From: an uncultured Thermotogae bacterium | GTDB taxonomy: Bacteria; Bipolaricaulota; Bipolaricaulia; RBG-16-55-9; JAJCYT01 | Direction: 5' to 3' | Assembly (NCBI GenBank): GCA_964572855.1 | Contig: CAZNGF010000004.1 | Coordinates: forward strand, 3,497 to 67,496 | DNA: 64,000 bases | In this document: positions 1-64,000 of the stretch, piece after piece | How positions within the stretch are numbered: position 1 is the first letter of the stretch | How the letters are laid out: every line of letters starts with the position of its first letter | Made by a program: the position numbers and the translations under genes | The notes under the pieces: model-generated | Databases searched by the model: none | What the model was told of the DNA's origin: nothing | What the model saw: only the letters and a program-made list of their open reading frames with translations

Positions 1-358
1 CATCCACCCGCAGGCCGTCATCCCGCTGCGCCTGGGGCGGCGCGTCGTGGCCGAGGGGGCGGTGACGGGCATCATGGCCTTCGCCGTGCTCTACGTCTCG
101 ACCTTTGCGATCGGGAGCGTGCTGTTGCTGTTGGACGCCCAGCGCGCCGGGCTCGAGCTGAGCGTGCTGGAGGGCGTGAGCGCGGCGGCCTCGACGCTGG
201 GCAACGTGGGCCCGGCCTTCGGAATCGCCGGTCCCATGGCTTCGTATGCCGCCTTCCCGGACAGCTCGAAGCTCATCATGGTCTTTTTGATGTGGGCGGG
301 CCGGCTGGAGCTGTTCCCCGTGCTCGTCCTGTTCACGCGCGGCTACTGGACGCGGTAG
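1..358 (+). CDS. Trk/Ktr-type potassium uptake protein, C-terminal part (5' end outside window)
   Basis: ORF runs from window edge; C-terminal GRLELFPVLVLF...YWTR is typical of TrkH/KtrB C-termini. Confidence 0.65.
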   Translation, partial: IHPQAVIPLRLGRRVVAEGAVTGIMAFAVLYVSTFAIGSVLLLLDAQRAGLELSVLEGVSAAASTLGNVGPAFGIAGPMASYAAFPDSSKLIMVFLMWAGRLELFPVLVLFTRGYWTR

Positions 359-408
359 CGTCACAGCGCCACCTTACCTTCCAAGAGGAACGCTCCCCTT
401 TCTGCTTT

Positions 409-2067
409 CTAGCCACCCGTCCCGCGCCGTTCGCTCCAGCGCTGGACCAGCGGGACGCGCCGCCCGGAGCCAAACGCCTTGGGCGAGACGCGCAGGATGG
501 GCGGAGCCTGGCGGCGCTTGTGCTCGGCGCGGTCGACCAGTTGGAGCACGCGCCGGACGAGTTCGGGTCCGTGACCGGCCGCGGCGATTTGTTGCGCGGA
601 TTCGCCCCGCTCGATGTAGCGCCGCAGCACGTCGTCCAGCACCTCGTAGGGCGGGAGCGTGTCGGTGTCCTTCTGATCGGGGCGCAGCTCGGCGGATGGG
701 GGCTTGCTGAGCACGGGCTCGGGGATGAGCGCCCGTCCGGCGCGGGCGTTGAGGTGGCGTGCAAGGGCGTAGACGTCCGTCTTGTACAGGTCTCCGATCG
801 GCGCCAGCCCCCCGGCCATGTCGCCGTAGAGCGTGGCGTAGCCCACCGCCAGCTCGCTCTTGTTGCCGCAGGCCAGCACGAGCCCGTCGAACTTGTTGGC
901 CAACGCCATCAGGATCGTCCCGCGCGCCCGCGCCTGCAGGTTCTCCTCGGCAGCGCCCGGCGCCGTGCCCGCAAACGCCGGCGCGAGCGCGGCCTCGAAC
1001 CCCTTGAACGGCGCTTCAAGCGAAATCGAATCAAACGCGATCCCCAGGTTTTCGGCCAGCTGGCGGGCGTCGTCCCGGCTCCCCTGCGAGGAGTAGCGGC
1101 TCGGCAGGCTCACGCCCAGCACGCGTTCGGGGCCGAAGGCTTCCGCCGCCAGCGCGGCGGCCAGCGACGAGTCCACCCCGCCGCTCAGGCCCAGGATGGC
1201 GCGCCGGAACGCGCCTGTCTTGCGGTCGTAGTCCCGCAACCCCAACACGAGCGCGCGGCGGAGCTGTTCGACCTCCGCAAGCGTCTCAAACGCCCGGGGC
1301 GTGGGTGCGTCCAGGTCGACGAGCCCCAACGCCTCCTCGAACGCCGGCAGCGCGAGCCAACAGCGCCCGTCGGGCCCGAAGACGCGGCTGGACCCGTCGA
1401 AGACGAGCTCGGCGTTGGCCCCGACCTGGTTGGCCATAGCCACCGGGACGTTGTGCTTGCGCGCGAGCCCGGCCAGCAGCGCGTCGCGTTCTTCGATCTT
1501 GCCGCGCGAGCAGGGCGAGGCCGAGACGTTGAGCAACAGCTCGGCGCCGCGCGCGGCCAGCTCACCCGGCGGGTCGGCCTCGTAGGGGCGTACCAAGGAC
1601 GTGGCGGCGTTCCAGATGTCCTCACAGACCGTGAGGCCGAGCTTCCGTCCCGCGAGCGTCAGCGGCGCGGCGGCCGGGCCGGGGGCGAAGTGGCGTCGTT
1701 CGTCGAACACGTCGTAGGTGGGCAGCAACCGTTTGGGAACGGTCGCGAGGCGCTTGCCGTCGCGCAGGGCGACGGCCGCGTTGTAGAGGGGTTTTTCGTC
1801 GCGTTCGGGGTTCGGAACGGGGGCACCGAGCACGACCGTGATCCCGTGCAACCGGCGCTGGAGCCGGTCGAGCTGGACGCGGACCGCGACCTGGAAGTCG
1901 GCGCGTTCGAGCAGGTCGTGCGGGGGATAGCCCGTGAGCGCGAGCTCGGGAAAGAGCGCGAGTTCAGCCCCCCGCTCGCGCGCCCGCCCGGCCCACTCGG
2001 CGATCCGTTCGGCGTTGCCCCCCAGCTCGCCGACCGTGGGGTTGAACTGGATCAGGGCGAGCTTCAC
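409..2067 (-). CDS. nadE: glutamine-dependent NAD+ synthetase (nitrilase domain + NAD synthase domain)
   Basis: 552 aa; N-terminal CN-hydrolase region (LALFPELALTGYPPHDLL) and C-terminal PP-loop SGGVDSS motif; GTG start. Confidence 0.9.
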   Translation of the reverse strand: MKLALIQFNPTVGELGGNAERIAEWAGRARERGAELALFPELALTGYPPHDLLERADFQVAVRVQLDRLQRRLHGITVVLGAPVPNPERDEKPLYNAAVALRDGKRLATVPKRLLPTYDVFDERRHFAPGPAAAPLTLAGRKLGLTVCEDIWNAATSLVRPYEADPPGELAARGAELLLNVSASPCSRGKIEERDALLAGLARKHNVPVAMANQVGANAELVFDGSSRVFGPDGRCWLALPAFEEALGLVDLDAPTPRAFETLAEVEQLRRALVLGLRDYDRKTGAFRRAILGLSGGVDSSLAAALAAEAFGPERVLGVSLPSRYSSQGSRDDARQLAENLGIAFDSISLEAPFKGFEAALAPAFAGTAPGAAEENLQARARGTILMALANKFDGLVLACGNKSELAVGYATLYGDMAGGLAPIGDLYKTDVYALARHLNARAGRALIPEPVLSKPPSAELRPDQKDTDTLPPYEVLDDVLRRYIERGESAQQIAAAGHGPELVRRVLQLVDRAEHKRRQAPPILRVSPKAFGSGRRVPLVQRWSERRGTGG

Positions 2068-2131
2068 GCGGCGCTCTTCGGTCGAATCGTCACGCGCGGG
2101 CTGCGCTCATGGCCGGGACGCGTGGGGGTCA

Positions 2132-2455
2132 GTGGCCCCCGCAGCCGCAGCCGCCGTTGCCCTCGAACTGCGCCTCGTTGGGGTTCTCGATGTAGAAGCC
2201 CTCGCCGTGCTCGCCGACCGTGTAGTCGATCTTCGCGCCCGCCAACAGCGCGCCGCTGTTGGGGTCGACGTAGAAGCTCACGCCGTCGTGTTCGAGCACG
2301 GTGTCCTTCTCGTCGGCGTTCTCGGCCAGGAAGAAGCCGTACTGCAGCGAACAACACCCCGACTGGGCCACGACCCGCAAGCCGTAGTCTTCTTTTTCCT
2401 CCTGCTTGAGATAGTCCTTGACCGCGGTAACGGCTTTGTCCGTGATGGTGATCAT
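2132..2455 (-). CDS. iron-sulfur cluster insertion protein, IscA/ErpA (HesB) family
   Basis: 108 aa from MITITDKAV with GGAG 9 nt upstream; C-terminal GGCGCGG cysteine motif; upstream part of listed ORF (2456-2827) is non-coding. Confidence 0.8.
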
Positions 2456-2567
2456 GTCGCGATCACTCCTTTCTCGGGGGCATCTTACTCGCCGCGCCGC
2501 GGACGCGCAATCGCTCGGCGGCCGCAAGCGCCCTTTGCAAGCCGATAACCCGGACGGGCCTTTGCCC

Positions 2568-2596
2568 TTGACCGGGGCCGGACGCCGGGCTAAAGT
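2568..2596 (+). promoter_or_regulatory. sigma70-like promoter (TTGACC-17-TAAAGT) reading into the DnaA-box region
   Basis: TTGACC at ~2568, TAAAGT at ~2591, 17-nt spacer. Confidence 0.4.
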
Positions 2597-2617
2597 GGGC
2601 CCCTTCGTGGGGTGTAT

Positions 2618-2885
2618 CTTTGACAAATGGATGAAATTGAGAATCTTTGTCAATTCCAGCCTGTTGAAAACTTGTTGAAAACCCCCCGTCCGCCTGTTGA
2701 AAACTTGTTGAAAACTACCCCCTTGGTTGTGGAAAACCCCTGTTGAAAAGTTTGGCGCCGAGTTTTCCACAGGGGTTTTCCACAGGCAAGCCCGAGTTTT
2801 CCACAGGTTTTCCACAGGGTTTTCCACAGGCTACAGGGCAGGAAAACCCGCAAGGAAAACGAAATCGTCCGAGTTTTCAACAGGT
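2618..2885. other. DnaA-box cluster with adjacent AT-rich stretch; candidate oriC or DnaA-binding regulatory site
   Basis: five tandem direct TTTTCCACA (within GTTTTCCACAGG) at ~2763-2828, one inverted copy (TGTGGAAAAC ~2728), five TGTTGAAAAC variants (~2662-2750) and GTTTTCAACAGG at ~2872; AT-rich 2620-2660 with two ATCTTTGnCAAwT 13-mer-like repeats. Confidence 0.6.
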
Positions 2886-2965
2886 AGGCCGCTCCCTACT
2901 ACAACGACTACAAGATATATGTTTTCAAAGACGGTCGTTTTCGTAGGGCGTCCCAAACCGATCCG

Positions 2966-2994
2966 TTGACGGGCCCTCGAAACGGGGGTAGACT
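2966..2994 (+). promoter_or_regulatory. sigma70-like promoter of recF (TTGACG-17-TAGACT)
   Basis: hexamers ~2966 and ~2989, 17-nt spacer, about 15 nt upstream of recF ATG with GGGGGA Shine-Dalgarno. Confidence 0.45.
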
Positions 2995-3010
2995 CGCCCG
3001 GGGGGACGCG

Positions 3011-4108
3011 ATGAAGCTGTCCAAACTCACGCTCAAGAACTTTCGCAATCTGGAACCCCTCACCCTCGTTCCGGACGAGAGCCTGAACCTGATCGTCGGG
3101 GCCAACGCCTCGGGCAAGACCAACCTGTGCGAGGCCATCGTCTACGCCTCGCGCGGCAGTCTGCTCAAGGGCGAGCGCCAGCGCGAGCTCATCCGCTGGG
3201 ACGAGGCCTGGAGCACGCTCGACGCCGAGGTGGGCTCGGACCAGATCCGCATCGTCTTGAACGGGTCCGACCGCGGAAAGCAGATCACGCTCAGCGGCGA
3301 GTCCGTCACGCACGGCAAGCTGTTCGAGGTGTTCAAGGTCGTGCTGTTCACCCCGGACGACCTGCAGGTCGTCAAGGGAAGCCCGTCGGCTCGGCGCCGG
3401 CTGCTGGACGGCGGGATCGCCGAGCTGTTCCGCTCGCACCGGGGCAACCTGCAGGCCTACGAGCAGGTCGTGCGGCGCAAGAACATCCTGCTAAGCCGCG
3501 AGCGGATCGACCCCGAGCTGCTGGCGGTGTACAACGCCGAGCTGGTCAAGCGCGGGGCCAAGCTGGTTGAAACCCGGCTCAAGTATCTGGACGCGCTCAA
3601 CCGGCACGTGGCGCGCATCCACGCCGAGCTGAGCCGCCCCGCCGGCGAGCTGACGCTGTGCTACGACAGCGAGCTTGACTACGGCGCGGAGCACACCCTG
3701 GAACCGCTCGAACACGGCGTGCATCAACGCCAGCCCCAAGAGCGCCGGCGCGGTTTGAGCCTGATCGGTCCGCACCGCGACGACCTGCGCTTTTCGCTCG
3801 AGGGGATGGACCTACGCCGCTACGGCTCGCAGGGCCAGCAGAAGACCGCGCTCATCGCGACCAAGTTCGCCCAGCTCGAGCTGTTTCGCGAGCAGGTCGG
3901 CGAATACCCCGTGCTCGTGCTCGACGACGTCTTAAGCGAGCTCGACCCCGAGCGCACCCGGCTCTTGCTGGACCACCTGCCGCAGGGGTTGCAGCTGTTC
4001 CTGACCGAGACCGCGCTGAGCGCGCCGCTGGCCGCGCGCGCCGGCAAGGTGTTCCAAGTGGCGCACGGGGGCGTGCGCGAGCTCGACAAGGAGGGCGCGT
4101 GCAGCTGA
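3011..4108 (+). CDS. recF: DNA replication and repair protein RecF
   Basis: Walker A GANASGKTN, RecF signature GSQGQQKT, Walker B VLVLDDV; start at MKLSKLTL inside longer listed ORF. Confidence 0.9.
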   Translation: MKLSKLTLKNFRNLEPLTLVPDESLNLIVGANASGKTNLCEAIVYASRGSLLKGERQRELIRWDEAWSTLDAEVGSDQIRIVLNGSDRGKQITLSGESVTHGKLFEVFKVVLFTPDDLQVVKGSPSARRRLLDGGIAELFRSHRGNLQAYEQVVRRKNILLSRERIDPELLAVYNAELVKRGAKLVETRLKYLDALNRHVARIHAELSRPAGELTLCYDSELDYGAEHTLEPLEHGVHQRQPQERRRGLSLIGPHRDDLRFSLEGMDLRRYGSQGQQKTALIATKFAQLELFREQVGEYPVLVLDDVLSELDPERTRLLLDHLPQGLQLFLTETALSAPLAARAGKVFQVAHGGVRELDKEGACS

Positions 4109-4644
4109 GCGAGCTCGAACGCCTGTTCGCCCGCTACGGCCTGCGCGACGAGTTCCGCCGCCAGGAGGCGCTCTTCCTCTGGCCTCAGGTGGCCGGGGAG
4201 CGCATCAGCCGCCTCTGTTCGGCCCAGCACGTGAGCGGGGGCGTGCTCTACGTCCAGGTGGCCAACCACGTCTACGCCCAGGAGCTGACCGCGCTGCGCG
4301 AGACCTACCTGGAGCGCCTGAACGCGCGCCTGCAGGAGCCGCTCAGCGAGATCCGCTTCAGGGTGGCGTCGGTGTCGGCGCCCCCCCCGCCCAAGCCGCC
4401 GCTGCCCTCGACCGAGGGGGTCGCGCTCGACGAGGCCGAGCGCGGCGAGGCCGAGGGAGCCGCCGACTCGGTACAGGACCCGAAGCTGCGCGGCGCGTTC
4501 GCGCGCTACTTCGCGACGCTGCGCCGGCTCGAAAAGCTCAAGGCCGAGCACACCGACGAGCGCCGCTGCCCGGTCTGCGGGCTGCACCACGACGGCCCCG
4601 AGGCGCGCTGCGCCTTCTGCCGCCTGGAAGGACGGGAAGCCTGA
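4099..4644 (+). CDS. DUF721 (DciA-like) protein with C-terminal CxxC...CxxC zinc ribbon
   Basis: 10-nt overlap with recF stop, strong AAGGAGGG SD, GTG start; DUF721 genes classically follow recF; CPVCG...CAFCR motif. Confidence 0.7.
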   Translation: MQLSELERLFARYGLRDEFRRQEALFLWPQVAGERISRLCSAQHVSGGVLYVQVANHVYAQELTALRETYLERLNARLQEPLSEIRFRVASVSAPPPPKPPLPSTEGVALDEAERGEAEGAADSVQDPKLRGAFARYFATLRRLEKLKAEHTDERRCPVCGLHHDGPEARCAFCRLEGREA

Positions 4645-5801
4645 TGCGCATCGGGCTCTTTTCGGACACCTACGCGCCCCAGATCAACGGGGTCTCGACC
4701 GTGGTCCAGCTCATGGCGCGCGAGTTCGACGCGCTCGGCCACGAGTCGTTCGTGTTCGCGCCCGGCTATCCCGAGCGGCTGGTCGAGCCGTGCGACCGGG
4801 TGTGGCGCTTCCCGTCGCGGCCGGTGCGTTTCCACCCCGAGAGCCGGCTCACCTGGCCCTACCGCCGCAAGGTGCCCAAGGTGCTCTCCGCGCTCGACGT
4901 CGTCCACAGCCACACGCCGTTTTCGCTGGGGCTGCTGGCGCTCTGGGCCGCGCCCCATTACCGTCTCCCGCACGTGCACACCTACCACACGTTCTTCACG
5001 GAGTACCTGCACTACCTGCCGCGCGCCATCCGCCCCTCCAAGGCCGTGGCCCAGCGCGCCAGCCGCGCGTTCTGCGACCGCTGCGACCTCGTGCTGGCCC
5101 CCTCGGCCGAGATGAAGGCCGAGCTCGAGCGCTACGGGCTCCACACCCCCGTGCGGGCCATGCCGTTCGGGATCGATCTGGAGGCGTTCCAGGGCGAAAT
5201 CCGTTTCGACCTGCGGGCCGAGCTCGGGCTCGCGCCCGACGCCCGCCTGCTGCTGACCGCGGGCCGGCTCGGTCCCGAGAAGAACTTCGGTTTTCTCTTG
5301 AAGGCGTTTTCCGAGGTCCACCGGCGCGTGCCCCAAGCCGTGCTCGCGTTCGCGGGCGACGGCCCCTCGCGTCCCCAGCTCGAAGCGCAAGCGGCCTCCC
5401 TGGGACTGAGCGCGGCCGTGCACTTCCTGGGCTACGTCGAGCGCGCGCGCCTGGCGGACTACTACCGCGCCGCCGAACTGTTCGTGTTTGCCTCCAAGAC
5501 CGAGACCCAGGGCATCGTGCTGCTCGAGGCGCAGGCCGCCGGCACGCCCCCGGTGGCCGTGGGCGCGATGGGGACGCTGGACGTCGTGGCCGATCGTCGC
5601 AGCGGGCGGCTCGTGCCCGAAGACCGGGAGGCGTTCGCCGCGGCGGTCGTTTCGCTGTTGACCGACGAGCCCGCGCGCCGTCAGCTGGCCGCGGGCGCGC
5701 GGGCACAGGCCGCCGAGCACAGCGCCCGCCGCAGCTGCGAGGCGCTGCTGGATCTGTACCAACGGCTGCTGGGGGAGGGCATGGCCCCCGGCGTGAATTG
5801 A
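4644..5801 (+). CDS. glycosyltransferase, GT4 (family 1) type
   Basis: 385 aa; N-terminal MRIGLFSDTYAPQINGVSTVV and C-terminal E-x7-E region typical of GT4; TGATG overlap with upstream gene. Confidence 0.8.
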   Translation: MRIGLFSDTYAPQINGVSTVVQLMAREFDALGHESFVFAPGYPERLVEPCDRVWRFPSRPVRFHPESRLTWPYRRKVPKVLSALDVVHSHTPFSLGLLALWAAPHYRLPHVHTYHTFFTEYLHYLPRAIRPSKAVAQRASRAFCDRCDLVLAPSAEMKAELERYGLHTPVRAMPFGIDLEAFQGEIRFDLRAELGLAPDARLLLTAGRLGPEKNFGFLLKAFSEVHRRVPQAVLAFAGDGPSRPQLEAQAASLGLSAAVHFLGYVERARLADYYRAAELFVFASKTETQGIVLLEAQAAGTPPVAVGAMGTLDVVADRRSGRLVPEDREAFAAAVVSLLTDEPARRQLAAGARAQAAEHSARRSCEALLDLYQRLLGEGMAPGVN

Positions 5802-5817
5802 ACGCGAAAGGACACGC

Positions 5818-6804
5818 ATGAACGAGCAAAAACCCTCGCGCAACCTGGCCCTGGAGCTCGTGCGCGTCACCGAGGCCGCCGCGCTCTCGGCGGCGCACTT
5901 CATGGGCCGTGGCGACAAGGAGGCGGCCGACCAGGCCTCGGTGGACAGCATGCGCCTCATGCTCAACCGCATCGCGATGGACGCCGTCGTGGTCATCGGC
6001 GAGGGCGAGAAGGACGAGGCGCCCATGCTCTACTGCGGCGAGCGCCTCGGCACGGGCGCGCCCCCGCAGGTCGACATCGCGGTCGACCCCATCGACGGCA
6101 CGACGCCGCTGGCCAAGGGCCGCGACCACTCCATCGCCACGGCGGCGATCGCGCCGCGCGGGACGATGTTCGACCCCGGGCCGTTCGTCTACATGGACAA
6201 GGTCGCCGTCGGCCCCGAGTGCAAGGGCAAGATCGACATCGAGCGCCCGGTGGCCGACAACCTGAGCGTGATCGCGGGGGCGCTGGGCAAGCGCCCCGCC
6301 GACGTCACGGTCGTCATGCTCGACCGCCCGCGCCACGAGCGCTTGGTCGAGGAGGTGCGCCGCTGCGGCGCGCGCATCCGGCTCATCACCGACGGCGACG
6401 TGGCCGGCGCGCTCATGACGGCCTGGCCGGACTCGGGCATCGACGTGCTGCTGGGCGTGGGCGGCACGCCCGAGGGCGTGCTGGCGGCCTGCGCGCTGCG
6501 GGCCATGGGCGGCGAGATCCAAGGGAAACTCTACCCGCGCGACGACGAGGAACGCCGGCGCGGCCGCGAGCAGGGCTACGACTTCGATACAGTCCTGACC
6601 ATGAACGACCTGGTCTCCTCCGACGACGTCTTCTTCGCCGCCACCGGCATCACCGACGGCGAGCTGCTCAAGGGCGTCAAGTACGCCAGCGGCGGCGCGC
6701 GCACCGACAGCTTGGTCGTGCGCGGCCTCACCGGCACCGTGCGCCAGATCCTGGCCCGGCACCGGCTCGCCAAGCTCGACGAGATCAGCATGATCGACTA
6801 CTGA
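5818..6804 (+). CDS. glpX: fructose-1,6-bisphosphatase class II (GlpX family)
   Basis: 328 aa; conserved GlpX blocks (DAVVVIGEGEKDEAPML, DPIDGTT, GVGGTPEGV); AAAGGA SD. Confidence 0.9.
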   Translation: MNEQKPSRNLALELVRVTEAAALSAAHFMGRGDKEAADQASVDSMRLMLNRIAMDAVVVIGEGEKDEAPMLYCGERLGTGAPPQVDIAVDPIDGTTPLAKGRDHSIATAAIAPRGTMFDPGPFVYMDKVAVGPECKGKIDIERPVADNLSVIAGALGKRPADVTVVMLDRPRHERLVEEVRRCGARIRLITDGDVAGALMTAWPDSGIDVLLGVGGTPEGVLAACALRAMGGEIQGKLYPRDDEERRRGREQGYDFDTVLTMNDLVSSDDVFFAATGITDGELLKGVKYASGGARTDSLVVRGLTGTVRQILARHRLAKLDEISMIDY

Positions 6805-6882
6805 CGTTCATCCGTGTCTTGACCTTACAATGCGTGTATGATATGGTAATCAAGTCATCCCATACTTCTGAGGTTGAGTTAT

Positions 6883-7179
6883 ATGGATTCAGCAGCCCTG
6901 ATTGGTATCACCGCCATGGTTTCAGCCGTCCTGTGGAATGAGGTGGCTAAGAAGGTTTGCAGGAACACGCACGCCAGGGGCCGAATGACGGCGATGCTAG
7001 TAGGAGTCGTGATTTTGTACTTGACATCAAACTCTATTCCGCCTAAACAAGCCATCTACTTTGTGTTTTGGATTGCTGGCTGGATGTTCGTTTTTGCTCC
7101 CTTGAGCGATGTCATGGGTTGGGTCCGGGGGGGTCTGGCTGGAGGCCGATCAAGTGGCCGAGGGCGACAAAGAAGGTGA
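6883..7179 (+). CDS. hypothetical small membrane protein (lower-GC islet)
   Basis: ORF with GAGGT SD, two hydrophobic helices; local GC near 50%. Confidence 0.35.
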   Translation: MDSAALIGITAMVSAVLWNEVAKKVCRNTHARGRMTAMLVGVVILYLTSNSIPPKQAIYFVFWIAGWMFVFAPLSDVMGWVRGGLAGGRSSGRGRQRR

Positions 7180-7326
7180 CGACGACGGGAGATGTCGCCT
7201 ATGGCTCGCTTAGGCGGTGATGATCGCAGCGGGGATCATTTCCATTTTGATTTAGGAGCGAGGGCATGGTGCTTGCAAAGGAGTTTCGATCGGGAAGTGT
7301 CGTCCTAGCGGGAAGTTTCCTTTCTC

Positions 7327-7695
7327 TTGCTGTTGCCGAAGACACCCTGGGCTCTTGTGTTTGTTGCGCTCTTGATGGGATGGGCATTCGTTCCCGGTGC
7401 GTTTCGCAACGTGCTGGGGAGTTCAAGCTCCCTGGCCTCCAAAGCAACGGCATCCGCTGCGGTGTTGCACTTCCTGGGATTCTTGCTGTTTTTGTCCGGT
7501 TTGTTCCAGTTCAGCGGTCTCGAAACGCCGATCGTTTGGCTTTTCCTGTTTCTGGGGGGAGTCATATATGCGGGCAGCGCGCTGCCTCTGACAGAAAGAT
7601 CGAATGACCCGAAGGTCGCCTTGCAGCACTTCAGCAACGCCACCACGCTCGCTTTGCTCAGCCTCCTGTGGTTTTTGCTCGTGGTGCTAACTTGA
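7327..7695 (+). CDS. hypothetical membrane protein (4 predicted TM helices); frame choice uncertain
   Basis: four 18-22 aa hydrophobic stretches; an alternative overlapping ORF 7266-7607 has a stronger SD. Confidence 0.3.
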   Translation: MLLPKTPWALVFVALLMGWAFVPGAFRNVLGSSSSLASKATASAAVLHFLGFLLFLSGLFQFSGLETPIVWLFLFLGGVIYAGSALPLTERSNDPKVALQHFSNATTLALLSLLWFLLVVLT

Positions 7696-7713
7696 ATCGA
7701 TGAAGAAGGGGAG

Positions 7714-8451
7714 ATGATCAAGGTGTACATGCGGGCTCTTCTCGCAAGCTTCCTGGTCGGTGGCGTCGTTCTGCTGACCGCCTTCGCTCAAGAGGACGCT
7801 CTACGCGTCTGCCCCGAGGGCTGTCCGTTTGCGAGTGTCCAGGAGGCGATCGAACGGGCGGAAGCGGGGGCCGTGATTCGCGTGTTGCCGGGTACGTACC
7901 GGGAGTCCCTGCTCATCGACAAGGACGTGGCGTTGGAAGGGGAAGGGGCGGACCGGGTCGAACTCCGGGCCCCTGCCTCCGATGAGGCGGTCGTAACCAT
8001 TCGCACGCCGCAAGCAAGCGCCGGCGCGCCCCCCGTCGAGGTCGCGCTCTCCGGCTTCACCTTCGTCGGCGGGCAGACGGGCGTCGTGGTCGAACAGGCC
8101 AGCGTCGCGCTGCGCGACAACCGCTTCGTCGACAACCGCAACGGGGTCGACGCCTTCGGGTTCAACTTCGATTTGTGGGAGGTCGAGGCCGAATTTCACT
8201 TCGAGCGCAACCGGGTCGAGGGCAACGTCATCGGCGTGCATCTGGGCGAGCGGGCCGAGGCCGAGCTGGTCGAAAACGAGATTCTAGACAACCTCCACTA
8301 CGGCGTCGCCCTGACGCTGGAGGCCTGCTTTGGCTCCGTCCCCAGCCGTTTTGCCGGGGCCGTCAGCGGCCGGGACAATCGGGCCAGCGGGAACTGGCGC
8401 GGCGACTTCTGCCCTCCCGATTACCCCCTTCCCGAGGGGTTCTTCCGTTAG
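7714..8451 (+). CDS. secreted right-handed beta-helix repeat protein (NosD/pectin-lyase-like fold)
   Basis: signal peptide, repeated G-x-V-x-N-x units typical of parallel beta-helix; GAAGGGGAG SD. Confidence 0.55.
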   Translation: MIKVYMRALLASFLVGGVVLLTAFAQEDALRVCPEGCPFASVQEAIERAEAGAVIRVLPGTYRESLLIDKDVALEGEGADRVELRAPASDEAVVTIRTPQASAGAPPVEVALSGFTFVGGQTGVVVEQASVALRDNRFVDNRNGVDAFGFNFDLWEVEAEFHFERNRVEGNVIGVHLGERAEAELVENEILDNLHYGVALTLEACFGSVPSRFAGAVSGRDNRASGNWRGDFCPPDYPLPEGFFR

Positions 8452-8588
8452 CAACCGTAGGGATCCAATTCAATGGACCCGTCAGGGCGCGTTGTGCCTA
8501 TGCTCGCAAACCCTGTCCGCGTTCAAGCTTGCGCGTTATGATGGAACGAGAGTCCAAGGTTTTTGGAAATTCCCAAAGGAGGTTTTCG

Positions 8589-9197
8589 ATGAAAACCCTG
8601 CACGCGGCGTTCGCCGCGCTGGCCGCGCTCTTGTTGCTGGCCGCGCCCGCCCAAGCCCACACCGGTCACGGGGGCGTCCCGATTCCCTTTCGCGTGGTCC
8701 AGTCAACCCAGCCCGCCCAAGAGCAGGTCGTGGACGTGAGCCTCTTCGAGTGGGGCCTGACCCCGAGCGTCGTCGAGGTGGACGCCGGGACCGTGCGCTT
8801 TGTGGCCGCCAACGACGGCGCGGTGGGCCACGCCTTCAAGATCACCGGGAACGGCGTGGAGGCCGAGACCGAGGTGTTCCCGGCCGGCGAGGTCCGGGCG
8901 CTGACCGTCGAGTTGGCGCCGGGCGAATACGACCTTTGGTGCCCGGTGCCGGGCCACCGGGGCCTGGGGATGGAAGCCGGCTTCCGGGCTCTGGCGGGCG
9001 AGGCGCCCGAGCCGGGGCTCAGCATCGAGCGCGCCCTGGACGCAAACGACAACGCGCGGCTCGACGACGCCGAGATCGTGCGGGCCGTCGAGCTCTGGAT
9101 CGCCGGCGAGCCCGTCCCGGGCGCGGCGGCCGTGATCTCGGACGAGACCATGCTCGCCCTGATCCGGCTCTGGGCCACCGGGGGACCAATCGCTTAG
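8589..9197 (+). CDS. secreted type-1 (blue) copper protein, cupredoxin fold, with C-terminal Ca-loop (dockerin/EF-hand-like) module
   Basis: AAAGGAGG SD; signal peptide; ligand pattern GHAF ... CPVPGHRGLGM (His, Cys, His, Met); DANDNARLDDAE loop. Confidence 0.7.
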   Translation: MKTLHAAFAALAALLLLAAPAQAHTGHGGVPIPFRVVQSTQPAQEQVVDVSLFEWGLTPSVVEVDAGTVRFVAANDGAVGHAFKITGNGVEAETEVFPAGEVRALTVELAPGEYDLWCPVPGHRGLGMEAGFRALAGEAPEPGLSIERALDANDNARLDDAEIVRAVELWIAGEPVPGAAAVISDETMLALIRLWATGGPIA

Positions 9198-9256
9198 CAT
9201 ATCTTTAACTCTAAAAGAAAGTAAATGAGCGAACTTTTAGCTCGGGTTGGTTTGTC

Positions 9257-9285
9257 TTGAACGGGTGTGGATATTGTGATATGAT
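9257..9285 (+). promoter_or_regulatory. sigma70 promoter of hpf (TTGAAC-17-TATGAT, extended TG), leaderless transcript predicted
   Basis: -10 ends ~9285; ATG at 9295 with no SD. Confidence 0.55.
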
Positions 9286-9294
9286 GCGGAAGCC

Positions 9295-9858
9295 ATGAAA
9301 ATTCGAGTATCCGAACGACATATCAAATTGCGACCCGCGGTGCGGCAGAGTTTGATCGAGAAGCTGGAGGGGCTCGAGCGCTACCTCGACCGCATCATCA
9401 GCATCGAGGCCGTGGTCGAGGGCGAGAAGGAGCACTTCGTCGTGCGGCTGGTGGCGCACATGGTGCGCAAGAAGATCGCCAAGGCCGAGTCGCAGTCGGA
9501 CGACGTGTTCCTGGCCATCAACGACGCGGTCGACAGCCTCAAGACCCAGCTCAGCAAGTTCAAGGAGCAGTTGAAGGACCATCGCGTCCCCTCCAACGCG
9601 GCGGTGCCGGGCAAGGAAGCGCCGCAGTCCCTGAGCCAGGTGGCGCCGGGGACGTCGGCGGACGGCTCGTCGGGGCGTCCGGCCATGACGCGGACCGAGG
9701 TCTACATCCGCAAGCCCATGACCGTGGACGAGGCCCTGATCCAGTTGGAGGATTACAACCGCGATCTGTACATGTTCGAGGATTCGGAAGGTGGGGGGCT
9801 GCGCATTCTCTTCCGTCACCCGGACGGCCAACTCGAGCTCATCGACCCTAAATTCTAG
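9295..9858 (+). CDS. hpf: ribosome hibernation promoting factor (long HPF/RaiA type)
   Basis: 187 aa; N-terminal S30AE domain (MKIRVSERHIKL...) and C-terminal dimerisation domain (VYIRKPMTVDEALIQLE). Confidence 0.9.
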   Translation: MKIRVSERHIKLRPAVRQSLIEKLEGLERYLDRIISIEAVVEGEKEHFVVRLVAHMVRKKIAKAESQSDDVFLAINDAVDSLKTQLSKFKEQLKDHRVPSNAAVPGKEAPQSLSQVAPGTSADGSSGRPAMTRTEVYIRKPMTVDEALIQLEDYNRDLYMFEDSEGGGLRILFRHPDGQLELIDPKF

Positions 9859-9875
9859 CTCCCGGAGGCGCGGCC

Positions 9876-10901
9876 ATGGTCAGGGCAGTCTCCTTGTTCT
9901 CCGGCAGTTTGGCCAGCGTGTTGGCGACGCGGCTGGTGATGGACGCGCCCGGCGTGGACGAGGTGCGCCTGCTCCACTTCCGCTCCCCCTTCTTCCGCCA
10001 CTTCAACGAGAGCAAGTCCCTGGCCCGCCAGCTCTGGCTCCCGCCCGTCCACAGCCAGAGCATCAAGAACGACTCGCGCGAGCTCACCAACATGAACGGC
10101 GCCTACAGCCTGAAGAACTGCTGCATGGGCTGCCGGGGCCTGATGTTGCGGCGCGGCCTGCGTTACATGCGCCGGGTCGGGGCCGATTTTCTCGTGACCG
10201 GTGAGGTGCTGGGGACGCGCGGCCTCGGACGGGCCGAGCTTGCGGCGCTTGATGCGCCGCTCAAGGACGCCGACCGGGTGTTGCGTTCGCTGTCCGCGGG
10301 CCTGCTGGCCCCCACCCTGCCGCAGCGCGAGGGCTGGGTGCCTCCCGAGCAGGTGCGCGCCTTCACGGCCGACACGCCCGAAGAAACCCTGCTGGCGCTG
10401 GCCCGCGAGCTGGACGTCGACAGGGCTGAGACCTATCCAGCCGGGCAGCGCTGCCGGCTCACGGGCGCGCGCTTCGGCAATCGGCTCGAGGACCTGATGC
10501 GCGAGCAGACGTTTTCGATGAACTCGCTGGAGCTGCTGGAGTTCCAGCACTACTACAAGCGGCCCCCCGACGTCAAGATCGTGCTCAGCTGCGAGGAGGA
10601 GGAGAAGCGCCGGCTGCAGAACTTCTTCCTGCCCAGCGACATCCGCCTCTACGTCCCGCTCTCCGACGCGCCGCTCGCGCTCATCCGCGCCCACTGGGAC
10701 GACAAGAACGACCGCGAGATCACCGAGATCGTCGAGCTGGCCGCCCGCATCGCCGGGATGCACGCCCACGGCAACGGGCGCCGCTCGCGCCAGGTGCAGG
10801 CGCATTACCGCTTCGAGCGCGAGGAGGAGACCCGCCGCATCCAGGTGACCCCGTTCGACTCGGAACAGGAGTTGGAGCCGCATTGCCTGCGTCTGGACTG
10901 A
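9876..10901 (+). CDS. PP-loop superfamily protein, ThiI/MnmA-like, with degenerate SGGxDS motif (SGSLAS)
   Basis: N-terminal VSLFSGSLASVLATRLV, cysteine motif CCMGCR and GADFLVTGEVLG block resembling ThiI/MnmA; GGAGG SD. Confidence 0.45.
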   Translation: MVRAVSLFSGSLASVLATRLVMDAPGVDEVRLLHFRSPFFRHFNESKSLARQLWLPPVHSQSIKNDSRELTNMNGAYSLKNCCMGCRGLMLRRGLRYMRRVGADFLVTGEVLGTRGLGRAELAALDAPLKDADRVLRSLSAGLLAPTLPQREGWVPPEQVRAFTADTPEETLLALARELDVDRAETYPAGQRCRLTGARFGNRLEDLMREQTFSMNSLELLEFQHYYKRPPDVKIVLSCEEEEKRRLQNFFLPSDIRLYVPLSDAPLALIRAHWDDKNDREITEIVELAARIAGMHAHGNGRRSRQVQAHYRFEREEETRRIQVTPFDSEQELEPHCLRLD

Positions 10902-10914
10902 GCACGGGGGCGCC

Positions 10915-12897
10915 GTGACGCGCGCCGTTCACCCGCTCTTGGCCGGCCTCAACCCCGTGCAGCGCGAGGCCGTGGAGCACGTTGAGGGCCCGCTGCTCAT
11001 CTTCGCGGGCGCGGGCAGCGGCAAGACCCGCGTCATCACGCACCGCATCGCCTACCTGATGGGCCATCACGGCGTGCCCGCGCGCGAGATCCTGGGGGTG
11101 ACCTTCACCAACAAGGCCGCCGGCGAGATGCTCGAGCGCATCGGCGCGCTCGTCGGCCCGGGCGAGACGCCCTGGATCCGGACCTTCCACGCCACCTGCG
11201 CGCGCTGGCTGCGCGACGACATCGACAAGCTCTCGCCGCACTACGACGGGCGCTTCACGATCCTGGACGCGGCCGAGTCGCGCGCGCTGCTGACCGGGGT
11301 GCTCAAGGAGCTCGACGTCCCCAGCGACGAGTTCAAGCCCGCCGTGCTGGCCTCCCTCATCGACCGGGCCAAGGACCACCTGGTCGGGCCTGAAACGTTC
11401 TCCGCGGCCTACGCCGACGCGCTCGATTCCTACGTGCTCGAGGTCGTCTCAAGCGCCTACAAGCGTTACCAGCGCAAGCTCGAGCGGGGCAACTGCCTGG
11501 ACTTCGCCGACCTGATCCGCCTGACCGTGGGGCTGTTCGAGGCGTTTCCGGAGGTGCTCGACCGCTACCGGCGGCGCTACCGCTTCATGCTGGTGGACGA
11601 GTACCAGGACACCAACGTGGCCCAGTACGTCTTCACGCGCCTGCTGGCCGGCGAACACCAGAACCTGTGCGCCGTGGGCGACGACGACCAGGCCATCTTC
11701 ACCTGGCGCGGGGCCGACCCCGGCAACCTGTTCAGCCTGGAGCGGGACTTCCCCGGCATCAAGGTGGTCACGCTCGGGAAGAACTACCGCTGCGGCGGGC
11801 ACATCCTGCACGCGGCCAGCGGCGTGATCCTGCACAACAGCCGGCGCAAGGACAAGCAGCTCGAGGCCGCGCGCGACCGGGGCGAGCCCGTGCGCTGGTA
11901 CGCGGCCGGCACGCAGGAGGACGAGGCCAACTTCGTCTGCAGCACGATCGACCGGCTGCACCACGAGCGCGGCGTCCCGCTCAAGGGCGTGGCCGTGCTC
12001 TACCGCGTCAACACGCTCTCGCGCGCGCTGGAGGACGCGCTCATCCGCTGGCGCCTCCCCTACGAGGTCGTGCGCGGCCTGCGCTTCTACGAGCGGCTCG
12101 AGGTCAAGGACCTGATGGCCTACCTCAAGCTCGCCGTCAACCCGCACGACGAGGCCAGCCTGCTACGCGTGATCAACCGCCCGCGGCGCGGGATCGGGGC
12201 CAAGACGCTGGCCGCCGTCCAGGCCGCCTCGCGCGCCGCGGGCGGTTCGCTCTGGGATGCGCTCTACCGGGTTACGGCCGACCCCGGCGGCGCGGGCCTG
12301 GGCGCGGGGGCCGCCAAGAAACTGCAGGGCTTTCTGGACCTGATGGAGGGCCTGCGGGCGCGGGCGGGGCACGAGCCCCCCAGCGCCGTGGCGCGCGCGA
12401 CGTTGCGCGAGACCGACTACGTCGGCGAGCTCGAGCGCAGCGACCCGGCGGCCGAGGAGCGCGCCGGCAACCTGCAGGAGCTGATCGGCCAACTGGAGTC
12501 CTACGAGGCCGCGGGCGGGTCGGACTTGTTGGGTTTCCTGGAGGAGACCGCGCTGGTTTCGGACGCCGACCACTACGACGGCGAGCAGGACCGCGTTGCG
12601 CTGCTCACGCTGCACGCGGCCAAGGGTCTGGAGTTCGACGTCGTGTTCATCGTCGGCGTGGAGGAGAACCTGTTGCCCCACAGCCGCGCGGTGCGTGAGG
12701 GCTCGCTGGAGGAGGAGCGCCGGCTCTGCTACGTCGGGATGACGCGCGCCAAGGAGCGCTTGTACCTCACCTGGGCCACCCAGCGCCTGCTCTACGGCTC
12801 GAGCCAGTTCAACCCGCCCTCGCGCTTCCTCTGGGAGATCCCCGGCGAAGACCTGGACGCCCAGCTGCCCGCCCCGCCCCGCACGCCGGCCTGGTAA
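10915..12897 (+). CDS. uvrD: ATP-dependent DNA helicase, UvrD/PcrA family
   Basis: 660 aa; motifs Q (NPVQREAV), I (AGAGSGKTRV), Ia (TFTNKAAGEM), II (DEYQDTN), VI; GTG start 14 nt after upstream stop. Confidence 0.9.
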   Translation: MTRAVHPLLAGLNPVQREAVEHVEGPLLIFAGAGSGKTRVITHRIAYLMGHHGVPAREILGVTFTNKAAGEMLERIGALVGPGETPWIRTFHATCARWLRDDIDKLSPHYDGRFTILDAAESRALLTGVLKELDVPSDEFKPAVLASLIDRAKDHLVGPETFSAAYADALDSYVLEVVSSAYKRYQRKLERGNCLDFADLIRLTVGLFEAFPEVLDRYRRRYRFMLVDEYQDTNVAQYVFTRLLAGEHQNLCAVGDDDQAIFTWRGADPGNLFSLERDFPGIKVVTLGKNYRCGGHILHAASGVILHNSRRKDKQLEAARDRGEPVRWYAAGTQEDEANFVCSTIDRLHHERGVPLKGVAVLYRVNTLSRALEDALIRWRLPYEVVRGLRFYERLEVKDLMAYLKLAVNPHDEASLLRVINRPRRGIGAKTLAAVQAASRAAGGSLWDALYRVTADPGGAGLGAGAAKKLQGFLDLMEGLRARAGHEPPSAVARATLRETDYVGELERSDPAAEERAGNLQELIGQLESYEAAGGSDLLGFLEETALVSDADHYDGEQDRVALLTLHAAKGLEFDVVFIVGVEENLLPHSRAVREGSLEEERRLCYVGMTRAKERLYLTWATQRLLYGSSQFNPPSRFLWEIPGEDLDAQLPAPPRTPAW

Positions 12898-12996
12898 GCG
12901 GCGCGCGGCCCTACCGGTCCGGGGAAAACCACGAAGGCAAACCTCAAAAGCGCCCATCGCCCGCCAGTCGGACCGCTTTCGTTCCGGCGCCCGCCC

Positions 12997-13044
12997 TTGA
13001 CGCGGGGGCCGAAACGGTCTATGCTAGGAGTGAAAATTTCTTCA
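12997..13044 (+). promoter_or_regulatory. sigma70 promoter (TTGACG-17-TATGCT) with ArsR/SmtB-type operator TGAAAATTTCTTCA just downstream
   Basis: hexamers at ~12997 and ~13020; imperfect 12-2-12-like inverted repeat at ~13031-13044. Confidence 0.5.
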
Positions 13045-13072
13045 ATCAAAATGGCTTGTGAACGGGGGTTTG

Positions 13073-13432
13073 ATGCGTTCCAACGGTCAATCCGAACTCC
13101 GCTGCCTGGGACCGGCCATCACGCCCCGCCGCGTCGTCGAGCTTCAGGGGGCCCTGAGCGGCAACCGGGGCTTGCGCGACCTGCGCGAGGCGCTACACGC
13201 GCTCAGCGGTGCCATGCGGCTCAAGGTCGTCTACCTGCTGCACCGCGAGCCCGAGCTGTGCGTGTGCGATCTGGCCGACATTCTGGGGGAGTCGACCTCG
13301 GCCGTCTCGCACCAGCTGCGCGTGCTGCGCGAGCAGGATCTGGTCCGGACACGGCGCGACGGAAAGACGGTCTACTACGCGCTCAACGAGCCCAACGTGC
13401 GCCGCTATCTCGACCTGGAGCGCGTGCGCTGA
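13073..13432 (+). CDS. ArsR/SmtB family metalloregulator with ELCVCDL (ArsR-type CVC) sensing motif
   Basis: winged HTH (SAVSHQLRVLREQDLV), CVC motif in helix 3; ATG at 13073 with GGGGG SD (listed ORF from GTG 13058). Confidence 0.8.
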   Translation: MRSNGQSELRCLGPAITPRRVVELQGALSGNRGLRDLREALHALSGAMRLKVVYLLHREPELCVCDLADILGESTSAVSHQLRVLREQDLVRTRRDGKTVYYALNEPNVRRYLDLERVR

Positions 13433-13537
13433 GGCGGAGCGGGGACGTCCTTTCGTAAGGCGGCTGACGGAGCGGGCCGCGCTTGCGTTGGGCGGGGTCC
13501 GTGTGGCCGGCCACAAAGGGCCGGGCCGAAGCCCGAG

Positions 13538-15031
13538 TTGAGCGCCAGCCGTGCAATCCGACATGGGGGGCTGATCGACATCGTCGAGCGCGTCAAGGGC
13601 ATCCTGCACAACCCCTGGCTCGTCCTGTTTTCGGTGGGCCTGGGGTTGTTCATGGTCGTGATCGACATCACGATCCTCAACATCGCCATGCCGGCCATCG
13701 CCGGCGAGCTGGACGCCTCGCTGCCGCAGGTGCAGTGGATCCTGATCGCATACACCTTGGCGCTCACGGGCTTGGTCCCCTTCTTCGGGCGCGTCAGCGA
13801 CGTGCTGGGGCGCAAGCGATTGTTCGTGATCGGCGTGAGCGCCTTCGCCGCCGCCAGCCTGCTGGCCGCCTCTTCGCGCACCATCGGCTGGCTCATCGCC
13901 GCGCGCGTGCTGCAGGCCGGGGGCGGCGCGCTCATCACCAGCAACGTGCTGGCCATCATCACGGACACGTTCCCCAAGGGAAAGCGCGGCACGGCCATGG
14001 GCGTGCAGGCGATCCTCATCAGCGGCGGCGCGGCCGTGGGTCCGACGCTGGGCGGCCTGCTGGTCACGCGCTTCGGCTGGGAGGCCGTCTTCCTCATCAA
14101 CGTGCCCATCGCGCTGGTCGCGGCGCTGCTGGCCACGGTCACGCTGCCCCCGCTGCGGAGCCACCGCACGCTCGAGCCGCTCGACTGGCTCGGGGCGGGG
14201 CTGCTGTTCGCCGGCTCGAGCGCGCTGCTGCTCGGGGTGACCAAGGCGCCGGACTGGGGCTGGGGCTCGCCCGCCGTGTGGAGCCTGATTCCCGCGGGCA
14301 TTGGCCTGCTCGGCCTGTTCGTGTGGCGCGAGCGGCGCGCGCCCTACCCGCTGATCGACCTCTCGCTCTTCCGCATCCGCGCGTTCACGGCCGGACAGAC
14401 TGCGGGTGCGTTCGCCACGATCGCCATGGCCACGGTCATGCTGCTCATGCCGTTCTACTGGCAGGGCGTGCGCGGCTTTTCGGCCCAGACGACGGGCCTG
14501 TTCATGCTCCCGCTCCCGCTGGCCTTCATGGTCGTGGCGCCGCTGTCGGGGCGCTTGTCCGACCGGGTGGGCGCGCGCGGGATCGCCTCGAGCGGGCTGG
14601 GACTGGTCATGCTCGCGCTGTTGGCGTTTTCCGGGATCACGGCCACTTCCCCGGTGCCCGACGTGCTCTGGCGGCTCCTGTTGCTGGGCGTGGGGATGGG
14701 CATGTTTATCGCGCCCAACAACAACGCGGTCATGTCCGCCGCGCCCGACGACAAGCGGGGCGTGGCCTCGGGGCTGCTGGGGATGTTTCGTTACACGGGC
14801 CAGAGCCTGGGCGTGGCCTTCGGCGGCACGGTGTTCGCGCTGTTCGCCTCGGGCGGTGGCGCGGGCGCGATCCCGTTGCCCGTGCCCGAACGCCTGGCCG
14901 CCTCAGTCAGCGACGCCGAACCCGCCGCGACCGCGGCCTTCATCCACGGCCTGCACGCCGCCGCGCTCGGCGCCATCCCGCTGGCCGCCGTGGGCGTGGC
15001 GCTCTCGCTGCTGCGGGGCAAGGGACGCTAG
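13538..15031 (+). CDS. MFS transporter, DHA2 (EmrB/QacA-like, 14 TMS) efflux family
   Basis: 497 aa; about 14 hydrophobic segments; DHA2 N-terminal motifs (MPAIAGEL, GRVSDVLGRKR). Confidence 0.85.
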   Translation: MSASRAIRHGGLIDIVERVKGILHNPWLVLFSVGLGLFMVVIDITILNIAMPAIAGELDASLPQVQWILIAYTLALTGLVPFFGRVSDVLGRKRLFVIGVSAFAAASLLAASSRTIGWLIAARVLQAGGGALITSNVLAIITDTFPKGKRGTAMGVQAILISGGAAVGPTLGGLLVTRFGWEAVFLINVPIALVAALLATVTLPPLRSHRTLEPLDWLGAGLLFAGSSALLLGVTKAPDWGWGSPAVWSLIPAGIGLLGLFVWRERRAPYPLIDLSLFRIRAFTAGQTAGAFATIAMATVMLLMPFYWQGVRGFSAQTTGLFMLPLPLAFMVVAPLSGRLSDRVGARGIASSGLGLVMLALLAFSGITATSPVPDVLWRLLLLGVGMGMFIAPNNNAVMSAAPDDKRGVASGLLGMFRYTGQSLGVAFGGTVFALFASGGGAGAIPLPVPERLAASVSDAEPAATAAFIHGLHAAALGAIPLAAVGVALSLLRGKGR

Positions 15032-15084
15032 CGCCCCGCCGACGCGCCAGCGGGCGTCAAAGTTCATGTGAAGGCTTTTTCAGT

Positions 15085-15362
15085 TCACGGCTGCTGCGCG
15101 ACCGCCTCGTCCAGCAAGCGGCCGATCAGGTCGAAGGCCGCGTCCAGGTCGATCTGCTGTTCGCGCGTTCCCTCCGGCCCGGAGGCGCGGAAGCGCACGA
15201 TGCCTTCCCCGTCCAAGATCACCAGCGTCGGATACAGCGTGTCGAGCTCCCAGGTGGACGCCCACGGCCGGGCCGTCCTCGGCGATCCCGAGCCGGCCCA
15301 GCGTCGGAGAGCAGGGCCAGCACGACCAGAAGCGAGAGCGCGGACAGCTGTCGGGTGCGCAC
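15085..15362 (-). pseudogene. remnant of thioredoxin-like (TlpA/ResA-type) lipoprotein gene: signal peptide in one frame, C-terminal block in another, CxxC region missing
   Basis: GTG + AAGGAGG gives MRTRQLSALSLLVVLALLS then stop after 47 aa; a different frame encodes YPTLVILDGEGIVRF...DLDAAFDLIGRLL typical of TlpA C-termini. Confidence 0.35.
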
Positions 15363-15501
15363 GACACCTCCTTGGTCGATCCAAAACGCTCGTGCATGCC
15401 ACGTACCGGCCGGTCAGCGCGAAGGGGGCGATCCCCAGTGAAGCCGGAAAGGGGCGTGTCAAGGATGACCGAGGGCAGAAACTTTCATGATCCCGGTCCG
15501 G

Positions 15502-16689
15502 TTATACCGGTAACGTCAGACTGCCGAGGTCGCGAGGGTAGTAGGTGAGCCGCTCGCAGCCGTCCTCGGTGATCAGCACGGTGTCGGAGTGCCGGAACCC
15601 GCCCAGCTCGGGCACGTAGAGGCCGGGCTCGACCGAGAAGAGCATGCCCGGTTCCATCAGCGTGTGGTCGCCGACATCGAGGAAGGGTCCCTCGTGGTAG
15701 CGCAGGCCCAGGCCGTGGCCGGTGTGATGGCGCCAGTGGGGCATGAGGTCGTTCTTCTCGAAGTAGCGCCGCACGGCCTGGTCGACCTCGGAGCACGGAT
15801 CGCCGGGCCGCATGGCGGCAAACGCGGCGTCCTGCAGGGCGAACATGTGGTCGAAGCAGCGTTTCTGCTCGTCGGAGGGTGGCCCCATGACCATGGTGCG
15901 CTCCAACTCGGAGATGTAGCCCCACACGGGCGCGGTGGCTCCCGTGACCAGCACGTCGCCCGGCTGAAAGGTGAGGTTGTTGGCCAGCGCGTGCGGCACG
16001 GCCGAGGTGCGGCCGATTTGCCCGCGGTAGAGCGCCAGCGCTCCGGAGAAAAATTTGCTCTGCGAGCGGAACACCGGGCCGATAGCATCCATCATGGCCA
16101 GCGTGGCCTCGCTGCTGGCCCGCGCGCTCACCTCGGACTCGCTGCGGCCCACCTCCGTGTAGCGCTGCAGCAGCGTGTGCGCCAGGTTGCCCCAGGTGAC
16201 GCTCTCGCGCACGAGCGCGATCTCGGGCGCGCTCTTCACGGCCATCTGCGCCTCCACCGCCGCCGTGACGCGGTGAAACGTGCCGCCCGTCAGCTCGGAG
16301 AGCCGCGGGCCGCGGTAGCCGAAGATCCAGGGGTAGCCATCCTCGTCGGCCCCGAACGCGCCCTGAATGTCCAGATCCTGCAGCGTGCGCTTGAACCGTT
16401 CCATCGGGTGCGGGTCGTCCGGGTACTCGGCGTAGGGGTCCACGCGGTCCACCAGCGCGAGGGATTGGGCGTGCTCCAGTTCCAGGCGCGGGACGAACAG
16501 CGCGCTCTGGCCGCGCGCGTTTAGGACGAAGGCGACGGGGCGCTCGGTGGGGAAGAAGGCGAAGCCCGTGTAGTAAAGAACGTATTGGCTGTCGAACAGG
16601 ACCGCGCCCGATAGCCCCTCGGCCTCGAGGTGCGCCCGCAGCCGCTCGACGCGCGCTCGGTACTCGGTTGGCGGGATGTGCAGGCTCAT
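15502..16689 (-). CDS. M24 family hydrolase (creatinase/Xaa-Pro peptidase fold; ectoine-hydrolase-like)
   Basis: 395 aa from MSLHIPPTEY with GGAG SD; creatinase_N-like N-terminus and M24 metal ligands (H...D...HHTGHGLGL...E...E). Confidence 0.8.
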   Translation of the reverse strand: MSLHIPPTEYRARVERLRAHLEAEGLSGAVLFDSQYVLYYTGFAFFPTERPVAFVLNARGQSALFVPRLELEHAQSLALVDRVDPYAEYPDDPHPMERFKRTLQDLDIQGAFGADEDGYPWIFGYRGPRLSELTGGTFHRVTAAVEAQMAVKSAPEIALVRESVTWGNLAHTLLQRYTEVGRSESEVSARASSEATLAMMDAIGPVFRSQSKFFSGALALYRGQIGRTSAVPHALANNLTFQPGDVLVTGATAPVWGYISELERTMVMGPPSDEQKRCFDHMFALQDAAFAAMRPGDPCSEVDQAVRRYFEKNDLMPHWRHHTGHGLGLRYHEGPFLDVGDHTLMEPGMLFSVEPGLYVPELGGFRHSDTVLITEDGCERLTYYPRDLGSLTLPV

Positions 16690-17366
16690 GAGCGGGCTCC
16701 GATCTCGGCGACCACGGTGTCGGTGTCGCGGCAGTTGCAAAACGCGTGGTCCAGGTTCGTGATGGCGGCCCGATGCAGCTCCGGCGTGACGGCCGCGCAG
16801 GCGTCGGGCACCATGATGACGTTGTAGCCCAGGTCGCTGGCGTCGCGCACGCTGCCCTCGACGCAGCCGTTGGTCACGACGCCGCAGACCAAGAGCGTGT
16901 CGACGCCCAGGTTGCGCAGCAGTTGGTTGATGTGGGTCGAATTGAACGGGCTTGACGAGGTCTTCGAGAGCACGATGTCGTCGTCCGTCGGCGCGATTTC
17001 CTCCAGGATCTCGGCGTCCTTGGCGTCGCGCGGCACGGCCAGGTTCACGTAGCGGTGCTGCCGGCCCGCGTCGCGCGCGTCGGGCGTTTGCGTTGCGATC
17101 CGGGTGTAAATGACGTTCATGCCCGCCTCGCGGGCCGCCTCGAGCAAGCGCTGCTGGTTGGGTATCGCCGTGGCAACCGCCTCCCAGTAGTACTCGAACA
17201 CCTCGGCTACGCCGGCCGCCTTGGCCTTGGCACCCATGGCGTGGTCGGGGTGGGCATCCAGATACTGCATGTCCACCACCAACAAGGCGGTTCGTGCGGG
17301 CGTGATTTCAAAGTACGGCAACTGCGGGAACACCAGCGTGAGTCGGTTTTCGGGGGTGTCGGGCAT
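16686..17366 (-). CDS. isochorismatase-family cysteine hydrolase
   Basis: 226 aa from MPDTPENR with AAGGAGG SD; conserved D...K...C triad context (LVVDMQ, VCGVVTNGCV); 4-nt overlap with downstream M24 gene. Confidence 0.8.
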   Translation of the reverse strand: MPDTPENRLTLVFPQLPYFEITPARTALLVVDMQYLDAHPDHAMGAKAKAAGVAEVFEYYWEAVATAIPNQQRLLEAAREAGMNVIYTRIATQTPDARDAGRQHRYVNLAVPRDAKDAEILEEIAPTDDDIVLSKTSSSPFNSTHINQLLRNLGVDTLLVCGVVTNGCVEGSVRDASDLGYNVIMVPDACAAVTPELHRAAITNLDHAFCNCRDTDTVVAEIGARS

Positions 17367-17376
17367 GGGAACCTCC

Positions 17377-18687
17377 TTAGAGCGCCGCGATCGCCTGCAA
17401 TCCATGGCGGCAGGCGTCGCTCAATTCGTCCAGAATGGGCTCGTCGTGCGCCAGCGAGATGGCGTGGTGCGAGAGCGGGTTGGCCATCACCAGGAAGCCG
17501 CGCTCGGCCAGGGCGGCGTTGAAGGCCGCGTAGGCCTTCCGGTCGGTGGCGCTGGCGCTGCGGTAGTCCGCGATCGTTTCATCGGTGAAGTACCAGTGCA
17601 GGTGCCCCCCCGCGCCGACCAGTTGCGCCGGCACGCCCCACTGCGTTGCGTCTCGCTGGAAAGCCTCTTTCAAGCGGTCGGAGCGCGCGTCGAGCGTCCG
17701 CTGCGCCGAGCCGTCCCGCAGCAACGGGAGGGTCGCCAGCGCGGCGGCCAGCGGGACGGCGTGGCCGTTGAACGTGCCCACGAAGGCGGGTCCCCGGCCC
17801 GGCTCGGTCAAACGCATGAACGCCTCGCGGCCCGCGAGCGCGGCCATCGGGAAGCCGTTGGCCAGCGCTTTCCCATACGTGGCCAGGTCTGGAACGATTC
17901 CATAGGCTTCCTGCGCGCCGCCGGGGGCCAGCCGGAAGCCCGTGAGCAGCTCGTCGAAGATGAGCACGATCCCGTGGCGGGTGCAGAGGTCGCGCAACGC
18001 CTGTAGATACGCCGTCGTCGCCGCGATGTAGCCCACGTCGATGAGCACGGGCTCCAGGATCACCGCGGCCAGCTCGGCGGCGTGGCGCTCGATGAGGGCG
18101 GCCGTGTGCGCCACGTCGTTGAACGGCAACACGAGCGTGCTCTGCGCCAGCGCGGGGTGCAGCCCCGGCGAGCCCGGCAGCGGGACGGGGGCGTCCGGCG
18201 ACCCGTTCTTGGTCATGTCCGGCCAGCAGCTCACGAACAGCTCGTCGGTCCAGCCGTGGTACGACCCCTCGACCTTGGCCACGCGCGCCCTGCCGGTGTG
18301 GTGGCGGGCCACGTGCAGCGCGTGTGTGACGGCCTCGGTTCCCGTGTTGGTGAAGCGCACCAGCTCCATCGTCGGCACGAGCTTCAAGAACAACTCGGCC
18401 AACTCGACCGAGCGCTCCCACTCGACGCCCGCGCTCAGGCCGGCGTCCAGGACCGCGCGCACCGCGTCGTTGACGCGGGCGTCCCCGTGGCCCAGCAGCA
18501 CAGCCCCGTTGCCCATGATCAGGTCGACGTAGCGGTTCCCGTCGGCGTCCCAGGCTTCAGCGCCCCGGGCGCGCTCGAAGTAGAGCGGGTGGGGCGCGCG
18601 CGCCCGCGTGCCGGAGTGGACGCCCGAGGGGACGGCGCGGTAGGCGCGTTGGTAGAGGGCGGCGGATCGTTCAGTGTTTCTTGTCAT
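17377..18687 (-). CDS. class-III pyridoxal-phosphate aminotransferase (glutamate-1-semialdehyde aminomutase-like)
   Basis: 436 aa from MTRNTERS with AGGAG SD; HemL-like blocks (VPSGVHSG, DADGNRYVDL, GTFNGH); N-terminal 350 aa of listed ORF is spurious. Confidence 0.85.
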   Translation of the reverse strand: MTRNTERSAALYQRAYRAVPSGVHSGTRARAPHPLYFERARGAEAWDADGNRYVDLIMGNGAVLLGHGDARVNDAVRAVLDAGLSAGVEWERSVELAELFLKLVPTMELVRFTNTGTEAVTHALHVARHHTGRARVAKVEGSYHGWTDELFVSCWPDMTKNGSPDAPVPLPGSPGLHPALAQSTLVLPFNDVAHTAALIERHAAELAAVILEPVLIDVGYIAATTAYLQALRDLCTRHGIVLIFDELLTGFRLAPGGAQEAYGIVPDLATYGKALANGFPMAALAGREAFMRLTEPGRGPAFVGTFNGHAVPLAAALATLPLLRDGSAQRTLDARSDRLKEAFQRDATQWGVPAQLVGAGGHLHWYFTDETIADYRSASATDRKAYAAFNAALAERGFLVMANPLSHHAISLAHDEPILDELSDACRHGLQAIAAL

Positions 18688-18712
18688 TGTGCTCCTCGTT
18701 GAGTCGTGGTCC

Positions 18713-18740
18713 GTAGGGGCGCACGGCCGTGCGCCCCTAC
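18713..18740. repeat. perfect 28-bp GC-rich palindrome GTAGGGGCGCACGGCCGTGCGCCCCTAC (REP-like/terminator hairpin family)
   Basis: between AstE/AspA gene stop and aminotransferase start; same arm sequence recurs at 5 other sites. Confidence 0.6.
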
Positions 18741-18788
18741 ACCCGATTGCTCCCTTCTCTCCCGAGGGAGCGGGGGAAACGTTCGGCG

Positions 18789-19709
18789 TCACGCGTCCAG
18801 GTTCCCGACCATGTAGCCGTAGGCGCCGGCTGCAACGACGTCGGTCGTCAGGTGCGAGAGCACCATGAGCCCGCGCTCGAACGGGCTGCGGATCACCTCG
18901 AGCTCCTCGAGCGTGTACGGGCTCAGCACGCGGCCCAGGACCGCACCCCCGCTGATCGCCTCCCCCAGCGGCGGCGCTTCGGTGTAGAGCATCCCGCCGG
19001 CGTGCGGGCGAATGGTGGCGATCTCGTTCAGCACGATTTGCTCCGGCGGCGGGGCGGGCTCGCCGTCCAGCACGCCGGCGGCCTGGAGGAAGTTGAGCGT
19101 GCCCGCCACGCCGCGCTCGACGTAGGGGCGCTGGTCCACGCGCCCGCCGCCCAGCTCGACCACGACGCTGGGGACGCCCCGTTCTTGCGCCACCCCCACC
19201 GAGGTGTGCTTGAGCAGCTCCAGCACCTCGGGCGGCGGGACGTGCAGCACCTTGGAGCCGAAGCTGCGGGAGAGCCGCTCGTCGTTGAAGATGTAGACGT
19301 AGTCCACCGTCTGCGATTCGCCGCCCGCGTGGAAGTCCAAGAGAAAATCGATCCTTTGCAGGAAGTGCTCGTTGACCTTGGCGGCGAGCTGCTCGGTGAG
19401 CCAGCCGTCGGGGTCGCCGGGGAAGACGTGGTTGAGGTTGAGGCCGTCCAGCGGCGTGAAGCGGCTCAGCGCTTCCAGGGTGTGCGGGTTGGCCACGGGC
19501 AGCAGCAGCAGGCGGCCGCGGAAGTCCCCGTCGGCCAGCTGCCGGGCCACCTCCATCACGATGCGCGTGCCCGTGGACTCGTCGCCGTGGATGCCCGCGC
19601 TCAGGCCCACCGTGGGGCCCGGGCCGCGCTTGCCGACCAGCTCGTGCAGGTGCAAGCAGAGCGTGCCGCCGCTGGCCAGCGGCGAAACTGGGATCGCCCG
19701 GACGCTCAC
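18789..19709 (-). CDS. succinylglutamate desuccinylase/aspartoacylase (AstE/AspA) family deacylase, copy 1
   Basis: 306 aa; HGDE and FHAGG zinc-ligand blocks of the AstE_AspA family. Confidence 0.8.
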   Translation of the reverse strand: MSVRAIPVSPLASGGTLCLHLHELVGKRGPGPTVGLSAGIHGDESTGTRIVMEVARQLADGDFRGRLLLLPVANPHTLEALSRFTPLDGLNLNHVFPGDPDGWLTEQLAAKVNEHFLQRIDFLLDFHAGGESQTVDYVYIFNDERLSRSFGSKVLHVPPPEVLELLKHTSVGVAQERGVPSVVVELGGGRVDQRPYVERGVAGTLNFLQAAGVLDGEPAPPPEQIVLNEIATIRPHAGGMLYTEAPPLGEAISGGAVLGRVLSPYTLEELEVIRSPFERGLMVLSHLTTDVVAAGAYGYMVGNLDA

Positions 19710-20647
19710 GCTTGCCCCCCTTCGGCCGAATCGAGGTTGCCAATCATGTAGCCGTAGCAGCCTGGGTCGATCACGTCATCCGTGAGGTGGGACAGCACCA
19801 TGATCCCGCGTTCGAACGGGTTGCGGATCACCTCGAGCTCCTCGAAGGTGTACGGGCTCACGACGCGGCCCAGCACGGCGTCGCCGGAGACCTCCTCGCC
19901 CAGTGGCGGGGCTGCGCCGACGAGCAAGCCCCCGGCGTGCGGCCGGAGGATCGCGATCTCGTTGAGCACGACCTGCGCCGGCGGCGGGGCCGGTTCGTCG
20001 TCGACCAGGCCCAGCTCGGCCAGCACGTTGACCGCGCCGCGCACGCCGCGCTCGACGTAGGGGCGCTGGTCCACGCGCCCGCCGCCCAGCTCGACCACGA
20101 CGGTGGGGGCGTCCCGCGCGACCGTGACCCCGCCGGAGACGCCCTCGTAGGCGGTGCCCGAGACCCCCTCCTTCGGCCGATAGAGCACGGGGGAGCCAAA
20201 GCTCCTGGAGAGCGTTTCGGCGTTGAGGATGTAGATGTAATCGACGGTCTGGCCGGCTCCGCCGGCGTGGAAGTCCAGGTAGACGTCGATCCTTTGCAAG
20301 AACTCCCGGTGGATGACGCACGCCAGCTGCTCGCTGAACCAGCCGTCGGGGTCGCCGGGGAAGAGGCGGTTGAGGTTGAGAGCGTCCAGCGGCGTGTGGC
20401 GCGCGTTGGCCTCGAAGCCGAGCGGGTTGGCCACCGGCAACAGCAGCAGCCGGCCGCGGAAGTTTCCCCCCGCGTAGCGCCGGGCGAGTTCCAGCAGGAT
20501 CTGCGTTCCCGTCGGCTCGTCGCCGTGGATGGCGGCGCTCATGCCGACGGTGGGGCCGTCCCCCAGCGCCCCGCGGAGCTCGATCACGTGCAGGTCGATC
20601 TGGGTCCCGTTGGCCAAGGTCGCAACGGGGTATCGGTTCACGTTCAT
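19706..20647 (-). CDS. AstE/AspA family deacylase, copy 2 (tandem paralog)
   Basis: 313 aa; long identical stretches with copy 1 (LLLLPVANP, VVVELGGGRVDQRPYVERGV, MVLSHLT); stop/start overlap with copy 1. Confidence 0.8.
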   Translation of the reverse strand: MNVNRYPVATLANGTQIDLHVIELRGALGDGPTVGMSAAIHGDEPTGTQILLELARRYAGGNFRGRLLLLPVANPLGFEANARHTPLDALNLNRLFPGDPDGWFSEQLACVIHREFLQRIDVYLDFHAGGAGQTVDYIYILNAETLSRSFGSPVLYRPKEGVSGTAYEGVSGGVTVARDAPTVVVELGGGRVDQRPYVERGVRGAVNVLAELGLVDDEPAPPPAQVVLNEIAILRPHAGGLLVGAAPPLGEEVSGDAVLGRVVSPYTFEELEVIRNPFERGIMVLSHLTDDVIDPGCYGYMIGNLDSAEGGQA

Positions 20648-20678
20648 GGTGATGCCTCCGTTTCTCGTGTTTGCGCCG

Positions 20679-21503
20679 CTAGCGTTGCACCATTCCCCGC
20701 GGGTCCAGTTCGTCGCGCAGGCCGTCGCCCAGCAGGTTGAACCCCAGCACGGTCAACATGATCGCAAAGCCCGGCACGATCGACAGGTGCGGCGCGTTGC
20801 GCAGGAACCGCATGCCGTAGGACATGGTCCAGCCCCAGCTCGGGTCGGGCGGCTGCACGCCGAAACCCAGGAAGCTGAGCGCCGACTCGGCGATGATGGC
20901 CGTCCCCAACCCCAGCGTGGCCAGCACGACCATGGGGCCGAGGCTGTTGGGCAGGATGTGGCGCAGCAGGATGCGGGTATCCGACGCGCCCAGCGAGCGG
21001 GCCGCCTGGACGTAGTCGCGTTCGCGCTCGGACAGCGCCATGGAACGGGCGACGCGCGCGTACTGGGTCCAGAACACCGCGATGAGCGCGATCACGACGT
21101 TGACCGGCCCGGGGCCGAGCACGGCGATCAGCGCCAGCGCCAGGATGATCACGGGGAAACCTAGGAAGATGTCCACCACGCGCATGAGCAGCATGTCCAC
21201 CCAGCCGCCGAAGAACCCCGAGGTCAAGCCGATCCACGTCCCAAGCACGGAGGCCACCCCCACCGACACCAGCGCGATCAGGAGCGAGAGGCGCGTGCCG
21301 TGGGCCATGCGCGTCCAGAGGTCGCGCCCGAAGTTGTCGGTGCCGAGCCAGTGCTCCGGGCCGGGCGGTCGCAGCCGGCTGGCCATGTCCATCTCCTCGG
21401 GGCCGACGCCGGCCAGCAGCGGGCCGAAGGCGGCGATCAGCACCAGCCCCGCCACGATCAGCGCCCCGGCGGCCATGGACCAGCGTCGTCTGAGCATGCG
21501 CAT
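20679..21503 (-). CDS. ABC transporter permease (DppC/OppC-like)
   Basis: 275 aa from MRMLRRR with GGAGG SD 9 nt after upstream stop; six TMS, EAA-like loop. Confidence 0.8.
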   Translation of the reverse strand: MRMLRRRWSMAAGALIVAGLVLIAAFGPLLAGVGPEEMDMASRLRPPGPEHWLGTDNFGRDLWTRMAHGTRLSLLIALVSVGVASVLGTWIGLTSGFFGGWVDMLLMRVVDIFLGFPVIILALALIAVLGPGPVNVVIALIAVFWTQYARVARSMALSERERDYVQAARSLGASDTRILLRHILPNSLGPMVVLATLGLGTAIIAESALSFLGFGVQPPDPSWGWTMSYGMRFLRNAPHLSIVPGFAIMLTVLGFNLLGDGLRDELDPRGMVQR

Positions 21504-21511
21504 GGGCCCTC

Positions 21512-22492
21512 CTACTCCAGCCGGATGCGGGGGTCGATGATCCCGTAGAGCACGTCCACGGTCAGGTTGATGAGCGAAAAGGCAAACGCGATGATCAACA
21601 CCGTCCCCTGCACCAGCGGGATGTCGCGCTGGCCGATGGCGGTGATGGCCAGCTGGCCGATGCCCGGCCAGCCGAAGATGAACTCGGTCAGCACCGCGCC
21701 GCCCAGCAGCACGCCGAACTGCAGCCCCAGCACGCTGACCACGGCGAGCAAGGAGTTGCGAAACGCGTGCCGGACGATGACCAGCCACGGCACCAACCCC
21801 TTGGCCCGCGCGGTGCGGACGTAGTCCTCACCCAGCACGTCCAGCAGCGACGAGCGCTGAATGCGGCTAATGATGGCCGCGCCGTTGAGTCCCAGGGTGA
21901 GGGCGGGCAACAGCAGGTGTTGCAGGCTGTCGAGCAGGACCTCGGGCTTGCCCCGAAACAGCGCGCCGAACGCCTCGACCAGCGGCTCCCCGCGGCCGAT
22001 CGAGGGCAGCCAGTCGAGCTGCACCGCGAACCAGAGCATGAACAAAATGCCCAGCCAGAAGACGGGAATCGACACCCCCAGTTGCGCGAACAGCATGCTG
22101 ACCAGGTCGATCAGCGTCCCGCGGCGCACGGCCGCGATCAACCCCAGCGGGATCCCGACGAAGGTCGAGATGAACAAGGCGGCCACCGCCAGCTCGACGG
22201 TGGCCGGCAGGTGGCCGAACACGATCCGACCCACGGGCGCGCGCTGAAAGATCGATTGGCCCAGATCGCCTTGCAGCAGGCGGCCGATGTACTTGGCCAG
22301 CTGCACCGGCAGCGGTTGGTCCGTGCCCAGCACGCGGCGCATGTCGGCCACGGTCTCCGGGGTGGCATCGGTGCCCAACAGGGCCACGGCCGGATCCCCG
22401 GGAATGACCTGCAGCAGCCCGAACACGATCACGACGATGCCGAACATGGTGGGGATCAGCAGCAACAGGCGGCGCGCGATGTAGCTCGTCAC
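21512..22492 (-). CDS. ABC transporter permease (DppB/OppB-like)
   Basis: 326 aa; N-terminal MTSYIARRLLLLIPTMFGIVVIVF typical of DppB. Confidence 0.85.
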   Translation of the reverse strand: MTSYIARRLLLLIPTMFGIVVIVFGLLQVIPGDPAVALLGTDATPETVADMRRVLGTDQPLPVQLAKYIGRLLQGDLGQSIFQRAPVGRIVFGHLPATVELAVAALFISTFVGIPLGLIAAVRRGTLIDLVSMLFAQLGVSIPVFWLGILFMLWFAVQLDWLPSIGRGEPLVEAFGALFRGKPEVLLDSLQHLLLPALTLGLNGAAIISRIQRSSLLDVLGEDYVRTARAKGLVPWLVIVRHAFRNSLLAVVSVLGLQFGVLLGGAVLTEFIFGWPGIGQLAITAIGQRDIPLVQGTVLIIAFAFSLINLTVDVLYGIIDPRIRLE

Positions 22493-22592
22493 CGGGGCGC
22501 CTCCGTACCGCGGGGATGGAGCCGCCGAGGGGACGGGGGAAGGCTGTCCCCTCGGCGGATGCGGCTAGCGCGTGAAGGTTCCAGCTTGCGGT

Positions 22593-24146
22593 TCATTCAC
22601 CCAGGGAGGCCCTGGCCAGACTGCGCAGGTTCCCGCGCGCGTCGGCTTCGAACCCCTGCAACGCGGGGGTGCGGAACTGGTGGAATCCCTGGTACTGCAG
22701 CACGAAGTAGGGAACCTCGTCGGCGATGATGCGGGCGGCTTCGCGGTAGGCTTCGGTGCGCGCCTCCAAGGTGAGCGCGGTGCGGCCCGCCTCCAAGGCG
22801 GCGTCCACGTCGGGGTTGCTGTAGTTCCCCCAGTTGGAGGTGCCCTCCGAGTGGAGCTGGTTGAACATCGCGCGATCCGGGTCCACCAGGTTGAGCCAGC
22901 CGATCAGCATGAGCTGGTAGTCGCCCGCCAGGATCTCGGTCAAGAGCGAGTTGAACGGCTGGATGTTGATCTCGACCTCGATCCCGCTCTGGCGGAACAC
23001 GGTCTGGAGGAACTCCACGGTCTGTACGCGGTTGGGGTCCTCGACGTGGGTCTTGAACACGAACGAGAACTTCTCTCCATCTTTGTCAAGGATGCCGTCC
23101 CCATCTGAGTCGGTCCAACCTTCCTGGGCCAACAGCGCCAGCGCGCCGTCCACGTCCTGCGTGGGCTGCCGGATGTCGGGCGTGAACGGGAAGTGGTTCG
23201 GCAGCAGGATCGAGCTGGCCGGGATGTCGATCCCTTCGTAGATCGACTCCACGATCACGTCTTGGGGCACCAGCATCGACACGGCCTTGCGCACGTTCGG
23301 GTTCTGGAACAGCTCGAATTCGGTCTGGAAGTTGAGGTACGTGTAGCCGAAGCCGGCCGTGACGGTCGCATCGAAGCGGTCGTCGTTGGCCAGCCGGTTG
23401 ATGTCCTGCGGCGACAGCGGCGTCTGGATCAGGTCCAGGTCGCCGGCCTCCAATGCCTGGGCGCGCGACGTGTTGTCGGGCACGACCACGATTTCGAGGT
23501 TCTTGATGGCGGGCTCGCCGCCCCACCAGTCGGGGTTGGCCTCGAGCACGATCCGGCTGTTCTTGTCCCAGCGCACCAGGCGGAACGGGCCGCTGCCGAC
23601 GGGGTCGTTGGCCAGGTCCCCGCCCGCCTCGACCACGTGCTGCGGGACGATGCCCTTGTCCATGAAGCTGAGCAGGGGCGCAAACGGCTGCGCGGTCAGG
23701 AAGCGCACCGTGAACTCGTCCACGGCCTCGACCGTGGTGATCGGCGTGTACAGACCGCGCTGCGGCGCGCCGAAGTCGGGGTCGAGGATGGCCTCGAAGG
23801 TGGCCACCACGTCGGCGCTGGTGACGGGCTCCCCGTCGTGGAAGACGGCATCGTCTCTCAGGTTGAAGATCCAGGTGGTCGGATCCGGCTGTTCCCACGA
23901 CGTGGCCAGGCTGGGCGTGGGCACCAGCGTGCTCGGGTCCAGCTCGACGAGCCCGTCGAAGATGAGGTCGGTCACGCGGAAACCGGTGGTGTTCTGCGTC
24001 AAACGCGGGTCGAGGTTGTCCGCGTCCACGTCCATGCCCACGCGCAACACGGGCTCGGACTGGGCTTGGGCCGTTCCGCTCCAGTTGCTCGTGGTCATGC
24101 CGAGCGCCAACACGGCGATCAACAACATGGCGAATGCTTTTTTCAT
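22593..24146 (-). CDS. ABC transporter substrate-binding protein, family 5 (peptide/nickel/opine type)
   Basis: 517 aa from MKKAFAMLL with GGAGAAAGGA SD; signal peptide; SBP_bac_5 blocks. Confidence 0.85.
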   Translation of the reverse strand: MKKAFAMLLIAVLALGMTTSNWSGTAQAQSEPVLRVGMDVDADNLDPRLTQNTTGFRVTDLIFDGLVELDPSTLVPTPSLATSWEQPDPTTWIFNLRDDAVFHDGEPVTSADVVATFEAILDPDFGAPQRGLYTPITTVEAVDEFTVRFLTAQPFAPLLSFMDKGIVPQHVVEAGGDLANDPVGSGPFRLVRWDKNSRIVLEANPDWWGGEPAIKNLEIVVVPDNTSRAQALEAGDLDLIQTPLSPQDINRLANDDRFDATVTAGFGYTYLNFQTEFELFQNPNVRKAVSMLVPQDVIVESIYEGIDIPASSILLPNHFPFTPDIRQPTQDVDGALALLAQEGWTDSDGDGILDKDGEKFSFVFKTHVEDPNRVQTVEFLQTVFRQSGIEVEINIQPFNSLLTEILAGDYQLMLIGWLNLVDPDRAMFNQLHSEGTSNWGNYSNPDVDAALEAGRTALTLEARTEAYREAARIIADEVPYFVLQYQGFHQFRTPALQGFEADARGNLRSLARASLGE

Positions 24147-24330
24147 GACAGTCCTTTCTCCCATCCAATTCCTGAGCGATGCGTCGCCAAACGCGACCCT
24201 CCAACCACAACCAGGTGCTTGCCCGTGCGCAGCCCGGTTGGGGTACCACCACGGCCTACAAAGGGGAACACCACCTCCTTGATCTGTTTTCGCTGACCCG
24301 CGCAGCCGACGGCGTCGGCCGTTGGCGGGG

Positions 24331-24894
24331 TTACTGCTGACCCGAGTTCAGCCCGACGATCGGGGGACTCACCACGTACAAAATCAGCACGGGCGAATCG
24401 CCTTCGTTTCGTTCCGTGTGGGGGAGGTTGGAGGTGAAGTGGAAGCTCTCCCCCTCTTGCAGCTCGTATTCTTTGTCCTTGACCGTCAGGGACAATTTGC
24501 CCTTCAAGATGTAGCCGAACTCCTCGCCCGCGTGCGAAAACAGGCGCGGGCCTTCGTAGCCGGGGGGGTATTCGACCAGGAGCGGCTCGAGCGTGCGCTC
24601 CTTGAAGGGATTGCTAAGCAGGCCATAGCGCACGGCCGAGTCGTCGAACTCGATCCACTGGGCCTCGCCGGCGTGGACGATGCTGGAGACGTTGTCGGGC
24701 AGCGGGAAGAAGTGCTGGATCGGTTCGCCCAGCGCCTCGGCGATCACCTTGAGCGAGGCCAGCGAGATCGAGGTCTGGCCGCGCTCGGCCTGGGACAGAA
24801 AGCTCACCGACAGCCCCGTGTCCCGGCCCAGCTTCTCCAGGGACCACTTGCGCTGTTTGCGCAGCTTGCGGATGTACTTGCCGACGTCGTCCAT
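24331..24894 (-). CDS. XRE-family HTH regulator with C-terminal cupin domain (PuuR-like architecture)
   Basis: HTH_3 (IRKLRKQRKWSLEKLGRDTGLSVSFLSQAERG) plus cupin_2 (EFGYILKGKL...ESFHF); ATG at MDDVGKY nearly leaderless relative to the promoter. Confidence 0.8.
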   Translation of the reverse strand: MDDVGKYIRKLRKQRKWSLEKLGRDTGLSVSFLSQAERGQTSISLASLKVIAEALGEPIQHFFPLPDNVSSIVHAGEAQWIEFDDSAVRYGLLSNPFKERTLEPLLVEYPPGYEGPRLFSHAGEEFGYILKGKLSLTVKDKEYELQEGESFHFTSNLPHTERNEGDSPVLILYVVSPPIVGLNSGQQ

Positions 24895-24904
24895 AGTAAA
24901 TTTC

Positions 24905-24933
24905 ACTATAGCTGAAATTTTTCAGTGAGTCAA
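24905..24933 (-). promoter_or_regulatory. promoter TTGACT-17-TATAGT of the XRE-cupin gene with perfect palindrome CTGAAATTTTTCAG filling the spacer
   Basis: read on minus strand; palindrome at ~24912-24925. Confidence 0.55.
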
Positions 24934-26142
24934 TATCTCGCTCACCGATCTGCTATACTGAGGCCCGCCGGGCTGCAAACGCACACGAATCCGGTGAGCC
25001 CCAACGTCGAGGTGAACACGGTGAGCACACCCCCCCTTGAAGCATCGACCTTCGAGCGCCGCACGGGCGCGTGCCAGGAGCGGATGCGAACGCAGGGCGT
25101 CGATCTGCTGATCTTGACGCCCGGCCCGAACATGCGTTACCTGACGGGCTTCGACGAAGCCCCGTCCGAACGGTTGCTGAGCCTACTCGTGCCCGCCGCG
25201 GGCGCGCCGACATTTCTTGTCCCGGCCATGTACGAAGACCACGTCAGGCGGGACGCGTGGGTGCGAGATATCCGCGCATGGCCGGACGGAGAGAACCCGA
25301 TGCGCGTCCTGGCGCGTGTGGTGTCGGAGCTGGCGGCGCATCCGAAGCGCGTGGCCGTCGACGACCGTGCCTGGGCGCTCGTGCTCCTGCCGTTGCGCGA
25401 GGTGCTGGATGGGCGCATGGTCTTGGCGTCGACGTTGCTGTCCTCCATGCGGATGCGCAAGGACGCGGGCGAGCTGGCGCTGCTGCGGCGTGCGGCCGAG
25501 ATCGCGGACCAGGCCTTCGAGTGGATCTGCGCGCAGCCGTTCGAGGGCCAAAGCGAGCGCGCGATCGCCGACATGCTGGAACGTCGCATGCAAGCGCTGG
25601 GCGGCGAGGGCCCGGCGTTCAGGACGCTGGTGGCCTCGGGCCCCAACGGCGCGCTGCCGCACCACAGCGCCGGCGGCCGGGTGATCGCGCGCGGCGACGC
25701 CGTGATCCTGGACTTCGGCTGCCGGCTCGGGGGGTACCACTCCGACCTGACGCGCACCGTGGTCTGCGGCGAGCCCTCGGAGGAATGCAAGCGCGTCCAC
25801 GAACTGGTCAAGCGCGCCCAGGCGACGGGCACGGCCGCCTGCCGTCCGGGCGCGACGGCCGAGTCGGTCGACCGGGCGACGCGCGACGTAATCGCGCACG
25901 CGAGCTATGGAGAGCGTTTCATCCACCGCACGGGCCACGGCCTGGGCCTGGAGCCGCACGAGCCGCCCTACCTCGTCGCCGGCGACGCCACGCCGCTTGC
26001 GCCGGGCCTGACCTTCTCGGTCGAGCCGGGCGTGTATCTGCCGGGGAAGTTCGGCGTCCGCATCGAGGACATCGTGGCGGTCACCCCCGACGGCGTCGAG
26101 CCGCTCAACCGCTGCACGCACGAACTCCGGATCGTGGGTTGA
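24925..26142 (+). CDS. M24 family hydrolase (Xaa-Pro dipeptidase/creatinase-like), second copy; true start probably an internal GTG near 25010
   Basis: HxxxD...HRTGHGLGLEPHE...E...E metal ligands; listed GTG start lies inside the divergent promoter. Confidence 0.8.
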   Translation: MSQYLAHRSAILRPAGLQTHTNPVSPNVEVNTVSTPPLEASTFERRTGACQERMRTQGVDLLILTPGPNMRYLTGFDEAPSERLLSLLVPAAGAPTFLVPAMYEDHVRRDAWVRDIRAWPDGENPMRVLARVVSELAAHPKRVAVDDRAWALVLLPLREVLDGRMVLASTLLSSMRMRKDAGELALLRRAAEIADQAFEWICAQPFEGQSERAIADMLERRMQALGGEGPAFRTLVASGPNGALPHHSAGGRVIARGDAVILDFGCRLGGYHSDLTRTVVCGEPSEECKRVHELVKRAQATGTAACRPGATAESVDRATRDVIAHASYGERFIHRTGHGLGLEPHEPPYLVAGDATPLAPGLTFSVEPGVYLPGKFGVRIEDIVAVTPDGVEPLNRCTHELRIVG

Positions 26143-26149
26143 GCGCGCG

Positions 26150-26764
26150 TTACGGCTTCTGCGGTTCCCAAAGGTTTTGCAGTTTGGAACGCATGGACCG
26201 CGGCAAGAGGTCCCGAGGAAAGACGAACTCAGCAAAGATGATGCTGGCGACGATCCAGGTCGAGAACCCCTCTATCAGCGTGAACCATGGGGCGTGGCTT
26301 GTCGAGGCCGCGACGGGGGTTTCAAGCAGCAAGTTGACGTGGTAGAGGCCGACGAAAGCGGCGAAGTAGTGTCGGTATTCCCCCGCACGCACAAAACGCA
26401 AGAGCTGAACCACGATGATGAGCAGAAGCACTGCCAAAAGCGCCTTGATCCAATCCGGTCGCCGCATGACGTGATCCCACTGGTGTAGGACAAGGGCGGT
26501 GGGGATCGGCAAGTAGAACACGTACAACCTGCGAAACGCGCGGGGCGGCTTCTGCCACTTCCACACGCTCCAGCGGGTGAACGCGGTCAAAAAGAAGGCT
26601 GCCGCATAGAGGGGCAGAAGCCCAGACAAACCTTGAGGAAACGCCGACGAAATCCAGAGGAGCAGGAGCCCGAGCAAAAACCACGGCAGGGCGAACGTCC
26701 AGCGCCAACGCTCGGGGACGAGCGGTTTTCCCTGCACGAGGTTTTCCCAGAATTGATCGGACAT
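26150..26764 (-). CDS. hypothetical integral membrane protein
   Basis: 204 aa from MSDQF; five hydrophobic segments; lower GC. Confidence 0.45.
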   Translation of the reverse strand: MSDQFWENLVQGKPLVPERWRWTFALPWFLLGLLLLWISSAFPQGLSGLLPLYAAAFFLTAFTRWSVWKWQKPPRAFRRLYVFYLPIPTALVLHQWDHVMRRPDWIKALLAVLLLIIVVQLLRFVRAGEYRHYFAAFVGLYHVNLLLETPVAASTSHAPWFTLIEGFSTWIVASIIFAEFVFPRDLLPRSMRSKLQNLWEPQKP

Positions 26765-26943
26765 GTCAGCGCCCCCCATCGGTGTGGGTAAACGAATTCC
26801 TCCCTTGCAGTATTCTCTATCGTGTGTCAGTCAAGTGCAAGAGGAAGTTCCACCTGGGGGCATGGCGCGCCCATTCTTTAGGCGCGTACCGGAACACCTC
26901 CGCAGCGGGTCGCCGAAGGCCGCCGCGATGCGGGGGAAAGGAA

Positions 26944-26967
26944 CCCCCCGGCCGCGCGGCCGGGGGG
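26944..26967 (-). terminator. Rho-independent terminator of hsp20 (CCCCCCGGCC-GCGC-GGCCGGGGGG)
   Basis: 10-bp GC stem immediately 3' of hsp20 stop, followed on minus strand by TTCCTTTCC. Confidence 0.55.
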
Positions 26968-26982
26968 TCGTGGTTGCGTCGA

Positions 26983-27450
26983 TTAGCTGACCTGGATGTC
27001 GATGGCCTGCGGTTTGACGTGCTCCTTGAGCGGGAGGCTGACCCGCAGGATGCCGTTTTCGAACTTGGCCTTGATCTTCTTGGAATCGGGCTCGACGTGG
27101 CCCTCCGGCAGGCGGAAGGCCCGCTGGAACTGGCCGTAGCGCCGGCCCATGGACAGGTACTGGTTCTCGTCCACCTGCTCGTTGCGCTTGATCTCGCCGC
27201 TCACGATCAGGTGGTTGTCCTCCAGGCGCACCTTGATCTCGTCGCGGGTCACGCCCGGCATCTCGACCTCGTAGACCAGGTTGTCGCCGTCCTCGTAGAC
27301 GTCGACGCCGCTGTAGGGCGTGAGCGTGCGGAACGGCGTCGCGCTCAGGCGGTCCAGGTCGCCGAACAGCTCGTCGAACCAGCTGTCGAACACGTTGCGG
27401 CGGTTGGCGGGGGCCGCGTTGGGGTTGCGTCTCAGGGTCAACATGGTCAT
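26983..27450 (-). CDS. Hsp20/alpha-crystallin family small heat-shock protein
   Basis: 155 aa from MTMLTL with AAGGAGG SD; ACD blocks (VDVYEDGDNLVYEVEMPGV, AKFENGILRVSLP). Confidence 0.9.
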   Translation of the reverse strand: MTMLTLRRNPNAAPANRRNVFDSWFDELFGDLDRLSATPFRTLTPYSGVDVYEDGDNLVYEVEMPGVTRDEIKVRLEDNHLIVSGEIKRNEQVDENQYLSMGRRYGQFQRAFRLPEGHVEPDSKKIKAKFENGILRVSLPLKEHVKPQAIDIQVS

Positions 27451-27476
27451 GATCCCTCCTTGGTTTGGATCCATTT

Positions 27477-27541
27477 CTAGCAGAGTATTGTTTAGACTGC
27501 TAAGCTACCCACACTATACCGCGGGCGGCCGGGGTTGTCAA
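27477..27541 (-). promoter_or_regulatory. hsp20 promoter TTGACA-17-TATAGT plus inverted repeat TTAGCAGTC-N9-CTCTGCTAG (CIRCE-like) in the 5' UTR
   Basis: consensus hexamers at ~27536-41 and ~27513-18 (minus strand); left arm matches CIRCE TTAGCACTC 8/9. Confidence 0.5.
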
Positions 27542-27685
27542 GGGGGTGCGGGGCGATTCCCGAAAGCGGTGATCCTGGCCTTTGGATACGGGAATGCGCC
27601 GTCAAGGCGGTGTGGGAGTTAGCAAAGAGATAGTGGAAATGCTAGTTTTTCAGGTCCGTGCTTTGGAGGCTCGTCTGTAGGCGAA

Positions 27686-27715
27686 CGTAGGGGCGCAGCA
27701 TGCTGTGCCCCTACG
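27686..27715. repeat. GC-rich hairpin CGTAGGGGCGC...GCCCCTACG (REP-like family member; probable ppdK terminator)
   Basis: 9-bp stem with GTAGGGGC arms 30 nt 3' of ppdK stop. Confidence 0.45.
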
Positions 27716-27743
27716 AGACGACGAGACGGGATTCGGTCCCGAC

Positions 27744-30407
27744 TTAGACGTCGTGTACCCCGCCCTCGAGCGCGGCCTGGGCGGCGGCCAGGCGGGCGAC
27801 GGGGACGCGGAAGGGCGAGCAACTCACGTAGTCGAGTCCGAGCTGGTGGCAGAGGTGGATCGAGGCCGGGTCGCCGCCGTGCTCGCCGCAGATGCCCAGC
27901 TCGATGTCGGGGCGCGTCTTGCGCCCGCGCTCGACCGCGATGCGCATCAAATCACCCACGCCGCGGGCGTCCAGCGAGCGGAACGGGTCGGCGAACACGC
28001 CCGTTTGCTCGTAGTAGCGCAAAAACTTCTCCTCGGCGTCGTCGCGGCTGATGCCGTAGGTCGTCTGGGTGAGGTCGTTGGTCCCGAAGGAGAAGAACTC
28101 GGCCCGCTCGGCCAGCTCGTCGGCCACCAGGCAGGCGCGCGGCAGCTCGATCATCGTGCCCCACAGGTACTTGACCCGGCCGCCGCAGTCGTCCATGACC
28201 TCGTCGGCCACGGCCTCGAGCCGGTCGCACACCCGGTTCAGCTCGCCGGCGTCCGACACGAGCGGGATCATGATCTCGGGCCGGGGGTCGAGGCCCTCCT
28301 GGCTCAACTCGCAGGCCGCGGTCATGAGCGCGCGCACCTGCATCTCGACGATCTCGGGGTAGCGCAGCCCCAGCCGCACGCCGCGCAGGCCCAGCATCGG
28401 GTTGGCCTCGCGCAGTTCGCCCACGGTCTCGAGCATCGTCTCCTTCTCGGCCAGCACCTCCGGGTCGTCGCCCTTGGCCCGCAGCTCGGCCACCTCGGCC
28501 AGCAGGTCCTCGTAGCGCGGCAGAAACTCGTGCAGCGGCGGGTCGATGAGCCGCACGATCACGGGCAGGCCGCTCATCTCGCGCAATAACCCCTTGAAGT
28601 CCTCCTTCTGGAACGGGAGCAGCTGGTCGAGCGCGGCTTTGCGCTCCTCGGTCGAGCGCGACAGGATCATTTTCTGCACGATCGGCAGGCGTTCGGACTC
28701 GAAGAACATGTGCTCGGTGCGGCAGAGCCCGATGCCCTCGGCGCCGAAGGCGTGGGCCCGCCGGGCGTCGCGCGGGTAGTCCGCGTTGGCCCGCACGCCC
28801 AGCGTGCGGAACTCGTCCGCCCACTCCAACAGGCGCGCGAACTCGGCCTCGTCCTCCAGCTTCGGCGTCTGGGTGGGCAGCCCGCCCAGGTAGACCCGGC
28901 CCGTGGTCCCGTCCAGCGAGATGACGTCGCCCTCGCCCACGGTCTGCCCGTCGGCCGTGAAGCGCTTGGCCTTGAGGTCGATGTGCAGGTCCTCGCAGCC
29001 CACCACGGCCGGGATCCCCAGGCCGCGCGAGACCACGGCCGCGTGCGAGGTCATGCCGCCGCGCTGGGTCAGGATGCCCTGCGACTGCAGGAAGCCGTGC
29101 ACGTCGTCGGGCGTGGTCTCGGGGCGCACCAGGATGACGGCCTCGCCGGCCTTGCCGCGCGCCTCGGCGGTGTCGGCGTCGAAGACGGCCTGGCCCACGG
29201 CCGCGCCGGGCGAGGCGTTCAGGCCCTCGGCCAGCAGCTCGGCTCCGGAGAGCGCCTCGGAATCAAAGCGCGGGTGTAGCAGCCGTTCGACCTGTTGGGG
29301 ATCGACCTGGAGCACGGCCTCCTCGCGCGTGATGAGCCCCTCGTCGGCCATCTCGACCGCGACCTTCATGGCCGCCTTGCTGGTGCGCTTGCCCTTGCGG
29401 GTCTGCAGCATCCAGAGCGTGCCGTGTTGGATCGTGAACTCGACGTCCTGCATGTCGTGGTAGTGGTCCTCGAGCTTGGCGGCGATCTCGAGCAACTGGT
29501 CGTAGGCTTCCGGAAAATCCTCTCTCAGCTTCTGGATCGGCTGGGGCGTGCGGCTGCCCGAGACCACGTCCTCGCCCTGGGCGTTGACCAGGTACTCGCC
29601 GTAAAAGACCTTTTCGCCCGTGGCCGGGTTGCGCGTGAAGGCCACGCCGCTGGCCGATTTCTCCCCCAGGTTGCCAAACACCATGGCCTGGACGTTGACC
29701 CCGGTGCCCAGGTCGTGCGGGATGCCGTGGTGGACGCGGTAGTCGGTGGCGCGTTTGGTGTTCCAGGACTTGAACACGGCCTCGATCGAGCGCCGCAGTT
29801 GCTCCTCCGGGTCCTGGGGGAACGCCTCGCCCGCTTCCCGTGCGACGATGGCCTTGAACGTCTCGACCACGCCCTTGAGCGCCTCGGCCGAGAGCTCGGC
29901 GTCCGAGCCGACGCCCTCGCGCGCGCGCGCCGCCGAGAGCGCCTCCTCGAAGCGCTCTCCCTCCACGCCCAGCACGACGTCGCCGAACATCTGGATCAGC
30001 CGGCGGTAGGCGTCGAAGGCGAAGTGCTCGTCGTCCGACTGGGCGATGAGGCCACGGACGGTCTCGTCGTTCAGGCCCAGGTCGAGCACGGTGTCCATCA
30101 TGCCGGGCATCGACATGCGCGCGCCCGAGCGCACCGAGAGCAACAGCGGGTTCTCGACGTCGCCGAAGCGCTTGCCCAGCGCCTCCTCGACCCCGGCCAG
30201 CGCCGCGCGCGTCTGGTCCCAGAGCCCCTCGGGAAAGCCCTCGCCCCCCTCGTAGTAGGCGATGCACGCCTCGGTCGTGATCGTGAAGCCCGGCGGGACG
30301 GGCAGCCCGATGCGGGTCATCTCGGCCAGCCCCGCCCCCTTGCCGCCCAGCAGGTCGCGCTGGGCTTCCGAGCCCTGTTCGAACCGATACACCCACTGCT
30401 TGCTCAT
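27744..30407 (-). CDS. ppdK: pyruvate, phosphate dikinase
   Basis: about 887 aa from MSKQWVYRFEQG with GGAGGACGG SD; PEP-utilizing blocks (GGMTSHAAVVSRGLGIP, GICGEHGGDP); 5' 636 nt of listed ORF is spurious. Confidence 0.9.
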   Translation of the reverse strand: MSKQWVYRFEQGSEAQRDLLGGKGAGLAEMTRIGLPVPPGFTITTEACIAYYEGGEGFPEGLWDQTRAALAGVEEALGKRFGDVENPLLLSVRSGARMSMPGMMDTVLDLGLNDETVRGLIAQSDDEHFAFDAYRRLIQMFGDVVLGVEGERFEEALSAARAREGVGSDAELSAEALKGVVETFKAIVAREAGEAFPQDPEEQLRRSIEAVFKSWNTKRATDYRVHHGIPHDLGTGVNVQAMVFGNLGEKSASGVAFTRNPATGEKVFYGEYLVNAQGEDVVSGSRTPQPIQKLREDFPEAYDQLLEIAAKLEDHYHDMQDVEFTIQHGTLWMLQTRKGKRTSKAAMKVAVEMADEGLITREEAVLQVDPQQVERLLHPRFDSEALSGAELLAEGLNASPGAAVGQAVFDADTAEARGKAGEAVILVRPETTPDDVHGFLQSQGILTQRGGMTSHAAVVSRGLGIPAVVGCEDLHIDLKAKRFTADGQTVGEGDVISLDGTTGRVYLGGLPTQTPKLEDEAEFARLLEWADEFRTLGVRANADYPRDARRAHAFGAEGIGLCRTEHMFFESERLPIVQKMILSRSTEERKAALDQLLPFQKEDFKGLLREMSGLPVIVRLIDPPLHEFLPRYEDLLAEVAELRAKGDDPEVLAEKETMLETVGELREANPMLGLRGVRLGLRYPEIVEMQVRALMTAACELSQEGLDPRPEIMIPLVSDAGELNRVCDRLEAVADEVMDDCGGRVKYLWGTMIELPRACLVADELAERAEFFSFGTNDLTQTTYGISRDDAEEKFLRYYEQTGVFADPFRSLDARGVGDLMRIAVERGRKTRPDIELGICGEHGGDPASIHLCHQLGLDYVSCSPFRVPVARLAAAQAALEGGVHDV

Positions 30408-30633
30408 CCGTCCTCCTTGATCGATTGGACGTCGGGGGAGGCGCGCGCAGCCCGAGACCGCACCGTCGCCGACGGCGCGCTCGAGGCTGCGAGGGACATA
30501 CGCCACGCGCGGCTTTCCGTTTCGAATGCGAACCAAAGCCGTGCTCCCACGATACAGGCCGGGTGGGGGAAGGAAATGATGGAGGTCAACTTCGGGGTTG
30601 ATCTGAATCAGGTGGCCCGGAGCGCGGGCGCGC

Positions 30634-31707
30634 TCAGCGGCGCAGGGCCACGGCGACGCCGTCCCGCAGCGGGACGAACAGCGTCTCCAGGTCGGGGTGG
30701 GCCTGCAAGTAGCGGTTGTAGGCTTGGATCGCGCTTGTCGTCTCGTCGGGGTCGTCGTCCAGCACGCGCCCGCCCCAGAGCAGGTTGTCGACCAGCAGCG
30801 CCGCGCCCGCGGGCATGAGCGGGAGGACGAGCTCGGTGAGCGCTTGGTACTGGCGCTTGTCGGCGTCGAGGAAGACGAGGTCGAACGGCCCCTCGAGCGT
30901 GCGCACGACCTCGAGCGCGTCGCCCACGCGCACCTCGACCCGGTCCAGGGCGCCGGCCGACTCCAGGTTGCGCCGCGCGCCCTCGGCCGCCAGCGGGTCG
31001 AGCTCGATCGAGGTGAGCTGGGCGCCCCACCGGGACGTGGCACGCGCCAGCCAGATCGCCGAGTACCCGATGGCCGTGCCCACCTCCAGCATCCGTTGCG
31101 GCCGGGCGAGTTTGGCGATCGTGTGGAGTAACAGGCCGCCGTGCGGCCCGATGATGGGGACGTCGCCCGCTTCGGCGTCGCGCTCCAGCCGCATGAGCAG
31201 CGCGTCGCGCTCCGGCAGCAAATCGTCCAGGTAGGCCGCGATCGCGGGCGCGGTGATGGCGGGCCGGGCGGCCGATGCGTCCTTGGCGCGCTCGGGCGGG
31301 TGCGAGCCGACGTAGGCGGCGTAGTCGCCCGAGGGGATGACCTCCAGCTCGGACGGGTCGAGGTTGTAGAGGTAGGTCCAGGCCTCGATCGGCTCGCCGC
31401 CCTCGGGCGTGGCGCGCACGGTGGCGCGCACGTACTCGGTGGGCGGCGGGTCGTTGGGCCCGCAGCGCTCGTAGGGGTCCAGGACGCCGAAAGCGTGCTC
31501 CGGGTTGTCGAGCGCGTAGAGCTCGCCGGTGACGCGGTCGTCGGGGTCGTCGGAACGGATCAGCGCCGGGTAGAGCCCGACGTCCAGCAGCTTGCCGCGC
31601 ACGGTCGCCGTCCCCAGGAACGAAGCGCACTCGTCCAGCAGGCTGCGCATGGGCACGCCCAACTCCCGGCGCAGCGTGCCGTAGACGAACAAGAACTCGC
31701 GGCTCAT
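30634..31707 (-). CDS. fusion protein: N-terminal gamma-glutamylcyclotransferase (AIG2/GGCT-like) domain + C-terminal class I SAM-dependent O-methyltransferase (family 3, caffeoyl-CoA OMT-like)
   Basis: 357 aa from MSREFLFVYGTLRR with GGGAGGGAG SD; FVYGTLR and GELY motifs; LEVGTAIGYSAIWLA and VFLDADKRQY methyltransferase motifs. Confidence 0.7.
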   Translation of the reverse strand: MSREFLFVYGTLRRELGVPMRSLLDECASFLGTATVRGKLLDVGLYPALIRSDDPDDRVTGELYALDNPEHAFGVLDPYERCGPNDPPPTEYVRATVRATPEGGEPIEAWTYLYNLDPSELEVIPSGDYAAYVGSHPPERAKDASAARPAITAPAIAAYLDDLLPERDALLMRLERDAEAGDVPIIGPHGGLLLHTIAKLARPQRMLEVGTAIGYSAIWLARATSRWGAQLTSIELDPLAAEGARRNLESAGALDRVEVRVGDALEVVRTLEGPFDLVFLDADKRQYQALTELVLPLMPAGAALLVDNLLWGGRVLDDDPDETTSAIQAYNRYLQAHPDLETLFVPLRDGVAVALRR

Positions 31708-31930
31708 GGCTCCCTCCCTCGCGACGTCGAGCTGGACGGGCCCAATGTAACAGGCACGGCACGCGGGCGGCAAGGGAAGCCCCTCCCCGTACCCTGAGCG
31801 CGGGGAGGGGGTGCACGTCGAAGTGTGTCAATTCGTCCAAGCCGCTAGGGGGGAGGCCCCCGACCTCCCCCGGAAACGTCCGGCGGGGCAGCCACGGAGG
31901 GCTGCCCCGACAGAACGCGGTGGCCGTGTG

Positions 31931-32800
31931 CTACCGCAGCGACAGCACGAACGGCGTCGTCCCGCCGCCCAGCTTGAGCGTGAGCACGAGGAAGACGTTG
32001 CCCGGCACGGGCCCGCCGCCGATGGTGGTGGCCGGAGCCAGCGCGCCGGCGCGGTCGCAGAACACCGTCAGGCCCGTGCCCGGTGGCAGCGAGAGGCAGA
32101 AGCCGCCGACGTCGCTCACGACCAGCAGGATGAGCGGGTTTGAAGGCTGGTCCCACACCACGGCGCTGCTGAGCTGGCCGGCCGGCGTCGAGACGAACGT
32201 CCCGCGCGCGGTCAGGCCCGGCCCCAGCGCGGCCGTGATCAGCAGGTCGTCGGCGCCGGCCACCTTGGGCTGGGCCTGGCTGCCCTGCACCGTGGTTTGA
32301 AACCCGTTGAGCTGGAGGCGCTGCAGCACCTGGTTGGGCGTCATGCCCTGCGAGATCCCGCCCAGCTCGGGCGGCACCTGCGGCCCCTGGCCGCTGCCGC
32401 CGGGCGAGCTGGGCTCGTCGATCCCCTGGCCCGCAACCCGCGCGCGGATCACGCCGCAGGCGTACTGCGTGGTCGTGCCCATCTCGGCCGTGACGTCCAG
32501 CGCGCTCTGGCGCGGCAGCGTCCCCCGGATGTTGACCGCCGTGGGCTGTTCGTTCAGCTCGAACTCGAACGTCTGCGTATCACCGGGGCCGATCTGGGCC
32601 GGCGGCACGCGCAGGTTCACCGAGATCGACTGCTGGTTGCGCAGGAAGATGAACTGGGCGATCTGGACGTTGCCGTCGCAGCCCGAGTTGTTCACCTCGA
32701 CCGTCACCGGCACCGCGCTCTGCTGCGTCAGCGCGCTCCCGGCGGTCAAAACCACCGACAGCGCCGTCAACAGCGCGATTAACGTCATGCGTTTTCGCAA
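31931..32800 (-). CDS. secreted hypothetical protein
   Basis: signal peptide MRKRMTLIALLTALSVVLTAGSA; no recognised domain. Confidence 0.5.
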   Translation of the reverse strand: MRKRMTLIALLTALSVVLTAGSALTQQSAVPVTVEVNNSGCDGNVQIAQFIFLRNQQSISVNLRVPPAQIGPGDTQTFEFELNEQPTAVNIRGTLPRQSALDVTAEMGTTTQYACGVIRARVAGQGIDEPSSPGGSGQGPQVPPELGGISQGMTPNQVLQRLQLNGFQTTVQGSQAQPKVAGADDLLITAALGPGLTARGTFVSTPAGQLSSAVVWDQPSNPLILLVVSDVGGFCLSLPPGTGLTVFCDRAGALAPATTIGGGPVPGNVFLVLTLKLGGGTTPFVLSLR

Positions 32801-32929
32801 AACGAAAACCCCCTTTGAGTTGATGTCGCTTTCAGCCTAAGGGAAAACGCCGGCCCCATCAAAAGACTTCGCGGCGCCAGGGCGCATTCGCGCGAGAAGA
32901 GGGCTTTTGGGCCCGCGGCGCCCCCCCGT

Positions 32930-32959
32930 TTGACGCGCGCTCCGGCGAGCAAGTACGCT
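32930..32959 (+). promoter_or_regulatory. putative rpiA promoter TTGACG-18-TACGCT
   Basis: hexamers ~32930 and ~32954. Confidence 0.35.
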
Positions 32960-33016
32960 GCAAGCGGAGGGAAACACCCGCTGGGGTCGAACGAGGCCCC
33001 CGGAAAGGACGAAGCC

Positions 33017-33706
33017 ATGACGCCCACCGACCTGAAGCGGATCGCGGGCGAGGCCGCGGCCGCGCGCGTGCAGAGCGGCCAGTTGCTGGGCCTGGGCACG
33101 GGCTCGACCGTGCGCTTCTTCCTGGAGGCGCTGGCCAAGCGCGTGGCGGCCGGGGAAGTGGCAGACGTGGTGGGCGTGCCCACCTCGGAGGCCACGGCCG
33201 AGAAGGCGCGCGCGCTCAAGCTCCCGCTCGCCTCGCTCGACGAGTGTCCCGAGCTCGATCTGTGCGTGGACGGCGCCGACGAGGTCGACCCCGTGTTGAA
33301 CCTGATCAAGGGGCTGGGCGGCGCGCTGCTGCGCGAGAAGATCGTGGCCGCCGCGAGCGCACGCTTCTGGGTGATCGTGGACGAGTCCAAGCGCGTGGAG
33401 GCGCTGGGCCAGAAAGCCCCGCTGCCGGTCGAGGTGCTGCCCTTCGGCTGGCGGCCCACCGCGCGCGCAATTGAGCGGCTCGGCGCCGAGGTCACCCTGC
33501 GCACCAAGCGCGGCGCGCCGGTGGTGACCGACCAGGACAACCTGCTGCTCGACTGCCGCTTCCCTTCCCTTGAAGACCCCCACGCCCTCGCTTGCGAGCT
33601 CGACGCCCTCCCCGGCGTGCTGGGCCACGGGCTTTTTTTGGGCATGGCCCACGGGGCCATCGTTGGCACCGGTGACGGGGCGCACGTCCTGACCCCGCGA
33701 ACGTAA
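33017..33706 (+). CDS. rpiA: ribose-5-phosphate isomerase A
   Basis: 229 aa from MTPTDLKR with GGAAAGGA SD; RpiA blocks (GLGTGST, DGADEVD, KGLGGALLREK). Confidence 0.9.
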   Translation: MTPTDLKRIAGEAAAARVQSGQLLGLGTGSTVRFFLEALAKRVAAGEVADVVGVPTSEATAEKARALKLPLASLDECPELDLCVDGADEVDPVLNLIKGLGGALLREKIVAAASARFWVIVDESKRVEALGQKAPLPVEVLPFGWRPTARAIERLGAEVTLRTKRGAPVVTDQDNLLLDCRFPSLEDPHALACELDALPGVLGHGLFLGMAHGAIVGTGDGAHVLTPRT

Positions 33707-33850
33707 CACGCGTTACGTTGGGGCGCGCGTGTCCGGTGCCCCGGACCACGTTGGCTTGCCGCCGCCTCACACACTTCCTGCCCGCACACAGTCCCGTTCC
33801 TTCCCGTTAGGGCGCGCGCCCCCTAGGCTGAGCACAGAAAGGGGGACGCC

Positions 33851-34483
33851 ATGCGCATGCTTTTCACCTTGGCGCTCGGTGCGGTGTTGCTGCTGGCCCC
33901 GTCGCCTGCGTCGACGACCGCGTCGTCGCGCGCGCTCGCGTTGCTGGGTGTGTTCCCCGAGATCGAGTTGAAAAAACCCCGCGTCGACCCTGAACCCAAG
34001 GCCGAGACCGCGCCGGTGACCCAGCGCGTCGCCGCCCGCCCGCCCGGCTGGCAGGGGCCGTTGCCGCCGCCCGAGGAAACCGTGGCCGTCGCCCCGCAGT
34101 CGCTGCGCCCCGTCGCGCCCGAGCCCGACCCGTTGATTCGGGACGGCAAGTACATCCACGTCGAGCTCAAGAGCGCGCAGATCGTCTCTATGGGCGACCC
34201 GATGAAGTTCGTGGCCACGCTGTTCAACGCCACGGACGCGCACTGGAACCTGGTGGCCGAGATCGTCGTGCGCAAGAGCGACGGCTCGCAGGAGACGCTG
34301 CTGCGGGGCTACCCGCTGCGCCTGGCCAGCGGGCGCCGGATGCGCGTGCCGCTGGGCCTCAAGGCCAAGGAACAGCGTTTCCCGCCGGGGGTCACCGAGT
34401 TCGTCGCCTTCCTGCGCGACCGGCAGGGCGAGCTGGTCGACCGCGCCTCGATCGCGTTCGTCGTGACCGTGCCGCTGCATTGA
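33851..34483 (+). CDS. secreted hypothetical protein (Pro-rich linker + beta-rich domain)
   Basis: signal peptide MRMLFTLALGAVLLLAPSPA; no recognised domain. Confidence 0.5.
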   Translation: MRMLFTLALGAVLLLAPSPASTTASSRALALLGVFPEIELKKPRVDPEPKAETAPVTQRVAARPPGWQGPLPPPEETVAVAPQSLRPVAPEPDPLIRDGKYIHVELKSAQIVSMGDPMKFVATLFNATDAHWNLVAEIVVRKSDGSQETLLRGYPLRLASGRRMRVPLGLKAKEQRFPPGVTEFVAFLRDRQGELVDRASIAFVVTVPLH

Positions 34484-34499
34484 GTTCCGCTGAAAACGA

Positions 34500-34546
34500 C
34501 CGGGGCCCCGGAGCGCGAGGGGGAGCGCTTCGGGGCCCCGTTTACA
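34500..34546 (+). terminator. Rho-independent terminator (16-bp stem CCGGGGCCCCGGAGCGC / GCGCTTCGGGGCCCCG, then TTT)
   Basis: immediately 3' of the 33851-34483 gene. Confidence 0.55.
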
Positions 34547-34556
34547 CGCCCCTCAC

Positions 34557-34586
34557 TTGCGCCAGCGCCGTAGGGCTCGGTATGCT
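34557..34586 (+). promoter_or_regulatory. putative mdh promoter TTGCGC-18-TATGCT
   Basis: hexamers ~34557 and ~34581; ~50-nt leader with GAGAGGAG SD. Confidence 0.4.
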
Positions 34587-34637
34587 GGGCGGGTCGTTCC
34601 ATTCTCAAGGGAAATTCACCGAGTCGAGAGGAGCGTT

Positions 34638-35570
34638 ATGCGCAAGAAAGTGACCGTCGTGGGCGCGGGGTTCGTGGGGGCGACCACGGCCCAGCGGCTG
34701 GCAGAGCGCGACAGCGCCGACGTCGTGCTGGTCGACATCCCGGACAAGGAGGGGCCCACCCAGGGCAAGGCGCTCGACATGACCGAGTCCGCGCCGCTGC
34801 TGGGCTTCGACGCGCGGATCACCGGGACGTCGGACTACGCCGACATCAAGGACTCCGACGTCGTGGTCGTGACCGCCGGCATCCCCAGGAAGCCCGGCAT
34901 GAGCCGCGAAGAGCTCATCGGGACCAACGCCAACATCGTCAAGAGCGTGAGCGAGCAGGTCAAAGCGCGCGCGCCTCGGTCGATCGTGATCATGGTCTCG
35001 AACCCGCTGGACGTGACCACGTACGTGGCCAGCCAGGTGACGGGCTTTCCCAAGGAGCGCGTGGTGGGCATGGCCGGCGTGCTGGACGCGGCCCGCTTCC
35101 GCAGCTTCATCGCCCTGGAGCTGGGCGTCTCGATGCGGGACGTGCACGCCATGGTGCTGGGCGGCCACGGCGACCAGATGGTCCCGCTGCCGCAGTACGC
35201 GACCGTGAGCGGCATCCCGATCACGGCGCTCATGGACGAGGCACAAATCGAGCGGTTGGTCGAGCGCACGCGCAAGGGCGGCGGCGAGATCGTCAACCTG
35301 CTGGGCGACGGCTCGGCCTACTACGCGCCCTCGGCTTCGGTGATCGAGATGGTCGATTCCATCCTGTTCGACCGCCGGCGCCTGCTGCCGTGCGCGGCCT
35401 ACCTCACGGGCCAGTACGGACTCGAGGACCTCTACATCGGCGTGCCGGCCTTTTTGGGCCCCAACGGCGTCGAGGAGATCCTGGAACTCGAGCTGAGCGA
35501 CGCCGAGCGCAAAGCCCTGCACGCCAGCGCCGAGCTGGTCAAACGGACCGTGGCCGAGGTGCAGCTCTAG
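34638..35570 (+). CDS. mdh: malate dehydrogenase, LDH-like (Ldh/Mdh family)
   Basis: 310 aa from MRKKVTVVGAGFVGA; NAD Rossmann motif, catalytic region (MVSNPLDV, GGHGDQMVP). Confidence 0.85.
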   Translation: MRKKVTVVGAGFVGATTAQRLAERDSADVVLVDIPDKEGPTQGKALDMTESAPLLGFDARITGTSDYADIKDSDVVVVTAGIPRKPGMSREELIGTNANIVKSVSEQVKARAPRSIVIMVSNPLDVTTYVASQVTGFPKERVVGMAGVLDAARFRSFIALELGVSMRDVHAMVLGGHGDQMVPLPQYATVSGIPITALMDEAQIERLVERTRKGGGEIVNLLGDGSAYYAPSASVIEMVDSILFDRRRLLPCAAYLTGQYGLEDLYIGVPAFLGPNGVEEILELELSDAERKALHASAELVKRTVAEVQL

Positions 35571-35582
35571 AAAACGCAACCC

Positions 35583-35646
35583 GTAGGGGCGCGATTGACC
35601 GCGCCCTCACTGGGCCCAACGGCAGGGGTTCAATGAATTGAACCCC
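35583..35646. repeat. two adjacent GC-rich palindromes 3' of mdh: GTAGGGGCGCG...GCGCCCTCAC and perfect GGGGTTCAATGAATTGAACCCC (followed by TACGGG)
   Basis: REP-like family arms; likely mdh terminator. Confidence 0.5.
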
Positions 35647-35677
35647 TACGGGCACCGTATGGTGAACGGAATTCCCG

Positions 35678-35917
35678 ATGAACGACCACACCGATTCGGT
35701 CCGCACGCTGGAACTCCACGGTCTCAAGTGCCCGCACACGTTCGTGCGGGCCAAGCTCGCGATGGAGGCTTTGGCAGCGGGCCAGGCGCTGCGCGTGGTC
35801 GTGGACAACCCCCTGTCCAAGGTCGACCTGCCCCGCTCGGCCCGCCAGCACGGCTACGAGGTCCTGAGCGTCGAGGAGGTCGCGGACGGGGCCTGGGCCA
35901 TCACGCTGCGGAAGTAG
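35678..35917 (+). CDS. TusA-like sulfurtransferase (SirA/YedF/YeeD family)
   Basis: 79 aa; LKCPHTFV (CPxP active-site motif). Confidence 0.7.
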   Translation: MNDHTDSVRTLELHGLKCPHTFVRAKLAMEALAAGQALRVVVDNPLSKVDLPRSARQHGYEVLSVEEVADGAWAITLRK

Positions 35918-35926
35918 TACACGGCC

Positions 35927-36005
35927 ACGTTGAAACTTGTAGGGACACCCCCCCCCCGTGGTTGCCCGGCGGGGTAGGCACAGGGGCCTCCCCCTACGTT
36001 GAAAG
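35927..36005. repeat. 59-bp GC-rich element (GTAGGG...CCCCT arms) bracketed by 9-bp direct repeats ACGTTGAAA (MITE-like insertion?)
   Basis: ACGTTGAAAC at ~35927 and ACGTTGAAAG at ~35996. Confidence 0.35.
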
Positions 36006-36095
36006 ATCAATGTGATCCAGTCGTCGTCTAGGCGTTTCACTCCCAGCCCCCGTCCGGTACAGTGGCCCCAACTCCCGTTGACAAAGGCGGTGGCC

Positions 36096-37748
36096 GTGAA
36101 AGCAAGCGACCTGTTGGTGCGGTGTCTGGAGGCCGAGGGGATCGAGGTCGTCTTCGGCGTGCCGGGCGAGGAGAACGCCGACTTCATGATGTCGTTGGAT
36201 CGTTCGGACCAAATCGAGTTCGTGCTCACGCGCCACGAGCAGGGCGCGGCCTTCATGGCCGAGGCCTACGGCCGGCTCACCGGCAACCCGGCCGTCTGCC
36301 TGAGCACGCTGGGGCCCGGCGCGACCAACCTGATCACGGGCGTGGCCGACGCCAACATGGACCGGGCGCCGATGCTCGTGCTCACCGGCCAGGGCGCCTC
36401 GACCCGGCTGCACAAGGAGTCGCACCAGATCATGGACGCCGTCGGGATGTTCCGGCCCGTCACCAAGTGGACGCAATCGATCCGCCACCCCGACAACATC
36501 CCCGAGATCGTCCGCAAGGCCGTGCGGCTGGCGCGCACCGAGAAGCCCGGCGCCTGCCACGTCGAGCTGCCCGAGGACATCGCCAAGCTCGAAACGGACG
36601 CCCAACCGCTCGAGGTGCGCCGCTTCCGCCGTCCCGGCGCCGACGACAAGATCGCCGACCGTGCCTTCGAGCTGATCGAAAACGCCAAGAACCCCGTGAT
36701 CGTGGCCGGCAACGGCTGCATCCGCAAGCGCGCCAGCAAGCAGCTCAGGATCTTCTGCGAGCGCACCGGGATCGGCGTCATCAGCACGTTCATGGCCAAG
36801 GGCGCCGTCGACCGCGACGCGCCCTACTGTTTGTTCACCATCGGGCTGCAGGCCAAGGACTACCCGGCGCTCGCGGTCGAGCAGGCCGATCTGGTCATCA
36901 CGCTGGGCTACGACATGGTGGAGTACCACCCGCGGCTCTGGAACCCCAACGGCGACAAGCGCGTGCTCCACATCGACTTTTTGCCGGCCGAGATCGACGC
37001 GCGCTACCACCCCGAGCTCGAGGTCGTGGGCGACCTGGCGCACGCGCTCTGGGCGCTCAACGAACGCGTGGCGGCGGCCGGGGGGCTGACGTTTGACTTG
37101 ACCAACCAGCGCGACCTGCGCGCGCGCATGCTGGCGGACTTCGCCGCGCACCAGGACGACGACACCGACGGGGCCATCCGCCCGCAGAAAGTGCTGTGGG
37201 ACGTCGGCGAGCTGCTTGAGCCCGGCGACGTGCTGCTCTCGGACGTGGGCGCGCACAAGATGTGGATCGCGCGCTACTACCACCCTTCCGAGCCCAACAC
37301 GTGCCTGATCCCCAACGGCTTCTGCTCGATGGGCTTTGCGCTGCCCGGCGCGGTCGGCGCCAGCTGGGTCGACCCCGACAGGAAGGTGCTGGCGATCTGC
37401 GGCGACGCGGGCTTTCTCATGAACGCCCAGGAGATGGAGACCGCGCGGCGTTTGAATTCGAACCTCACGGTCATGGTCTGGGAGGATTTCTCCTACGGCC
37501 TCATCTCGTGGAAGCAGGACACCGAGTTCGGGCGTCACACCGAGCTCTCCTTCGGCAACCCGGACTGGCTCAAGCTGGCCGAGGCCTTCGGCTGGTCGGG
37601 CCAGCGCGTGACGCGCAGCCGCGAGCTGAAAGGTACGCTGGCCCGCGCACTGGAGCAGCCGGGCCCGAGCCTGGTGGTGCTCCCGATCGACTACCGTGAA
37701 AACGCGCTGCTCACGCAGCGCCTGGGCGAGATCCAGGCGACGATTTAG
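36096..37748 (+). CDS. alsS: acetolactate synthase-like thiamine-diphosphate enzyme (catabolic AlsS type)
   Basis: GTG start at MKASDLL (listed ORF from 36012); strong block similarity to AlsS (RHEQGAAFMAEAYGRLTGNPAVCLSTLGPGATNL, TPP-binding GDAGF...N). Confidence 0.75.
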   Translation: MKASDLLVRCLEAEGIEVVFGVPGEENADFMMSLDRSDQIEFVLTRHEQGAAFMAEAYGRLTGNPAVCLSTLGPGATNLITGVADANMDRAPMLVLTGQGASTRLHKESHQIMDAVGMFRPVTKWTQSIRHPDNIPEIVRKAVRLARTEKPGACHVELPEDIAKLETDAQPLEVRRFRRPGADDKIADRAFELIENAKNPVIVAGNGCIRKRASKQLRIFCERTGIGVISTFMAKGAVDRDAPYCLFTIGLQAKDYPALAVEQADLVITLGYDMVEYHPRLWNPNGDKRVLHIDFLPAEIDARYHPELEVVGDLAHALWALNERVAAAGGLTFDLTNQRDLRARMLADFAAHQDDDTDGAIRPQKVLWDVGELLEPGDVLLSDVGAHKMWIARYYHPSEPNTCLIPNGFCSMGFALPGAVGASWVDPDRKVLAICGDAGFLMNAQEMETARRLNSNLTVMVWEDFSYGLISWKQDTEFGRHTELSFGNPDWLKLAEAFGWSGQRVTRSRELKGTLARALEQPGPSLVVLPIDYRENALLTQRLGEIQATI

Positions 37749-37760
37749 GTTTGAACACAA

Positions 37761-38003
37761 CTAAAGCGTGCGCTCGCAGGCCTGGAGCTCGAACTGCCCC
37801 CGGCCGGCGACGTCAATTGCCGGGATGCAATCATCTACAAAAGGGCCTATAACTTGCTCTTGATCGCCGTTTGAATACCGTCCCAGTGAGAGCGTTATCC
37901 CTTCGTTTGGGAAGGCCAATGTGACAGCTTCAGCCACCTGGGTACTGGCCAAGCGCACGCGCTCGACTTGAAAGTCGTCGACGATGTCAAACGACCTTGG
38001 CAA
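37761..38003 (-). CDS. hypothetical protein (lower-GC island)
   Basis: 80 aa ORF, TTG start, no recognised domain. Confidence 0.25.
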   Translation of the reverse strand: MPRSFDIVDDFQVERVRLASTQVAEAVTLAFPNEGITLSLGRYSNGDQEQVIGPFVDDCIPAIDVAGRGQFELQACERTL

Positions 38004-38015
38004 TCCTCTCCTAAA

Positions 38016-38043
38016 ACCTGGGGAGGCGTGTGCGCCTCCCCAG
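38016..38043. terminator. bidirectional Rho-independent terminator CCTGGGGAGGCG-TGTG-CGCCTCCCCAGG
   Basis: 12-bp perfect stem; T-rich runs on both strands (CCGTTTTCTTGTTG on plus, TTTTAGGAG on minus); 3' of gene 38082-38522. Confidence 0.6.
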
Positions 38044-38081
38044 GCCGTTTTCTTGTTGTGCTGGATTGAGGTTTTGGTCGT

Positions 38082-38522
38082 TTACAATGCAATTTCCAAT
38101 TCCAGGACCAAAGGAATTCCCCAACGCCATCCTTGCAAGGTTCCCTGGGAATCCAAGGATGTTTGAAGCCTGAGCTCGGGGCCGATCCCCGTGAATTTGA
38201 CCTGGGGCAAAATGTTGAGATCGAGTGGTGTCATCCACCCCAAGGCTGCGCCGAACTCATAGCCGGAAACCGCTGAGGAAACGGTGGACAGCTGCAAGGC
38301 CGCGTGCAGTGAAAGGGAACCGTATCCTGGCAACAGGCCCAGCGGCAAATCGAAACGCTCAACCTGTTTCAACCCCAAGGAAAGGGGCGAGGCTGTGTTG
38401 TTACCGGTTGTGATTTCGTAGCCAAACGTTGGCTTGATAATGGGGTCAGCGTTGGCCAAGGCGGTGAATGAACTCCATCCTACCGTCAGTATTGCAACCC
38501 AAATCAAAAGGTTCGTTTTCAT
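38082..38522 (-). CDS. secreted beta-rich hypothetical protein (OMP-like alternating pattern)
   Basis: 146 aa from MKTNLLIWVAI with GAGGAGG SD; signal peptide; GC about 45%. Confidence 0.45.
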   Translation of the reverse strand: MKTNLLIWVAILTVGWSSFTALANADPIIKPTFGYEITTGNNTASPLSLGLKQVERFDLPLGLLPGYGSLSLHAALQLSTVSSAVSGYEFGAALGWMTPLDLNILPQVKFTGIGPELRLQTSLDSQGTLQGWRWGIPLVLELEIAL

Positions 38523-38557
38523 CGATCCTCCTCTCAAGTTGGCGATTGGATTGGCTG

Positions 38558-38758
38558 TCAAAACGAACACTCAAACGAAATGATCGCGAATTCGGTATAG
38601 TTCGCATCCCATCCAGGAAGGATGACGATCTGGCATGTGATCGTTGCAAGTTGCGCAAGCGCCTGAGGCTCTTCGATTTCTGATATGTGTGGACTCAAAA
38701 AGCCGCCTAGGTTGACCAACACCGCGACCAGCGCCAATACGGTTACAATCTTCTTCAT
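38558..38758 (-). CDS. small secreted hypothetical protein (66 aa, two Cys)
   Basis: ATG MKKIVTVLALVAVLV with AAGGATG SD; signal-peptide-like N-terminus; low GC. Confidence 0.35.
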   Translation of the reverse strand: MKKIVTVLALVAVLVNLGGFLSPHISEIEEPQALAQLATITCQIVILPGWDANYTEFAIISFECSF

Positions 38759-39007
38759 TGGCAATGCATCCTTATGAAGTATTTCAAATTACATATTATC
38801 CTCCTTTTAAATCGGGTTTTGTCTCTGCAGTGGCAGCCATGCTATCGCATAGGAGGCGTTCTTGTTGTCACTTCTGTGACAATGCCCCCCCTGCAAGAAA
38901 GGGGTGAATCTCCTGCTCCAGTTTGAGAAGATCGACAATGTGCATTTGTCTCGTTCGACGCTTTACAATGCCCTGACGTTCAAGTCGAGTGTTCCCGTGA
39001 GCCTAAA

Positions 39008-39040
39008 CGACCATCGCCTTTGAGGCGATGGTCGTTTAGT
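39008..39040. terminator. hairpin AAACGACCATCGCC-TTTGA-GGCGATGGTCGTTT 3' of the MFS gene
   Basis: 14-bp perfect stem about 30 nt after stop at 39071. Confidence 0.45.
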
Positions 39041-39070
39041 TGCTGCCATTAAGCGTGATTTTAGTTCTTG

Positions 39071-40390
39071 TTATGCATCGCTGTCGGGTAATTCGTCCTC
39101 AAGCAAGCGCACGCGCGCATTCAGATAGCCAACCAGGGCAATGAGCACGGTGAAAAACCCAAACAGGACAAAGATCAACGCGAATTCCCGCCCTGCTGCT
39201 GGTCCCAGCCATCCCCCCAAAGCGCGTCCCAAGGGCGTTGCCAAAAATGGGCGCAACACCTGGTCAGCAAGCGGGCCGATCAAAACCAGGCCTAAAGGCA
39301 GGGTGAGCTGGGTCAAAAAGCCGCGGGTGGCAAACACCCTGCCTTGCAGCGGGGCGGGCACCTTGGTTTGCCAAAGTGCTCGCGAGCTTCCCGCTTGAAT
39401 CGGGGTCAGCGCGCCCCCAATCGTATAAGCGAGTGCCCAGAGGGCAACGTGACCGCTCAGTCCAAAGAGCACCTGATTCAACAGCCCGATCAGCAACATG
39501 CCCCCTAAGATACCGTGGAGCTTTCTTCGCGGTCCTCCCCAGGTAGACATCATGCCCCCACCAGCGAGCTGGCCCAAGCTGAAGGCACTGAACACCATGC
39601 CCAGGGCCAGCGTATCCCCATCGGTGCGTGCCAAAACCAGCGGGGTGACCAGGCGAGTGGTGACGAACATCGAAGATATTTGGAAGCAGGCAAAAAGCGC
39701 AACCAGATTGCGGAGCCCGGGGCGCTGAAAGATGAACTGCCACCCTGTGGCCAGATCAGACCAATAGGGAAGTCGGCTTGGGGCGTCATCGTTTGCCGGA
39801 GCGGGGATTTTCAGTTTGATCAGGATGAAGGCATTGGTGAGGAAGGTGGCCACATCGATCCACATGACCCCACTTACCCCAATGACGGGAACGAGCAGGC
39901 CCGCCAGGATAGGAGCGCTGATGCTGCCGATGCTCTCCCCAAGCGAGAGCAGGCCGTAAGCGCGCCCATAATGCTGCTTGGGAAGCAGCAAGGTCACGGT
40001 GGCTTGTTCGGCAGGTGCTTGCAGAGTGCTGATGGTGCTGGAGACGGCCAACAACGCATAGATAAGTTCCAGTGTGGCCAACTGTTGCTGAATGAGCAGC
40101 AGGAGGATGCCGGTGACCATAGCTTGGCCCAGGTCCGACCACAGCAACGCCTCTTTGCGGTTGATGCGGTCGACCACCACCCCCGCCAACGGTTTGAGCA
40201 ACACCTTGGGCAAATAGTTGAACAGCATGGACAAGGCCAAAGGGGTGGCTTGACCGGTTTCCTGAAACAGCCAAACACCCAGGGCGAAAGCGGTTAAGCT
40301 CGAGCCAAGCATGGAGATGGTTTGGCCCGAGGTCAACCAGAGGAAGGTGCGATTCCCCGGCGCGCTCAGAAACCGCTTGAACGTTGGCAT
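39071..40390 (-). CDS. MFS transporter (12 TMS; EntS/macrolide-efflux-like)
   Basis: 439 aa, 12 hydrophobic segments, MFS motif (GVVVDRINRK); GC about 57%. Confidence 0.8.
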   Translation of the reverse strand: MPTFKRFLSAPGNRTFLWLTSGQTISMLGSSLTAFALGVWLFQETGQATPLALSMLFNYLPKVLLKPLAGVVVDRINRKEALLWSDLGQAMVTGILLLLIQQQLATLELIYALLAVSSTISTLQAPAEQATVTLLLPKQHYGRAYGLLSLGESIGSISAPILAGLLVPVIGVSGVMWIDVATFLTNAFILIKLKIPAPANDDAPSRLPYWSDLATGWQFIFQRPGLRNLVALFACFQISSMFVTTRLVTPLVLARTDGDTLALGMVFSAFSLGQLAGGGMMSTWGGPRRKLHGILGGMLLIGLLNQVLFGLSGHVALWALAYTIGGALTPIQAGSSRALWQTKVPAPLQGRVFATRGFLTQLTLPLGLVLIGPLADQVLRPFLATPLGRALGGWLGPAAGREFALIFVLFGFFTVLIALVGYLNARVRLLEDELPDSDA

Positions 40391-40438
40391 AAAAAGTTCA
40401 AGCGCCTTACGCTTGTGTGCCTCACGTCGCGATACTTT

Positions 40439-40942
40439 TCAGAGAGAGCGGAGATCCCACAACCTGATCTCGCCCTGGATGCAGGCCTCGGAGTCAGGGG
40501 TGCGTTCTCCGCAGGAGCCAGAGGCCAACAAATTCCCATCAGGGCTGAAAGCTACGGAGAGGATTTCGCCTTTATGGCTGGGGAGGGTACGCACTTCTCT
40601 GCCCGTGGCCGTCTCCCACAGTTTGATGGTCTGGTCACTTGAACCGGAGGCCAGCAGCCGTCCATCGGGGCTGAAGGTCACCGAACGGACAGTATTCATA
40701 TGGCCGGGAAGCGCTTGAATTTCGCTGCCCGTAGCTGTATCCCACAGCTTGATGGTCTGATCCAAAGAACCAGAAGCCAACAGGCGTCCATCGGAACTGA
40801 AGGCCACCGAGCGGACCCAGTCAGTGTGACCAGCAAGGCTACGTGCTGCTTGTGCCCAACTGAAACGGCCCGAGTAGGCTGAAATCAAAAGAAAAACTAA
40901 AACCATGCTCACCGCAACGAGCTTGAAGTTCCTCCTGCACAT
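40439..40942 (-). CDS. WD40-repeat protein, short (3-4 blades) with N-terminal signal/TM segment
   Basis: 167 aa from MCRRNFKLVAV; repeats GH-x-V-x-SVAFSPDG-LLASGS-D-TIKLW. Confidence 0.7.
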   Translation of the reverse strand: MCRRNFKLVAVSMVLVFLLISAYSGRFSWAQAARSLAGHTDWVRSVAFSSDGRLLASGSLDQTIKLWDTATGSEIQALPGHMNTVRSVTFSPDGRLLASGSSDQTIKLWETATGREVRTLPSHKGEILSVAFSPDGNLLASGSCGERTPDSEACIQGEIRLWDLRSL

Positions 40943-40970
40943 GGTTGTTCCTCGCTTTCTTGTCAGTCTA

Positions 40971-41070
40971 ATACACGGTACGGCCACGATGTTTCTTCTG
41001 TGTAGAGGCCCCATTCATGGGATCCGAGAGACACGCCTGTTCTTCGCCAGGTAAGCGTTGTGGGCGGCCA
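40971..41070. repeat. ~100-bp repeated element, copy 1 (about 80% identical to 48304-48400), contains hairpin GGCCCCATTCATGGGATCC
   Basis: direct alignment of both loci; overlaps 3' end of Crp-like ORF. Confidence 0.6.
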
Positions 41071-41680
41071 AGGCGCGTGGCTGCGAGCGCGATGAATCGC
41101 GCCCCCTTGTATATTGGGGCTGAATTGGCTGGCCAAGGAATAAGAGAGGAGGGGATAGACCATCGCGCCCCTTGGTCTTAGAGACCGTGGTGTAGCCGGG
41201 TCGTCCCGTCCTCTCGCCTTGTAAGCTCGCACTGTTACAGCCGAGAACCACTGTGGTCCTGATCTGCACACCTCCGTGTGTTTGAGCGATGACGGCGAGG
41301 AAATCCTGTGGGGTGAAGCGTAACAGCTGGGTCGTCTCCAGCGCCTGGGCGTAGGCGCGACGCGTGGCCTCCTCTAGCAGGGCCGATTTGCCCACGATGT
41401 CGCCGCGGCCGAGCAGCCGGATCATGAACGTGTGGCCAGCCAAGGTAGCATGGGTCAGACACATCCAACCGCGTCGCACGACGTAGACGTCCTGAGAAAG
41501 GTCACCCTGGGCAAACAGCGTCGCTCCCTGGGGGCAGGTTACCTTGGCAGGGGTGAGCCTTTGGTGATTTGACCCCGAGTGCAAAGCGGATTCCAGCAAG
41601 CCCACTTGTCCTCCTTTGGGAGCGTGTGGCGCGCGTTCCGGGGTGCACCGAGCGTTTGCCAAACGGCTTCGGCCAAGCAT
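41015..41680 (-). CDS. Crp/Fnr-like cNMP-binding domain protein lacking the HTH (C-terminus replaced by repeat-derived sequence)
   Basis: cNMP-binding blocks (GDLSQDVYVVRRG, RLLGRGDIVGKSALL, RRAYAQA); no HTH in any downstream frame. Confidence 0.5.
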   Translation of the reverse strand: MLGRSRLANARCTPERAPHAPKGGQVGLLESALHSGSNHQRLTPAKVTCPQGATLFAQGDLSQDVYVVRRGWMCLTHATLAGHTFMIRLLGRGDIVGKSALLEEATRRAYAQALETTQLLRFTPQDFLAVIAQTHGGVQIRTTVVLGCNSASLQGERTGRPGYTTVSKTKGRDGLSPPLLFLGQPIQPQYTRGRDSSRSQPRALAAHNAYLAKNRRVSRIP

Positions 41681-41889
41681 GAAGGCTGTCGAAGCCTAAT
41701 ATCTGCTAGCAACATACAACACCATTCTAGCTGAGCTGTCGGGCTTTCGCCAAGCGGATGTTGTCCCTGCGCGAGTTCGCCCAGCCTCCCTAACAGATCA
41801 GCTTCGAAAACCCGGTTCGGTCAAATGCCGCTTGCAAAGCGTGGGGCAGCCGTTTCAATAGAACGAACCCCCCGCATCCGAGGTGACCC

Positions 41890-43323
41890 ATGCTCCAGCC
41901 ACGCTACCCCTACTACCTGGCCAACGAGCCGCAGCAGCCCAACGAGGATTTAGAGGTTTTCGACAAGTACAGCGGCCAGCGGGCCACACGCGTGGCCCTG
42001 GCCGACGAGGCGGCCATCGACCGGGCGATCGGAAAAGCCGCCGAGGCGGCCGAGCCCATGCGCGCGCTGCCCGCCTACCAGCGCCGGGACGTGCTGAACC
42101 ACTGCGTCCAGAGGTTTGGCGAGCGCTTCGACGAATTGGCCGAGAGCCTGTGCGTCGAGGCCGGCAAGCCCATCAAGGACGCGCGCGGCGAGGTGACCCG
42201 GCTCATCGACACGTTCCGCGTGGCGGCCGAGGAGGCCGTGCGGATCTACGGCGAGGTGCTGCCGCTGGACATCAGCCCGCGCGCCCGAGGCTACACGGGC
42301 ATGTGGAAGCGCGTGCCCGTGGGGCCGTGCTCCTTTATCAGCCCGTTCAACTTCCCGCTCAACCTGGCCGCGCACAAGGTCGCGCCCGCCATCGCGGCCG
42401 GCTGCCCGTTCGTGCTCAAGCCGGCCAGCCTCACGCCGATCGGCGCGCTCATCATCGGCGAGGTGCTGGCCGAAACCGACCTGCCGCCGGGGGCGTTTTC
42501 GATCCTGCCCTGCCGGCGCGACGGGGCCGAGCTGTTCACCACCGACGATCGGCTCAAGCTGCTCAGCTTCACGGGCTCGCCCGAGGTGGGCTGGGCGCTC
42601 AAGGCCAAGGCGGGCAAGAAGAAGGTGGTTTTGGAGCTGGGCGGCAACGCGGCCTGCGTGGTGGACGCCGACGCCGACCTCGACGACGCCGTGGCGCGCA
42701 TCGTCTTCGGCGCGTTCTACCAGTCGGGCCAGAGCTGCATCGGCGTCCAGCGCGTGCTGGTGCACGAATCGATCTACGACGCCTTCAAGGAAAAACTCGT
42801 GTCGGAGACGGAAACGCTCAAGATGGGCGACCCGCACGACGAGGACACCTTCATCGGCCCCATGATCTCCGAAAAGGAGGCCCAGCGGCTCGACGGCTGG
42901 ATTCAGTCCGCCGTGCAGCGCGGCGCCAATTTGCTCTGCGGGGGCAAGCGCGACGGCGCGCTGCTGGCGGCCACGCTGCTGGAGGACGTGCCCAAGGGCG
43001 AGGCCGTCGCCTGCCAGGAGGCGTTCGGACCCGTGGCCGTGTTGTCGCGTTTCAGCGACTTCGACGCCGCGCTCGACGAGGTGAACGACTCGGCTTTCGG
43101 CCTGCAGGCCGGGGTGTTCACGCGCGACCTCTACAAAGCCCAGCGCGCCTGGGATCAGCTGGACGTGGGCGGCGTGATCGTGGGCGACGTGCCGAGCTGG
43201 CGGGTCGATCACATGCCCTACGGCGGCGTGAAGGACTCCGGACTCGGGCGCGAGGGAATTCGCTTTGCGATCGAAGACATGACCGAGGTCCGCCTGCTGG
43301 TCGTGCGCGATCCGGGGGCGTAG
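41890..43323 (+). CDS. NAD(P)-dependent aldehyde dehydrogenase (GapN/lactaldehyde DH-like)
   Basis: 477 aa; catalytic Cys and Glu blocks (ELGGNAACVV, FYQSGQSCIGVQRV), NAD-binding GSPEVG. Confidence 0.9.
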   Translation: MLQPRYPYYLANEPQQPNEDLEVFDKYSGQRATRVALADEAAIDRAIGKAAEAAEPMRALPAYQRRDVLNHCVQRFGERFDELAESLCVEAGKPIKDARGEVTRLIDTFRVAAEEAVRIYGEVLPLDISPRARGYTGMWKRVPVGPCSFISPFNFPLNLAAHKVAPAIAAGCPFVLKPASLTPIGALIIGEVLAETDLPPGAFSILPCRRDGAELFTTDDRLKLLSFTGSPEVGWALKAKAGKKKVVLELGGNAACVVDADADLDDAVARIVFGAFYQSGQSCIGVQRVLVHESIYDAFKEKLVSETETLKMGDPHDEDTFIGPMISEKEAQRLDGWIQSAVQRGANLLCGGKRDGALLAATLLEDVPKGEAVACQEAFGPVAVLSRFSDFDAALDEVNDSAFGLQAGVFTRDLYKAQRAWDQLDVGGVIVGDVPSWRVDHMPYGGVKDSGLGREGIRFAIEDMTEVRLLVVRDPGA

Positions 43324-43429
43324 CATCCTTGGTCATGGGCTTTGGAATCCCTTCTCCTCCTCGCGGGAGAAGGGGCAACGATTGGCGTTGCCCTCAACAA
43401 AGCGTTCGTTTGCACAAGGGGACTAAACC

Positions 43430-44401
43430 ATGAACGATTTCCGCACCGTGCACATCGACTTGCCCACCCCAACCGACGACGACCCGCGCCTGGGGCACCT
43501 GCTGGGGCGCGATCTGGAGGAAGGTGAGACGCCGCGCGCCGTGATCGTGGGCTTTCCGTCCGACGAGGGCGTGCGGCGCAACCGGGGGCGGCCCGGCGCG
43601 GCCGAGGCCCCCGAGGCGATCCGCGCCGCGCTCTACCGGCTCACGCCCGACCCACGCGCCTTCGAGGCGTTTGCCGACTTGCTGGTCCACACGCGCGACC
43701 TGGGCGACTTGGCGCTCACGGGCGAGGTCGAGTGCGACCAGGCCGCGCTGGGCGCGGCGCTGGCGCCCTATCTCGCGCAGGGCTGCACGGCGATCGTGAT
43801 CGGCGGCGGGCACGAGACGGCCTACGGGGCGTTCCTGGGCTACGTCGAGGCCGGCCGGCGCGTCGAGATCCTCAACTGGGACACGCACGCCGACGTGCGC
43901 CCCTTGCGCGACGGGCGGGGGCACTCGGGCTCGCCCTTCCGGCAGGCGCTGGAGCACCCCTCGCACGCCTGCACCCACTACGCCGTGGCCGGCCTGCTGC
44001 CCTACGCGGTCGCGAAGGCGCACCTGGACTACATCGAATCGCACGAGGGGCGCCACATCTGGAACGAGACGCTCTCCTATCAGGCGGTCGACGGGCTCTA
44101 CGGCTCGTTCAAGAACGACCTCATGGTGAGCTTCGACCTCGACGCCGTGGACCAACCGCACGCCCCCGGCGTGAGCGCGCCGGCGGTCGACGGCCTGAGC
44201 GCCGACCTCTGGCTCTACGCGGCGTTCCGCGCCGGGCGGCACGCGGGCGTGCGCTCGATGGACCTGGTCGAGCTCAACCCGCGGCTCGACCGCGACGGCC
44301 AGACCGCGCGGCTGGGCGCGCTCACGGTCTGGTGGTTCTTGAAGGGGCTCTCGGAGCGTGTCGAAGGGGAAGAGCCCGGCGAGCGGCCGCCGGGCTCCTA
44401 A
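43430..44401 (+). CDS. arginase/ureohydrolase family enzyme (formiminoglutamase/agmatinase-like)
   Basis: 323 aa; Mn-ligand blocks (GGGHE, DTHADV, SFDLDAVD). Confidence 0.8.
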   Translation: MNDFRTVHIDLPTPTDDDPRLGHLLGRDLEEGETPRAVIVGFPSDEGVRRNRGRPGAAEAPEAIRAALYRLTPDPRAFEAFADLLVHTRDLGDLALTGEVECDQAALGAALAPYLAQGCTAIVIGGGHETAYGAFLGYVEAGRRVEILNWDTHADVRPLRDGRGHSGSPFRQALEHPSHACTHYAVAGLLPYAVAKAHLDYIESHEGRHIWNETLSYQAVDGLYGSFKNDLMVSFDLDAVDQPHAPGVSAPAVDGLSADLWLYAAFRAGRHAGVRSMDLVELNPRLDRDGQTARLGALTVWWFLKGLSERVEGEEPGERPPGS

Positions 44402-44415
44402 GGCGATCCATGGGG

Positions 44416-44433
44416 TAACAGAACACTGTTATA
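44416..44433. promoter_or_regulatory. palindromic motif TAACAGAACACTGTTATA (copy A; operator/terminator hairpin candidate)
   Basis: 13-bp core AGAACA-C-TGTTAT; second copy inside promoter at 44644-44660. Confidence 0.45.
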
Positions 44434-44453
44434 GAAATGGCGGCGCAAAATTT

Positions 44454-44618
44454 TTACGCCAACAGCAGGCTCAGCGTGCGCTTCAGCCGGCGCCACCAGG
44501 AGCCGCGCGCGCGGCGCGCTTGGCTCAGCAGGCGCTCGGTATCGGCTTCCCGGAGCAATTCCGTGTAGTGCGTTTTGGCGCGCTCGGTCATCATGTCGTT
44601 GTTGTAGTCGTAGAGCAT
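44454..44618 (-). CDS. small basic protein family, copy 1 (53 aa + stop), hypothetical
   Basis: ATG with GAGGTGAGG SD; homologous to 47970-48167 product (conserved E-R-x7-LL-x-EA-x2-ERL-x3-ARR-x-R-x5-RR-L-x3-L). Confidence 0.5.
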   Translation of the reverse strand: MLYDYNNDMMTERAKTHYTELLREADTERLLSQARRARGSWWRRLKRTLSLLLA

Positions 44619-44637
44619 GCACCTCACCTCGATACGC

Positions 44638-44666
44638 AGTATAACATAACAATGTTCTGTTGTCAA
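44638..44666 (-). promoter_or_regulatory. consensus promoter TTGACA-17-TATACT with palindrome ATAACAATGTTCT inside the spacer
   Basis: minus-strand hexamers at ~44661-66 and ~44638-43; drives small gene 44454-44618. Confidence 0.6.
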
Positions 44667-44796
44667 GAGATACGCGAAATTTGCGTTCTGTTCTGCGATC
44701 GAGGCGATGTGCCGGAGGCGTACCGTTGCCCCGTTTCGTCCCCGCGGCCTATACTGGGGCCACCCATCCAGACAGTCCTGCAAAGGAACGTGACCC

Positions 44797-46179
44797 ATGC
44801 ACGTCACCAGTTACGGCGCGGCGCGGGAAGTGACCGGCTCCTGCCACCTGCTCGAGGTCGGCAACGAACACGTCCTGATCGACTGCGGCCTGTTCCAGGG
44901 CGGCGCGCGCCTGGAGGCCAAGAACCACGACCCGTTCCCCTTCGAGCCCGAGCGGATCAGCCAGGTGTTTTTGACCCACGCGCACCTGGACCACTGCGGT
45001 CGGCTGCCGCTGTTGGTCAAGCGCGGCTTCCGCGGAGAGATCATCACCTCGGCGGCCACGGTCGAGGTGGTCAAGTTCATCCTGCTGGACGCGGCCCACG
45101 TCATGCACGAGGAATACCTGTCCGAGCGGCGCCACCGCCGCCGGCGCGGCGAATCGCTACTCCCCCCGCTCTACGACGAGACCGACGTGCTCGAGACGCT
45201 GAACCACCTCGCCCCCGTGCGCGAGAACGGCCGCTTGCACGACGTCGGTCCCCACTTGCGCGTCGCCTTCCACAACGCGGGGCACATCCTGGGCTCGCGC
45301 TTCCTGCAGATCGAGGCGCGGGAGGGCGGGCAGACGCAGCGAATCACCTTCGGCGGCGACCTGGGCAACCCCGGGCGCAGCGTGATGCCCGACTACGCCA
45401 TGCCTCAGCCCTGCGACGTGGTTTACTGCGAGTCGACCTACGGGGACCGCGACCACCGCGACCACGACGGCACGATTCAGGAGTTCGAGGCGGCCGTGCG
45501 CGACTGCCTGGGGCGCGGCGGCAACGTCGTGATCCCCTCGTTCGCCTTGGAACGCTCGCAGGACGTGCTGTTCGCGCTCGAGGACATGGAACGACATGGG
45601 CGGCTGCCCAAGAAAACGAAGGTTTTTCTCAACAGCCCGCTGGCCATCCACATCACGCGCGTCTACCAGCGCTTCCCCGGCGAGCTGGGCTCGGCCGTGC
45701 GCCGGCACATCGAGCGCGGGGACGACCCCTTCCACTTCCCCGGCGTGCGCTACAGCAAGACCGAACGCGAGTCGCGCGAGCTCAACGACCTCGAAGGCGG
45801 CAACATCCTGATCGCCGGCAGCGGCATGTGCAACGGCGGGCGCGTGCTGCACCACCTGAAGCACAACCTCTGGCGCGAGGAGTCGAGCGTGATCCTGGTG
45901 GGCTACCAGGCCAAGGACTCGCTGGGCCGGCTGCTGGTCGAGGGCCGCGAGCGCGTCAAGATCTTCGGCGAGGAGATCGCCGTGCGCGCCAAGGTCCACA
46001 CCGTCAACGGCTTTTCCGCCCACGCCGGCCAGAGCGCCCTGCTCGACTGGCTCGAGGCCACGGGCGACGCCGAGGTCCGCCTGGTCCACGGCGAGTCCAA
46101 CGGGCTGGACGGGCTCAAGTCCAAGCTCGAAGCGCGCGGGCGGCGAGCGACGATCGTGGAGGAGGGCGAGATTGACTGA
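44797..46179 (+). CDS. metallo-beta-lactamase fold, beta-CASP family ribonuclease (RNase J/CPSF-like)
   Basis: 460 aa; HxHxDH (THAHLDHCG), beta-CASP motifs, C-terminal RMMBL region. Confidence 0.8.
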   Translation: MHVTSYGAAREVTGSCHLLEVGNEHVLIDCGLFQGGARLEAKNHDPFPFEPERISQVFLTHAHLDHCGRLPLLVKRGFRGEIITSAATVEVVKFILLDAAHVMHEEYLSERRHRRRRGESLLPPLYDETDVLETLNHLAPVRENGRLHDVGPHLRVAFHNAGHILGSRFLQIEAREGGQTQRITFGGDLGNPGRSVMPDYAMPQPCDVVYCESTYGDRDHRDHDGTIQEFEAAVRDCLGRGGNVVIPSFALERSQDVLFALEDMERHGRLPKKTKVFLNSPLAIHITRVYQRFPGELGSAVRRHIERGDDPFHFPGVRYSKTERESRELNDLEGGNILIAGSGMCNGGRVLHHLKHNLWREESSVILVGYQAKDSLGRLLVEGRERVKIFGEEIAVRAKVHTVNGFSAHAGQSALLDWLEATGDAEVRLVHGESNGLDGLKSKLEARGRRATIVEEGEID

Positions 46180-46289
46180 AAGGCAAGAGGTGGAATCTTC
46201 TGTCCGCTGACGTTCATCACTGCCTTGTCAGAAACCAGCACGCCCGCACTTCAATACCCCCATCGCACACACCAAGAGAAGGGATCACC

Positions 46290-46748
46290 ATGCCCGCAGA
46301 CGTCCAAGAACTCACCATTCGCGCCCGTAACAACGCCAGCGCCTTCGCCAAGGCGGCCCGCCACATCCCGGCCGACAAGCGCGACTGGAAGCCCGCGCCG
46401 GGCGCGCGCAGCGCCGCCGAGATCCTGGCCCACACGGCCTACTGGAACGTCGCGCTCACGGACCCGCTGCGCGGCAAGACGCTCGATGTGGCCGAGGACG
46501 ACTGGATCAAGGCGCAGGCCGACTTCCAAGACCCCAAGCGCGCCGAGGCGCTGGCCCGGCAGACGGGCGAGGCCTTTGCGGCGGCCGTCGAGGGACTGCG
46601 CGAGACGGACTACGAAAAGCAAACCTCGCTGCCCTGGGGCGAGGAGTCGCTTTACAACGTCGTCCTGGGCAACCTGTGGCACCTCACCTACCACAGCGCG
46701 CAGCTCAACTACATCCAGACGCTGCTGGGCGACACCGAAGACCATTGA
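46290..46748 (+). CDS. DinB/YfiT-like (DinB_2) four-helix-bundle metal-binding protein, copy 1
   Basis: 152 aa; His triad context (AHTAYWN...HLTYHSAQLNYIQ). Confidence 0.7.
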   Translation: MPADVQELTIRARNNASAFAKAARHIPADKRDWKPAPGARSAAEILAHTAYWNVALTDPLRGKTLDVAEDDWIKAQADFQDPKRAEALARQTGEAFAAAVEGLRETDYEKQTSLPWGEESLYNVVLGNLWHLTYHSAQLNYIQTLLGDTEDH

Positions 46749-46784
46749 GGCGACGGGGCGGAGGATCCCCCTTTGGATCTCCCT

Positions 46785-46822
46785 TGACAATTATCTCTAA
46801 AAAGTGTAGTGTATAAAACACT
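46785..46822 (+). promoter_or_regulatory. AT-rich promoter region (TTGACA) with inverted repeat AGTGTAGTGTATAAAACACT
   Basis: TTGACA at ~46785; AGTGT/ACACT arms at ~46803-46822; strong AAGGAGG SD follows. Confidence 0.4.
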
Positions 46823-46842
46823 CAATCAGCCAAGGAGGACGC

Positions 46843-47313
46843 ATGCGTTTTCAGGATCAAGCCATCCGCATGACCAAGTTCGCGATGCAGGAGCTGTTCA
46901 AGGTCGCCCGCGCCGTGCCGGCCGACAAGCTGGAGTGGAAACCGCTCGACAACGGGCGCTCCGTGCTGGACCAGCTCCAGGAGACCGCCCAGTCGCCGCT
47001 GTGGTTCGCGTCGATGCTCGATCCCGACTGGAACCCGGAGACCGCCATGGAAGGGGGCGAGGAAGCCGCCAAGGAACGCAAGGGCTGGACCACGATCGAG
47101 GCTTGCGAGCAGGAGGCCAAGCGCAACTGCGAGGCCTTTTACGAGGCGGTCAAGCAGATCCCGGATTCGGACCTGGAGCGCGAGGTCCCCACGCCCTGGG
47201 GCATGACCCCCAACGTGGCCGAGGTGGCCCTGTTCCAGCACTGGAACGCGACCTACCACTACGCCCAGATCAACTACATCCAGACGCTCTACGGCGACTT
47301 CGAGATGCACTGA
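46843..47313 (+). CDS. DinB/YfiT-like protein, copy 2 (tandem paralog)
   Basis: 156 aa; shares C-terminal NYIQTL-GD-E-H with copy 1. Confidence 0.7.
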   Translation: MRFQDQAIRMTKFAMQELFKVARAVPADKLEWKPLDNGRSVLDQLQETAQSPLWFASMLDPDWNPETAMEGGEEAAKERKGWTTIEACEQEAKRNCEAFYEAVKQIPDSDLEREVPTPWGMTPNVAEVALFQHWNATYHYAQINYIQTLYGDFEMH

Positions 47314-47321
47314 GTGCGCGG

Positions 47322-47346
47322 GTAGGGCCCGCTACGCGGGCCCTAC
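47322..47346 (+). terminator. hairpin GTAGGGCCCGC-TAC-GCGGGCCCTAC (REP-like family) 3' of DinB copy 2
   Basis: 11-bp stem 9 nt after stop. Confidence 0.5.
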
Positions 47347-47379
47347 GACATTCACGTCTTCGCAACGAAAGGAACTTGA

Positions 47380-47622
47380 GTGAAAGGCCGAATCGCACTC
47401 GTCACCGTGCTGGCCGACGACGTGCCGGCGTTGCGGGATTTCTATCGGGACGTGCTCGGCTTTGAGGTCCAACAGGACCTGGGTTCGTACGTCGAGTTCC
47501 ACTCGCGCGGCGCCGCGCCCGTCAAGGGGCCGGCCGACATGCCCTGGGGCCAGCGCGCGGCCTTCTTCGCCGACCCCGAGGGCAACGTCCACGAGCTGTT
47601 CGCGGAGTTGCAGCAATCGTGA
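47380..47622 (+). CDS. short VOC (glyoxalase/bleomycin-resistance fold) family protein, possibly truncated
   Basis: 80 aa, GTG start; N-terminal I-A-L-V-T-V-L-A-D-D-V-x-A-L-R-D-F-Y-R-D-V-L-G-F-E-V motif. Confidence 0.45.
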   Translation: MKGRIALVTVLADDVPALRDFYRDVLGFEVQQDLGSYVEFHSRGAAPVKGPADMPWGQRAAFFADPEGNVHELFAELQQS

Positions 47623-47657
47623 TCTGGACGGGTGTGAAGGCGGAATCTGCGGCGCGC

Positions 47658-47686
47658 CTTGACATCAGACCGACGAGGGAGTATGC
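47658..47686 (+). promoter_or_regulatory. consensus sigma70 promoter TTGACA-17-TATGCT
   Basis: exact hexamers, 17-nt spacer. Confidence 0.6.
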
Positions 47687-47729
47687 TATCGCATTACGAT
47701 TTAACCCAGACCGAAAGGACGGTGGTCCC

Positions 47730-47789
47730 GATGTTCAAAGTCATTCCTCAAGCGGTCACCGCAGGTCTGTGGTTCCCGCACGCCGCCTA
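47730..47789 (+). CDS. 19-aa peptide ORF MFKVIPQAVTAGLWFPHAA (leader peptide or small hydrophobic peptide?)
   Basis: ATG about 37 nt after predicted TSS, GGTGG 5 nt upstream; followed by ~180-nt spacer before next gene. Confidence 0.3.
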
Positions 47790-47969
47790 GCCCTTCTGCG
47801 TTGAGCGGCGTTCGGCTTCCACGGCCACGCTGCTCCTGACGTTTTCTCTCAAAGCACCACCCGTCACGAGCGCGGTATCCAGACCTGCGATTCCCAATTC
47901 AGACCATGTCGTCCGTGTGCGTCGCTTCGGCGCGCACTCACGCGCGTACAGGCGAGAGGGGGTGGTACT

Positions 47970-48167
47970 ATGTGGGATCTACAGCCCGAGCTCAACCGGC
48001 ATCTGGCGGCGGAACGACACCGCGCGCTGCTGAGCGAGGCGGAGCGGGAACGGCTGTCACGCGGCGCGCGCCGTCGCAGACCCAGGATGCGGCATCGACT
48101 GGCGTATCATTTGGGCGGGGCGTTGTGCATGCTGGGCGCGCGGCTGCAAAGCGGTCAGAACTCCTGA
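47970..48167 (+). CDS. small basic protein family, copy 2 (65 aa)
   Basis: ATG with GGGGGTGG SD; homolog of 44454-44618 product. Confidence 0.5.
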   Translation: MWDLQPELNRHLAAERHRALLSEAERERLSRGARRRRPRMRHRLAYHLGGALCMLGARLQSGQNS

Positions 48168-48247
48168 GACACCGAACAGACGCGAAAGGAGCTTTTCATG
48201 ATTCCATTGACCCGAGTTGACAAGCCCCACACCGCTTCACGACAGCA

Positions 48248-48285
48248 GAGCGCCCTGCACGGTCAGGGCGCTCTCGCTTCTTTTC
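48248..48285 (+). terminator. Rho-independent terminator GAGCGCCCTG-CACGGT-CAGGGCGCTC + TCGCTTCTTTTCCC
   Basis: 10-bp stem and T-rich tail 80 nt after small gene stop. Confidence 0.6.
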
Positions 48286-48303
48286 CCACCCGCGTTTCCA
48301 CCT

Positions 48304-48400
48304 AGTACACCGCCACGATGTTTCTTTTGTGTAGGGGTCCCATTTCATGGGACCCGGCATACACGCCCGGTTCTTGACCAAGTGGGCGTTGTGGACGGCC
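48304..48400. repeat. ~100-bp repeated element, copy 2 (hairpin GGGGTCCCATTTCATGGGACCC)
   Basis: aligns with 40971-41070. Confidence 0.6.
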
Positions 48401-48563
48401 AGCACCCCGGCGGTTGCAGCCGCGTCCAGGCTCGTGCGCAGGCCGATCCTCCGGAACGAATACACCCCGGCCACCTCGGAGATGGGATTCCGCCCCGACG
48501 CGCGGAGGCGCTCGAACGGCTCGATTCCCCGTAGCGCGTCGTGCAGCGTGTCGGGAAGCGCCT

Positions 48564-48926
48564 TCAACATGGCGTACATGGTCCCGTACTGCGCCGAGCT
48601 GAAGCCCTCGGCCGCCGGCACGCCCAGCCCCGATTGCGCAGCGCGTTGGCCAGCGCCAAGCGCGCGAACTCCCGCGCTTCCAGTGCCGCGCCCGCGCCCA
48701 AAAGGGTTTGTAGCGCGCGCTCGTCCCCTTCTTCCCAGAGCGCGTGCAGCGCGGGCAAGGCAAAGCGCGGGTCGGGGTCGAAGCGCTGGCCGGCCGCGTC
48801 ACCGTCGAGGCCAAACGCGACGGGCGCGACTTGGACGGGACCGGCCGCTTGGGCCGGCGCGGGGGAGGCGCTCAGGCACAGCAGGGCGAGCAGGGCCGCG
48901 AGCGGGAGGCAGCGTATCGGGTTCAT
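48564..48926 (-). CDS. secreted hypothetical protein (possible 5' part of a frameshifted gene continuing in ORF 48196-48621)
   Basis: ATG MNPIRCLPLAALLALLCLSASPAPAQA signal peptide. Confidence 0.35.
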   Translation of the reverse strand: MNPIRCLPLAALLALLCLSASPAPAQAAGPVQVAPVAFGLDGDAAGQRFDPDPRFALPALHALWEEGDERALQTLLGAGAALEAREFARLALANALRNRGWACRRPRASARRSTGPCTPC

Positions 48927-49006
48927 GCGGGCATGATATCGGCTGGCGCAGGGCACGACATGGCCCGTAGGGGCGGGTCCCCGTGCCTGCCCCGGCGCCT
49001 CAAGCC

Positions 49007-49034
49007 GTAGGGGCGCCCCGCGAAACGCCCCTAC
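49007..49034 (-). terminator. hairpin GTAGGGGCG-N10-CGCCCCTAC (REP-like family) 3' of cysQ
   Basis: 9-bp stem 20 nt after cysQ stop. Confidence 0.45.
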
Positions 49035-49051
49035 TCCACCGGGATCGACCG

Positions 49052-49792
<741 letters not shown>

Positions 49793-49833
49793 GCTCGCTC
49801 CTCAAGTGCTTTTGGTTTCCTTGCTCGTGTGCA

Positions 49834-50810
<977 letters not shown>

Positions 50811-50814
<4 letters not shown>

Positions 50815-50838
50815 GCCGGGCGCGCGTTCGGTATACTG
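50811..50838 (+). promoter_or_regulatory. promoter TTGAGC-16-TATACT giving a leaderless transcript for the second esterase
   Basis: -10 ends ~50838, ATG at 50844. Confidence 0.45.
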
Positions 50839-50843
50839 GCGGC

Positions 50844-51713
50844 ATGCAAGTGCGAGATCTGTCAAGCGGATGCGGGTTCGGGATCAAGTGGCTGGGCGTG
50901 GCGCTGATCGCGCTCGGGGTGGGATTGGCCCCCACGGCCCAGGGCCAAGCGCCCGGCGTCCAGCGCGACCTGGACGTGCGTTATTACGAGGGCGCGGGCT
51001 ACAGCCCGGTCAAGCACAGGCTCGACGTCTACCGGCCCAGCGGCGCCAGCCGCGCGCCCGTGATCCTGTTCGTCCACGGCGGGAGCTGGCAGAGCGGCGA
51101 CAAGTCGTTTTACGATTTCATCGGCGAGCGCTTCGCCGCGCAGGGTTTCGTGACCGTCGTGATCAACTACCGGCTCACGCCCGCGGTGCGGCACCCCGAG
51201 CACGTCCGGGACGTGGCGCGCGCCTTCCGCTGGACCTACGAGCACGTCCACGCCTACGGCGGCGACCCGCGTTCGATCTACCTGGCGGGCCATTCGGCCG
51301 GCGGGCACCTGGTCGCGCTGCTGGCGCTCAACGAGCGCTTCCTGGAGGCCGAGGGCATGCGCACGAATATGATCCGCGGCGTGATCGGGGTCAGCGGCGT
51401 CTACGTGATTGAGCCGGACGCGCGCCTGTTCGACGACGTCTTCAGCGCCGACCCGGCGGCGCGCCTGGACGCCTCGCCCCTCGAACACGTCGACGCGCGG
51501 CAGCCGCCCTTCCTGCTGGCCTACGGCCGCTTCGACTTCCCCACGCTGGACGACCAGGCCGAGGCGCTCGCTGAGGCACTTGTCTCGCAGGGCACCCCGG
51601 CCCGCGCCGAGGAGATCGGCGGCCGGGGGCACTACTCCATCGTGCTCAACCTGGGCAAAAGCGGTGATCCGACCACGCAATTGATTGAATCGTTCGTGAA
51701 CGAAGACCTCTGA
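50844..51713 (+). CDS. secreted alpha/beta hydrolase (esterase/lipase, BD-FAE-like)
   Basis: 289 aa from MQVRDLSSG; signal peptide; HGGSW and GHSAGG motifs. Confidence 0.8.
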   Translation: MQVRDLSSGCGFGIKWLGVALIALGVGLAPTAQGQAPGVQRDLDVRYYEGAGYSPVKHRLDVYRPSGASRAPVILFVHGGSWQSGDKSFYDFIGERFAAQGFVTVVINYRLTPAVRHPEHVRDVARAFRWTYEHVHAYGGDPRSIYLAGHSAGGHLVALLALNERFLEAEGMRTNMIRGVIGVSGVYVIEPDARLFDDVFSADPAARLDASPLEHVDARQPPFLLAYGRFDFPTLDDQAEALAEALVSQGTPARAEEIGGRGHYSIVLNLGKSGDPTTQLIESFVNEDL

Positions 51714-51774
51714 TCCACTAGGCCGGGACGTTGCAATCGAAAAGAAGTCTAGAACACCATCTGACAACGCCGGC

Positions 51775-52110
51775 TCAATTCGGCCGGATCACCTTGTCCG
51801 CCTTTAGCATCGTGATCACGGTCTGGGCCATCGTGCCCACCTCGCCGACGCGCAACTGGTCGTTCCGATCCCAATAGTCCAGGCACGTCTTGCAGGTGAC
51901 GATCTTCGTGCCGCGTCGTTCGAACACGTGCAGCAGATCCAGCACGGGGCTGCCCTCGGTGGTGAGGTTGATCCCGGAATTCACGCAGCCGATCACGTCG
52001 ATGTGCCCGTTGGCGTCCACCAGTTCGTGCAGGAAGATCACCATCAGCTTCTGCCCCAGCTCGGGATCGCCCTCGCCCATCTTGTCGGAGTTCAAATACA
52101 GGAAGGTCAT
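51775..52110 (-). CDS. DsrE/DsrF/TusD-like (YchN-fold) small protein
   Basis: 111 aa from MTFLYLNSDK with AAAGGA SD; CKTC cysteine pair near C-terminus. Confidence 0.5.
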   Translation of the reverse strand: MTFLYLNSDKMGEGDPELGQKLMVIFLHELVDANGHIDVIGCVNSGINLTTEGSPVLDLLHVFERRGTKIVTCKTCLDYWDRNDQLRVGEVGTMAQTVITMLKADKVIRPN

Positions 52111-52279
52111 GCGCGGTCCTTTCTCGCAAGTGCGTTGAAAGCCACGGCGTGACTCTAGCGAGGCGAGGAATGAACGCCCATGACCTGTTGGGCCAGACTT
52201 AATGATCTGGATCAGACTTGCAGGGCCCGCTGTGCGGGCCGAACGCGACGGAAACGGCCTGCGTAGCAGGCCCAACATT

Positions 52280-53749
52280 TTACGGCAACGTCTTCCCGAG
52301 CCGCACGACCTCGTCGGCCAACACCGTGAAATCCTCGCGCTTCGTGCGGTGGTTGACGTTGGCGACGCGGATGGCGTAGCGGCCGCGGAGCGTGGCGTAC
52401 GACGGCGCGGCGACGCCGCTTTCCTGGAGTTGATTCAAGATTTCCTCGTTGAGCGCGTTGAGTTCGTCCTCGCCCAAGCCCTCGCGGACGTAGCGGAAGC
52501 ACACGACGTTGAGCGGGGCCGGGGCGGCGAGTTCGAGGTCCGGGTGCTGCTCGACCAGTTCGACCAGATAGCGGCACTGGTCCACGTTCTGCTGGATCAG
52601 CCGGCCGTATTTCTCGACGCCGTGCTCCTTGAGGCCCATCCAGACCTTGAGCGCGCGGAAGCCGCGCGAGAGCTGGGGGCCGTACTCGCCGAACCAGTGC
52701 GGTCCGCCGGCGATGCCGCGCTCGCCGTGCGCCAGGTAGCCGGCGGCGGCCATGTACGAGTCGTGCTGCGCCTCGGCCTCGCGCACCAGGACGCAGCCCA
52801 CCTCAATCGGCATGTACATCCACTTGTGCAGGTCGAAGGCCAGCGAGTCGGCCCGTTCCATCCCGGCGGTCAGGGGTTTGAGCTCCGGCGCGAGCGCGGC
52901 CAGCGCGCCGAAGGCGCCGTCGACGTGGTACCAGAGTCCCTCGCGCGCGGCGATCTCGGCCAGCGCGTCCAAATCGTCGAACGCGCCCGTGTTGACCGTG
53001 CCGGCGTTGCCCACCACGCAGAAGGGGTGCAGCCCGTCGGCCTTGTCCCGCCTGATTTGGGCTTCGAGCGCGTCCAGGTCGATCTCGTAAGACTCGTTGG
53101 TCGGGACCAGGCGCAGCGACTCCAGCCCGAGCCCCAGGGCCATGACGGCCTTGTGGACCGAGTTGTGGACCTGCTCGGAGGCATACAGAACCATGCGCCG
53201 CGGCGCGCCCTGCAGGCCCACCTCGCGCAGCGCGACCTCGGCGCGCGCGTTGCGGGCCACGGTGAGGCCGATCAGGTTGGCCATCGAGCCGCCGCTGGCC
53301 AGCAGGCCGCCCGCCGCGCGCGGGAAGCCCAGCAGTTCTTTGAACCAGTTGAGCACCTGCGCCTCGACGTAGTTGGCCGCGTGCTCGCCGCCGCCCAGGT
53401 TGGGGTTCATGCCGGCGGCCAGCAGCTCGGCCAGCATCCCCAGCGGCGTGCCCGTGCCGATCACCCAGCCCCAGAAGCGCGGGTGGATGTTGCCGATCGG
53501 GTAGGGCAGCACGTGGGCCTTGAACGCCTCGTAGATCGCGGCCCGATCCTGCGGCGCGCGCGGGACGGGCTGGTCCATGTACGCTTTGGATTCGGTCGGG
53601 ATCGCCTGCCACACGGGCCGCTCGCGCACGTTCTTTTGATAGTCGAGCATGTCGTCGACCATCCGGTGCGCCAGCGCGCGCAAATCGTCCCAGTTTTGCG
53701 GGTCGAGCGTTTCCTCGGATTGCGGCGTGACATCGGTGTGCATGGCCAC
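52280..53749 (-). CDS. pyridoxal-phosphate dependent decarboxylase, group II (aromatic-amino-acid/diaminobutyrate decarboxylase-like)
   Basis: 489 aa; SGGSMANL, FDLHKW (PLP-lysine), HVDGAFG blocks. Confidence 0.85.
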   Translation of the reverse strand: MAMHTDVTPQSEETLDPQNWDDLRALAHRMVDDMLDYQKNVRERPVWQAIPTESKAYMDQPVPRAPQDRAAIYEAFKAHVLPYPIGNIHPRFWGWVIGTGTPLGMLAELLAAGMNPNLGGGEHAANYVEAQVLNWFKELLGFPRAAGGLLASGGSMANLIGLTVARNARAEVALREVGLQGAPRRMVLYASEQVHNSVHKAVMALGLGLESLRLVPTNESYEIDLDALEAQIRRDKADGLHPFCVVGNAGTVNTGAFDDLDALAEIAAREGLWYHVDGAFGALAALAPELKPLTAGMERADSLAFDLHKWMYMPIEVGCVLVREAEAQHDSYMAAAGYLAHGERGIAGGPHWFGEYGPQLSRGFRALKVWMGLKEHGVEKYGRLIQQNVDQCRYLVELVEQHPDLELAAPAPLNVVCFRYVREGLGEDELNALNEEILNQLQESGVAAPSYATLRGRYAIRVANVNHRTKREDFTVLADEVVRLGKTLP

Positions 53750-53829
53750 TCCTTGGAAATCGTCTTCGGGATTTATAATGTGGACGATCAGCGTAACCGA
53801 GCGCTGGCCGGATGCAAGAAGGGGGTTTT

Positions 53830-53952
53830 ATGAAGGGGGCCGTGCGGATCGTTCTGCTGTTGACGCTGTTGGGCTGGAACGCGAGCGCGCTGCCGGGGTC
53901 GGCGCTGGCGCAGGCCGAGCCCAACCCGTTCCTCGACCTGCTGCACGAGTAG
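53830..53952 (+). CDS. 40-aa secreted peptide (signal peptide + QAEPNPFLDLLHE)
   Basis: AGGGGG SD 5 nt upstream; stop TAG directly abuts next ATG. Confidence 0.4.
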   Translation: MKGAVRIVLLLTLLGWNASALPGSALAQAEPNPFLDLLHE

Positions 53953-55140
53953 ATGGCCGCGCTCCGACTGGCGCTGATCGCGGCCCTGCTGGGGGCGCTG
54001 CTGCTGGGCTGGACGCTGCTCCGGGGCGAGCCCGCCCCGGAGGTCTCCGTTGAGCCGCCCGTCGAAATCGAACGGCCCGCGCCCTCCCGGCTCGACGCCT
54101 ACCTCGACCTGCTCGCGCTCGTCCCCGCCGCGCGCGAAACGCGGGCGCGCGTCCTGCTGAACGACTACGAGCGCGCCGTGGAAGCGCTCGGGCTCGTACG
54201 GCCGGGGCCCGAGGCCGAGCGCTCGGAGGTGCTGGCCTACGCCGAGCGGCTCGATCGAGCGGGCTTGGCGCCGGGGCCCTACGTCAGCGGCTTCGACGCG
54301 TCCGCGGCGGCCACGCTCGACGCGTTGAGGGCCAACGCGGGCTACGACCTGCGCGACGTGGCCCTAAGCCTGAGCGCGGGCGAACCGCCCGAGGCCTACA
54401 GCGCGCTGGCGCTGCAGACCGCCTCCGACAAGATCCGTCGGACCCTGATCCGCAACACGCGGGACGCTCGCCTGGAGGCCTACGCCGGCGCCCCCGTGCT
54501 GCGTTGGGGCGGGGAGTTCGACGCCGAACCGGCGCGCCGGCTACGGGCGCCCATGTACGATTCACTCGGCCGTGGCGCCAAGCTCGCCTTCCTGGAGCGA
54601 ACGCTGCTGTACACGGTCTGGACGCAAGGGCTCTACCGCATGCTCGACGCGCGCGCGGGCGAGCTCGACGCACTGGCCGACGACGTGGACTTGCGGGCGC
54701 TTGCGCGCGGCCTGGCCGAGCTGGGCGCGTTCAGCGCGTTGCTCTCGGACCGCACCCAAAGCGCCCGCCGGATCGTGCAAGCGCGCGGCGACCCCGGCTT
54801 GGCCGAACGGCTGGCCGCGCAGCCCCAGCTCGCCGGCTACGAGGCGTTCGCCGTCGGGCTGGGTCGAGACGAGGCGGGGTCGTTTGTGGGGCTGGTTCTG
54901 ATCCACGACGCGGCGTCGGACGCGCAGGCCAACGCCGCGCGCCTGGCCTCTCGTCTACGCGACGGGATCAGCCTGAGCGCGCTGCGCCCCTGGCGCGAGC
55001 GCTTCGATCCCGAGCGCGCGACCATCTGGTCCGAGGGGCGTGCCCTGAGTGCCAAGCTCCGTTTCGCGCAAGCCGACCCTCCCCCGCGCGCCTGGCTCGA
55101 CTGGGTCTACGAGCACGATCCATTGCTGTTGCACGAGTAG
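53953..55140 (+). CDS. hypothetical membrane-anchored protein (N-terminal TM, Ala/Arg/Leu-rich, ends ...DPLLLHE)
   Basis: 395 aa; translationally coupled (TAGATG) to upstream peptide; no recognised domain. Confidence 0.55.
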   Translation: MAALRLALIAALLGALLLGWTLLRGEPAPEVSVEPPVEIERPAPSRLDAYLDLLALVPAARETRARVLLNDYERAVEALGLVRPGPEAERSEVLAYAERLDRAGLAPGPYVSGFDASAAATLDALRANAGYDLRDVALSLSAGEPPEAYSALALQTASDKIRRTLIRNTRDARLEAYAGAPVLRWGGEFDAEPARRLRAPMYDSLGRGAKLAFLERTLLYTVWTQGLYRMLDARAGELDALADDVDLRALARGLAELGAFSALLSDRTQSARRIVQARGDPGLAERLAAQPQLAGYEAFAVGLGRDEAGSFVGLVLIHDAASDAQANAARLASRLRDGISLSALRPWRERFDPERATIWSEGRALSAKLRFAQADPPPRAWLDWVYEHDPLLLHE

Positions 55141-55241
55141 GACTTTCGCCCATCACCGACAGTTGCTACACTGACGCGCGAAATCCAACAGCCGTAGAGC
55201 CCCCTCTTCCTTGACGGGAGAGGGAACCCTAAAGGAACACG

Positions 55242-55709
55242 ATGGGTCAGCAAAGCCTGCAAGATCGCTATGCCCCGCGCGGGACGTGCTTCGGCTGCGG
55301 GCCGGCCAACCCGCGCGGGCTCCGGATCAAGAGCTTTCCCGAGGGCGACGCGGTCGTGTGCGCCTGGCAGCCCGAGCCGCACCACGAGGCGTTTTCAGGC
55401 AGCCTCAACGGCGGGATCATCGGGACGCTGATGGACTGCCACTCCAACTGGACGGCGGCCTGGCACCTGATGAACCGGAACGGGCTGGAACACCCGCCCT
55501 GCACCGTGACGGCCGAGTACGCGATCCAGCTGAAGCGGCCCACGCCGACGCGCCAGGGGCCCGTGCGGCTCACGGCGCGCGTGGTGGACGCATCCGAGGA
55601 CCGGGCCACCACCGAGGCCGAGCTGGCCGCGGGCGGGCGGGTGTGCGCGACCTGCCGGGCCACGTTCGTGGCCGTGCGGCCGGGGCACCCGGCCTACCAC
55701 CGCTGGTAA
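55242..55709 (+). CDS. PaaI-family (hotdog fold) thioesterase
   Basis: 155 aa; CFGCGPANPRGL N-terminal motif; AAAGGA SD. Confidence 0.8.
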   Translation: MGQQSLQDRYAPRGTCFGCGPANPRGLRIKSFPEGDAVVCAWQPEPHHEAFSGSLNGGIIGTLMDCHSNWTAAWHLMNRNGLEHPPCTVTAEYAIQLKRPTPTRQGPVRLTARVVDASEDRATTEAELAAGGRVCATCRATFVAVRPGHPAYHRW

Positions 55710-55711
55710 CC

Positions 55712-56227
55712 ATGCATATCGCGATCACGGGCCGACCCGGTTCCGGCAAGTCGACGCTCTGCAGGCGCATCGTGGCCTCGTTCCCCGGCGCCTTCGGCGG
55801 GATCGTCACCGAGGACATCCGCGACGAGCGCGGGCGGCGCAAGGGGTTCGAGCTGTGTGACGTGGCCACGGGCGAACGCGAAATCTTCGCCCACGTCCAC
55901 CTCAAAGGCCGTGGCCCGCGTGTCGGCATCTACTGGGTCAACCTGGACGTCGTCGAGGGCCTGGGCGTGGCCGCCATCGGGCGCGCGCTGGAGGCAAGCG
56001 ATGCCGTCGTCATCGATGAGGTCGCGCCCATGGAGCTCAAGAGCCGCAAGTTTGCCAAGGCCGTGCGGGTCGTGCTGGACTCCGACAAGCCCTACGTGAT
56101 CGCCGTCCACGGCAGCTCGACGCACGCGTTGGCGCAACGGGTGCGTCGCGAGAGCGAGCTGATCGAGGTCACCCCCCGAAACCGCGACGATTTGTTCGAG
56201 TGGCTGTTCGCGGAGCTTTCGGAGTAG
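55712..56227 (+). CDS. nucleoside-triphosphatase, THEP1/NTPase_1 family
   Basis: 171 aa from MHIAITGRPGSGKSTL (Walker A), Walker B VVIDEV; starts 3 nt after upstream stop. Confidence 0.7.
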   Translation: MHIAITGRPGSGKSTLCRRIVASFPGAFGGIVTEDIRDERGRRKGFELCDVATGEREIFAHVHLKGRGPRVGIYWVNLDVVEGLGVAAIGRALEASDAVVIDEVAPMELKSRKFAKAVRVVLDSDKPYVIAVHGSSTHALAQRVRRESELIEVTPRNRDDLFEWLFAELSE

Positions 56228-56306
56228 TTGAACACGCATCCCCAAGCGAACGGCTCCCGCATGCCATCCGGTAGCGCCCCTCGAAGCCGCTCGATAGGCT
56301 GAACCC

Positions 56307-58091
56307 ATGACTATCAACCAACTATCCCGCCTGCGGACGCTCGTGACGCTCTCGTTCGGACTTCTGCTTCTCATCTCCCTAGATTCCGCCGCACTCGCCC
56401 AGGCGCCCGCGGCCTGCGAGCTGCCCGACGCTTCGGGCCCGGCGCCCGCGGTCGCGCTGGAGCCGTTCGTCGACGGGCTCGAGGCGCCGGTGTTCTTGAC
56501 CCACGCCGGCGACGGCTCGGGGCGGCTGTTCGCCGTCGAGCAGCCCGGCACGATCCGGATCATCGAGGACGGGGAAGTGCGGTCGGAGCCGTTCCTGGAC
56601 CTGCGCGAGCGCGTCTCGTTCGGCGGCGAACGCGGGCTGCTGAGCGTCGCCTTCCACCCGGACTACGCCGACAACGGGCGCTTCTTCGTCAACTACACCG
56701 CCGCCGGCGACGGGCGCACCGTGGTCGCCGAGTACGGCGTCTCGAGCGATCCCGATGTCGCCAGCCCCCAGGAGCGCGCTCTTCTGGAAATCGATCAGCC
56801 CTTCTCCAACCACAACGGCGGCCAGCTCCAGTTCGGCCCCGACGGCTTCCTCTACATTGGAATGGGCGACGGCGGCTCCGGCGGCGACCCGCGCCAGAAC
56901 GGTCAGGACCCGGGCACGTTGCTGGGGGCGCTGCTGCGGATCGACGTGGACGCGGGCGACCCGTACGCGGTTCCCGCCGACAACCCGTTTGTCGATCGGG
57001 CCGACGCGCGCGACGAGCTCTACGCCTACGGCCTGCGCAACCCCTGGCGCTTCTCGTTCGACCGCTGCGACGGCCGGCTGTTTTTGGCCGACGTGGGGCA
57101 GAACCAGTGGGAGGAAGTGAACCTGGTCGAGGCGGGCGGCAACTACGGCTGGAACGTGATGGAGGGGACGCACTGCTTCGGGCGCGCGGACTGCGACCGC
57201 AGCGGGCTTGCGCTGCCCATCGCCGAGTACGGCCACGACGCGCAAGGGGGCCGTTCGGTCACGGGCGGCTACGTCTACCGCGGGACGGATTTTCCCGGTT
57301 TGGTTGGACGCTATCTGTTTGCGGACTTTGTCTCCGGGCGCCTCTGGGCGCTGACGGAATCGGGCTCGGACTGGACCATGGAACAGGTCGCGCAAGCCGA
57401 CTTCCTGGTGAGCGCGTTCGGCCAGGACGCGCGCGGCGAGCTCTACGTGCTGGACCACGGCGGCGCGGTGTACAGGCTGGCGGCCGAAGGCGGTGCGGCC
57501 TCGACGCTTGAACTCGCCCGCGCGCTGGACGGCAACGGCAACAACCGCCTGGACGACGCCGAGATGCTGGCCGCCATCGACCTCTGGGCCACGAACGGGC
57601 GCGTCCCCGGCGTGGGCGCCTCCATCACCGACGACCAGATCGTCTCGCTGGTGGGCAAGTGGGCCCGCAGCGAGCCGCTGGCCCAGGAAGACGAGCGCGA
57701 GCTCGACCCCACGCTGGCCCACGTCACGGGGCTCGAGCTCTCCGGCGAGCCGGGCGACTACACCTTCACGGTCACGGTGCAGAGCCCCGACACCGGCTGC
57801 GAACAGTACGCCGATTGGTGGGAGGTCCTGGGCGAGGACGGCGAGCTACTCTACCGGCGGGTCCTGCTGCACAGCCACGTCGACGAGCAGCCGTTCACGC
57901 GCTCGGGCGGACCGGTCGAGCTCGCCGCCGACCAGACCGCCATCGTGCGCGCCCACATGAACACGACCGGCTACGGGGGGCAGGCGTTCCGGGGCAGCGC
58001 GCTGGAGGGGTTCGAAGCAATCGAGCTGCCCGCCGACTTCGCCGGCGAGGTCGAGGCGCAACAGCCCCAGCCCGACGGCTGCGCGTTCTAG
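56307..58091 (+). CDS. secreted PQQ-dependent sugar (glucose/sorbosone) dehydrogenase-like beta-propeller protein with Ca-loop module and extra C-terminal domain
   Basis: 594 aa; signal peptide; GSDH blocks (GRLFAVEQPGTIRII, NHNGGQLQFGPDGFLYIGMGDGG, YGLRNPWRFSFD); DGNGNNRLDDAE loop. Confidence 0.8.
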   Translation: MTINQLSRLRTLVTLSFGLLLLISLDSAALAQAPAACELPDASGPAPAVALEPFVDGLEAPVFLTHAGDGSGRLFAVEQPGTIRIIEDGEVRSEPFLDLRERVSFGGERGLLSVAFHPDYADNGRFFVNYTAAGDGRTVVAEYGVSSDPDVASPQERALLEIDQPFSNHNGGQLQFGPDGFLYIGMGDGGSGGDPRQNGQDPGTLLGALLRIDVDAGDPYAVPADNPFVDRADARDELYAYGLRNPWRFSFDRCDGRLFLADVGQNQWEEVNLVEAGGNYGWNVMEGTHCFGRADCDRSGLALPIAEYGHDAQGGRSVTGGYVYRGTDFPGLVGRYLFADFVSGRLWALTESGSDWTMEQVAQADFLVSAFGQDARGELYVLDHGGAVYRLAAEGGAASTLELARALDGNGNNRLDDAEMLAAIDLWATNGRVPGVGASITDDQIVSLVGKWARSEPLAQEDERELDPTLAHVTGLELSGEPGDYTFTVTVQSPDTGCEQYADWWEVLGEDGELLYRRVLLHSHVDEQPFTRSGGPVELAADQTAIVRAHMNTTGYGGQAFRGSALEGFEAIELPADFAGEVEAQQPQPDGCAF

Positions 58092-58100
58092 CGCGTGCGC

Positions 58101-58130
58101 TTGTCAGCGTTTGCAACTTGTGCATATAGT
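58101..58130 (+). promoter_or_regulatory. putative doxX promoter TTGTCA-18-TATAGT
   Basis: hexamers ~58101 and ~58125. Confidence 0.4.
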
Positions 58131-58167
58131 GGATGAGGACAAATCCCAAAGGGGAGAGGAGTTCAAC

Positions 58168-58626
58168 ATGCTGGCAAGACTCATCGAGGAGAAGAAGGAT
58201 ATAGCGCTCCTGTTGGTGCGCATCGCGTTCGGGTTGATCTTCATCGTCTACGGCTGGCGGCACGTCACCGGGCTGGAAGGCTACGAGCAGACCTTCACCC
58301 GCGTGGGCATCCCGCTGCCGGGCCTGATGGCGCCGTTTGTGGCCTGGCTCGAGTTTCTGGGCGGGATCGCCGCGCTGGTCGGCGTGCTGACGCGTTACGC
58401 CGGCGGCCTGCTGGCGATCGTCATGGTCGTTTCCACCCTGACCGTCAAGCTGCCGGCCGCGTTCCGGGTCAATCCCGACACCGGCGCGACCCCGGCGCGC
58501 GATCCACTGGGCTTGAGCGGTATTTGGGACATTGATTTCGCGCTCTTGGTCATGGGGCTGGTCCTGTTCCTGATGGGGCCGGGCAAGGCCTCGCTGGAAC
58601 GGGGATTGTTCAAGCGCGAACTATAG
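58168..58626 (+). CDS. DoxX family membrane protein
   Basis: 152 aa from MLARLIEEKK with GGGGAGAGGAG SD; four TMS, DoxX-like LLRIAFGLIFIVYGW. Confidence 0.75.
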   Translation: MLARLIEEKKDIALLLVRIAFGLIFIVYGWRHVTGLEGYEQTFTRVGIPLPGLMAPFVAWLEFLGGIAALVGVLTRYAGGLLAIVMVVSTLTVKLPAAFRVNPDTGATPARDPLGLSGIWDIDFALLVMGLVLFLMGPGKASLERGLFKREL

Positions 58627-58685
58627 CTTCCCTGGCGACGAGGCGCGCGACGCGGGGGCGGCAAGGGGCCGTCCCCGCGGTTCGT

Positions 58686-58970
58686 TCAGGGGCGCTTGCC
58701 CCCCAGGCGCTCGGCGTACGACAGGCTCATCTTCCGCAGCGAGGCGCGTTGCTCGGCCTTCCACAGGGCCAGCCTGCGCAGGTAGCGCCGCCGGTACTTG
58801 GCGCCGTTGGGCGTGTAGTTGAGGAAATATTCGGCGTCGAACCAGAGCGTGGCCAGCACGAGGTTGACCAAGTGCAGGAAGAAGGGCCCCACCGGCAGTT
58901 GCTCGTCCAGCAGGAGCGCGCTTGCGATCAGGAGCAGGAAAAGCGTCCAGGCCAGGTTCAAACACGACAT
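58686..58970 (-). CDS. hypothetical small membrane protein
   Basis: 94 aa from MSCLNLAWTLFLLLIASALLL; two TMS. Confidence 0.4.
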   Translation of the reverse strand: MSCLNLAWTLFLLLIASALLLDEQLPVGPFFLHLVNLVLATLWFDAEYFLNYTPNGAKYRRRYLRRLALWKAEQRASLRKMSLSYAERLGGKRP

Positions 58971-59070
58971 CACGAAACGCTTGTCGATCCGCCTGGCGCG
59001 CACGATCAGGCGCCGCAGGCGCAGGCGAGCTCCCTGCAAGGAAACCGCGCCGCGCGCCCGAAACACGCCC

Positions 59071-61746
59071 CTACACCTCGCCCCAGTTGCGTCCGAGCTT
59101 GACCTCGACCTCGAGCGGGACGCGCAGTTCCATTACGCCCTCCATGAGCGCGGTCACGCGCTTGCCGACGGCCTCGGCCTTGTCCTCATTGACCTCGAAG
59201 ATGAGCTCGTCGTGGACCTGGAGCAGCATGTCGGCGTCGGTTTCATCGGACCGCATCGCGCCGTGGACCGCGATCATGGCCAGCTTCATCAGGTCGGCGG
59301 CCGTGCCCTGGATGGGCGCGTTGACGGCGTTGCGCTCGTCGAAGCTGCGCTGGTTGAAGTTGCGGCTGTTGATGGCCGGCAGGTAGCGTCGCCGGCCCAG
59401 GGCCGTGGTCACGAAGCCCTGTGCGCGCGCGAGGGCGATCTGGTCGTCCACGAACGCTTTCACGCCGGGATACACGTCGAAGAAGCGGTCGATGTAGCCC
59501 TTGGCCTCGTCCTGCGGGATCCTCAACTCCTTGCCCAGGCGGTAGGCGCTGATGCCGTAGAGAATGCCGAAGTTGACGCGCTTGGCCGCCGAGCGCTGCG
59601 CGGTGTCGATTTGGTCGTCTTCGAGGTCGAACAGCTCGCGGGCCGTGCGGGCGTGCAGGTCCTCGCCGCTTTGAAACGTCTCGATCAGCGTCTCGTCGCC
59701 CGAGAGGTGGGCCAGCACGCGCAGCTCGATCTGGGAGTAGTCCGCCGCCAGCAGGACCCGGCCCGGCGGCGCCACGAACGCCTTGCGGATCTCGCCGCCG
59801 ATCTCGGTGCGCACGGGGATGTTCTGCAGGTTCGGGTCCGAGGACGACAGCCGCCCCGTGGCCGCGATCGTCTGGTTGAGCGAGGTGTAGATCCGCCCGG
59901 TGTCGGGGTGGACGTAGTCCGGCAGCTTGCGGATGTAGGTGTTCATGAGCTTCTCGAGCTCGCGGTACTGCACCAGCTTGGCCGGCAGCGCGTGCTGCTC
60001 GGCCAGCTCGCCCAGCACGCCCGCGTCGGTGGAGGGGCCGGTCTTGGTGCGCTTGAGCACGGGCAGCCCCAGCACGTCGTAGAGCACGCGCCCGACCTGC
60101 TTGGGCGAGTTGGGGTTGAACGCCTCGCCGGCGAGTTCGTAGAGCTCGCGCTCGAGCACGTCGAGCCGCTTCTGGAGCTCGTCGCCCTGCTTCTCCAACA
60201 TGCCTTTGTCGAGCAGGATGCCGGCCAGCTCGACGTCGGCCAGGACGGGCACGAGCGGAACCTCGACGTCCTCGAACACGCGCGTGAGCTCTTTGTCGGC
60301 CATTTCCTCGGCAAGCACGTCGCGTAAGCGCACGACGATTTCGGCGTCCTCGACGGCGTAGCGCGCGGCCTCGTCGATGGGCACCTTGCGAAAATCCGGA
60401 TCGCTCAGGTCCTTGTAGGCCGTCAGGCGCACGCCCAAGAAGCGCTCGGCGATCGCGTCCAGGTTGTGCTGGCGCGCGGCCGGGTCCAGCAGGTACGAGG
60501 CCAGCATCGTGTCGAAGGCGATCCCCTTTAGTTCGATGCCGTAGCGGCGCAGGACCTTGGCGTCGTACTTCAGGTTCTGGCCGATGAGCTTCACAGATCC
60601 TTCCAAGTGGGGTTTGAGGGCGTTCAAGACGACCTCGCGGTCGAGCTGGTCGCCTTCCTCGTGCGCCAGCGGGAGGTAGTCCCCGGAGAGCGGCTCGAAG
60701 GCGAGAGACACCCCAACGATTTCGGCGGCGCGCTCGTCGGTCGAGGTCGTCTCCAGGTCGAACGAGACCCAGTCGGTTCCCTCGAGCCGTTGCAACAGCG
60801 CGTCGAAGTCTTTCTGGGTGTTCACGACGCGGGCGTCGAGGTCGGCGCCCGCCCGCTCGAACAGGTCGAACTCCTTCAGCAGGCTGTGGAATTCGAGCTG
60901 TTCGAACAGCGCCTTGAGTCCCTTCAGGTCGGGCTCGCGGCGGGCGCAGTTGGGCAGCGCCGGCCCGCCGTCCACGAGCTTGAGCTGGGCCAGCTCGTGG
61001 CTGAGCTCGGCCTGCTGGCGGTGTTTCTCCAGCGCGTTGCGGGCGCGGGCGTTGTCGATCTGGTCCAGCTTGCCGAGCATGTCCTCCAGCGAGTCGAACT
61101 GTTCCAGCAAGGCTTGTGCGGTCTTCTTGCCGATGCTGGGCACGCCGGGGATCTGATCGCTCGTGTCGCCCACCAGCGCCAGGAAGTCGGCGACCTGGTG
61201 CGGGCGGACGCCCAGGTAGTCCTTCACGGCTTCGGGGCCGTAGAGGTCGAAGCCCTGGCCCGGCTGGCGGCTCGGCTTGAGCACGCGCACATGGTCGTCG
61301 ACGAGCTGCATCAGGTCCTTATCGCCGGTGAGGATGAGCGTCTCCAGCCCCTGCTCGCGGGCCTGCAGCGCCAACGAGGCGATCAGGTCGTCGGCTTCGT
61401 ACCCGTCTTGAGCGAAGCGCGGCAGGCCCAGCGCATCGACCACCTGCTCGATGATCGGGATCTGCACGCGCAGGTCGTCGGGCAGCGCGGGTCGGTCGGC
61501 CTTGTAGCCCTCGTAGAGGTCGTGCCGGTGCGTGGGCGCGGCCGAGTCGAAGGCCACGGCCGCACGATCGGCCGGGTACTCGCGCAGCAGTTTCAAGAGC
61601 GTGCGCGTGAAGCCGTAGACCGCGCCGGTCGGGAAGCCGTCGCGCGTGGCGAAGTTGGTCAGGACGTGGTAGGCGGGGTGGTACACCGAGCCCGCGTCCA
61701 CCAGCGCGAGCCGCTTGGGGGTGTCATTCATGACGTCCCTTTGCAA
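59071..61746 (-). CDS. polA: DNA polymerase I
   Basis: about 885 aa; 5'-3' exonuclease (FEN) N-terminus, 3'-5' exo-like middle, Pol A motifs A (DYSQIELR), B (RRSAKAVNFGIIYG-like RSAAKRVNFGILYG) and C (HDE). Confidence 0.95.
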   Translation of the reverse strand: MQRDVMNDTPKRLALVDAGSVYHPAYHVLTNFATRDGFPTGAVYGFTRTLLKLLREYPADRAAVAFDSAAPTHRHDLYEGYKADRPALPDDLRVQIPIIEQVVDALGLPRFAQDGYEADDLIASLALQAREQGLETLILTGDKDLMQLVDDHVRVLKPSRQPGQGFDLYGPEAVKDYLGVRPHQVADFLALVGDTSDQIPGVPSIGKKTAQALLEQFDSLEDMLGKLDQIDNARARNALEKHRQQAELSHELAQLKLVDGGPALPNCARREPDLKGLKALFEQLEFHSLLKEFDLFERAGADLDARVVNTQKDFDALLQRLEGTDWVSFDLETTSTDERAAEIVGVSLAFEPLSGDYLPLAHEEGDQLDREVVLNALKPHLEGSVKLIGQNLKYDAKVLRRYGIELKGIAFDTMLASYLLDPAARQHNLDAIAERFLGVRLTAYKDLSDPDFRKVPIDEAARYAVEDAEIVVRLRDVLAEEMADKELTRVFEDVEVPLVPVLADVELAGILLDKGMLEKQGDELQKRLDVLERELYELAGEAFNPNSPKQVGRVLYDVLGLPVLKRTKTGPSTDAGVLGELAEQHALPAKLVQYRELEKLMNTYIRKLPDYVHPDTGRIYTSLNQTIAATGRLSSSDPNLQNIPVRTEIGGEIRKAFVAPPGRVLLAADYSQIELRVLAHLSGDETLIETFQSGEDLHARTARELFDLEDDQIDTAQRSAAKRVNFGILYGISAYRLGKELRIPQDEAKGYIDRFFDVYPGVKAFVDDQIALARAQGFVTTALGRRRYLPAINSRNFNQRSFDERNAVNAPIQGTAADLMKLAMIAVHGAMRSDETDADMLLQVHDELIFEVNEDKAEAVGKRVTALMEGVMELRVPLEVEVKLGRNWGEV

Positions 61747-62260
61747 GCGCTTGGGCGCGAGCCGCGGGCGTGCGGTGCTCCAGCAGATAGCACAGTGCGA
61801 TGGCCACGGCGTCGGCGGCGTCGTCCGGTTTGGGCACGGAGCGCAAGCCCAGCAGGCGCTGGATCATGGTCTGAATCTGGACCTTCTGTGCCCGGCCGCT
61901 GCCGGCCACGCGACGCTTGATCTCGACGGGCGCGTACTCGTGCACCTCGAGCCCGCAGGCGGCCAGCAGCAGCACGCCGCGCGCCTGGGCCACATTGATG
62001 CCTGTGGTCACGTTCTGCTTGAAGAAGAGCTTCTCGATGGCCAGGGCGTGGGGCGCGTATTCGGCCACAAGCGCCCGGGTCTCCTCGTAGAGGTGGCGCA
62101 GGCGCTCGGTCATGTCATCCCCGGCGGGCGTGGTGATCACGCCCGCCTCGCAGAGCGCGAAGCGGCGGCCCTCCACGCCCGCCTCGACCACGGCGTAGCC
62201 GACCGTGGCCAAGCCGGGGTCGAGGCCCAGAACGCGCGTCTTGCTTACTCCTTGAGCCAT
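61724..62260 (-). CDS. ruvC: crossover junction endodeoxyribonuclease RuvC
   Basis: 178 aa from MAQGVSKTRVLGLDPGLATVGYAV; catalytic D/E/D/D residues in conserved blocks; 5' 575 nt of listed ORF is spurious. Confidence 0.9.
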   Translation of the reverse strand: MAQGVSKTRVLGLDPGLATVGYAVVEAGVEGRRFALCEAGVITTPAGDDMTERLRHLYEETRALVAEYAPHALAIEKLFFKQNVTTGINVAQARGVLLLAACGLEVHEYAPVEIKRRVAGSGRAQKVQIQTMIQRLLGLRSVPKPDDAADAVAIALCYLLEHRTPAARAQALAKGRHE

Positions 62261-62763
62261 TGTTGCAGGACGGCCATACGCGGGTCGCCCGCCTTCCGCT
62301 CGTGGCAAGTGCAGGGCTCGAGGTTGCGGTCCGCGCCGCACTCCGGACAGATCCCCAGGCAGTCCGCGCTGCACAGGGGCTTGAGCTCCAGGTGGCTGGC
62401 GACCAGGCCGAAGCACATCGCGGCCAGGTCGATCTCGGGCTCGTTGGTCACGTAACTGAACGACTCCGGCAGCGTCTGGGGCGTGGGTGTACCTTTTAGC
62501 TGGGTGTGCTCGTGGTGCACGATGTGGTGCGGCACGGGCCGCAGGCAGCGGCTGCAATACTGGTCCAGCTCGATCTCGAGCGTGGCCTGCAGCGTCACGA
62601 CCTCGCCGGGGTTCCACTCGGCCCAGCCCTCCATCTTGAGTTCGGTGTGCAGCTGAATCGGTTCGTGGAAGTCGTCTTCGTCCAGGGGTTCTGCGTCGGC
62701 GAAGGGGACCTGTTCGCCCTCGTGGGCCCGCAGGCGTTTGAGGCTGAGTTTCATGGCCATCAC
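62245..62763 (-). CDS. yceD: YceD/DUF177 family protein (large ribosomal subunit accumulation)
   Basis: 172 aa; C-terminal CxxC...CPECG...CTC cysteine cluster; overlaps ruvC start. Confidence 0.75.
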   Translation of the reverse strand: MMAMKLSLKRLRAHEGEQVPFADAEPLDEDDFHEPIQLHTELKMEGWAEWNPGEVVTLQATLEIELDQYCSRCLRPVPHHIVHHEHTQLKGTPTPQTLPESFSYVTNEPEIDLAAMCFGLVASHLELKPLCSADCLGICPECGADRNLEPCTCHERKAGDPRMAVLQQWLKE

Positions 62764-62886
62764 CTCGCCACGAGCATAGCGTTTTTGCCGATTTCACACA
62801 AGTGAATAGGTCGTCTCCCGGCACGGGATCGATCAAAGCGCGTTGTCGCGTTGGGTCCGCAGGCGCGTCTCCCCTATCATGGGCGC

Positions 62887-63070
62887 ATGGCCGAGTACGA
62901 AGGGCGCCAGGGCGAGCTCCCGCTGCCGCCGAGTTGGAGCGGCTACCGCCTCGTGCCGGAAGAGTACGAGTTCTGGCAGCACCACCCGCACCGCCTGCAC
63001 GACCGCTTCCGCTATCGGCCGGCGGGAGAGGGCTGGGCGCTGGAGCGGTTGTCGCCTTACCCCTCCGCTG
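62887..63070 (+). pseudogene. pdxH: 3' remnant of pyridoxamine 5'-phosphate oxidase gene (C-terminal PNPOx region only)
   Basis: [44 protein letters not shown] matches PdxH C-terminal signature; N-terminal FMN-binding domain absent and no stop at the expected end. Confidence 0.4.
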
Positions 63071-63094
63071 TGCTGGGGGAGCGCCTACCGAGGT

Positions 63095-63511
63095 CTAGGC
63101 GTTCTGCGCTCGTACGTGCTCCAAATCCGGCCGCAGCACGACGCTCTCCTGCTCGTTGGGGTCGGTGCGGGCCAGGACGGCGCGGCAGCTCTGCGTCTCG
63201 CTGGCGTTGTAGGGCAGGTGCGGCGTGCCGGCCGGGATGTAGAGAAACTCGCCAGCCTTGACGGTGAGGTGCTGCTCCAGCTTCTCGCCGTACCACATGC
63301 CGCTCTCGCCGCTGAGCACGTAGATCGCGGTCTCGTGGTCTTCGTGCAGGTGGGCCCTGGCCCGGCCGCCGGGCGGGATCTCCAGAAAGTGCATGCAAAT
63401 CCCCGTGGAACCGACACGCTCGGCCGAGATGGCCGCGCCGTAGTCGAAGCCCTGCTTGCCGTGGTACGTCTCATCGGGGCGGATGACCCGACAGGTGGGT
63501 TGGTGGTTCAT
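63095..63511 (-). CDS. cupin-2 domain protein
   Basis: 138 aa; cupin motifs [15 protein letters not shown] and [12 protein letters not shown]. Confidence 0.7.
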
Positions 63512-63535
63512 GGGAACGCTCCTTGGGAACGGGGT

Positions 63536-64000
63536 TCAAACGGCGCGCGGGTCGAGCACGGCTTGCTCACGAACCTGAAGCGCCGGCTCGACGCGCTCAA
63601 GGTAGCCGAGCCGGCGCATCTCGGGGCCGAGGTGCTTTTCGAACACGGCGAGCTGCTCGGGCGTGAGTTCGCGCTCGTGTCGGCCGGCCGATTGGTTTTT
63701 GACCGTACGCGTGTGCCGCAGCTTGCGGTCGCCGCCGTTGAGCGTGTTGTACCTGGAAAACGGCAGCAGTCGCTCGGGCTCGAGCCCGAGGTAGTCGAAC
63801 AGCGCCGCCAGCGTCGTGTCGGGATCGGCCACGAGGTCTTCGTAGTTGATCCGGTGCCAGCGGTGCTCATGCCGGAAGTAGTGTCGGTAGACGCGCTTCC
63901 AGCGCCGCAGCAGCCCGACGTCGACCCCGTGCTCGTGCCGTCCCTTGGGCCAGAACAGGTAGGCGTAACCCGACTCCAGGCTCGAGAGGTAGCTGTCGCG
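63536..64000 (-). CDS. sulfotransferase-family protein, C-terminal part (5' end beyond window)
   Basis: frame open to window edge; block WKRVYRHYFRHEHRWHRINYEDLVADP typical of sulfotransferase family C-termini. Confidence 0.55.
   Translation of the reverse strand, partial: RDSYLSSLESGYAYLFWPKGRHEHGVDVGLLRRWKRVYRHYFRHEHRWHRINYEDLVADPDTTLAALFDYLGLEPERLLPFSRYNTLNGGDRKLRHTRTVKNQSAGRHERELTPEQLAVFEKHLGPEMRRLGYLERVEPALQVREQAVLDPRAV

Follow-up and report, generated by a model that had tools for sequence, protein, structure and literature searches.

The spacer at 2616-2950 of the window (the whole 64,000-nucleotide stretch of DNA analysed here) is likely to be the DnaA-dependent chromosomal oriC of this genome, separated from dnaA. 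The names of its RecF homologues (45-47% identical) and of DnaA homologues place the genome, probably, in Bipolaricaulota/Acetothermia. A chromosomal origin no longer beside dnaA was the main reading of a first-pass annotation of the same DNA and, as a prediction, it is the best supported one. Homologues of its box array occupy the dnaA-recF spacer of related genomes, the geometry of the array is near-exact, and the array ends in a module of box, spacer, trio-like repeats and AT-rich DNA. The features of the region are as follows (related loci are given L numbers throughout).

2129..2455, minus strand: iscA/HesB-like Fe-S assembly gene, the left neighbour (PF01521 Fe-S_biosyn, E = 2e-14), transcribed away from the array
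2568..2596, plus strand: candidate sigma70-like promoter match TTGACC-17-TAAAGT from a consensus scan (9/12 positions), facing the array
2616..2655, no strand: left AT-rich segment with the 13-mers ATCTTTGACAAAT (2616-2628) and ATCTTTGTCAATT (2643-2655), repeat family D5
2662..2749, minus strand: left half of the DnaA-box array, six boxes, namely five of TTTTCAACA (starts 2662, 2673, 2695, 2706, 2741) and one of TTTTCCACA (start 2728)
2763..2828, plus strand: right half of the array, five TTTTCCACA boxes (starts 2763, 2776, 2797, 2808, 2820)
2829..2873, no strand: gap of 45 bp between the five-box array and the lone box, variable in sequence and conserved in length
2874..2882, plus strand: lone DnaA box TTTTCAACA, pointing toward the putative unwinding region and found in every complete related array
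2883..2895, no strand: GC-rich spacer GGTAGGCCGCTCC of 13 bp, with equivalents of 12-14 nt in all relatives
2894..2948, no strand: putative unwinding element, made up of a trio-like run, an AT-rich core and an inverted arm
2966..2994, plus strand: probable recF promoter TTGACG-17-TAGACT, its TAGACT -10 kept in L083, L086, L100 and L106
3011..4108, plus strand: recF, the right neighbour (SMC_N and AAA_23 domains; homologues are named RecF by their sources)
4099..4644, plus strand: dciA (DUF721; PF05258 DciA, E = 4e-15), overlapping the end of recF

Exact matches to TTTTC[C/A]ACA (TTTTCMACA) numbered 12 in the 64 kb window, and all 12 lay inside 2662-2882 (221 bp), against a chance expectation of 0.29 (maximum 2) in dinucleotide-preserving shuffles. 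This is a box cluster well above chance, as is expected of an oriC. The first-pass annotation had put at least 11 DnaA-box-like 9-mers in about 230 bp, and both this density and its breakdown of the boxes (five plus-strand and one minus-strand TTTTCCACA, five minus-strand and one plus-strand TTTTCAACA) were borne out. Allowing one mismatch to TTTTCCACA added a single site outside the array in the 64 kb window, at 41957. The strand order, absent from that annotation, is strict, with six minus-strand boxes followed by six plus-strand boxes. From left to right the start-to-start distances are 11, 22, 11, 22, 13, 22, 13, 21, 11, 12 and 54 bp, the TTTTCCACA boxes of the right half being separated by gaps of 2-4 bp or about two helical turns. 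Half of the window boxes (6/12) depart from TTWTNCACA at position 6, as do most boxes of close relatives (TTTTCAACA or TTTTGAACA).

The array was found at 10 related loci from metagenomes and MAGs (GC 46-67%) with almost base-exact spacing, and is thus an element conserved across related genomes, as an oriC should be. One relative has a 3.2 Mb contig (Ga0315338_1000001, JGI 3300032138) on which the signature of the central part is found a single time, with the array at about 397.7 kb, and the entire metagenome collection has it in only 10 stretches. Counted from the lone box, the iscA-type boxes lie at offsets of -212, -201, -179, -168, -146, -133, -111, -98, -77, -66, -54 and 0, and these hold within 1 bp in five complete iscA-type loci (GC 46-67%, RecF 60-62% identical to that of the window). 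A sixth iscA-type locus, L106, is truncated (RecF 88% identical), and the offsets of its seven boxes are kept. From the five-box array to the lone box the start-to-start distance measures 54 bp at each of the five complete iscA-type loci and 53 bp at the truncated L106. At dnaA-type loci it is 44 bp, this last gap being shorter by one helical turn. A closer inspection of the window against L106, its closest relative, shows that box positions are 96% identical, compared with 67% for the other spacer DNA and 80% for third codon positions of recF. Moreover, CCACA and CAACA box forms occupy equivalent positions within the window and interchange between the window and L106, in which the lone box is TTTTCCACA. 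Upstream of recF in L107 (RecF 59% identical) no array was found. When reference genomes were scanned on the basis of RecF, all hits were distant (<=36% identical, mostly Firmicutes) and were excluded from the comparison, and exact look-ups with the window NadE, IscA and RecF returned only a 5.6 kb contig lying inside the window.

A homologous array fills the dnaA-recF spacer in sister lineages (L090, L093, L096), and a reduced version of it lies between dnaA and dciA in L103. In the window's lineage a divergent iscA-like gene, a left neighbour shared with L083, L086, L094, L100 and L101, stands where sister lineages have dnaA. On the other side, domain matches confirm that recF and a DUF721 (DciA-like) gene lie directly downstream, as first annotated; dciA follows recF in the relatives whose downstream flank was available, and directly follows the box cluster in L103. 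The recF-dciA pair downstream and the position of the array between dnaA and recF in L090, L093 and L096 provide the conserved neighbours expected of an origin region. The older arrangement appears to be dnaA, then origin, then recF-dciA, and the origin appears to stay put while dnaA or recF disappears from its neighbourhood.

The claim that dnaA and dnaN are missing from the 64 kb window was upheld by Pfam searches of all sizeable ORFs and, for dnaA, by tblastn with the DnaA of relatives. Neither were dnaA genes found in the 10-kb flanks of L083 and L086, nor a dnaA remnant by tblastn in the spacers of all iscA-type loci, and DnaA homology searches surfaced no DnaA on the 3.2 Mb, 209 kb and 75.6 kb contigs. 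It had been proposed that dnaA-dnaN moved away from recF. The absence of dnaA stands, but the dnaN part does not, as dnaA alone precedes recF, without dnaN, in L088 and L090, the two loci whose flanks were examined for this. Around a related dnaA in L104, neither the 10 kb upstream nor the 7.5 kb downstream contains a box cluster. Therefore, separation of dnaA from oriC occurs in this group. The DnaA of sister lineages lacks domains I-II (about 350 aa).

Duplex unwinding probably takes place at 2896-2933, right of the array, and not at 2616-2655. The putative element contains the run CTA CTA CAA CGA CTA CAA (2896-2913), whose CTA-CTA repeats resemble DnaA-trios in sequence, and an AT-rich core (2909-2933), and its inverted arm GTCGTTTTCGTAGGG (2934-2948) pairs with CCCTACTACAACGAC (2894-2908). 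Nine loci have this imperfect palindrome; 79% of cells are paired, as against 29-61% when the partner was slid, and four pairs were changed on both sides. No 30-mer of the window spacer is less stable than the one at 2896-2925, the equivalent segment ranks lowest in stability at 7/7 loci tested, and the 45-mer starting at 2896-2897 is 67% AT. The boxes are therefore adjoined by an easily melted AT-rich element, as expected of an oriC. Between the window and L106 the putative element is 88% identical. On reading the sequence left of the leftmost box, no trio-like run mirroring the right side was seen. The AT-rich segment on that side is 69% AT (45-mer starting at 2615) and holds the second least stable 30-mer of the spacer, and a loosely similar AAATTGAAAAT motif is present in iscA-type relatives. 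The first-pass annotation had offered this segment with its two 13-mers as the unwinding element. Both exist, but the role was set aside because the segment is missing where dnaA abuts the array; it is probably accessory.

The basal unwinding system (BUS) has been defined by a DnaA box that has <=2 mismatches, faces the trios and is 0-16 bp away from them, and is searched for as at least three consecutive trios 3'-NAN-5' (N-T-N on the top strand) with a box-trio spacer that peaks at 10-13 bp (PMC8287927). In the window, the lone box at 2874-2882 (two mismatches to TTATCCACA) has the orientation seen in B. subtilis and D. radiodurans, and the 13-bp spacer at 2883-2895 lies inside the 0-16 bp limit and near the peak. 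However, the run that follows has only two consecutive conforming triplets within 16 bp. With fewer than three, the element resembles a BUS in sequence and is not a strict member. The window run and those of relatives (CTA CTA CAA CTA CTA in L090, CTA CTA AGA CTA CTA CTT in L083) share a pattern of two good trios, one or two non-conforming triplets and then one or two more good trios.

GC skew, which would change sign at an origin, gives a mixed picture across the loci and cannot settle the question in this genome. In the window, which has 2.6 kb on that side, strand-corrected GC3 skew is -0.10 for plus-strand genes and +0.10 for minus-strand genes (plus-strand coordinates) and has no replication component; plain GC skew and gene-strand bias likewise carry no informative signal. 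In L083 and L086, the 3.2 Mb contig and a sister MAG, the coding-strand GC3 skew of plus-strand genes is -0.14 to the left of the array and +0.15 to its right (Mann-Whitney, p = 0.01), the polarity expected at an origin. A weak shift was seen in L090, and no sign flip in L095/L099.

The sigma70-like promoter said to read into the array from about 2568 was recovered as a consensus match, a match of sequence only, and is followed by a small hairpin at 2599-2613. At the other end, dnaA-type relatives have TATAAT where the window has the TAGACT -10 of the probable recF promoter. Rfam and tRNA scans of the window gave no matches, so the 37-42 kb stretch of low GC is no rRNA operon.

It is unlikely that the array is left over from the ancestral origin and does no more today than titrate or recycle DnaA, in the manner of datA, DARS or the B. 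subtilis DnaA-box clusters, with replication starting elsewhere, for example beside a relocated dnaA. Such a locus would fit the failure to find dnaA either in the window or in the 10-kb flanks of L083 and L086, and the lack of replication-related skew in the window; with the dnaA of these genomes not found in DnaA homology searches, a second box cluster beside it is possible. However, the spacer, trio-like and AT-rich module would be superfluous for titration, yet it is conserved along with the boxes (88% identity to L106) and is the least stable DNA in every locus tested. Spacing is kept base for base across a large shift in GC, the GC3 skew of the 3.2 Mb relative flips with origin polarity at the array itself, and the related dnaA of L104 has no adjoining box cluster. 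A datA-like locus would be a box cluster without an unwinding element, away from an active origin, whereas here a conserved unwinding module adjoins the array.

Less probable still is that the array plays no part in replication and acts as an operator, where bound DnaA would govern the transcription of recF-dciA or the divergent iscA-like gene. DnaA boxes commonly regulate promoters in the dnaA-dnaN-recF region, the array sits between two divergent genes, and promoter-like sites are present at 2568-2596 and 2966-2994. Against this, 12 phased boxes far exceed the number in known operators. Boxes of a DnaA-regulated promoter would overlap or abut it, but the probable recF -35 lies 83 bp downstream of the end of the last box (2882), and no box overlaps that promoter. 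Moreover, in L095/L099 the array lies beside unrelated neighbours, a solute-binding protein gene and an aldehyde dehydrogenase gene, and is therefore not tied to a particular promoter. That the repeats bind some protein other than DnaA, such as a partition or nucleoid protein, is suggested by the non-canonical form of the dominant TTTTCAACA/TTTTGAACA boxes, since the departure at position 6 extends from half of the window boxes to nearly all boxes of L083, L086 and L100. This is highly improbable, as the array is homologous position by position to arrays next to dnaA made entirely of TTTTCCACA or TTATCCACA (L090 and L096), and the CCACA and CAACA forms are equivalent in position and swapped between the window and L106.

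If the spacer is the origin, we infer that DnaA would fill two opposed sets of boxes, a minus-strand set of six and a plus-strand set of five, with gaps of 2-4 bp or multiples of about 11 bp. Opposed and closely spaced in this way, the sets would make two head-to-tail DnaA oligomers possible. The sixth plus-strand box lies 45 bp further on and 13 bp from the CTA repeats (3'-GAT-5' on the other strand), and DnaA at this lone box could extend onto, or hold, the single-stranded repeats. The gap at 2829-2873 may be a site for a bending protein (HU/IHF-like), by analogy with E. coli R1-IHF-R5M (PMC10325909) and with T. maritima, and its bending would possibly help by moving the five-box oligomer close. 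The AT-rich core would then open at about 2909-2933, with helicase loading next, aided by DciA encoded just downstream, and the origin would fire from here. In the ancestor of the group the origin would have lain between dnaA and recF; in this lineage dnaA would have gone, leaving the origin still attached to recF-dciA. A more speculative and rather doubtful proposal is that the element represents an unwinding design not yet described, in which trio-like repeats on both strands form a conserved imperfect palindrome round the AT core and the helicase is loaded via DciA. With such a design the initiator could capture either strand, or a hairpin or cruciform could form on opening. Were this true, this deep-branching group, in which the partner DnaA of sister lineages lacks domains I-II, would unite an E. 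coli-type two-sided box layout with a Bacillus-type trio module in one minimal origin-initiator system.

The prediction gives a phylum that is known almost exclusively through metagenomes a concrete origin to test, and no paper on an origin in this group was found in the literature. Origin finders built on dnaA adjacency or GC skew may miss that of the window. The related loci together display evolutionary steps in the arrangement of dnaA, origin and recF, and their rigid spacing, with one clade off by exactly one helical turn, provides a natural data set on how box geometry relates to initiator assembly. In genome-resolved metagenomics the array could be used as an anchor for the start coordinate and for coverage-based estimates of growth rate.

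Among known systems, the BUS of the B. subtilis oriC (incC; DnaA-box#6/#7) is similar in having a box directed toward the repeats, a short GC-rich spacer, CTA CTA on the top strand and then AT-rich DNA. The B. subtilis module, TTATCCACA..GGCC CTACTATTACTTCTACTA, has the same orientation as that of the window, and the sister-lineage origin likewise lies just downstream of dnaA. In contrast to B. subtilis, the window has one recognisable box at the spacer, an interrupted trio run and an inverted repeat copy beyond the AT core, and its predicted origin is flanked by neither dnaA nor dnaN. The D. radiodurans origin is catalogued in the DoriC database, and unwinding of its BUS has been shown in vitro (PMC8287927). 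Its module, TTTTCCACA..GGCC CTACTACTGCTACTACTG, also has the orientation of the window's, uses the same TTTTCCACA box variant and shares a nine-base rhythm of two CTA triplets plus a third, with CTACTACTG occurring twice there and CTACTACAA-CTACTA in L090 and L096. Within the box-to-trio stretch given by the source, every Deinococcus triplet keeps the conserved middle base and there is no inverted arm, unlike in the window.

The orientation of the boxes in E. coli oriC, and their 2-bp spacing, are well known. The likeness of the window to it is one of layout: a lone box by the unwinding element, a gap of about 45 bp, five boxes in the same orientation 2-4 bp or two turns apart, and then an opposed set. 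The E. coli oriC runs DUE, R1, IHF site, R5M/tau2/I1/I2 and R2, then a right-hand set facing the opposite way. In both, moreover, the origin lies apart from dnaA. The window differs in having no 13-mer L/M/R repeats and no recognisable IHF consensus; its single-strand motif is trio-like and not TTATT, and its neighbours are iscA and recF and not mnmG and mioC. At the T. maritima oriC, where tandem TAG/CTA triplets are essential for unwinding and the optimal spacing of same-orientation boxes is 2 bp, box 1 similarly lies by the unwinding element, and a presumed HU-binding spacer separates it from a box cluster. The Thermotoga box, however, is 12 bp long and differs in sequence, the TAG repeats there run three in a row without interruption, and a single inverted box stands in place of a whole inverted half. 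E. coli datA and DARS and the B. subtilis DnaA-box clusters also have DnaA boxes clustered away from dnaA. To our knowledge these comprise few boxes and no unwinding module of box, spacer, trios and AT-rich DNA, whereas the window array has such a module, and a conserved one. Taken together, the element is very probably a well-preserved example of a kind already known, an oriC kept beside recF with dnaA elsewhere.

DnaA boxes were located in the window by pattern search. Twelve exact copies of TTTTCMACA were found in 64 kb, every one within 2662-2882, against a chance expectation of 0.29 (mean, shuffled sequence). Allowing one mismatch to TTTTCCACA gave a single extra site outside this array. 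The dense array described in the first-pass annotation is thus confirmed, and its box counts were reproduced. The boxes, a 6:6 mixture of two sequence forms with start-to-start distances of 11, 22, 11, 22, 13, 22, 13, 21, 11, 12 and 54 bp, occupy a 555-bp spacer between an iscA-like gene and recF.

DnaA boxes (start positions, pattern search) and neighbouring genes in the window
2129-2455, minus strand: iscA/HesB-like gene, left neighbour
2662, 2673, 2695, 2706, 2728, 2741, minus strand: left six DnaA boxes
2763, 2776, 2797, 2808, 2820, 2874, plus strand: right six DnaA boxes
3011-4108, plus strand: recF, right neighbour

Downstream, recF is followed by dciA (PF05258), a glycosyltransferase gene and glpX, in keeping with the recF and DciA-like genes previously annotated. 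The overlaps of recF with dciA (10 nt, 4099-4108) and of the dciA stop with the glycosyltransferase start (1 nt, 4644) suggest a recF-dciA-GT4 operon, and the same gene order is found in the related loci L083, L086 and L100. Neither dnaA nor dnaN was found in the window, either by Pfam scans of all sizeable ORFs or by tblastn with the DnaA proteins of relatives, bearing out their reported absence. Rfam and tRNA scans of the window returned no families or tRNAs. Two ORFs, 53953-55140 (395 aa) and 31931-32800 (289 aa), have a strong coding signature without a Pfam match. Between 37000 and 42000 the GC content is 0.55-0.58 (about 0.68 elsewhere), with no rRNA or tRNA; this stretch may be an acquired island.

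Genes in the low-GC stretch of the window
39071-40390, minus strand: MFS transporter
40439-41014, minus strand: WD40-repeat protein
41015-41680, minus strand: cNMP-binding protein

Relatives were gathered by look-ups of exact proteins and by scanning metagenomes once for the central box pattern. The nearest RecF relatives are 58-88% identical. RecF homologues of 45-47% identity carry the source names Candidatus Bipolaricaulota or Bipolaricaulia, and DnaA proteins of related loci that of Candidatus Acetothermia; we infer that the window probably belongs to this Bipolaricaulota/Acetothermia phylum. Besides the window, 10 loci bear the array. The window-type order of iscA, array and recF-dciA recurs in L083, L086, L094, L100 and L101 where the contig reaches those genes (L083 and L098 are one contig of 3.2 Mb), and L106, with an 88% identical RecF, begins within the array and continues through recF-dciA. 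In the dnaA-type loci (L090, L093, L096) the array fills the spacer between a short dnaA, directly on its left, and recF-dciA, on its right. A reduced version of the array occurs at L103 (9400-11600), where a full-length dnaA has a tRNA cluster upstream and a 255-bp spacer downstream. This spacer has two boxes on the minus strand and two that fit the pattern on the plus strand, together with a TTGTCCACA variant and a CCTACAACTTCTTCTG run. It leads straight into dciA, with thrS after that; recF is absent from this locus. Finally, in L095 and L099 this array, together with the palindromic candidate unwinding region, lies between genes for an SBP_bac_5-type solute-binding protein and an aldehyde dehydrogenase; no dnaA, recF or iscA is near the array, and about 80 bp separate the lone last plus-strand box from the set of five.

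Arrays and short dnaA genes in related loci
L095 560-1030 and L099 8365-8600: array in another gene context, beside SBP_bac_5 and aldehyde dehydrogenase genes
L088 8918-9988, L090 8494-9678 and L104 10001-11074: short dnaA

At L088, dnaA is 12 bp from recF and there is no array within the 21 kb examined. The related short dnaA of L104 (9190-11650) is preceded by clustered tRNA-like sequences, and the 10 kb upstream and 7.5 kb downstream of it contain no box cluster; its downstream spacer contains an N run with the same 55-nt sequence on either side, which looks like an assembly gap. No box array precedes recF in L107 (RecF 59% identical), whose 9780-10005 region contains just a CCCTACTACTCGCTACTCAG remnant along with other GC-rich repeats. 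This contig also carries PKD-domain genes in mirror-image copies and may therefore be rearranged or misassembled. The simplest history would be an ancestral order of dnaA, origin and recF-dciA, in which the origin stayed in place while dnaA departed in the window's lineage and recF in L103; window-type spacers hold no dnaA remnant. The DnaA of many related loci is about 347-362 aa long, starts near the AAA+ domain and has no match to DnaA_N (domain I), and full-length DnaA is found in other Bipolaricaulota (e.g. P0205, 441 aa). Domain I has a role in helicase contact, and DnaA without domains I-II is unusual.

The geometry of the array is closely kept. Relative to the lone box (2874-2882), offsets of -212, -201, -179, -168, -146, -133, -111, -98, -77, -66, -54 and 0 agree within 1 bp among five complete window-type arrays, despite genomic GC contents from 46% to 67%. 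This layout is shared by the dnaA-type arrays, except that their final gap is shorter by 10 bp, or one helical turn. Between the window and its closest relative, L106, identity is 96% at box positions and 88% right of the lone box, compared with 67% in the remaining spacer and 80% at recF third codon positions. Box sequence varies by lineage, being TTTTCCACA or TTATCCACA adjoining dnaA and TTTTCAACA or TTTTGAACA in low-GC window-type genomes, and single boxes interchange between the two forms from the window to L106. The 45-bp gap before the lone box contains two GGAAAAC half-box-like repeats (2841-2860), with partly similar sequence in L106 and none in more distant relatives.

The AT-rich segment left of the array had been proposed as the unwinding element. 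Both 13-mers reported there are present (2616-2628 and 2643-2655), as is the promoter-like site (2568-2596); the segment itself is missing from loci with dnaA right beside the array, and the proposal was not upheld. Directly 3′ of the promoter-like site is a short, GC-rich hairpin (2599-2613) followed by GTATCTTTGA, so that a transcript from this site might be short. To the right of the lone box, a 13-bp GC-rich spacer leads into CTA CTA CAA CGA CTA CAA GAT ATA TGT TTT, and all complete relatives have an equivalent run (CTA CTA CAA CTA CTA TCT ATA in L090, CTA CTA AGA CTA CTA CTT TAT AAA in L083). This CTA-repeat/AT segment is the lowest-stability 30-mer of the spacer in 7/7 loci (in the window, -33.4 kcal/mol at 2896 vs -33.9 at 2615). 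Since it is least stable in these loci and the left segment lacks a counterpart beside dnaA, the unwinding element is more plausibly the right-hand segment.

Experimentally studied unwinding modules appear in the supplementary table of PMC8287927, where the top strands read TTATCCACA-AATCCACA-GGCC-CTACTATTACTTCTACTA-TTTTTTATA for B. subtilis and TTTTCCACA-GTATCCACA-GGCC-CTACTACTGCTACTACTG-TTTTTATTTTTT for D. radiodurans. The window agrees with both in box orientation, spacer length and repeat type. The search rule of PMC8287927 for a basal unwinding system (BUS) accepts a box with up to 2 mismatches and a spacer no longer than 16 bp, and asks for 3 or more triplets in a row that keep the middle base. 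The box and spacer of the window lie within these limits and its triplet run is broken by a non-conforming triplet, so the element is BUS-like, not a strict member.

Past the AT core sits an inverted copy of the CTA repeats, CCCTACTACAACGAC (2894-2908) pairing with GTCGTTTTCGTAGGG (2934-2948) in the window, and the arms are near-perfect in L090, L093 and L096 (e.g. CTACTACAACTACTA ... TGTAGTAGTTGTAGTAG). Over nine loci, 79% of cells in the 15-pair helix are paired, vs 29-61% with the partner slid. In four pairs both partners differ between loci (e.g. G-C in the window is T-A in L090), and 11/500 shuffles reach the covariation score. This is modest evidence of selection for pairing of the arms; the signal could instead reflect conservation of two repeat blocks. 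A limited literature search found no published description of such a palindromic repeat arrangement.

Plain GC skew is flat near the array in the window, which extends 2.6 kb to its left. At third codon positions, plus-strand genes have a skew of -0.10 and minus-strand genes one of +0.10 (in plus-strand coordinates), which leaves no replication-strand component. In L083 and L086, which are close relatives and not two independent cases, plus-strand genes have a coding-strand GC3 skew of -0.14 to the left of the array and +0.15 to its right, a change with the polarity of an origin. Per gene in L083, 7/10 left values are negative and 11/13 right values positive (Mann-Whitney p = 0.01). Minus-strand genes show a matching shift in L086 and hardly any in L083. 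The shift is weak in L090, and L095/L099 show no sign change at the array. Skew thus backs the origin interpretation for one lineage and says nothing on it for the rest.

The array is predicted, with good confidence from comparative evidence, to be the active chromosomal origin; this part of the first-pass annotation stands, the candidate unwinding element now being placed right of the array. An ancestral array kept solely for DnaA titration is improbable, as it would need neither the conserved spacer-repeat-AT module nor base-exact phasing; it is given some weight mainly because dnaA and its flanks lie outside the DNA inspected for these genomes. A transcriptional operator is unlikely because the boxes are all clear of the probable recF promoter (2966-2994) and the array keeps its form beside the unrelated neighbours of L095/L099. 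Binding by a protein other than DnaA is likewise unlikely, since position-by-position homology links the array to the canonical-box arrays adjoining dnaA.

The predicted origin is of interest for its uncultured, deep-branching host phylum, its very rigid array geometry and its palindromic repeat pair. As a DnaA-box origin apart from dnaA it would be of an already known kind, such separation being known for E. coli among others. Its parts run from the candidate unwinding element through the lone box, a gap of ~45 bp and five same-orientation boxes to the opposite-orientation set, an order paralleled in the oriC of both E. coli and T. maritima. In E. coli, the R1-R5M interval is described as bent by IHF (PMC10325909). 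In T. maritima, box 1 and the cluster are separated by a spacer thought to bind HU, the TAG repeats are essential, and the optimal spacing of two same-orientation boxes is 2 bp. Initiation at the array would combine these E. coli and T. maritima precedents.

Follow-up and report, generated by a model that had tools for sequence, protein, structure and literature searches.

A conserved transporter-deacylase gene cluster with a possible role in the uptake and breakdown of an N-blocked amino-acid conjugate

Which compound is taken up and degraded by a ten-gene cluster that joins a family-5 ABC importer to two deacylases, an aminotransferase and three further hydrolases? The cluster lies in a 64,000-nucleotide stretch of DNA, which was analysed as a whole and is here called the window. 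The first-pass annotation had described a catabolic module with an importer, whose combination of genes matched no described pathway. Our analysis supported the catabolic look of the module, and our literature searches revealed no described pathway with this gene combination. None of the cluster's enzymes reached an equivalog HMM cut-off.

Gene content and layout of the cluster

All ten open reading frames were found in the window, and the Pfam domains assigned to them previously all scored above the gathering score. Nine of them form a minus-strand array, which starts with an XRE-HTH and cupin regulator of PuuR-like architecture (24331-24894; HTH_3 and Cupin_2), although its PuuR HMM score was 73.7 bits against a cut-off of 211. 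It is followed by a family-5 (peptide/nickel/opine) solute-binding protein with a signal peptide (22593-24164; PF00496, 297.7 bits), a DppB/NikB-like ABC permease (21512-22492; BPD_transp_1 and BPD_transp_1_N) and a DppC/OppC/NikC-like one (20679-21500; BPD_transp_1 and OppC_N). Next come two tandem paralogues of the AstE/AspA superfamily, deacylase A (19706-20647, 313 aa; PF24827, 84.2 bits) and deacylase B (18789-19709, 306 aa; PF24827, 89.7 bits), a GSAM/HemL-like class-III PLP enzyme (17377-18687, 436 aa; PF00202, 201 bits) and an isochorismatase-family cysteine hydrolase (16686-17366, 226 aa; PF00857, 139.7 bits). The last gene of the array, M24-1 (15502-16689), encodes a non-canonical pita-bread hydrolase of 395 aa with Peptidase_M24 and Creatinase_N domains. 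The five gene models whose lengths are given here have exact matches in a public protein collection. The tenth gene, M24-2 (about 24994-26142, plus strand; Peptidase_M24, 221 bits, and Creatinase_N), is divergent from the regulator, as annotated before. Its start is uncertain and is more likely a GTG at 24994, 25012 or 25021. A start at 24925 was ruled out, because it would overlap the regulator promoter.

The genes had been said to be separated by short gaps or overlaps. Reading the sequence directly, we found the reported ATGA overlap between the cysteine hydrolase stop and the M24-1 start (16689-16686) and, where the deacylase A gene runs into that of deacylase B, a GTGA overlap (19709-19706). 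But there are longer gaps of 166 nt between the regulator and binding-protein genes, 100 nt between the binding-protein and permease genes, and 101 nt between the deacylase B and aminotransferase genes. The last two gaps contain strong GC hairpins, so that co-transcription of the nine minus-strand genes is not assured. One hairpin, with a 13-bp GC stem (22522-22558; RNA fold of 22493-22592, minus strand), lies immediately 3′ of the binding-protein gene. Since no U-tract follows its stem, we can only infer its role, which would be that of an mRNA stabiliser or attenuator. The other is a 28-nt REP-like palindrome (18713-18740) with a 12-bp GC stem and a fold z-score of -2.9. Palindromes of this type, of which chance would give 0, recur at 27687 and 49007; the one in the gap may be an intercistronic hairpin or partial terminator.

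Between the regulator and M24-2 lies an AT-rich divergent control region (24895-24965). It has a sigma-70-like promoter for the regulator and the array, TTGACT-17-TATAGT (24933-24905, minus strand; 10 of 12 matches), together with the palindromes AAATTTCA-N7-TGAAATTT and TGAAAAATTTCA, a candidate operator. In the nearest related locus, L001, an orthologous regulator (62% identity) holds the equivalent position, and a TTGACA-17-TATACT promoter is followed by the start codon about 10 nt downstream. The geometry of promoter and start codon is thus common to both.

Conservation across genomes

The order binding protein-DppB-like permease-DppC-like permease-deacylase, with proteins 40-70% identical, was found in 45 of the 63 informative loci, namely species-level genome loci with enough upstream sequence. 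This tetrad, of which deacylase A is the marker gene, is carried by members of at least five phyla (Pseudomonadota, Gemmatimonadota, Armatimonadota, Bacillota and Chloroflexota). Such repetition is far beyond chance and indicates that the arrangement is no accidental juxtaposition. In dozens of species the deacylase gene is placed between the permease and ATPase genes of the transporter operon.

Beyond the tetrad, the gene content varies. L001 has the same series as the window: regulator, binding protein, two permeases, two deacylases, aminotransferase and isochorismatase-like gene. The Bacillaceae loci also keep the window's order, from a canonical M24 gene at one end to a non-canonical one at the other; a canonical M24 gene at the position equivalent to M24-2 was found in locus L049 as well. 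The partners around the tetrad are a GSAM-like aminotransferase, two kinds of M24 protein, a DUF885-like putative metallopeptidase, amidohydrolases, an amidase, and SDR and AKR enzymes; apart from the SDR and AKR enzymes, nearly all are amide-bond hydrolases. Of 35 tetrad loci, 21 also encode the aminotransferase. Most related loci, however, carry the deacylase without any M24 gene, and the isochorismatase-like gene was found in only three of those examined. What is conserved of the ten-gene module proposed at first is not the full set but the transporter and the deacylase, sometimes joined by the aminotransferase. Because the accessory genes vary by lineage, more than one substrate may be handled by the ten genes of this cluster.

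Importer, core enzymes and proposed function

The importer had been described as lacking ATPase genes, and no DppD/F-like or other ABC ATPase was found in the whole 64-kb window upon tblastn search (E<1e-5). ATPase genes are likewise absent from 8 of the 35 related tetrad loci (about a quarter); DppD/F-type ATPases with an oligo_HPY domain are encoded in related loci. Because of these absences, we propose that the ATPase acts in trans. Both permeases are syntenic in the related loci, the DppC-like one at 50-74% identity. The best NCBIfam match of the latter is the Opp2C nickel permease, barely over the cut-off (300.7 against 300 bits), and the DppB-like permease scored 312.6 against 350 bits with Opp2B and 279 against 590 with DppB. 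The binding protein scored 173-183 bits with nikA-type models (cut-offs 393-600) and 124 bits with DppA (cut-off 1005). The permeases and the binding protein all score highest on nickel-transporter models, which counts against the reading favoured below.

In DppA, D408 binds the alpha-ammonium group of the peptide. A family-wide alignment, made at about 25% identity to DppA and anchored on the conserved GW..DPD motif, placed Asn at the position of D408 and H373 at that of R355. As Asp never occurs at the D408 position in this binding-protein family, an N-blocked ligand is proposed. The best solved relatives of the binding protein are, in order, 5u4o, the Ni(II)-binding CcNikZ-II 8efz (bioRxiv 10.1101/2022.10.03.510666) and AppA 1xoc. 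The GHHG His-His prong of NikZ is absent from the entire binding-protein family, which has YQGYQVF at that site.

The two deacylases are 65% identical to each other, and deacylase A has more than 1,400 homologues, typically 57-68% identical. The zinc ligands and the catalytic Glu are invariant across the family alignment, and deacylase B keeps every invariant residue, including H41, E44, H127 and E186. The deacylases scored 93-104 bits with the DoeB HMM against a cut-off of 403 (deacylase B: 103.7 against 402.7), and deacylase B only 22.5 against 305.65 with AstE. An AF2 model of deacylase A (pLDDT 92) had its nearest structures among the DoeB/EutE type (3na6, 6twm and 3cdx; TM 0.77-0.81, 23-27% identity), followed by CphZ at about 0.72 and AstE at about 0.5. 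The model thus places the deacylases structurally nearest to N-acetyl-diaminobutyrate deacetylases of the DoeB/EutE type. To our knowledge, all characterised members of the superfamily (AstE, AspA, DoeB and CphZ) cleave an acyl group off the alpha-amine of an amino acid, and we know of none that cuts normal alpha-peptide bonds.

The aminotransferase had been compared with DoeD, but it is GSAM/HemL-like instead. It scored 361.8 bits with the GSAM subfamily (cut-off 398) and 338.8 with hemL (cut-off 527), against 117.8 with the DABA aminotransferase (DoeD/EctB-like) model (cut-off 753). It keeps S29, R32 and K273 of Synechococcus GSAM. E406 is replaced by Ser; next to it, H407 is invariant and H408 near-invariant (27 of 30 cluster-associated orthologues). 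The gating loop has 7 extra residues. S406-H407-H408 marks the cluster enzymes as a subfamily of their own. Beta-, D- and omega-specific transaminases are among the solved structures related to the enzyme, which is probably an omega-type aminotransferase.

We therefore favour, with a probability of roughly 0.55, a substrate-inducible operon for uptake and breakdown of a small N-blocked, nitrogen-bearing amino-acid conjugate, and not of ordinary dipeptides, ectoine, creatinine or nickel. Superfamily chemistry is our sole guide to the class of this substrate, which would be N-acylated or isopeptide-linked and carry an additional amino, amidino or amide nitrogen; the earlier suggestion of an N-acylated amino compound is plausible in this respect. 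In the order that we infer, the binding protein and the DppB/C-like permeases would import the compound with ATPase subunits encoded elsewhere, perhaps shared. The two zinc-dependent, DoeB-like deacylases would then cut the bond between the N-acyl group and the alpha-amine, the amino-acid moiety having a free alpha-carboxylate, and the HemL-like enzyme would take a primary (omega-type) amino group off one product. The remaining hydrolases, namely the cysteine hydrolase, M24-1 and M24-2, might break other amide, carbamoyl or amidine bonds, either in the substrate or in its congeners. The XRE-cupin protein would sense substrate or product and repress the array, probably with the divergent M24-2, from the conserved AT-rich promoter and palindrome.

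Alternative substrates and known systems

Ordinary peptide scavenging is a considerably less probable explanation, in which a Dpp-type importer would supply proline-containing di- and tripeptides to an M14-like carboxypeptidase and M24 prolidases. M24-2 has all five metal ligands (D-D-H-E-E), its best solved relatives are the Xaa-Pro aminopeptidases 4rgz and 4fkc (6e-80), and by sequence it is a canonical M24B enzyme of prolidase or Xaa-Pro aminopeptidase type. Its canonical type amounts, for one of the two M24 genes, to part of the PepP/PepQ placement that the first-pass annotation named as counting against its proposal, and it may be a housekeeping peptidase with no tie to the operon beyond its position. 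Related loci add the DUF885-like protein and an amidohydrolase that scores best, at 246 bits (cut-off 500), with the model of Caulobacter-type Xaa-Pro dipeptidases, and the oligopeptide binder AppA is the third-best solved relative of the binding protein. Plain peptide use accounts equally well for the canonical M24 enzyme, for the prolidase-like amidohydrolase and for the DUF885-like protein. However, the binding-protein family is without the Asp that binds the free peptide N-terminus, and the deacylases belong to a superfamily with no characterised cleaver of normal peptide bonds. The HemL-like aminotransferase, the cysteine amidase and a non-binuclear M24 enzyme would be superfluous for standard peptides, and the tetrad, at its identity across phyla, appears tighter than the usual generic peptide permease operons.

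A creatine/creatinine-like or other guanidino pathway, with M24-1 as a urea-releasing amidinohydrolase and the cysteine hydrolase as an N-carbamoyl-amino-acid amidase, is improbable. The ligands D209/D220/H284/E313/E327 of P. furiosus prolidase align with G250/E261/H325/E354/S368 of M24-1, which has lost two of the five (positions 1 and 5), as creatinase has; its orthologues in related loci read [G/A/S/V]-E-H-E-[S/A]. Creatinase E262, H324 and E358, which bind the guanidinium group, correspond to E263 (in an ELERT motif), H325 and E354. Of the two M24 proteins annotated as creatinase-type, then, M24-1 (G-E-H-E-S) has creatinase-like glutamates and M24-2 is canonical. But creatinase H376 is Ser or Ala in the M24-1 type, the R335 insertion is missing, and prolidases match M24-1 better (2.5e-34) than creatinase does (4e-23). 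Since E261, H325 and E354 are kept and could together ligate a single metal, M24-1 may instead be a mononuclear metalloenzyme. The cysteine hydrolase has N-carbamoylsarcosine amidase (1nba) among its best solved relatives, along with the cysteine hydrolase 3irv, triuret hydrolase 6xix, biuret hydrolase and RutB, and its Asp-Lys-Cys triad is intact in alignment with 6xix (compare the C-to-S mutant 6xj4) and 1nba. Its HMM scores were 84 bits with RutB (cut-off 378) and 83 with BiuH (cut-off 370). The N-carbamoylsarcosine-amidase type first assigned to it was not borne out, as uncharacterised, triuret and biuret cysteine hydrolases are its closer relatives. Sarcosine oxidase, creatininase and N-methylhydantoinase are all missing, and M24-1-type genes, like this hydrolase, occur in a minority of related loci.

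An ectoine/hydroxyectoine-type module, in which the M24 enzyme opens the cyclic amidine, a DoeB-like enzyme deacetylates and the aminotransferase removes the gamma-amine, is very unlikely. The logic proposed at first stands as chemistry, given deacylases nearest to DoeB/EutE in structure and sequence, an M24-1 that is no standard binuclear peptidase and an aminotransferase, but not as membership. Besides the low DoeB and DoeD/EctB scores, the DoeA HMMs gave 63-69 bits for M24-1 and 89-146 for M24-2 (cut-offs 575-613), and none of the five pita-bread active-site residues of S. meliloti DoeA (E-P-Y-M-T) recurs in M24-1. There is no M24 gene beside the deacylase in most related loci. Set against the genuine ehu-eut cluster of S. 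meliloti, the locus is without a DoeC-type aldehyde dehydrogenase, EutABC, an Ehu/Ueh-type transporter and an EnuR/AsnC regulator.

Nickel or metallophore uptake of Nik/Opp2/Cnt type, with unrelated neighbouring enzymes, is the least credible reading: although the best NCBIfam matches of all three transporter parts are nickel models and CcNikZ-II is the second-best solved relative, the binding protein scores far under the NikA cut-offs and its family is without the His-His prong, neither a nickel enzyme nor NikR lies in the vicinity, and the deacylase gene inside the transporter operon argues for a shared organic substrate.

The favoured N-blocked conjugate operon resembles several known systems in part. 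With Dpp, Ddp, Gsi and Nik importers it shares an SBP_bac_5 binding protein and DppB/DppC-type permeases, but the binding site has neither DppA D408 and R355 nor the NikZ prong, ATPase genes are not in the window, and an enzyme gene is fixed within the operon. M24-1 is like creatinase (PDB 1CHM) in its pita-bread fold, its Creatinase_N domain and the two glutamates and the His named above, and unlike it in having Glu, not Ala, at ligand position 2 and in lacking creatine-pathway context. The aminotransferase matches HemL and the beta-phenylalanine, D-phenylglycine and GntE transaminases best, both by HMM and in the PDB; its gene lies in a transporter/hydrolase operon and not beside heme genes. 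The DoeA/EutD, DoeB/EutE and DoeD set of Halomonas, Ruegeria and Sinorhizobium likewise joins an M24-fold hydrolase, a zinc deacylase and a class-III aminotransferase, and the window deacylases reach a TM of about 0.8 with EutE. Identity to DoeB is about 25%, however, the transporter is of family 5 and not Ehu (family 3) or TRAP, and the regulator is XRE-cupin and not EnuR/AsnC.

CphZ/AotO, the beta-Asp-Arg (cyanophycin dipeptide) hydrolase described as a member of the AstE/AspA superfamily (PMC9974463), is only 16-18% identical to the deacylases, with sequence matches confined to the N-terminal part. Its transporter, AotJQMP, is of the polar amino-acid type, and its operons have no aminotransferase or M24 partners. 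As in the window, a superfamily hydrolase is encoded there in an ABC importer operon, and the deacylases would share its role of splitting an imported, non-standard amide-linked amino-acid conjugate.

Gene array and control region

The feature under study is a putative substrate-specific importer-plus-hydrolase operon, drawn from uncharacterised branches of four known superfamilies and conserved across phyla. All ten genes described in the first-pass annotation are present, and every Pfam call is far over its gathering score. In order of transcription, the minus-strand genes encode an HTH_3 plus cupin regulator (24331-24894), the family-5 solute-binding protein SBP5 (SBP_bac_5; 22593-24164), a DppB-like permease (21512-22492), a DppC/OppC-like permease (20679-21500), two AstE/AspA-domain paralogues referred to here as deacylase A (19706-20647) and deacylase B (18789-19709), a class-III aminotransferase (17377-18687), an isochorismatase-family protein (16686-17366) and, last in the array, the M24 protein M24-1 (15502-16689). 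A second M24 gene, M24-2, is divergent from the regulator gene as had been described, lying on the plus strand with its end at 26142. Five of the gene models are exact products in the public protein collection.

The nine minus-strand genes may form a single transcription unit, as they lie on one strand and one consensus promoter stands upstream of the regulator. Direct reading confirmed the ATGA overlap between the isochorismatase-like gene and M24-1 at 16689-16686, and the genes of deacylases A and B were read to overlap by GTGA. The earlier description of short gaps or overlaps throughout holds for these two 4-nt overlaps and for gaps of 10-31 nt, but the other gaps are 100-166 nt long. Two of the latter contain strong GC hairpins, which makes co-transcription of the whole array less certain. 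Directly after the binding-protein gene there is a perfect 13-bp GC stem-loop without a U-tract, CCGCCGAGGGGAC...GTCCCCTCGGCGG (22522-22558). It may stabilise the mRNA or act as an attenuator, so that the binding protein is expressed more strongly than the permeases. A REP-like 28-nt palindrome, GTAGGGGCGC...GCCCCTAC, has three copies in the window, against 0 expected by chance: two intergenic ones at 18713-18740 and 27687-27714, and one at 49007-49034. The first of these is inside the cluster, between the deacylase B and aminotransferase genes.

A sigma-70-type promoter for the regulator, TTGACT-17-TATAGT, was identified at 24933-24905, and since the start codon follows about 10 nt past the -10 element, the regulator mRNA would be near-leaderless. 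This near-consensus promoter is situated in an AT-rich island (24895-24965) within the 69% GC genome, in which we found the palindromes TGAAAAATTTCA and AAATTTCA-N7-TGAAATTT. The same layout was found at 5790-5845 of L001, the locus of the closest relative; in both, the -35 and -10 elements flank a 17-nt spacer with an A/T palindrome, and the start codon comes about 10 nt after the -10 element. Because the promoter occupies this position, a start of M24-2 at 24925 is ruled out, and a GTG at 24994, 25012 or 25021 is more likely. The M24-2 leader (24940-25026) contains the additional repeats GCTCACCG/CGGTGAGC. The regulator has a PuuR-like architecture and scored 74 bits with the PuuR model, whose cut-off is 211. 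This XRE-cupin protein would be autoregulated and would repress both the array and the divergent M24-2 gene, with the ligand relieving the repression. Neither the Rfam nor the tRNA scan of the window gave a match, hence no riboswitch clue to the ligand.

The flanks of the cluster are unrelated to it, with ArsR and MFS genes on one side and genes for a membrane protein, HSP20 and pyruvate phosphate dikinase (PPDK) on the other, and the remainder of the window has unrelated housekeeping or other functions. An ORF at 30634-31773 (minus strand), in which a gamma-glutamyl cyclotransferase-like (GGACT/AIG2) domain is fused to a class-I O-methyltransferase domain, runs into the long PPDK reading frame (27744-31043) in the upstream part of the latter; one of the two ORF starts is therefore probably mis-set. 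The stretch at 38000-41700, which encodes an MFS transporter, a short WD40-repeat protein and a cNMP-binding protein, has a GC content of 55-58% against about 69% and may have been horizontally acquired. The named relatives of the adjacent PcrA/UvrD helicase (10915-12897, plus strand) belong to Candidatus Bipolaricaulota/Acetothermia and Fraserbacteria (55-58% identity), which makes an uncultured member of this lineage the probable source of the window. A Chloroflexota host, suggested by the GC content and the relatives, was given up in favour of this assignment.

Conservation and family assignment

We compared 80 loci, from a scan with one genome per species, with the window proteins by tblastn, and 63 of them had enough upstream sequence. 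This gene-neighbourhood comparison, which the first-pass annotation had proposed as a check, bore out a core of the cluster: a tetrad of SBP5, two permeases (PermB and PermC) and a deacylase was kept on one strand in 45 of the 63 informative species-level loci, with orthologue-level identities to the window of 39-58% for the binding protein and 50-71% for the permeases. The hosts are Alpha-, Beta- and Gammaproteobacteria, Gemmatimonadota, Armatimonadota, Bacillota and Chloroflexota, and the carriers include cultured Bacillaceae, rhizobia and Devosia as well as uncultured lineages. Among the cultured carriers are Brevibacillus reuszeri DSM 9887, Cytobacillus firmus, Neorhizobium galegae HAMBI 540, Devosia riboflavina and Chelativorans multitrophicus DSM 9103. 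Among the 35 tetrad loci with enough downstream sequence, 21 have the same aminotransferase (43-69% identity) and 27 have DppD/F-type ATPases; the other eight have none, as in the window. The position of the deacylase gene in many species is between those for the permeases and those for the ATPases. The earlier remark that the importer has no ATPase genes in the locus was correct, as no ABC ATPase of any kind was detectable in the 64-kb window. The window thus does not encode a complete ABC importer, with nucleotide-binding subunits alongside the permeases; the ATPases would be supplied in trans.

L001, the closest long relative (68% identity), has the window order of regulator, SBP5, permease, permease, deacylase, deacylase, aminotransferase and isochorismatase, and it lacks any M24 gene. 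In Bacillaceae the order is canonical M24, SBP5, PermB, PermC, deacylase, DUF885-like protein, aminotransferase, ATPase, ATPase and non-canonical M24. Since this end-to-end order is the same as that of the window, both M24 genes are plausibly members of the module.

All neighbouring ORFs were clustered, and the partners that recur are M24 proteins (20 loci), a HExxxGH protein of about 395 aa with a sub-threshold DUF885 match only (17 loci), SDR enzymes (17 loci), an Amidohydro_1 enzyme that scored best with a Caulobacter-type Xaa-Pro dipeptidase model (16 loci), aldo-keto reductases (13 loci) and amidase-signature enzymes (11 loci). Among the loci compared, the isochorismatase-like gene was found only in the window, L001 and L063. 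The DUF885-like protein has the motif HE(C/S/A)(F/Y)PGH and is encoded between the deacylase and aminotransferase genes in the 17 related loci (for example L051:10919-12106, L052:10900-12099, L007:10953-12224, L075:4521-5720 and L078:10932-12128). No Pfam or NCBIfam match over threshold was found for it, DUF885 giving 22 bits in one case, and the window has no gene for it. The protein probably acts in the same pathway, as a metallohydrolase not yet characterised. In the Rhizobiales and Devosia clusters (L034, L036, L039, L040, L044, L047 and L062) an aldo-keto reductase is present and the aminotransferase is missing; extra conserved genes upstream of the SBP gene encode proteins of about 210 aa and about 310-330 aa without Pfam match, and a 372-aa GntR-like regulator.

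The deacylase family has more than 1,400 matches, mostly 57-68% identical, and the best genome match of the deacylase is a Fraserbacteria-labelled bin. Both paralogues are members of the AstE/AspA (M14-like) deacylase superfamily, with 89.7 and 84.2 bits for the PF24827 catalytic domain (gathering score 25). In an alignment of 30 sequences, both paralogues among them, the zinc ligands HxxE...H and the catalytic Glu (H41, E44, H127 and E186) do not vary. The fold is borne out by the AF2 model (pLDDT 92), to which the nearest structures are of the DoeB/EutE type (TM 0.77-0.81, 23-27% identity), with EutE itself at TM 0.80 and 24-27% identity, followed by the cyanophycin dipeptide hydrolase CphZ (TM about 0.72), and the TM to AstE structures is about 0.5. 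The paralogues missed the cut-off of the DoeB/EutE equivalog TIGR02994 (103.7 and 93.2 bits against 402.7), and the AstE equivalog TIGR03242 gave 22.5 bits against 305.65; no ast genes were found in the window. Being nearest to DoeB by structure and far under the DoeB and AstE cut-offs, the deacylases represent a distinct branch next to DoeB.

The aminotransferase missed the NCBIfam cut-offs for glutamate-1-semialdehyde 2,1-aminomutase (GSAM, HemL), with 361.8 bits against 398 and 338.8 against 527.3. Alignment with Synechococcus GSAM showed that K273, R32 and S29 are kept, that the E406 position has Ser followed by His-His, and that the gating loop is longer. In 30 cluster-associated orthologues residue 406 is never Glu, His407 is invariant and His408 is present in 27. 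Solved relatives of the enzyme include beta-, D- and omega-specific transaminases. A housekeeping HemL role was rejected on the E406 replacement and the gene context.

Proposed function and competing explanations

Conserved importer-plus-enzyme operons usually mark a nutrient contested by many microbes. The fixed association of a DoeB-like deacylase with this binding protein and its permeases points to cargo of a particular type, and we propose, with a probability of roughly 55%, that the cluster is an uptake-and-hydrolysis system for an N-blocked amino-acid conjugate. To our knowledge, the AstE/AspA superfamily has four known functions so far, AstE, AspA, DoeB and CphZ, and every characterised member hydrolyses an acyl group from an amino-acid alpha-amine; for this reason the cargo would be an organic conjugate that is first hydrolysed in this way inside the cell. 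CphZ is a superfamily member with such hydrolysis (PMC9974463). The frequent HemL-like aminotransferase suggests a product with a primary amine outside the reach of general metabolism, and an aldehyde product would be in keeping with the SDR and aldo-keto reductase partners of other lineages. The remaining hydrolases (M24-1, M24-2, cysteine hydrolase, DUF885-like protein, amidohydrolase and amidase) are lineage-variable and probably cleave additional amide, carbamoyl or amidine bonds in the substrate or its congeners.

The first-pass annotation had named an N-acylated or cyclic amino compound as the probable substrate, which stands as a cautious conclusion. It could not match the combination to a described pathway, and in agreement with this no enzyme reached an NCBIfam equivalog cut-off and no account of this gene combination was found in the literature searched. 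A bolder version, which we advance tentatively and hold to be the less probable, is that the cluster encodes a widespread undescribed catabolic pathway, spread over five phyla or more, whose substrate is a basic amino-acid conjugate, N-acylated or iso-linked, that is common in the environment. Such a conjugate could be an N-acyl-diamino acid, a pseudo-dipeptide with a guanidino group, or a compound derived from an osmolyte or the cell wall.

The strongest rival is generic proline-peptide scavenging. M24-2 is of the canonical prolidase type, with all five binuclear ligands (D-D-H-E-E) of prolidase and Xaa-Pro aminopeptidase, which M24-1 does not have; the best PDB match of M24-2 is the Xaa-Pro aminopeptidase 4rgz (6e-80), and prolidase-like partners occur in related loci. 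Both M24 proteins missed the NCBIfam equivalog cut-offs (197 against 630 and 193 against 393). However, peptide scavenging leaves unexplained the aminotransferase, the cysteine amidase, the non-binuclear M24 and the change in the binding site. DppA contacts the peptide through Asp408 at the alpha-ammonium group and through Arg355 at the C-terminal carboxylate. Among 54 aligned family binding proteins, the D408 position has N in 36 and D in none, and the R355 position has H in 52. The binding protein is not of the DppA type (124 bits against 1005 for the DppA model), and the missing D408 would fit a ligand without a free alpha-ammonium group, such as the N-blocked conjugate proposed here.

A creatine or guanidino-compound pathway has partial active-site support, as M24-1 in part matches creatinase, but the pathway context is absent, and the creatinine analogy drawn earlier is unsupported. 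Two creatinase-type M24 proteins had been claimed; M24-1 has a partly creatinase-like site, while M24-2, with its canonical ligands, clearly does not fit the creatinase active site. The cysteine hydrolase belongs to the isochorismatase-like cysteine hydrolases (PF00857, 139.7 bits), and its Asp-Lys-Cys triad aligns with those of 6xix, 6xj4 (the C-to-S mutant of 6xix) and 1nba. Its similarity to N-carbamoylsarcosine amidase is somewhat lower than that to uncharacterised, triuret and biuret hydrolases, and it missed the specific models RutB (84 bits against 378) and BiuH (83 against 370).

An ectoine-type pathway, the first-pass annotation's other analogy, was rejected: the HMM scores, the active-site residues, the types of aminotransferase and transporter and the lack of partner genes all speak against membership in Doe/Eut ectoine catabolism. 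Against the DoeA/EutD equivalogs TIGR02993 (613) and NF038259 (575), M24-1 scored 62.7 and 69.3 bits and M24-2 88.8 and 146; the DABA transaminase (DoeD/EctB-type) model gave 117.8 bits against 753 for the aminotransferase. No aldehyde dehydrogenase, as DoeC would be, was found within 15 kb, and the transporter is of family 5 instead of the Ehu/Ueh kind. A DoeA/DoeB reference pair was taken from the annotated S. meliloti plasmid with a genuine ectoine cluster. At the five pita-bread ligand positions this DoeA has E-P-Y-M-T, M24-1 has G-E-H-E-S and M24-2 has D-D-H-E-E, which shows that M24-1 is not DoeA-like.

Nickel or metallophore uptake was rejected too: its one support is the NCBIfam HMM ranking, in which nickel-binder models are the best for the binding protein yet far under cut-off (173.1 against 393 and 182.5 against 600), but the GHHG His-His prong, the defining motif of NikZ-type Ni binders (bioRxiv 10.1101/2022.10.03.510666), is absent across the whole binding-protein family, which has YQGYQVF at that position, and the enzyme partner is fixed in the operon. 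The second-best solved relative of the binding protein is the Ni(II) binder CcNikZ-II.

Two further candidates were set aside. An opine reading via plasmid location was dropped, as the close homologues found in a plasmid search were confined to Neorhizobium chromids, with no Ti/Ri opine-catabolic context. For peptidoglycan-peptide recycling (MpaA-like), there was no MpaA, LdcA or epimerase signal in any HMM search.

Significance and comparison with creatinase

The cluster is tightly conserved, with about 40-70% protein identity across distant phyla, and its enzymes can be named to superfamily level only. It is a solid target for function discovery and does not overturn current understanding. 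Identity of the ligand would annotate more than 1,000 mis-named or unnamed "predicted deacylase" and "glutamate-1-semialdehyde aminomutase" genes, give the AstE/AspA superfamily another function, and clarify the role of a pita-bread enzyme with a half-dismantled metal site. If the pathway is indeed new, family-5 binding proteins would gain a new class of ligand, and four enzyme specificities would be new as well, those of a new AstE/AspA branch, an aminotransferase derived from HemL with a Ser-His-His site, a creatinase-like M24 protein lacking the binuclear centre, and a DUF885-like hydrolase.

M24-1, a 395-aa pita-bread protein, has G250, E261, H325, E354 and S368 at the five ligand positions. 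The pattern [G/A/S/V]-E-H-E-[S/A] was found in its orthologues in nine other loci and also in the more distant M24 genes of the rhizobial and Devosia loci. Judged from these residues, a binuclear metal centre cannot form in M24-1; E261, H325 and E354 may provide a mononuclear metal site. The creatinase sequence was checked against 1CHM before the comparison. As in creatinase, ligands 1 and 5 are lost, and E263, H325 and E354 stand at the equivalents of E262, H324 and E358. Unlike creatinase, M24-1 lacks the R335 insertion, has Ser in place of H376 and possesses an additional Glu at ligand position 2.

Follow-up and report, generated by a model that had tools for sequence, protein, structure and literature searches.

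Two small protein genes, ORF1 and ORF2, lie 3.4 kb apart in the 64,000-nucleotide stretch of DNA analysed here (the window), and on balance we read them as genuine genes restricted to one bacterial lineage, probably old paralogues, the first of which would be gated by a repressor. ORF1 (44454-44618, minus strand) encodes 54 amino acids (MLYDYNNDMM...LSLLLA) and ORF2 (47970-48167, plus strand) encodes 65 amino acids. An earlier note on this DNA had described both as members of one small basic protein family, and the reading frames and translations given there reproduce exactly.

ORF1 is a genuine coding gene, as its codon statistics and its homologues demonstrate. The codon log-likelihood of 0.757 per codon and the GC3 of 0.89 are level with those of the neighbouring enzymes. 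The codon score lies above the 99th percentile of the 141 window ORFs of 45-80 codons, and the other five frames over the same DNA have negative scores. The gene is conserved outside this strain. A homologue (P0001, in locus L002, JGI sample 3300023214) is 94% identical and likewise sits beside a HutG-like gene, and a second, of 51 amino acids (P0003, in locus L083, JGI sample 3300023218), is 69% identical with an E-value of 8e-13 in a phmmer search of 1.84 billion representatives. Start, stop and frame are kept in both, the 9-nt deletion in L083 being in-frame, and L083 also retains the Shine-Dalgarno site, the promoter core and the terminator hairpin. The possibility of a structured RNA in place of an mRNA was ruled out: the predicted fold of the ORF1 transcript is no more stable than that of shuffled sequences (z=0.21), and no Rfam family matches it.

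The ORF1 protein is evolving fast. It differs from its L083 counterpart at 43 of 165 nucleotides, with a dN/dS of 0.40 as compared with an omega of 0.15 for the C-terminus of the adjacent HutG-like gene. Because the differences from L002 comprise one synonymous and three non-synonymous changes, and those from L083 are evenly distributed across codon positions, the constraint on this protein is moderate at best. Its first 30 residues carry a net charge of -3 and the C-terminal part one of +7, and AlphaFold2 models it as a single long helix (pLDDT 68).

The promoter of ORF1 (44638-44666, minus strand) consists of a -35 element TTGACA (44666-44661), a 17-nt spacer and a TG-extended -10 element TATACT (44643-44638). 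It matches 11 of the 12 consensus positions in addition to the TG and ranks top among the five sites with at least 10 of 12 matches in the 64 kb. Of its 29 positions, one differs in L002 and two in L083; the DNA upstream of the -35 element differs from L083 at 41 of 95 positions. A Shine-Dalgarno site, GAGGTGAGGTG, is read from the sequence at 44620-44630 (minus strand), with GAGGTGAG conserved in both L002 and L083, and the 5' untranslated region is predicted to span only about 12 nt. The earlier note had credited each gene with an AT-rich islet, a near-consensus sigma70 promoter and a good Shine-Dalgarno site. ORF1 has all three, its islet showing a GC content of 0.43-0.51 at 44550-44700 against 0.67 (67.4%) for the window. 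ORF2, however, has a GC content of 0.68-0.74, and the promoter-like site nearest to it (TTGACA-17-TATGCT, 47659-47687, plus strand, 10 of 12 matches) lies 283 nt upstream of its ATG; its counterpart of a Shine-Dalgarno site, likewise read from the sequence, is a purine-rich stretch, AGAGGGGGTGG (47955-47965, plus strand).

The whole spacer of the ORF1 promoter is occupied by a 17-bp palindrome, ACAGAACATTGTTATGT (44644-44660, minus strand; putative operator 1). The 15-mer ACAGAACAYTGTTAT is found at only two sites in the 64 kb, 44646-44660 and 44418-44432, where 0.22 matches would be expected by chance in the window with up to three mismatches allowed. The second site (putative operator 2, ACAGAACACTGTTAT, plus strand) is in inverted orientation, and the pair forms a 15-nt inverted repeat with one mismatch and about 213 nt between the arms. 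Operator 2 is positioned past the terminator, 21 nt beyond the ORF1 stop codon; the HutG-like gene, which is convergent with ORF1, ends 16 nt before it. The core of operator 1, AGAACATTGTTATGTTATACTG, is identical in all three lineages. Operator 2 is unchanged at its 15 positions in L083 and has one difference in L002, against 6 of 21 differences from L083 in the adjacent 21-nt spacer; both copies are thus present in L083, and in L002 with one substitution. Because the two palindromes are near-invariant while the flanking DNA diverges, we read them as candidate repressor operators. The window contains no third copy, including ahead of a regulator gene, and no copy was found beyond the ORF1 locus in the 64 kb or in the 88 loci searched. 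A link to the Crp-like or the XRE-cupin gene of the window was rejected, as no common site is present.

Two hairpins flank the gene. One, resembling an intrinsic terminator (44441-44461, minus strand), overlaps the ORF1 stop codon and is kept in L083 with an altered loop. The other, followed by a T-rich tail, is found on the opposite strand immediately outside the -35 element (44672-44686, plus strand); in L083 the stem still pairs despite a changed sequence, and the T-run is longer. This hairpin would end read-through from the HutG-like gene running antisense over ORF1. A consensus scan, which could miss a weak promoter, detected no promoter-like plus-strand site for an antisense RNA at 44400-44700, and a promoter-like site at 44726-44755 is directed away from ORF1, toward a beta-CASP gene.

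The coding evidence for ORF2 is thinner than that for ORF1. Its codon score of -0.12 per codon, its GC3 of 0.76 and its GC content by codon position (0.74/0.55/0.76) are unlike those of genuine genes here. Its sole known relative, the second member of its 90% cluster, is a protein from JGI sample 3300023214 (P0120, in locus L089) with 62 of 65 residues identical (95%). Since six of the nine nucleotide differences from this relative are synonymous and three non-synonymous, ORF2 is probably translated. Its frame has the best synonymous ratio of the six, the others reaching at most four synonymous changes, with an omega of ~0.19 and a binomial P of 0.016 for the synonymous excess. The start codon and the Shine-Dalgarno-like stretch are identical in L089, and ORF2 has diverged by 4.5% as compared with 10% for the 180-nt spacer upstream; L089 begins at window position 47692, and this comparison therefore excludes the promoter-like site at 47659-47687. 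AlphaFold2 models the protein as two helices (residues 5-35 and 40-63, pLDDT 77).

The putative leader of ORF2 contains a 19-codon ORF, MFKVIPQAVTAGLWFPHAA (47731-47790, plus strand), which L089 has in the same frame and at the same length with three amino-acid changes, and whose preceding 39 nt are invariant; its status as a gene is uncertain. Eighty nucleotides past ORF2, a strong terminator hairpin (48247-48274, plus strand) has 11 perfect pairs followed by a T-run and a folding z-score of -3.0, and the stretch 48168-48277 differs from L089 at 2 of 110 positions. Pairing of an upstream segment with the Shine-Dalgarno-like stretch was rejected, as that segment is not conserved in L089. A 35-codon ORF downstream of ORF2 was also rejected: it includes the terminator, and its 3' end departs from L089 just beyond the hairpin.

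The surroundings of ORF2 are decaying in the window strain, and ORF2 is intact in both strains. Upstream, a VOC/glyoxalase-like ORF of 80 codons (47380-47622) is what an in-frame internal deletion has left of a longer gene, by comparison with contig L086, in which the gene extends well past the deletion point until the contig ends within it. Downstream, a 437-amino-acid gene that is intact in L089 is represented in the window (48278-48975, minus strand) by the fragments 48398-48626 and 48695-48975, its 3' part being replaced by a repeat of about 100 nt. The N-terminus of the 437-amino-acid protein reads as hydrophobic and signal-peptide-like. The repeat is found in the same orientation at 40975-41075 and 48310-48410, holds the hairpin GGGTCCCATTTCATGGGACCC and overlaps the 3' ends of minus-strand ORFs ending in ...LA(A/V)HNA(Y/H)L(A/V)KNR. 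It probably has further copies in the genome, because the second copy marks a break in Logan contig L001.

The earlier note had based the family on one extended residue pattern. Its central part, LLxEAxxERLxxxARRxR, is indeed common to both proteins without gaps, but its outer parts do not hold for ORF2, in which E-R stands three residues before LL and not seven, and "RR-L" reads HRL. The shared 18-residue motif lies at an equal distance from the N-terminus in the two proteins; only ORF1 and ORF2 have it in the window, and a six-frame translation of other loci, 0.9 Mb in all, does not contain it. Smith-Waterman alignment with ORF2 gives scores of 54 for ORF1 (z 5.5) and 61 for P0003 (z 7.1) relative to composition-preserving shuffles, and the score of ORF1 with ORF2 is reached by 1-2 in 10,000 of them. 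Among 1008 six-frame pieces of the window, ORF1 and ORF2 are mutual best non-self HMMER hits (E 0.04-0.11), and a search of 16,946 pieces from 1 Mb with the ORF2 profile puts P0003 at the top (E 0.01). Comparison by hhalign returns a probability of 74% (E 2.7e-5), and the AlphaFold2 models, of low to moderate confidence, are both helical with a similar layout and a possible break at the Arg-rich stretch. A candidate third family member (2911-3141, minus strand) was found to be spurious, lying antisense to the 5' end of recF. Taken together, these comparisons are suggestive of homology and do not prove it, and we regard ORF1 and ORF2 as somewhat more probably paralogous than otherwise.

The competing view, that both genes are real but unrelated and their likeness is convergent, is appreciable though the less probable of the two. 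For a genome of 67% GC, no helix costs less to encode than a short one rich in Glu, Ala, Leu and Arg. Composition-adjusted BLASTP gives borderline E-values of 0.2 and 0.08, and the raw Smith-Waterman scores of ORF2 are equal or better against five spurious Arg-rich frames than against ORF1. The ORF1-family profile finds ORF2 with an E-value of only 1.4, all directions other than ORF2 to P0003 falling at 0.63-1.4 among the 16,946 pieces. Residues invariant in the ORF1 group (MLY, NDMM, KTHY, GSWW, LSLLLA) are absent from ORF2, so that the group shares with it only LL-EA--ERL and a few Arg and Leu residues; ARRxR, common to ORF1 and ORF2, is lost in P0003. The promoter and operator architectures of the two genes are also entirely different. 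Against convergence stand the rarity of the observed score among shuffles, the lack of the motif elsewhere, the hhalign result, the identical register from the N-terminus at so short a genomic distance, and the position of P0003, which is closer to ORF2 than ORF1 is, as intermediates of a true family look. A more radical alternative makes ORF2 a chance or decaying ORF in degraded DNA, leaving a "family" of one member. The atypical codon usage, the lack of a promoter within 280 nt, the location flanked by a VOC gene with an internal deletion and by the remains of the 437-amino-acid gene, and a sole relative that is 95% identical all agree with it. We nevertheless consider it unlikely, given that this is the only frame in which two thirds of the substitutions are synonymous, that ORF2 has diverged less than its upstream spacer, that its start and Shine-Dalgarno-like stretch are unchanged, and that it has stayed intact in both strains despite the decay of neighbouring genes.

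Two further explanations concern what ORF1 is for and how it is controlled. The earlier note saw in these proteins DNA-damage- or stress-induced, membrane-targeted division inhibitors or type I toxin-like peptides, an idea that we now hold to be very improbable and, as regards division inhibition or toxicity, pure speculation. With its strong promoter overlapped by a putative operator, the isolated small gene ORF1 does have a layout that fits such a role. The C-terminal residues 40-53 have a hydrophobic moment of 0.67, but this amphipathic tail is not kept in P0003. The maxima on the Kyte-Doolittle 19-residue scale are -0.44 for ORF1, 0.13 for P0003 and 0.73 for ORF2, far under the transmembrane threshold of about 1.6, and each protein carries 18-20 charged residues; the "hydrophobic tail" thus contains no segment of transmembrane grade. 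DinB_2 genes are indeed nearby, but DinB_2 is the name of a family, and the vicinity of DinB_2 and beta-CASP genes is not evidence of induction. A LexA box of the Cheo type (GAAC-N4-GTTC), a type assumed from the organism's likely affiliation, is absent from both ORFs and occurs in the window only at 4117, the ORF1 site reading GAAC-N4-TTAT. No match to the RDRM frame TTnnGT-N5-ACnnAA, derived here from the sites listed in PMC1978522, is present in the window, and the ORF1 promoter has a TTATGT half-site only. Searches of PADLOC and PHROGs gave no result, and no promoter-like site for an antisense RNA was detected across ORF1. The second explanation takes the 243-bp segment 44418-44660 for a MITE-like element or an inverton, the inversion of which would part the -35 element from the -10 element and ORF1 and so act as an ON/OFF switch. 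The inverted repeat is far above chance, the mirrored asymmetry of its two sites is conserved in three lineages, and one arm falls exactly between -35 and -10. However, the segment has the same orientation and place beside the HutG-like gene in four independent assemblies, has no more copies in the DNA searched and shows no target-site duplication in its flanks, and each arm is itself palindromic, as is typical of a repressor operator. We consider a mobile or invertible cassette highly improbable and retain the candidate operators.

The layout of ORF1 can be set beside known systems. SOS-induced small division inhibitors (SidA of Caulobacter, YneA of Bacillus, ChiZ of Mycobacterium) are, like ORF1, encoded by stand-alone short genes with a palindromic repressor site over a strong promoter. 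A repressor site placed in this way would keep such a gene silent until a signal arrives and then allow a burst of expression. ORF1 differs from them in its operator (AGAACA-N1-TGTTAT, not a LexA box), in lacking a transmembrane segment and any sequence similarity, and in having a second operator past the terminator. Type I toxins (TisB/IstR-1, Hok/Sok, DinQ/AgrB) resemble the two proteins in being shorter than 70 amino acids and helical without recognisable domains, and a parallel may exist in antisense transcription that would enter ORF1 by read-through of the convergent gene and stop at the hairpin 44672-44686. These toxins are hydrophobic membrane helices, whereas the ORF1 and ORF2 proteins are highly charged, and no dedicated antisense promoter was found at ORF1. 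Arg-rich motif peptides such as lambda N and HIV Rev may find a likeness in an Arg-rich helical stretch with Trp (SQARRARGSWWRRLKR; ARRRRPRMRHR), and the location of ORF1 next to a beta-CASP nuclease gene may be counted toward the same likeness; there is, however, no sequence homology, and one relative keeps ORF1 with most of the beta-CASP gene gone. In the radiation and desiccation response of Deinococcus, a 17-bp RDRM is bound by the XRE repressor DdrO (PMC1978522, PMC6300522). Here the likeness lies in a 17-bp palindrome over the promoter of a small lineage-specific gene and in the RDRM-like left half TTATGT at ORF1, but the palindrome has a different sequence and the organism is not Deinococcus.

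Neither protein is anything known, as the earlier note had stated: Pfam, NCBIfam, PHROGs, PADLOC and the PDB sequences contain no match to ORF1 or ORF2, the best E-values being at least 0.007 and far below cut-offs in significance. "Previously unnoticed" is accurate in that no name has been given to them, but the exact sequences are already called in NCBI and Logan records. The exhaustive phmmer search of 1.84 billion proteins yielded one further relative, P0003, and one spurious repeat protein, but it did not recover ORF2. A word-indexed protein search recovered near-identical sequences only, and scans of metagenome contigs, a viral scan and tblastn against plasmids found nothing. Seven distant DinB_2 loci (L084, L085, L090-L094) are without an ORF1-like or ORF2-like ORF. 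The small ORFs are thus restricted to one narrow lineage and four sequencing samples, comprising one NCBI assembly, an identical Logan assembly and two JGI samples; relatives of the neighbouring genes occur in a few more.

The gene neighbourhood given in the earlier note was confirmed, with a beta-CASP MBL nuclease and two DinB_2 genes, to which we add the HutG-like arginase-fold gene and CysQ. The nearest named homologues of the DinB_2 genes come from Armatimonadota. In L083, where positions 698-759 correspond to 44694-45922 of the window, the beta-CASP gene lacks about 1.2 kb and the first DinB gene about 180 nt, and ORF1 is kept with all its signals. Since ORF1 persists in this relative despite the removal of most of the beta-CASP gene and a portion of the DinB gene, a functional tie of ORF1 to these neighbours is unlikely. 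Each of three related strains has different deletions in this 5-kb region. The best NCBIfam model for the beta-CASP nuclease (44797-46179) is the MBL/beta-CASP part of the type VII CRISPR-associated Cas14, a match below threshold (351 bits against a cut-off of 800) over model positions 1-425 of 612.

The reading of two real, lineage-restricted genes leads to the following model, in which we infer repressor binding, looping, paralogy and any cellular role. Both proteins would be entirely helical. The N-terminal helix, which spans about 30 residues and is net acidic, bears LLxEAxxERL and would be followed by an Arg-rich stretch and a short hydrophobic or amphipathic end. A dimeric DNA-binding repressor would occupy the 17-bp palindrome in the ORF1 spacer and turn the promoter off. 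The second site, about 214 bp away, might strengthen repression through looping or block read-through from the convergent HutG-like gene. Once the repressor leaves, ORF1 mRNA with a very short leader would be made in bulk, whereas the ORF2 protein would be produced from a transcript that is longer and under looser control. The proteins themselves would be soluble or peripheral and not membrane-spanning, and the partner bound by their Arg/Trp-rich C-terminal helix may be nucleic acid, another protein or the surface of a membrane. That ORF1 itself might bind DNA in ribbon-helix-helix or bZIP-like fashion was rejected: there is no Pfam match, the N-terminus was judged too acidic, and the helix lengths are wrong for a ribbon-helix-helix. 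A bolder conjecture, which we rate as a long shot, would see in the ORF1-like genes a novel class of single-helix effectors that are held under tight repression and evolve fast. In these, the acidic N-terminal half would mask the Arg/Trp-rich amphipathic C-terminal half; once derepressed, the protein would act on RNA or a membrane surface in the manner of an endogenous cationic peptide, under the control of a two-operator clamp enclosing the entire gene or of the 243-bp inversion.

Nothing in bacterial proteomes is less well charted than proteins of fewer than 70 residues, and the lineage studied here, probably a relative of the Armatimonadota, is uncultured, with almost no experimental data. 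The ORF1 unit offers a clean and compact example of what appears to be a strongly gated small gene, and its two conserved palindromes provide a direct route to its regulator and the corresponding regulon. In practical terms the value is nevertheless limited, because the genes are known from four samples, have no inferred function and would need a cultured host or heterologous expression.

Several other regions of the window are of interest. Twelve DnaA-box-like 9-mers (TTTTCCACA or TTTTCAACA), six on each strand, are found within 220 nt at 2662-2882, against a chance expectation of 0.29 for the whole window. They occupy low-GC DNA between an IscA/HesB-like gene and recF (2966-4108), and the cluster looks like a chromosomal replication origin. 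A small heat-shock gene of the Hsp20 type carries the 11/12 promoter TTGACA-17-TATAGT (27476-27541, minus strand) and a CIRCE-like inverted repeat, TTAGCAGTC-N9-CTCTGCTAG, in its 5' untranslated region; this suggests HrcA-type control through a variant operator. The promoter of an XRE-HTH gene with a putative C-terminal cupin domain, as read from the sequence (24905-24933, minus strand, 10 of 12 matches), has a near-palindrome, CTGAAAAATTTCAG, in its spacer and lies with its -10 element only 10 nt ahead of the ATG, so that the mRNA is probably almost leaderless and the gene probably autoregulated.
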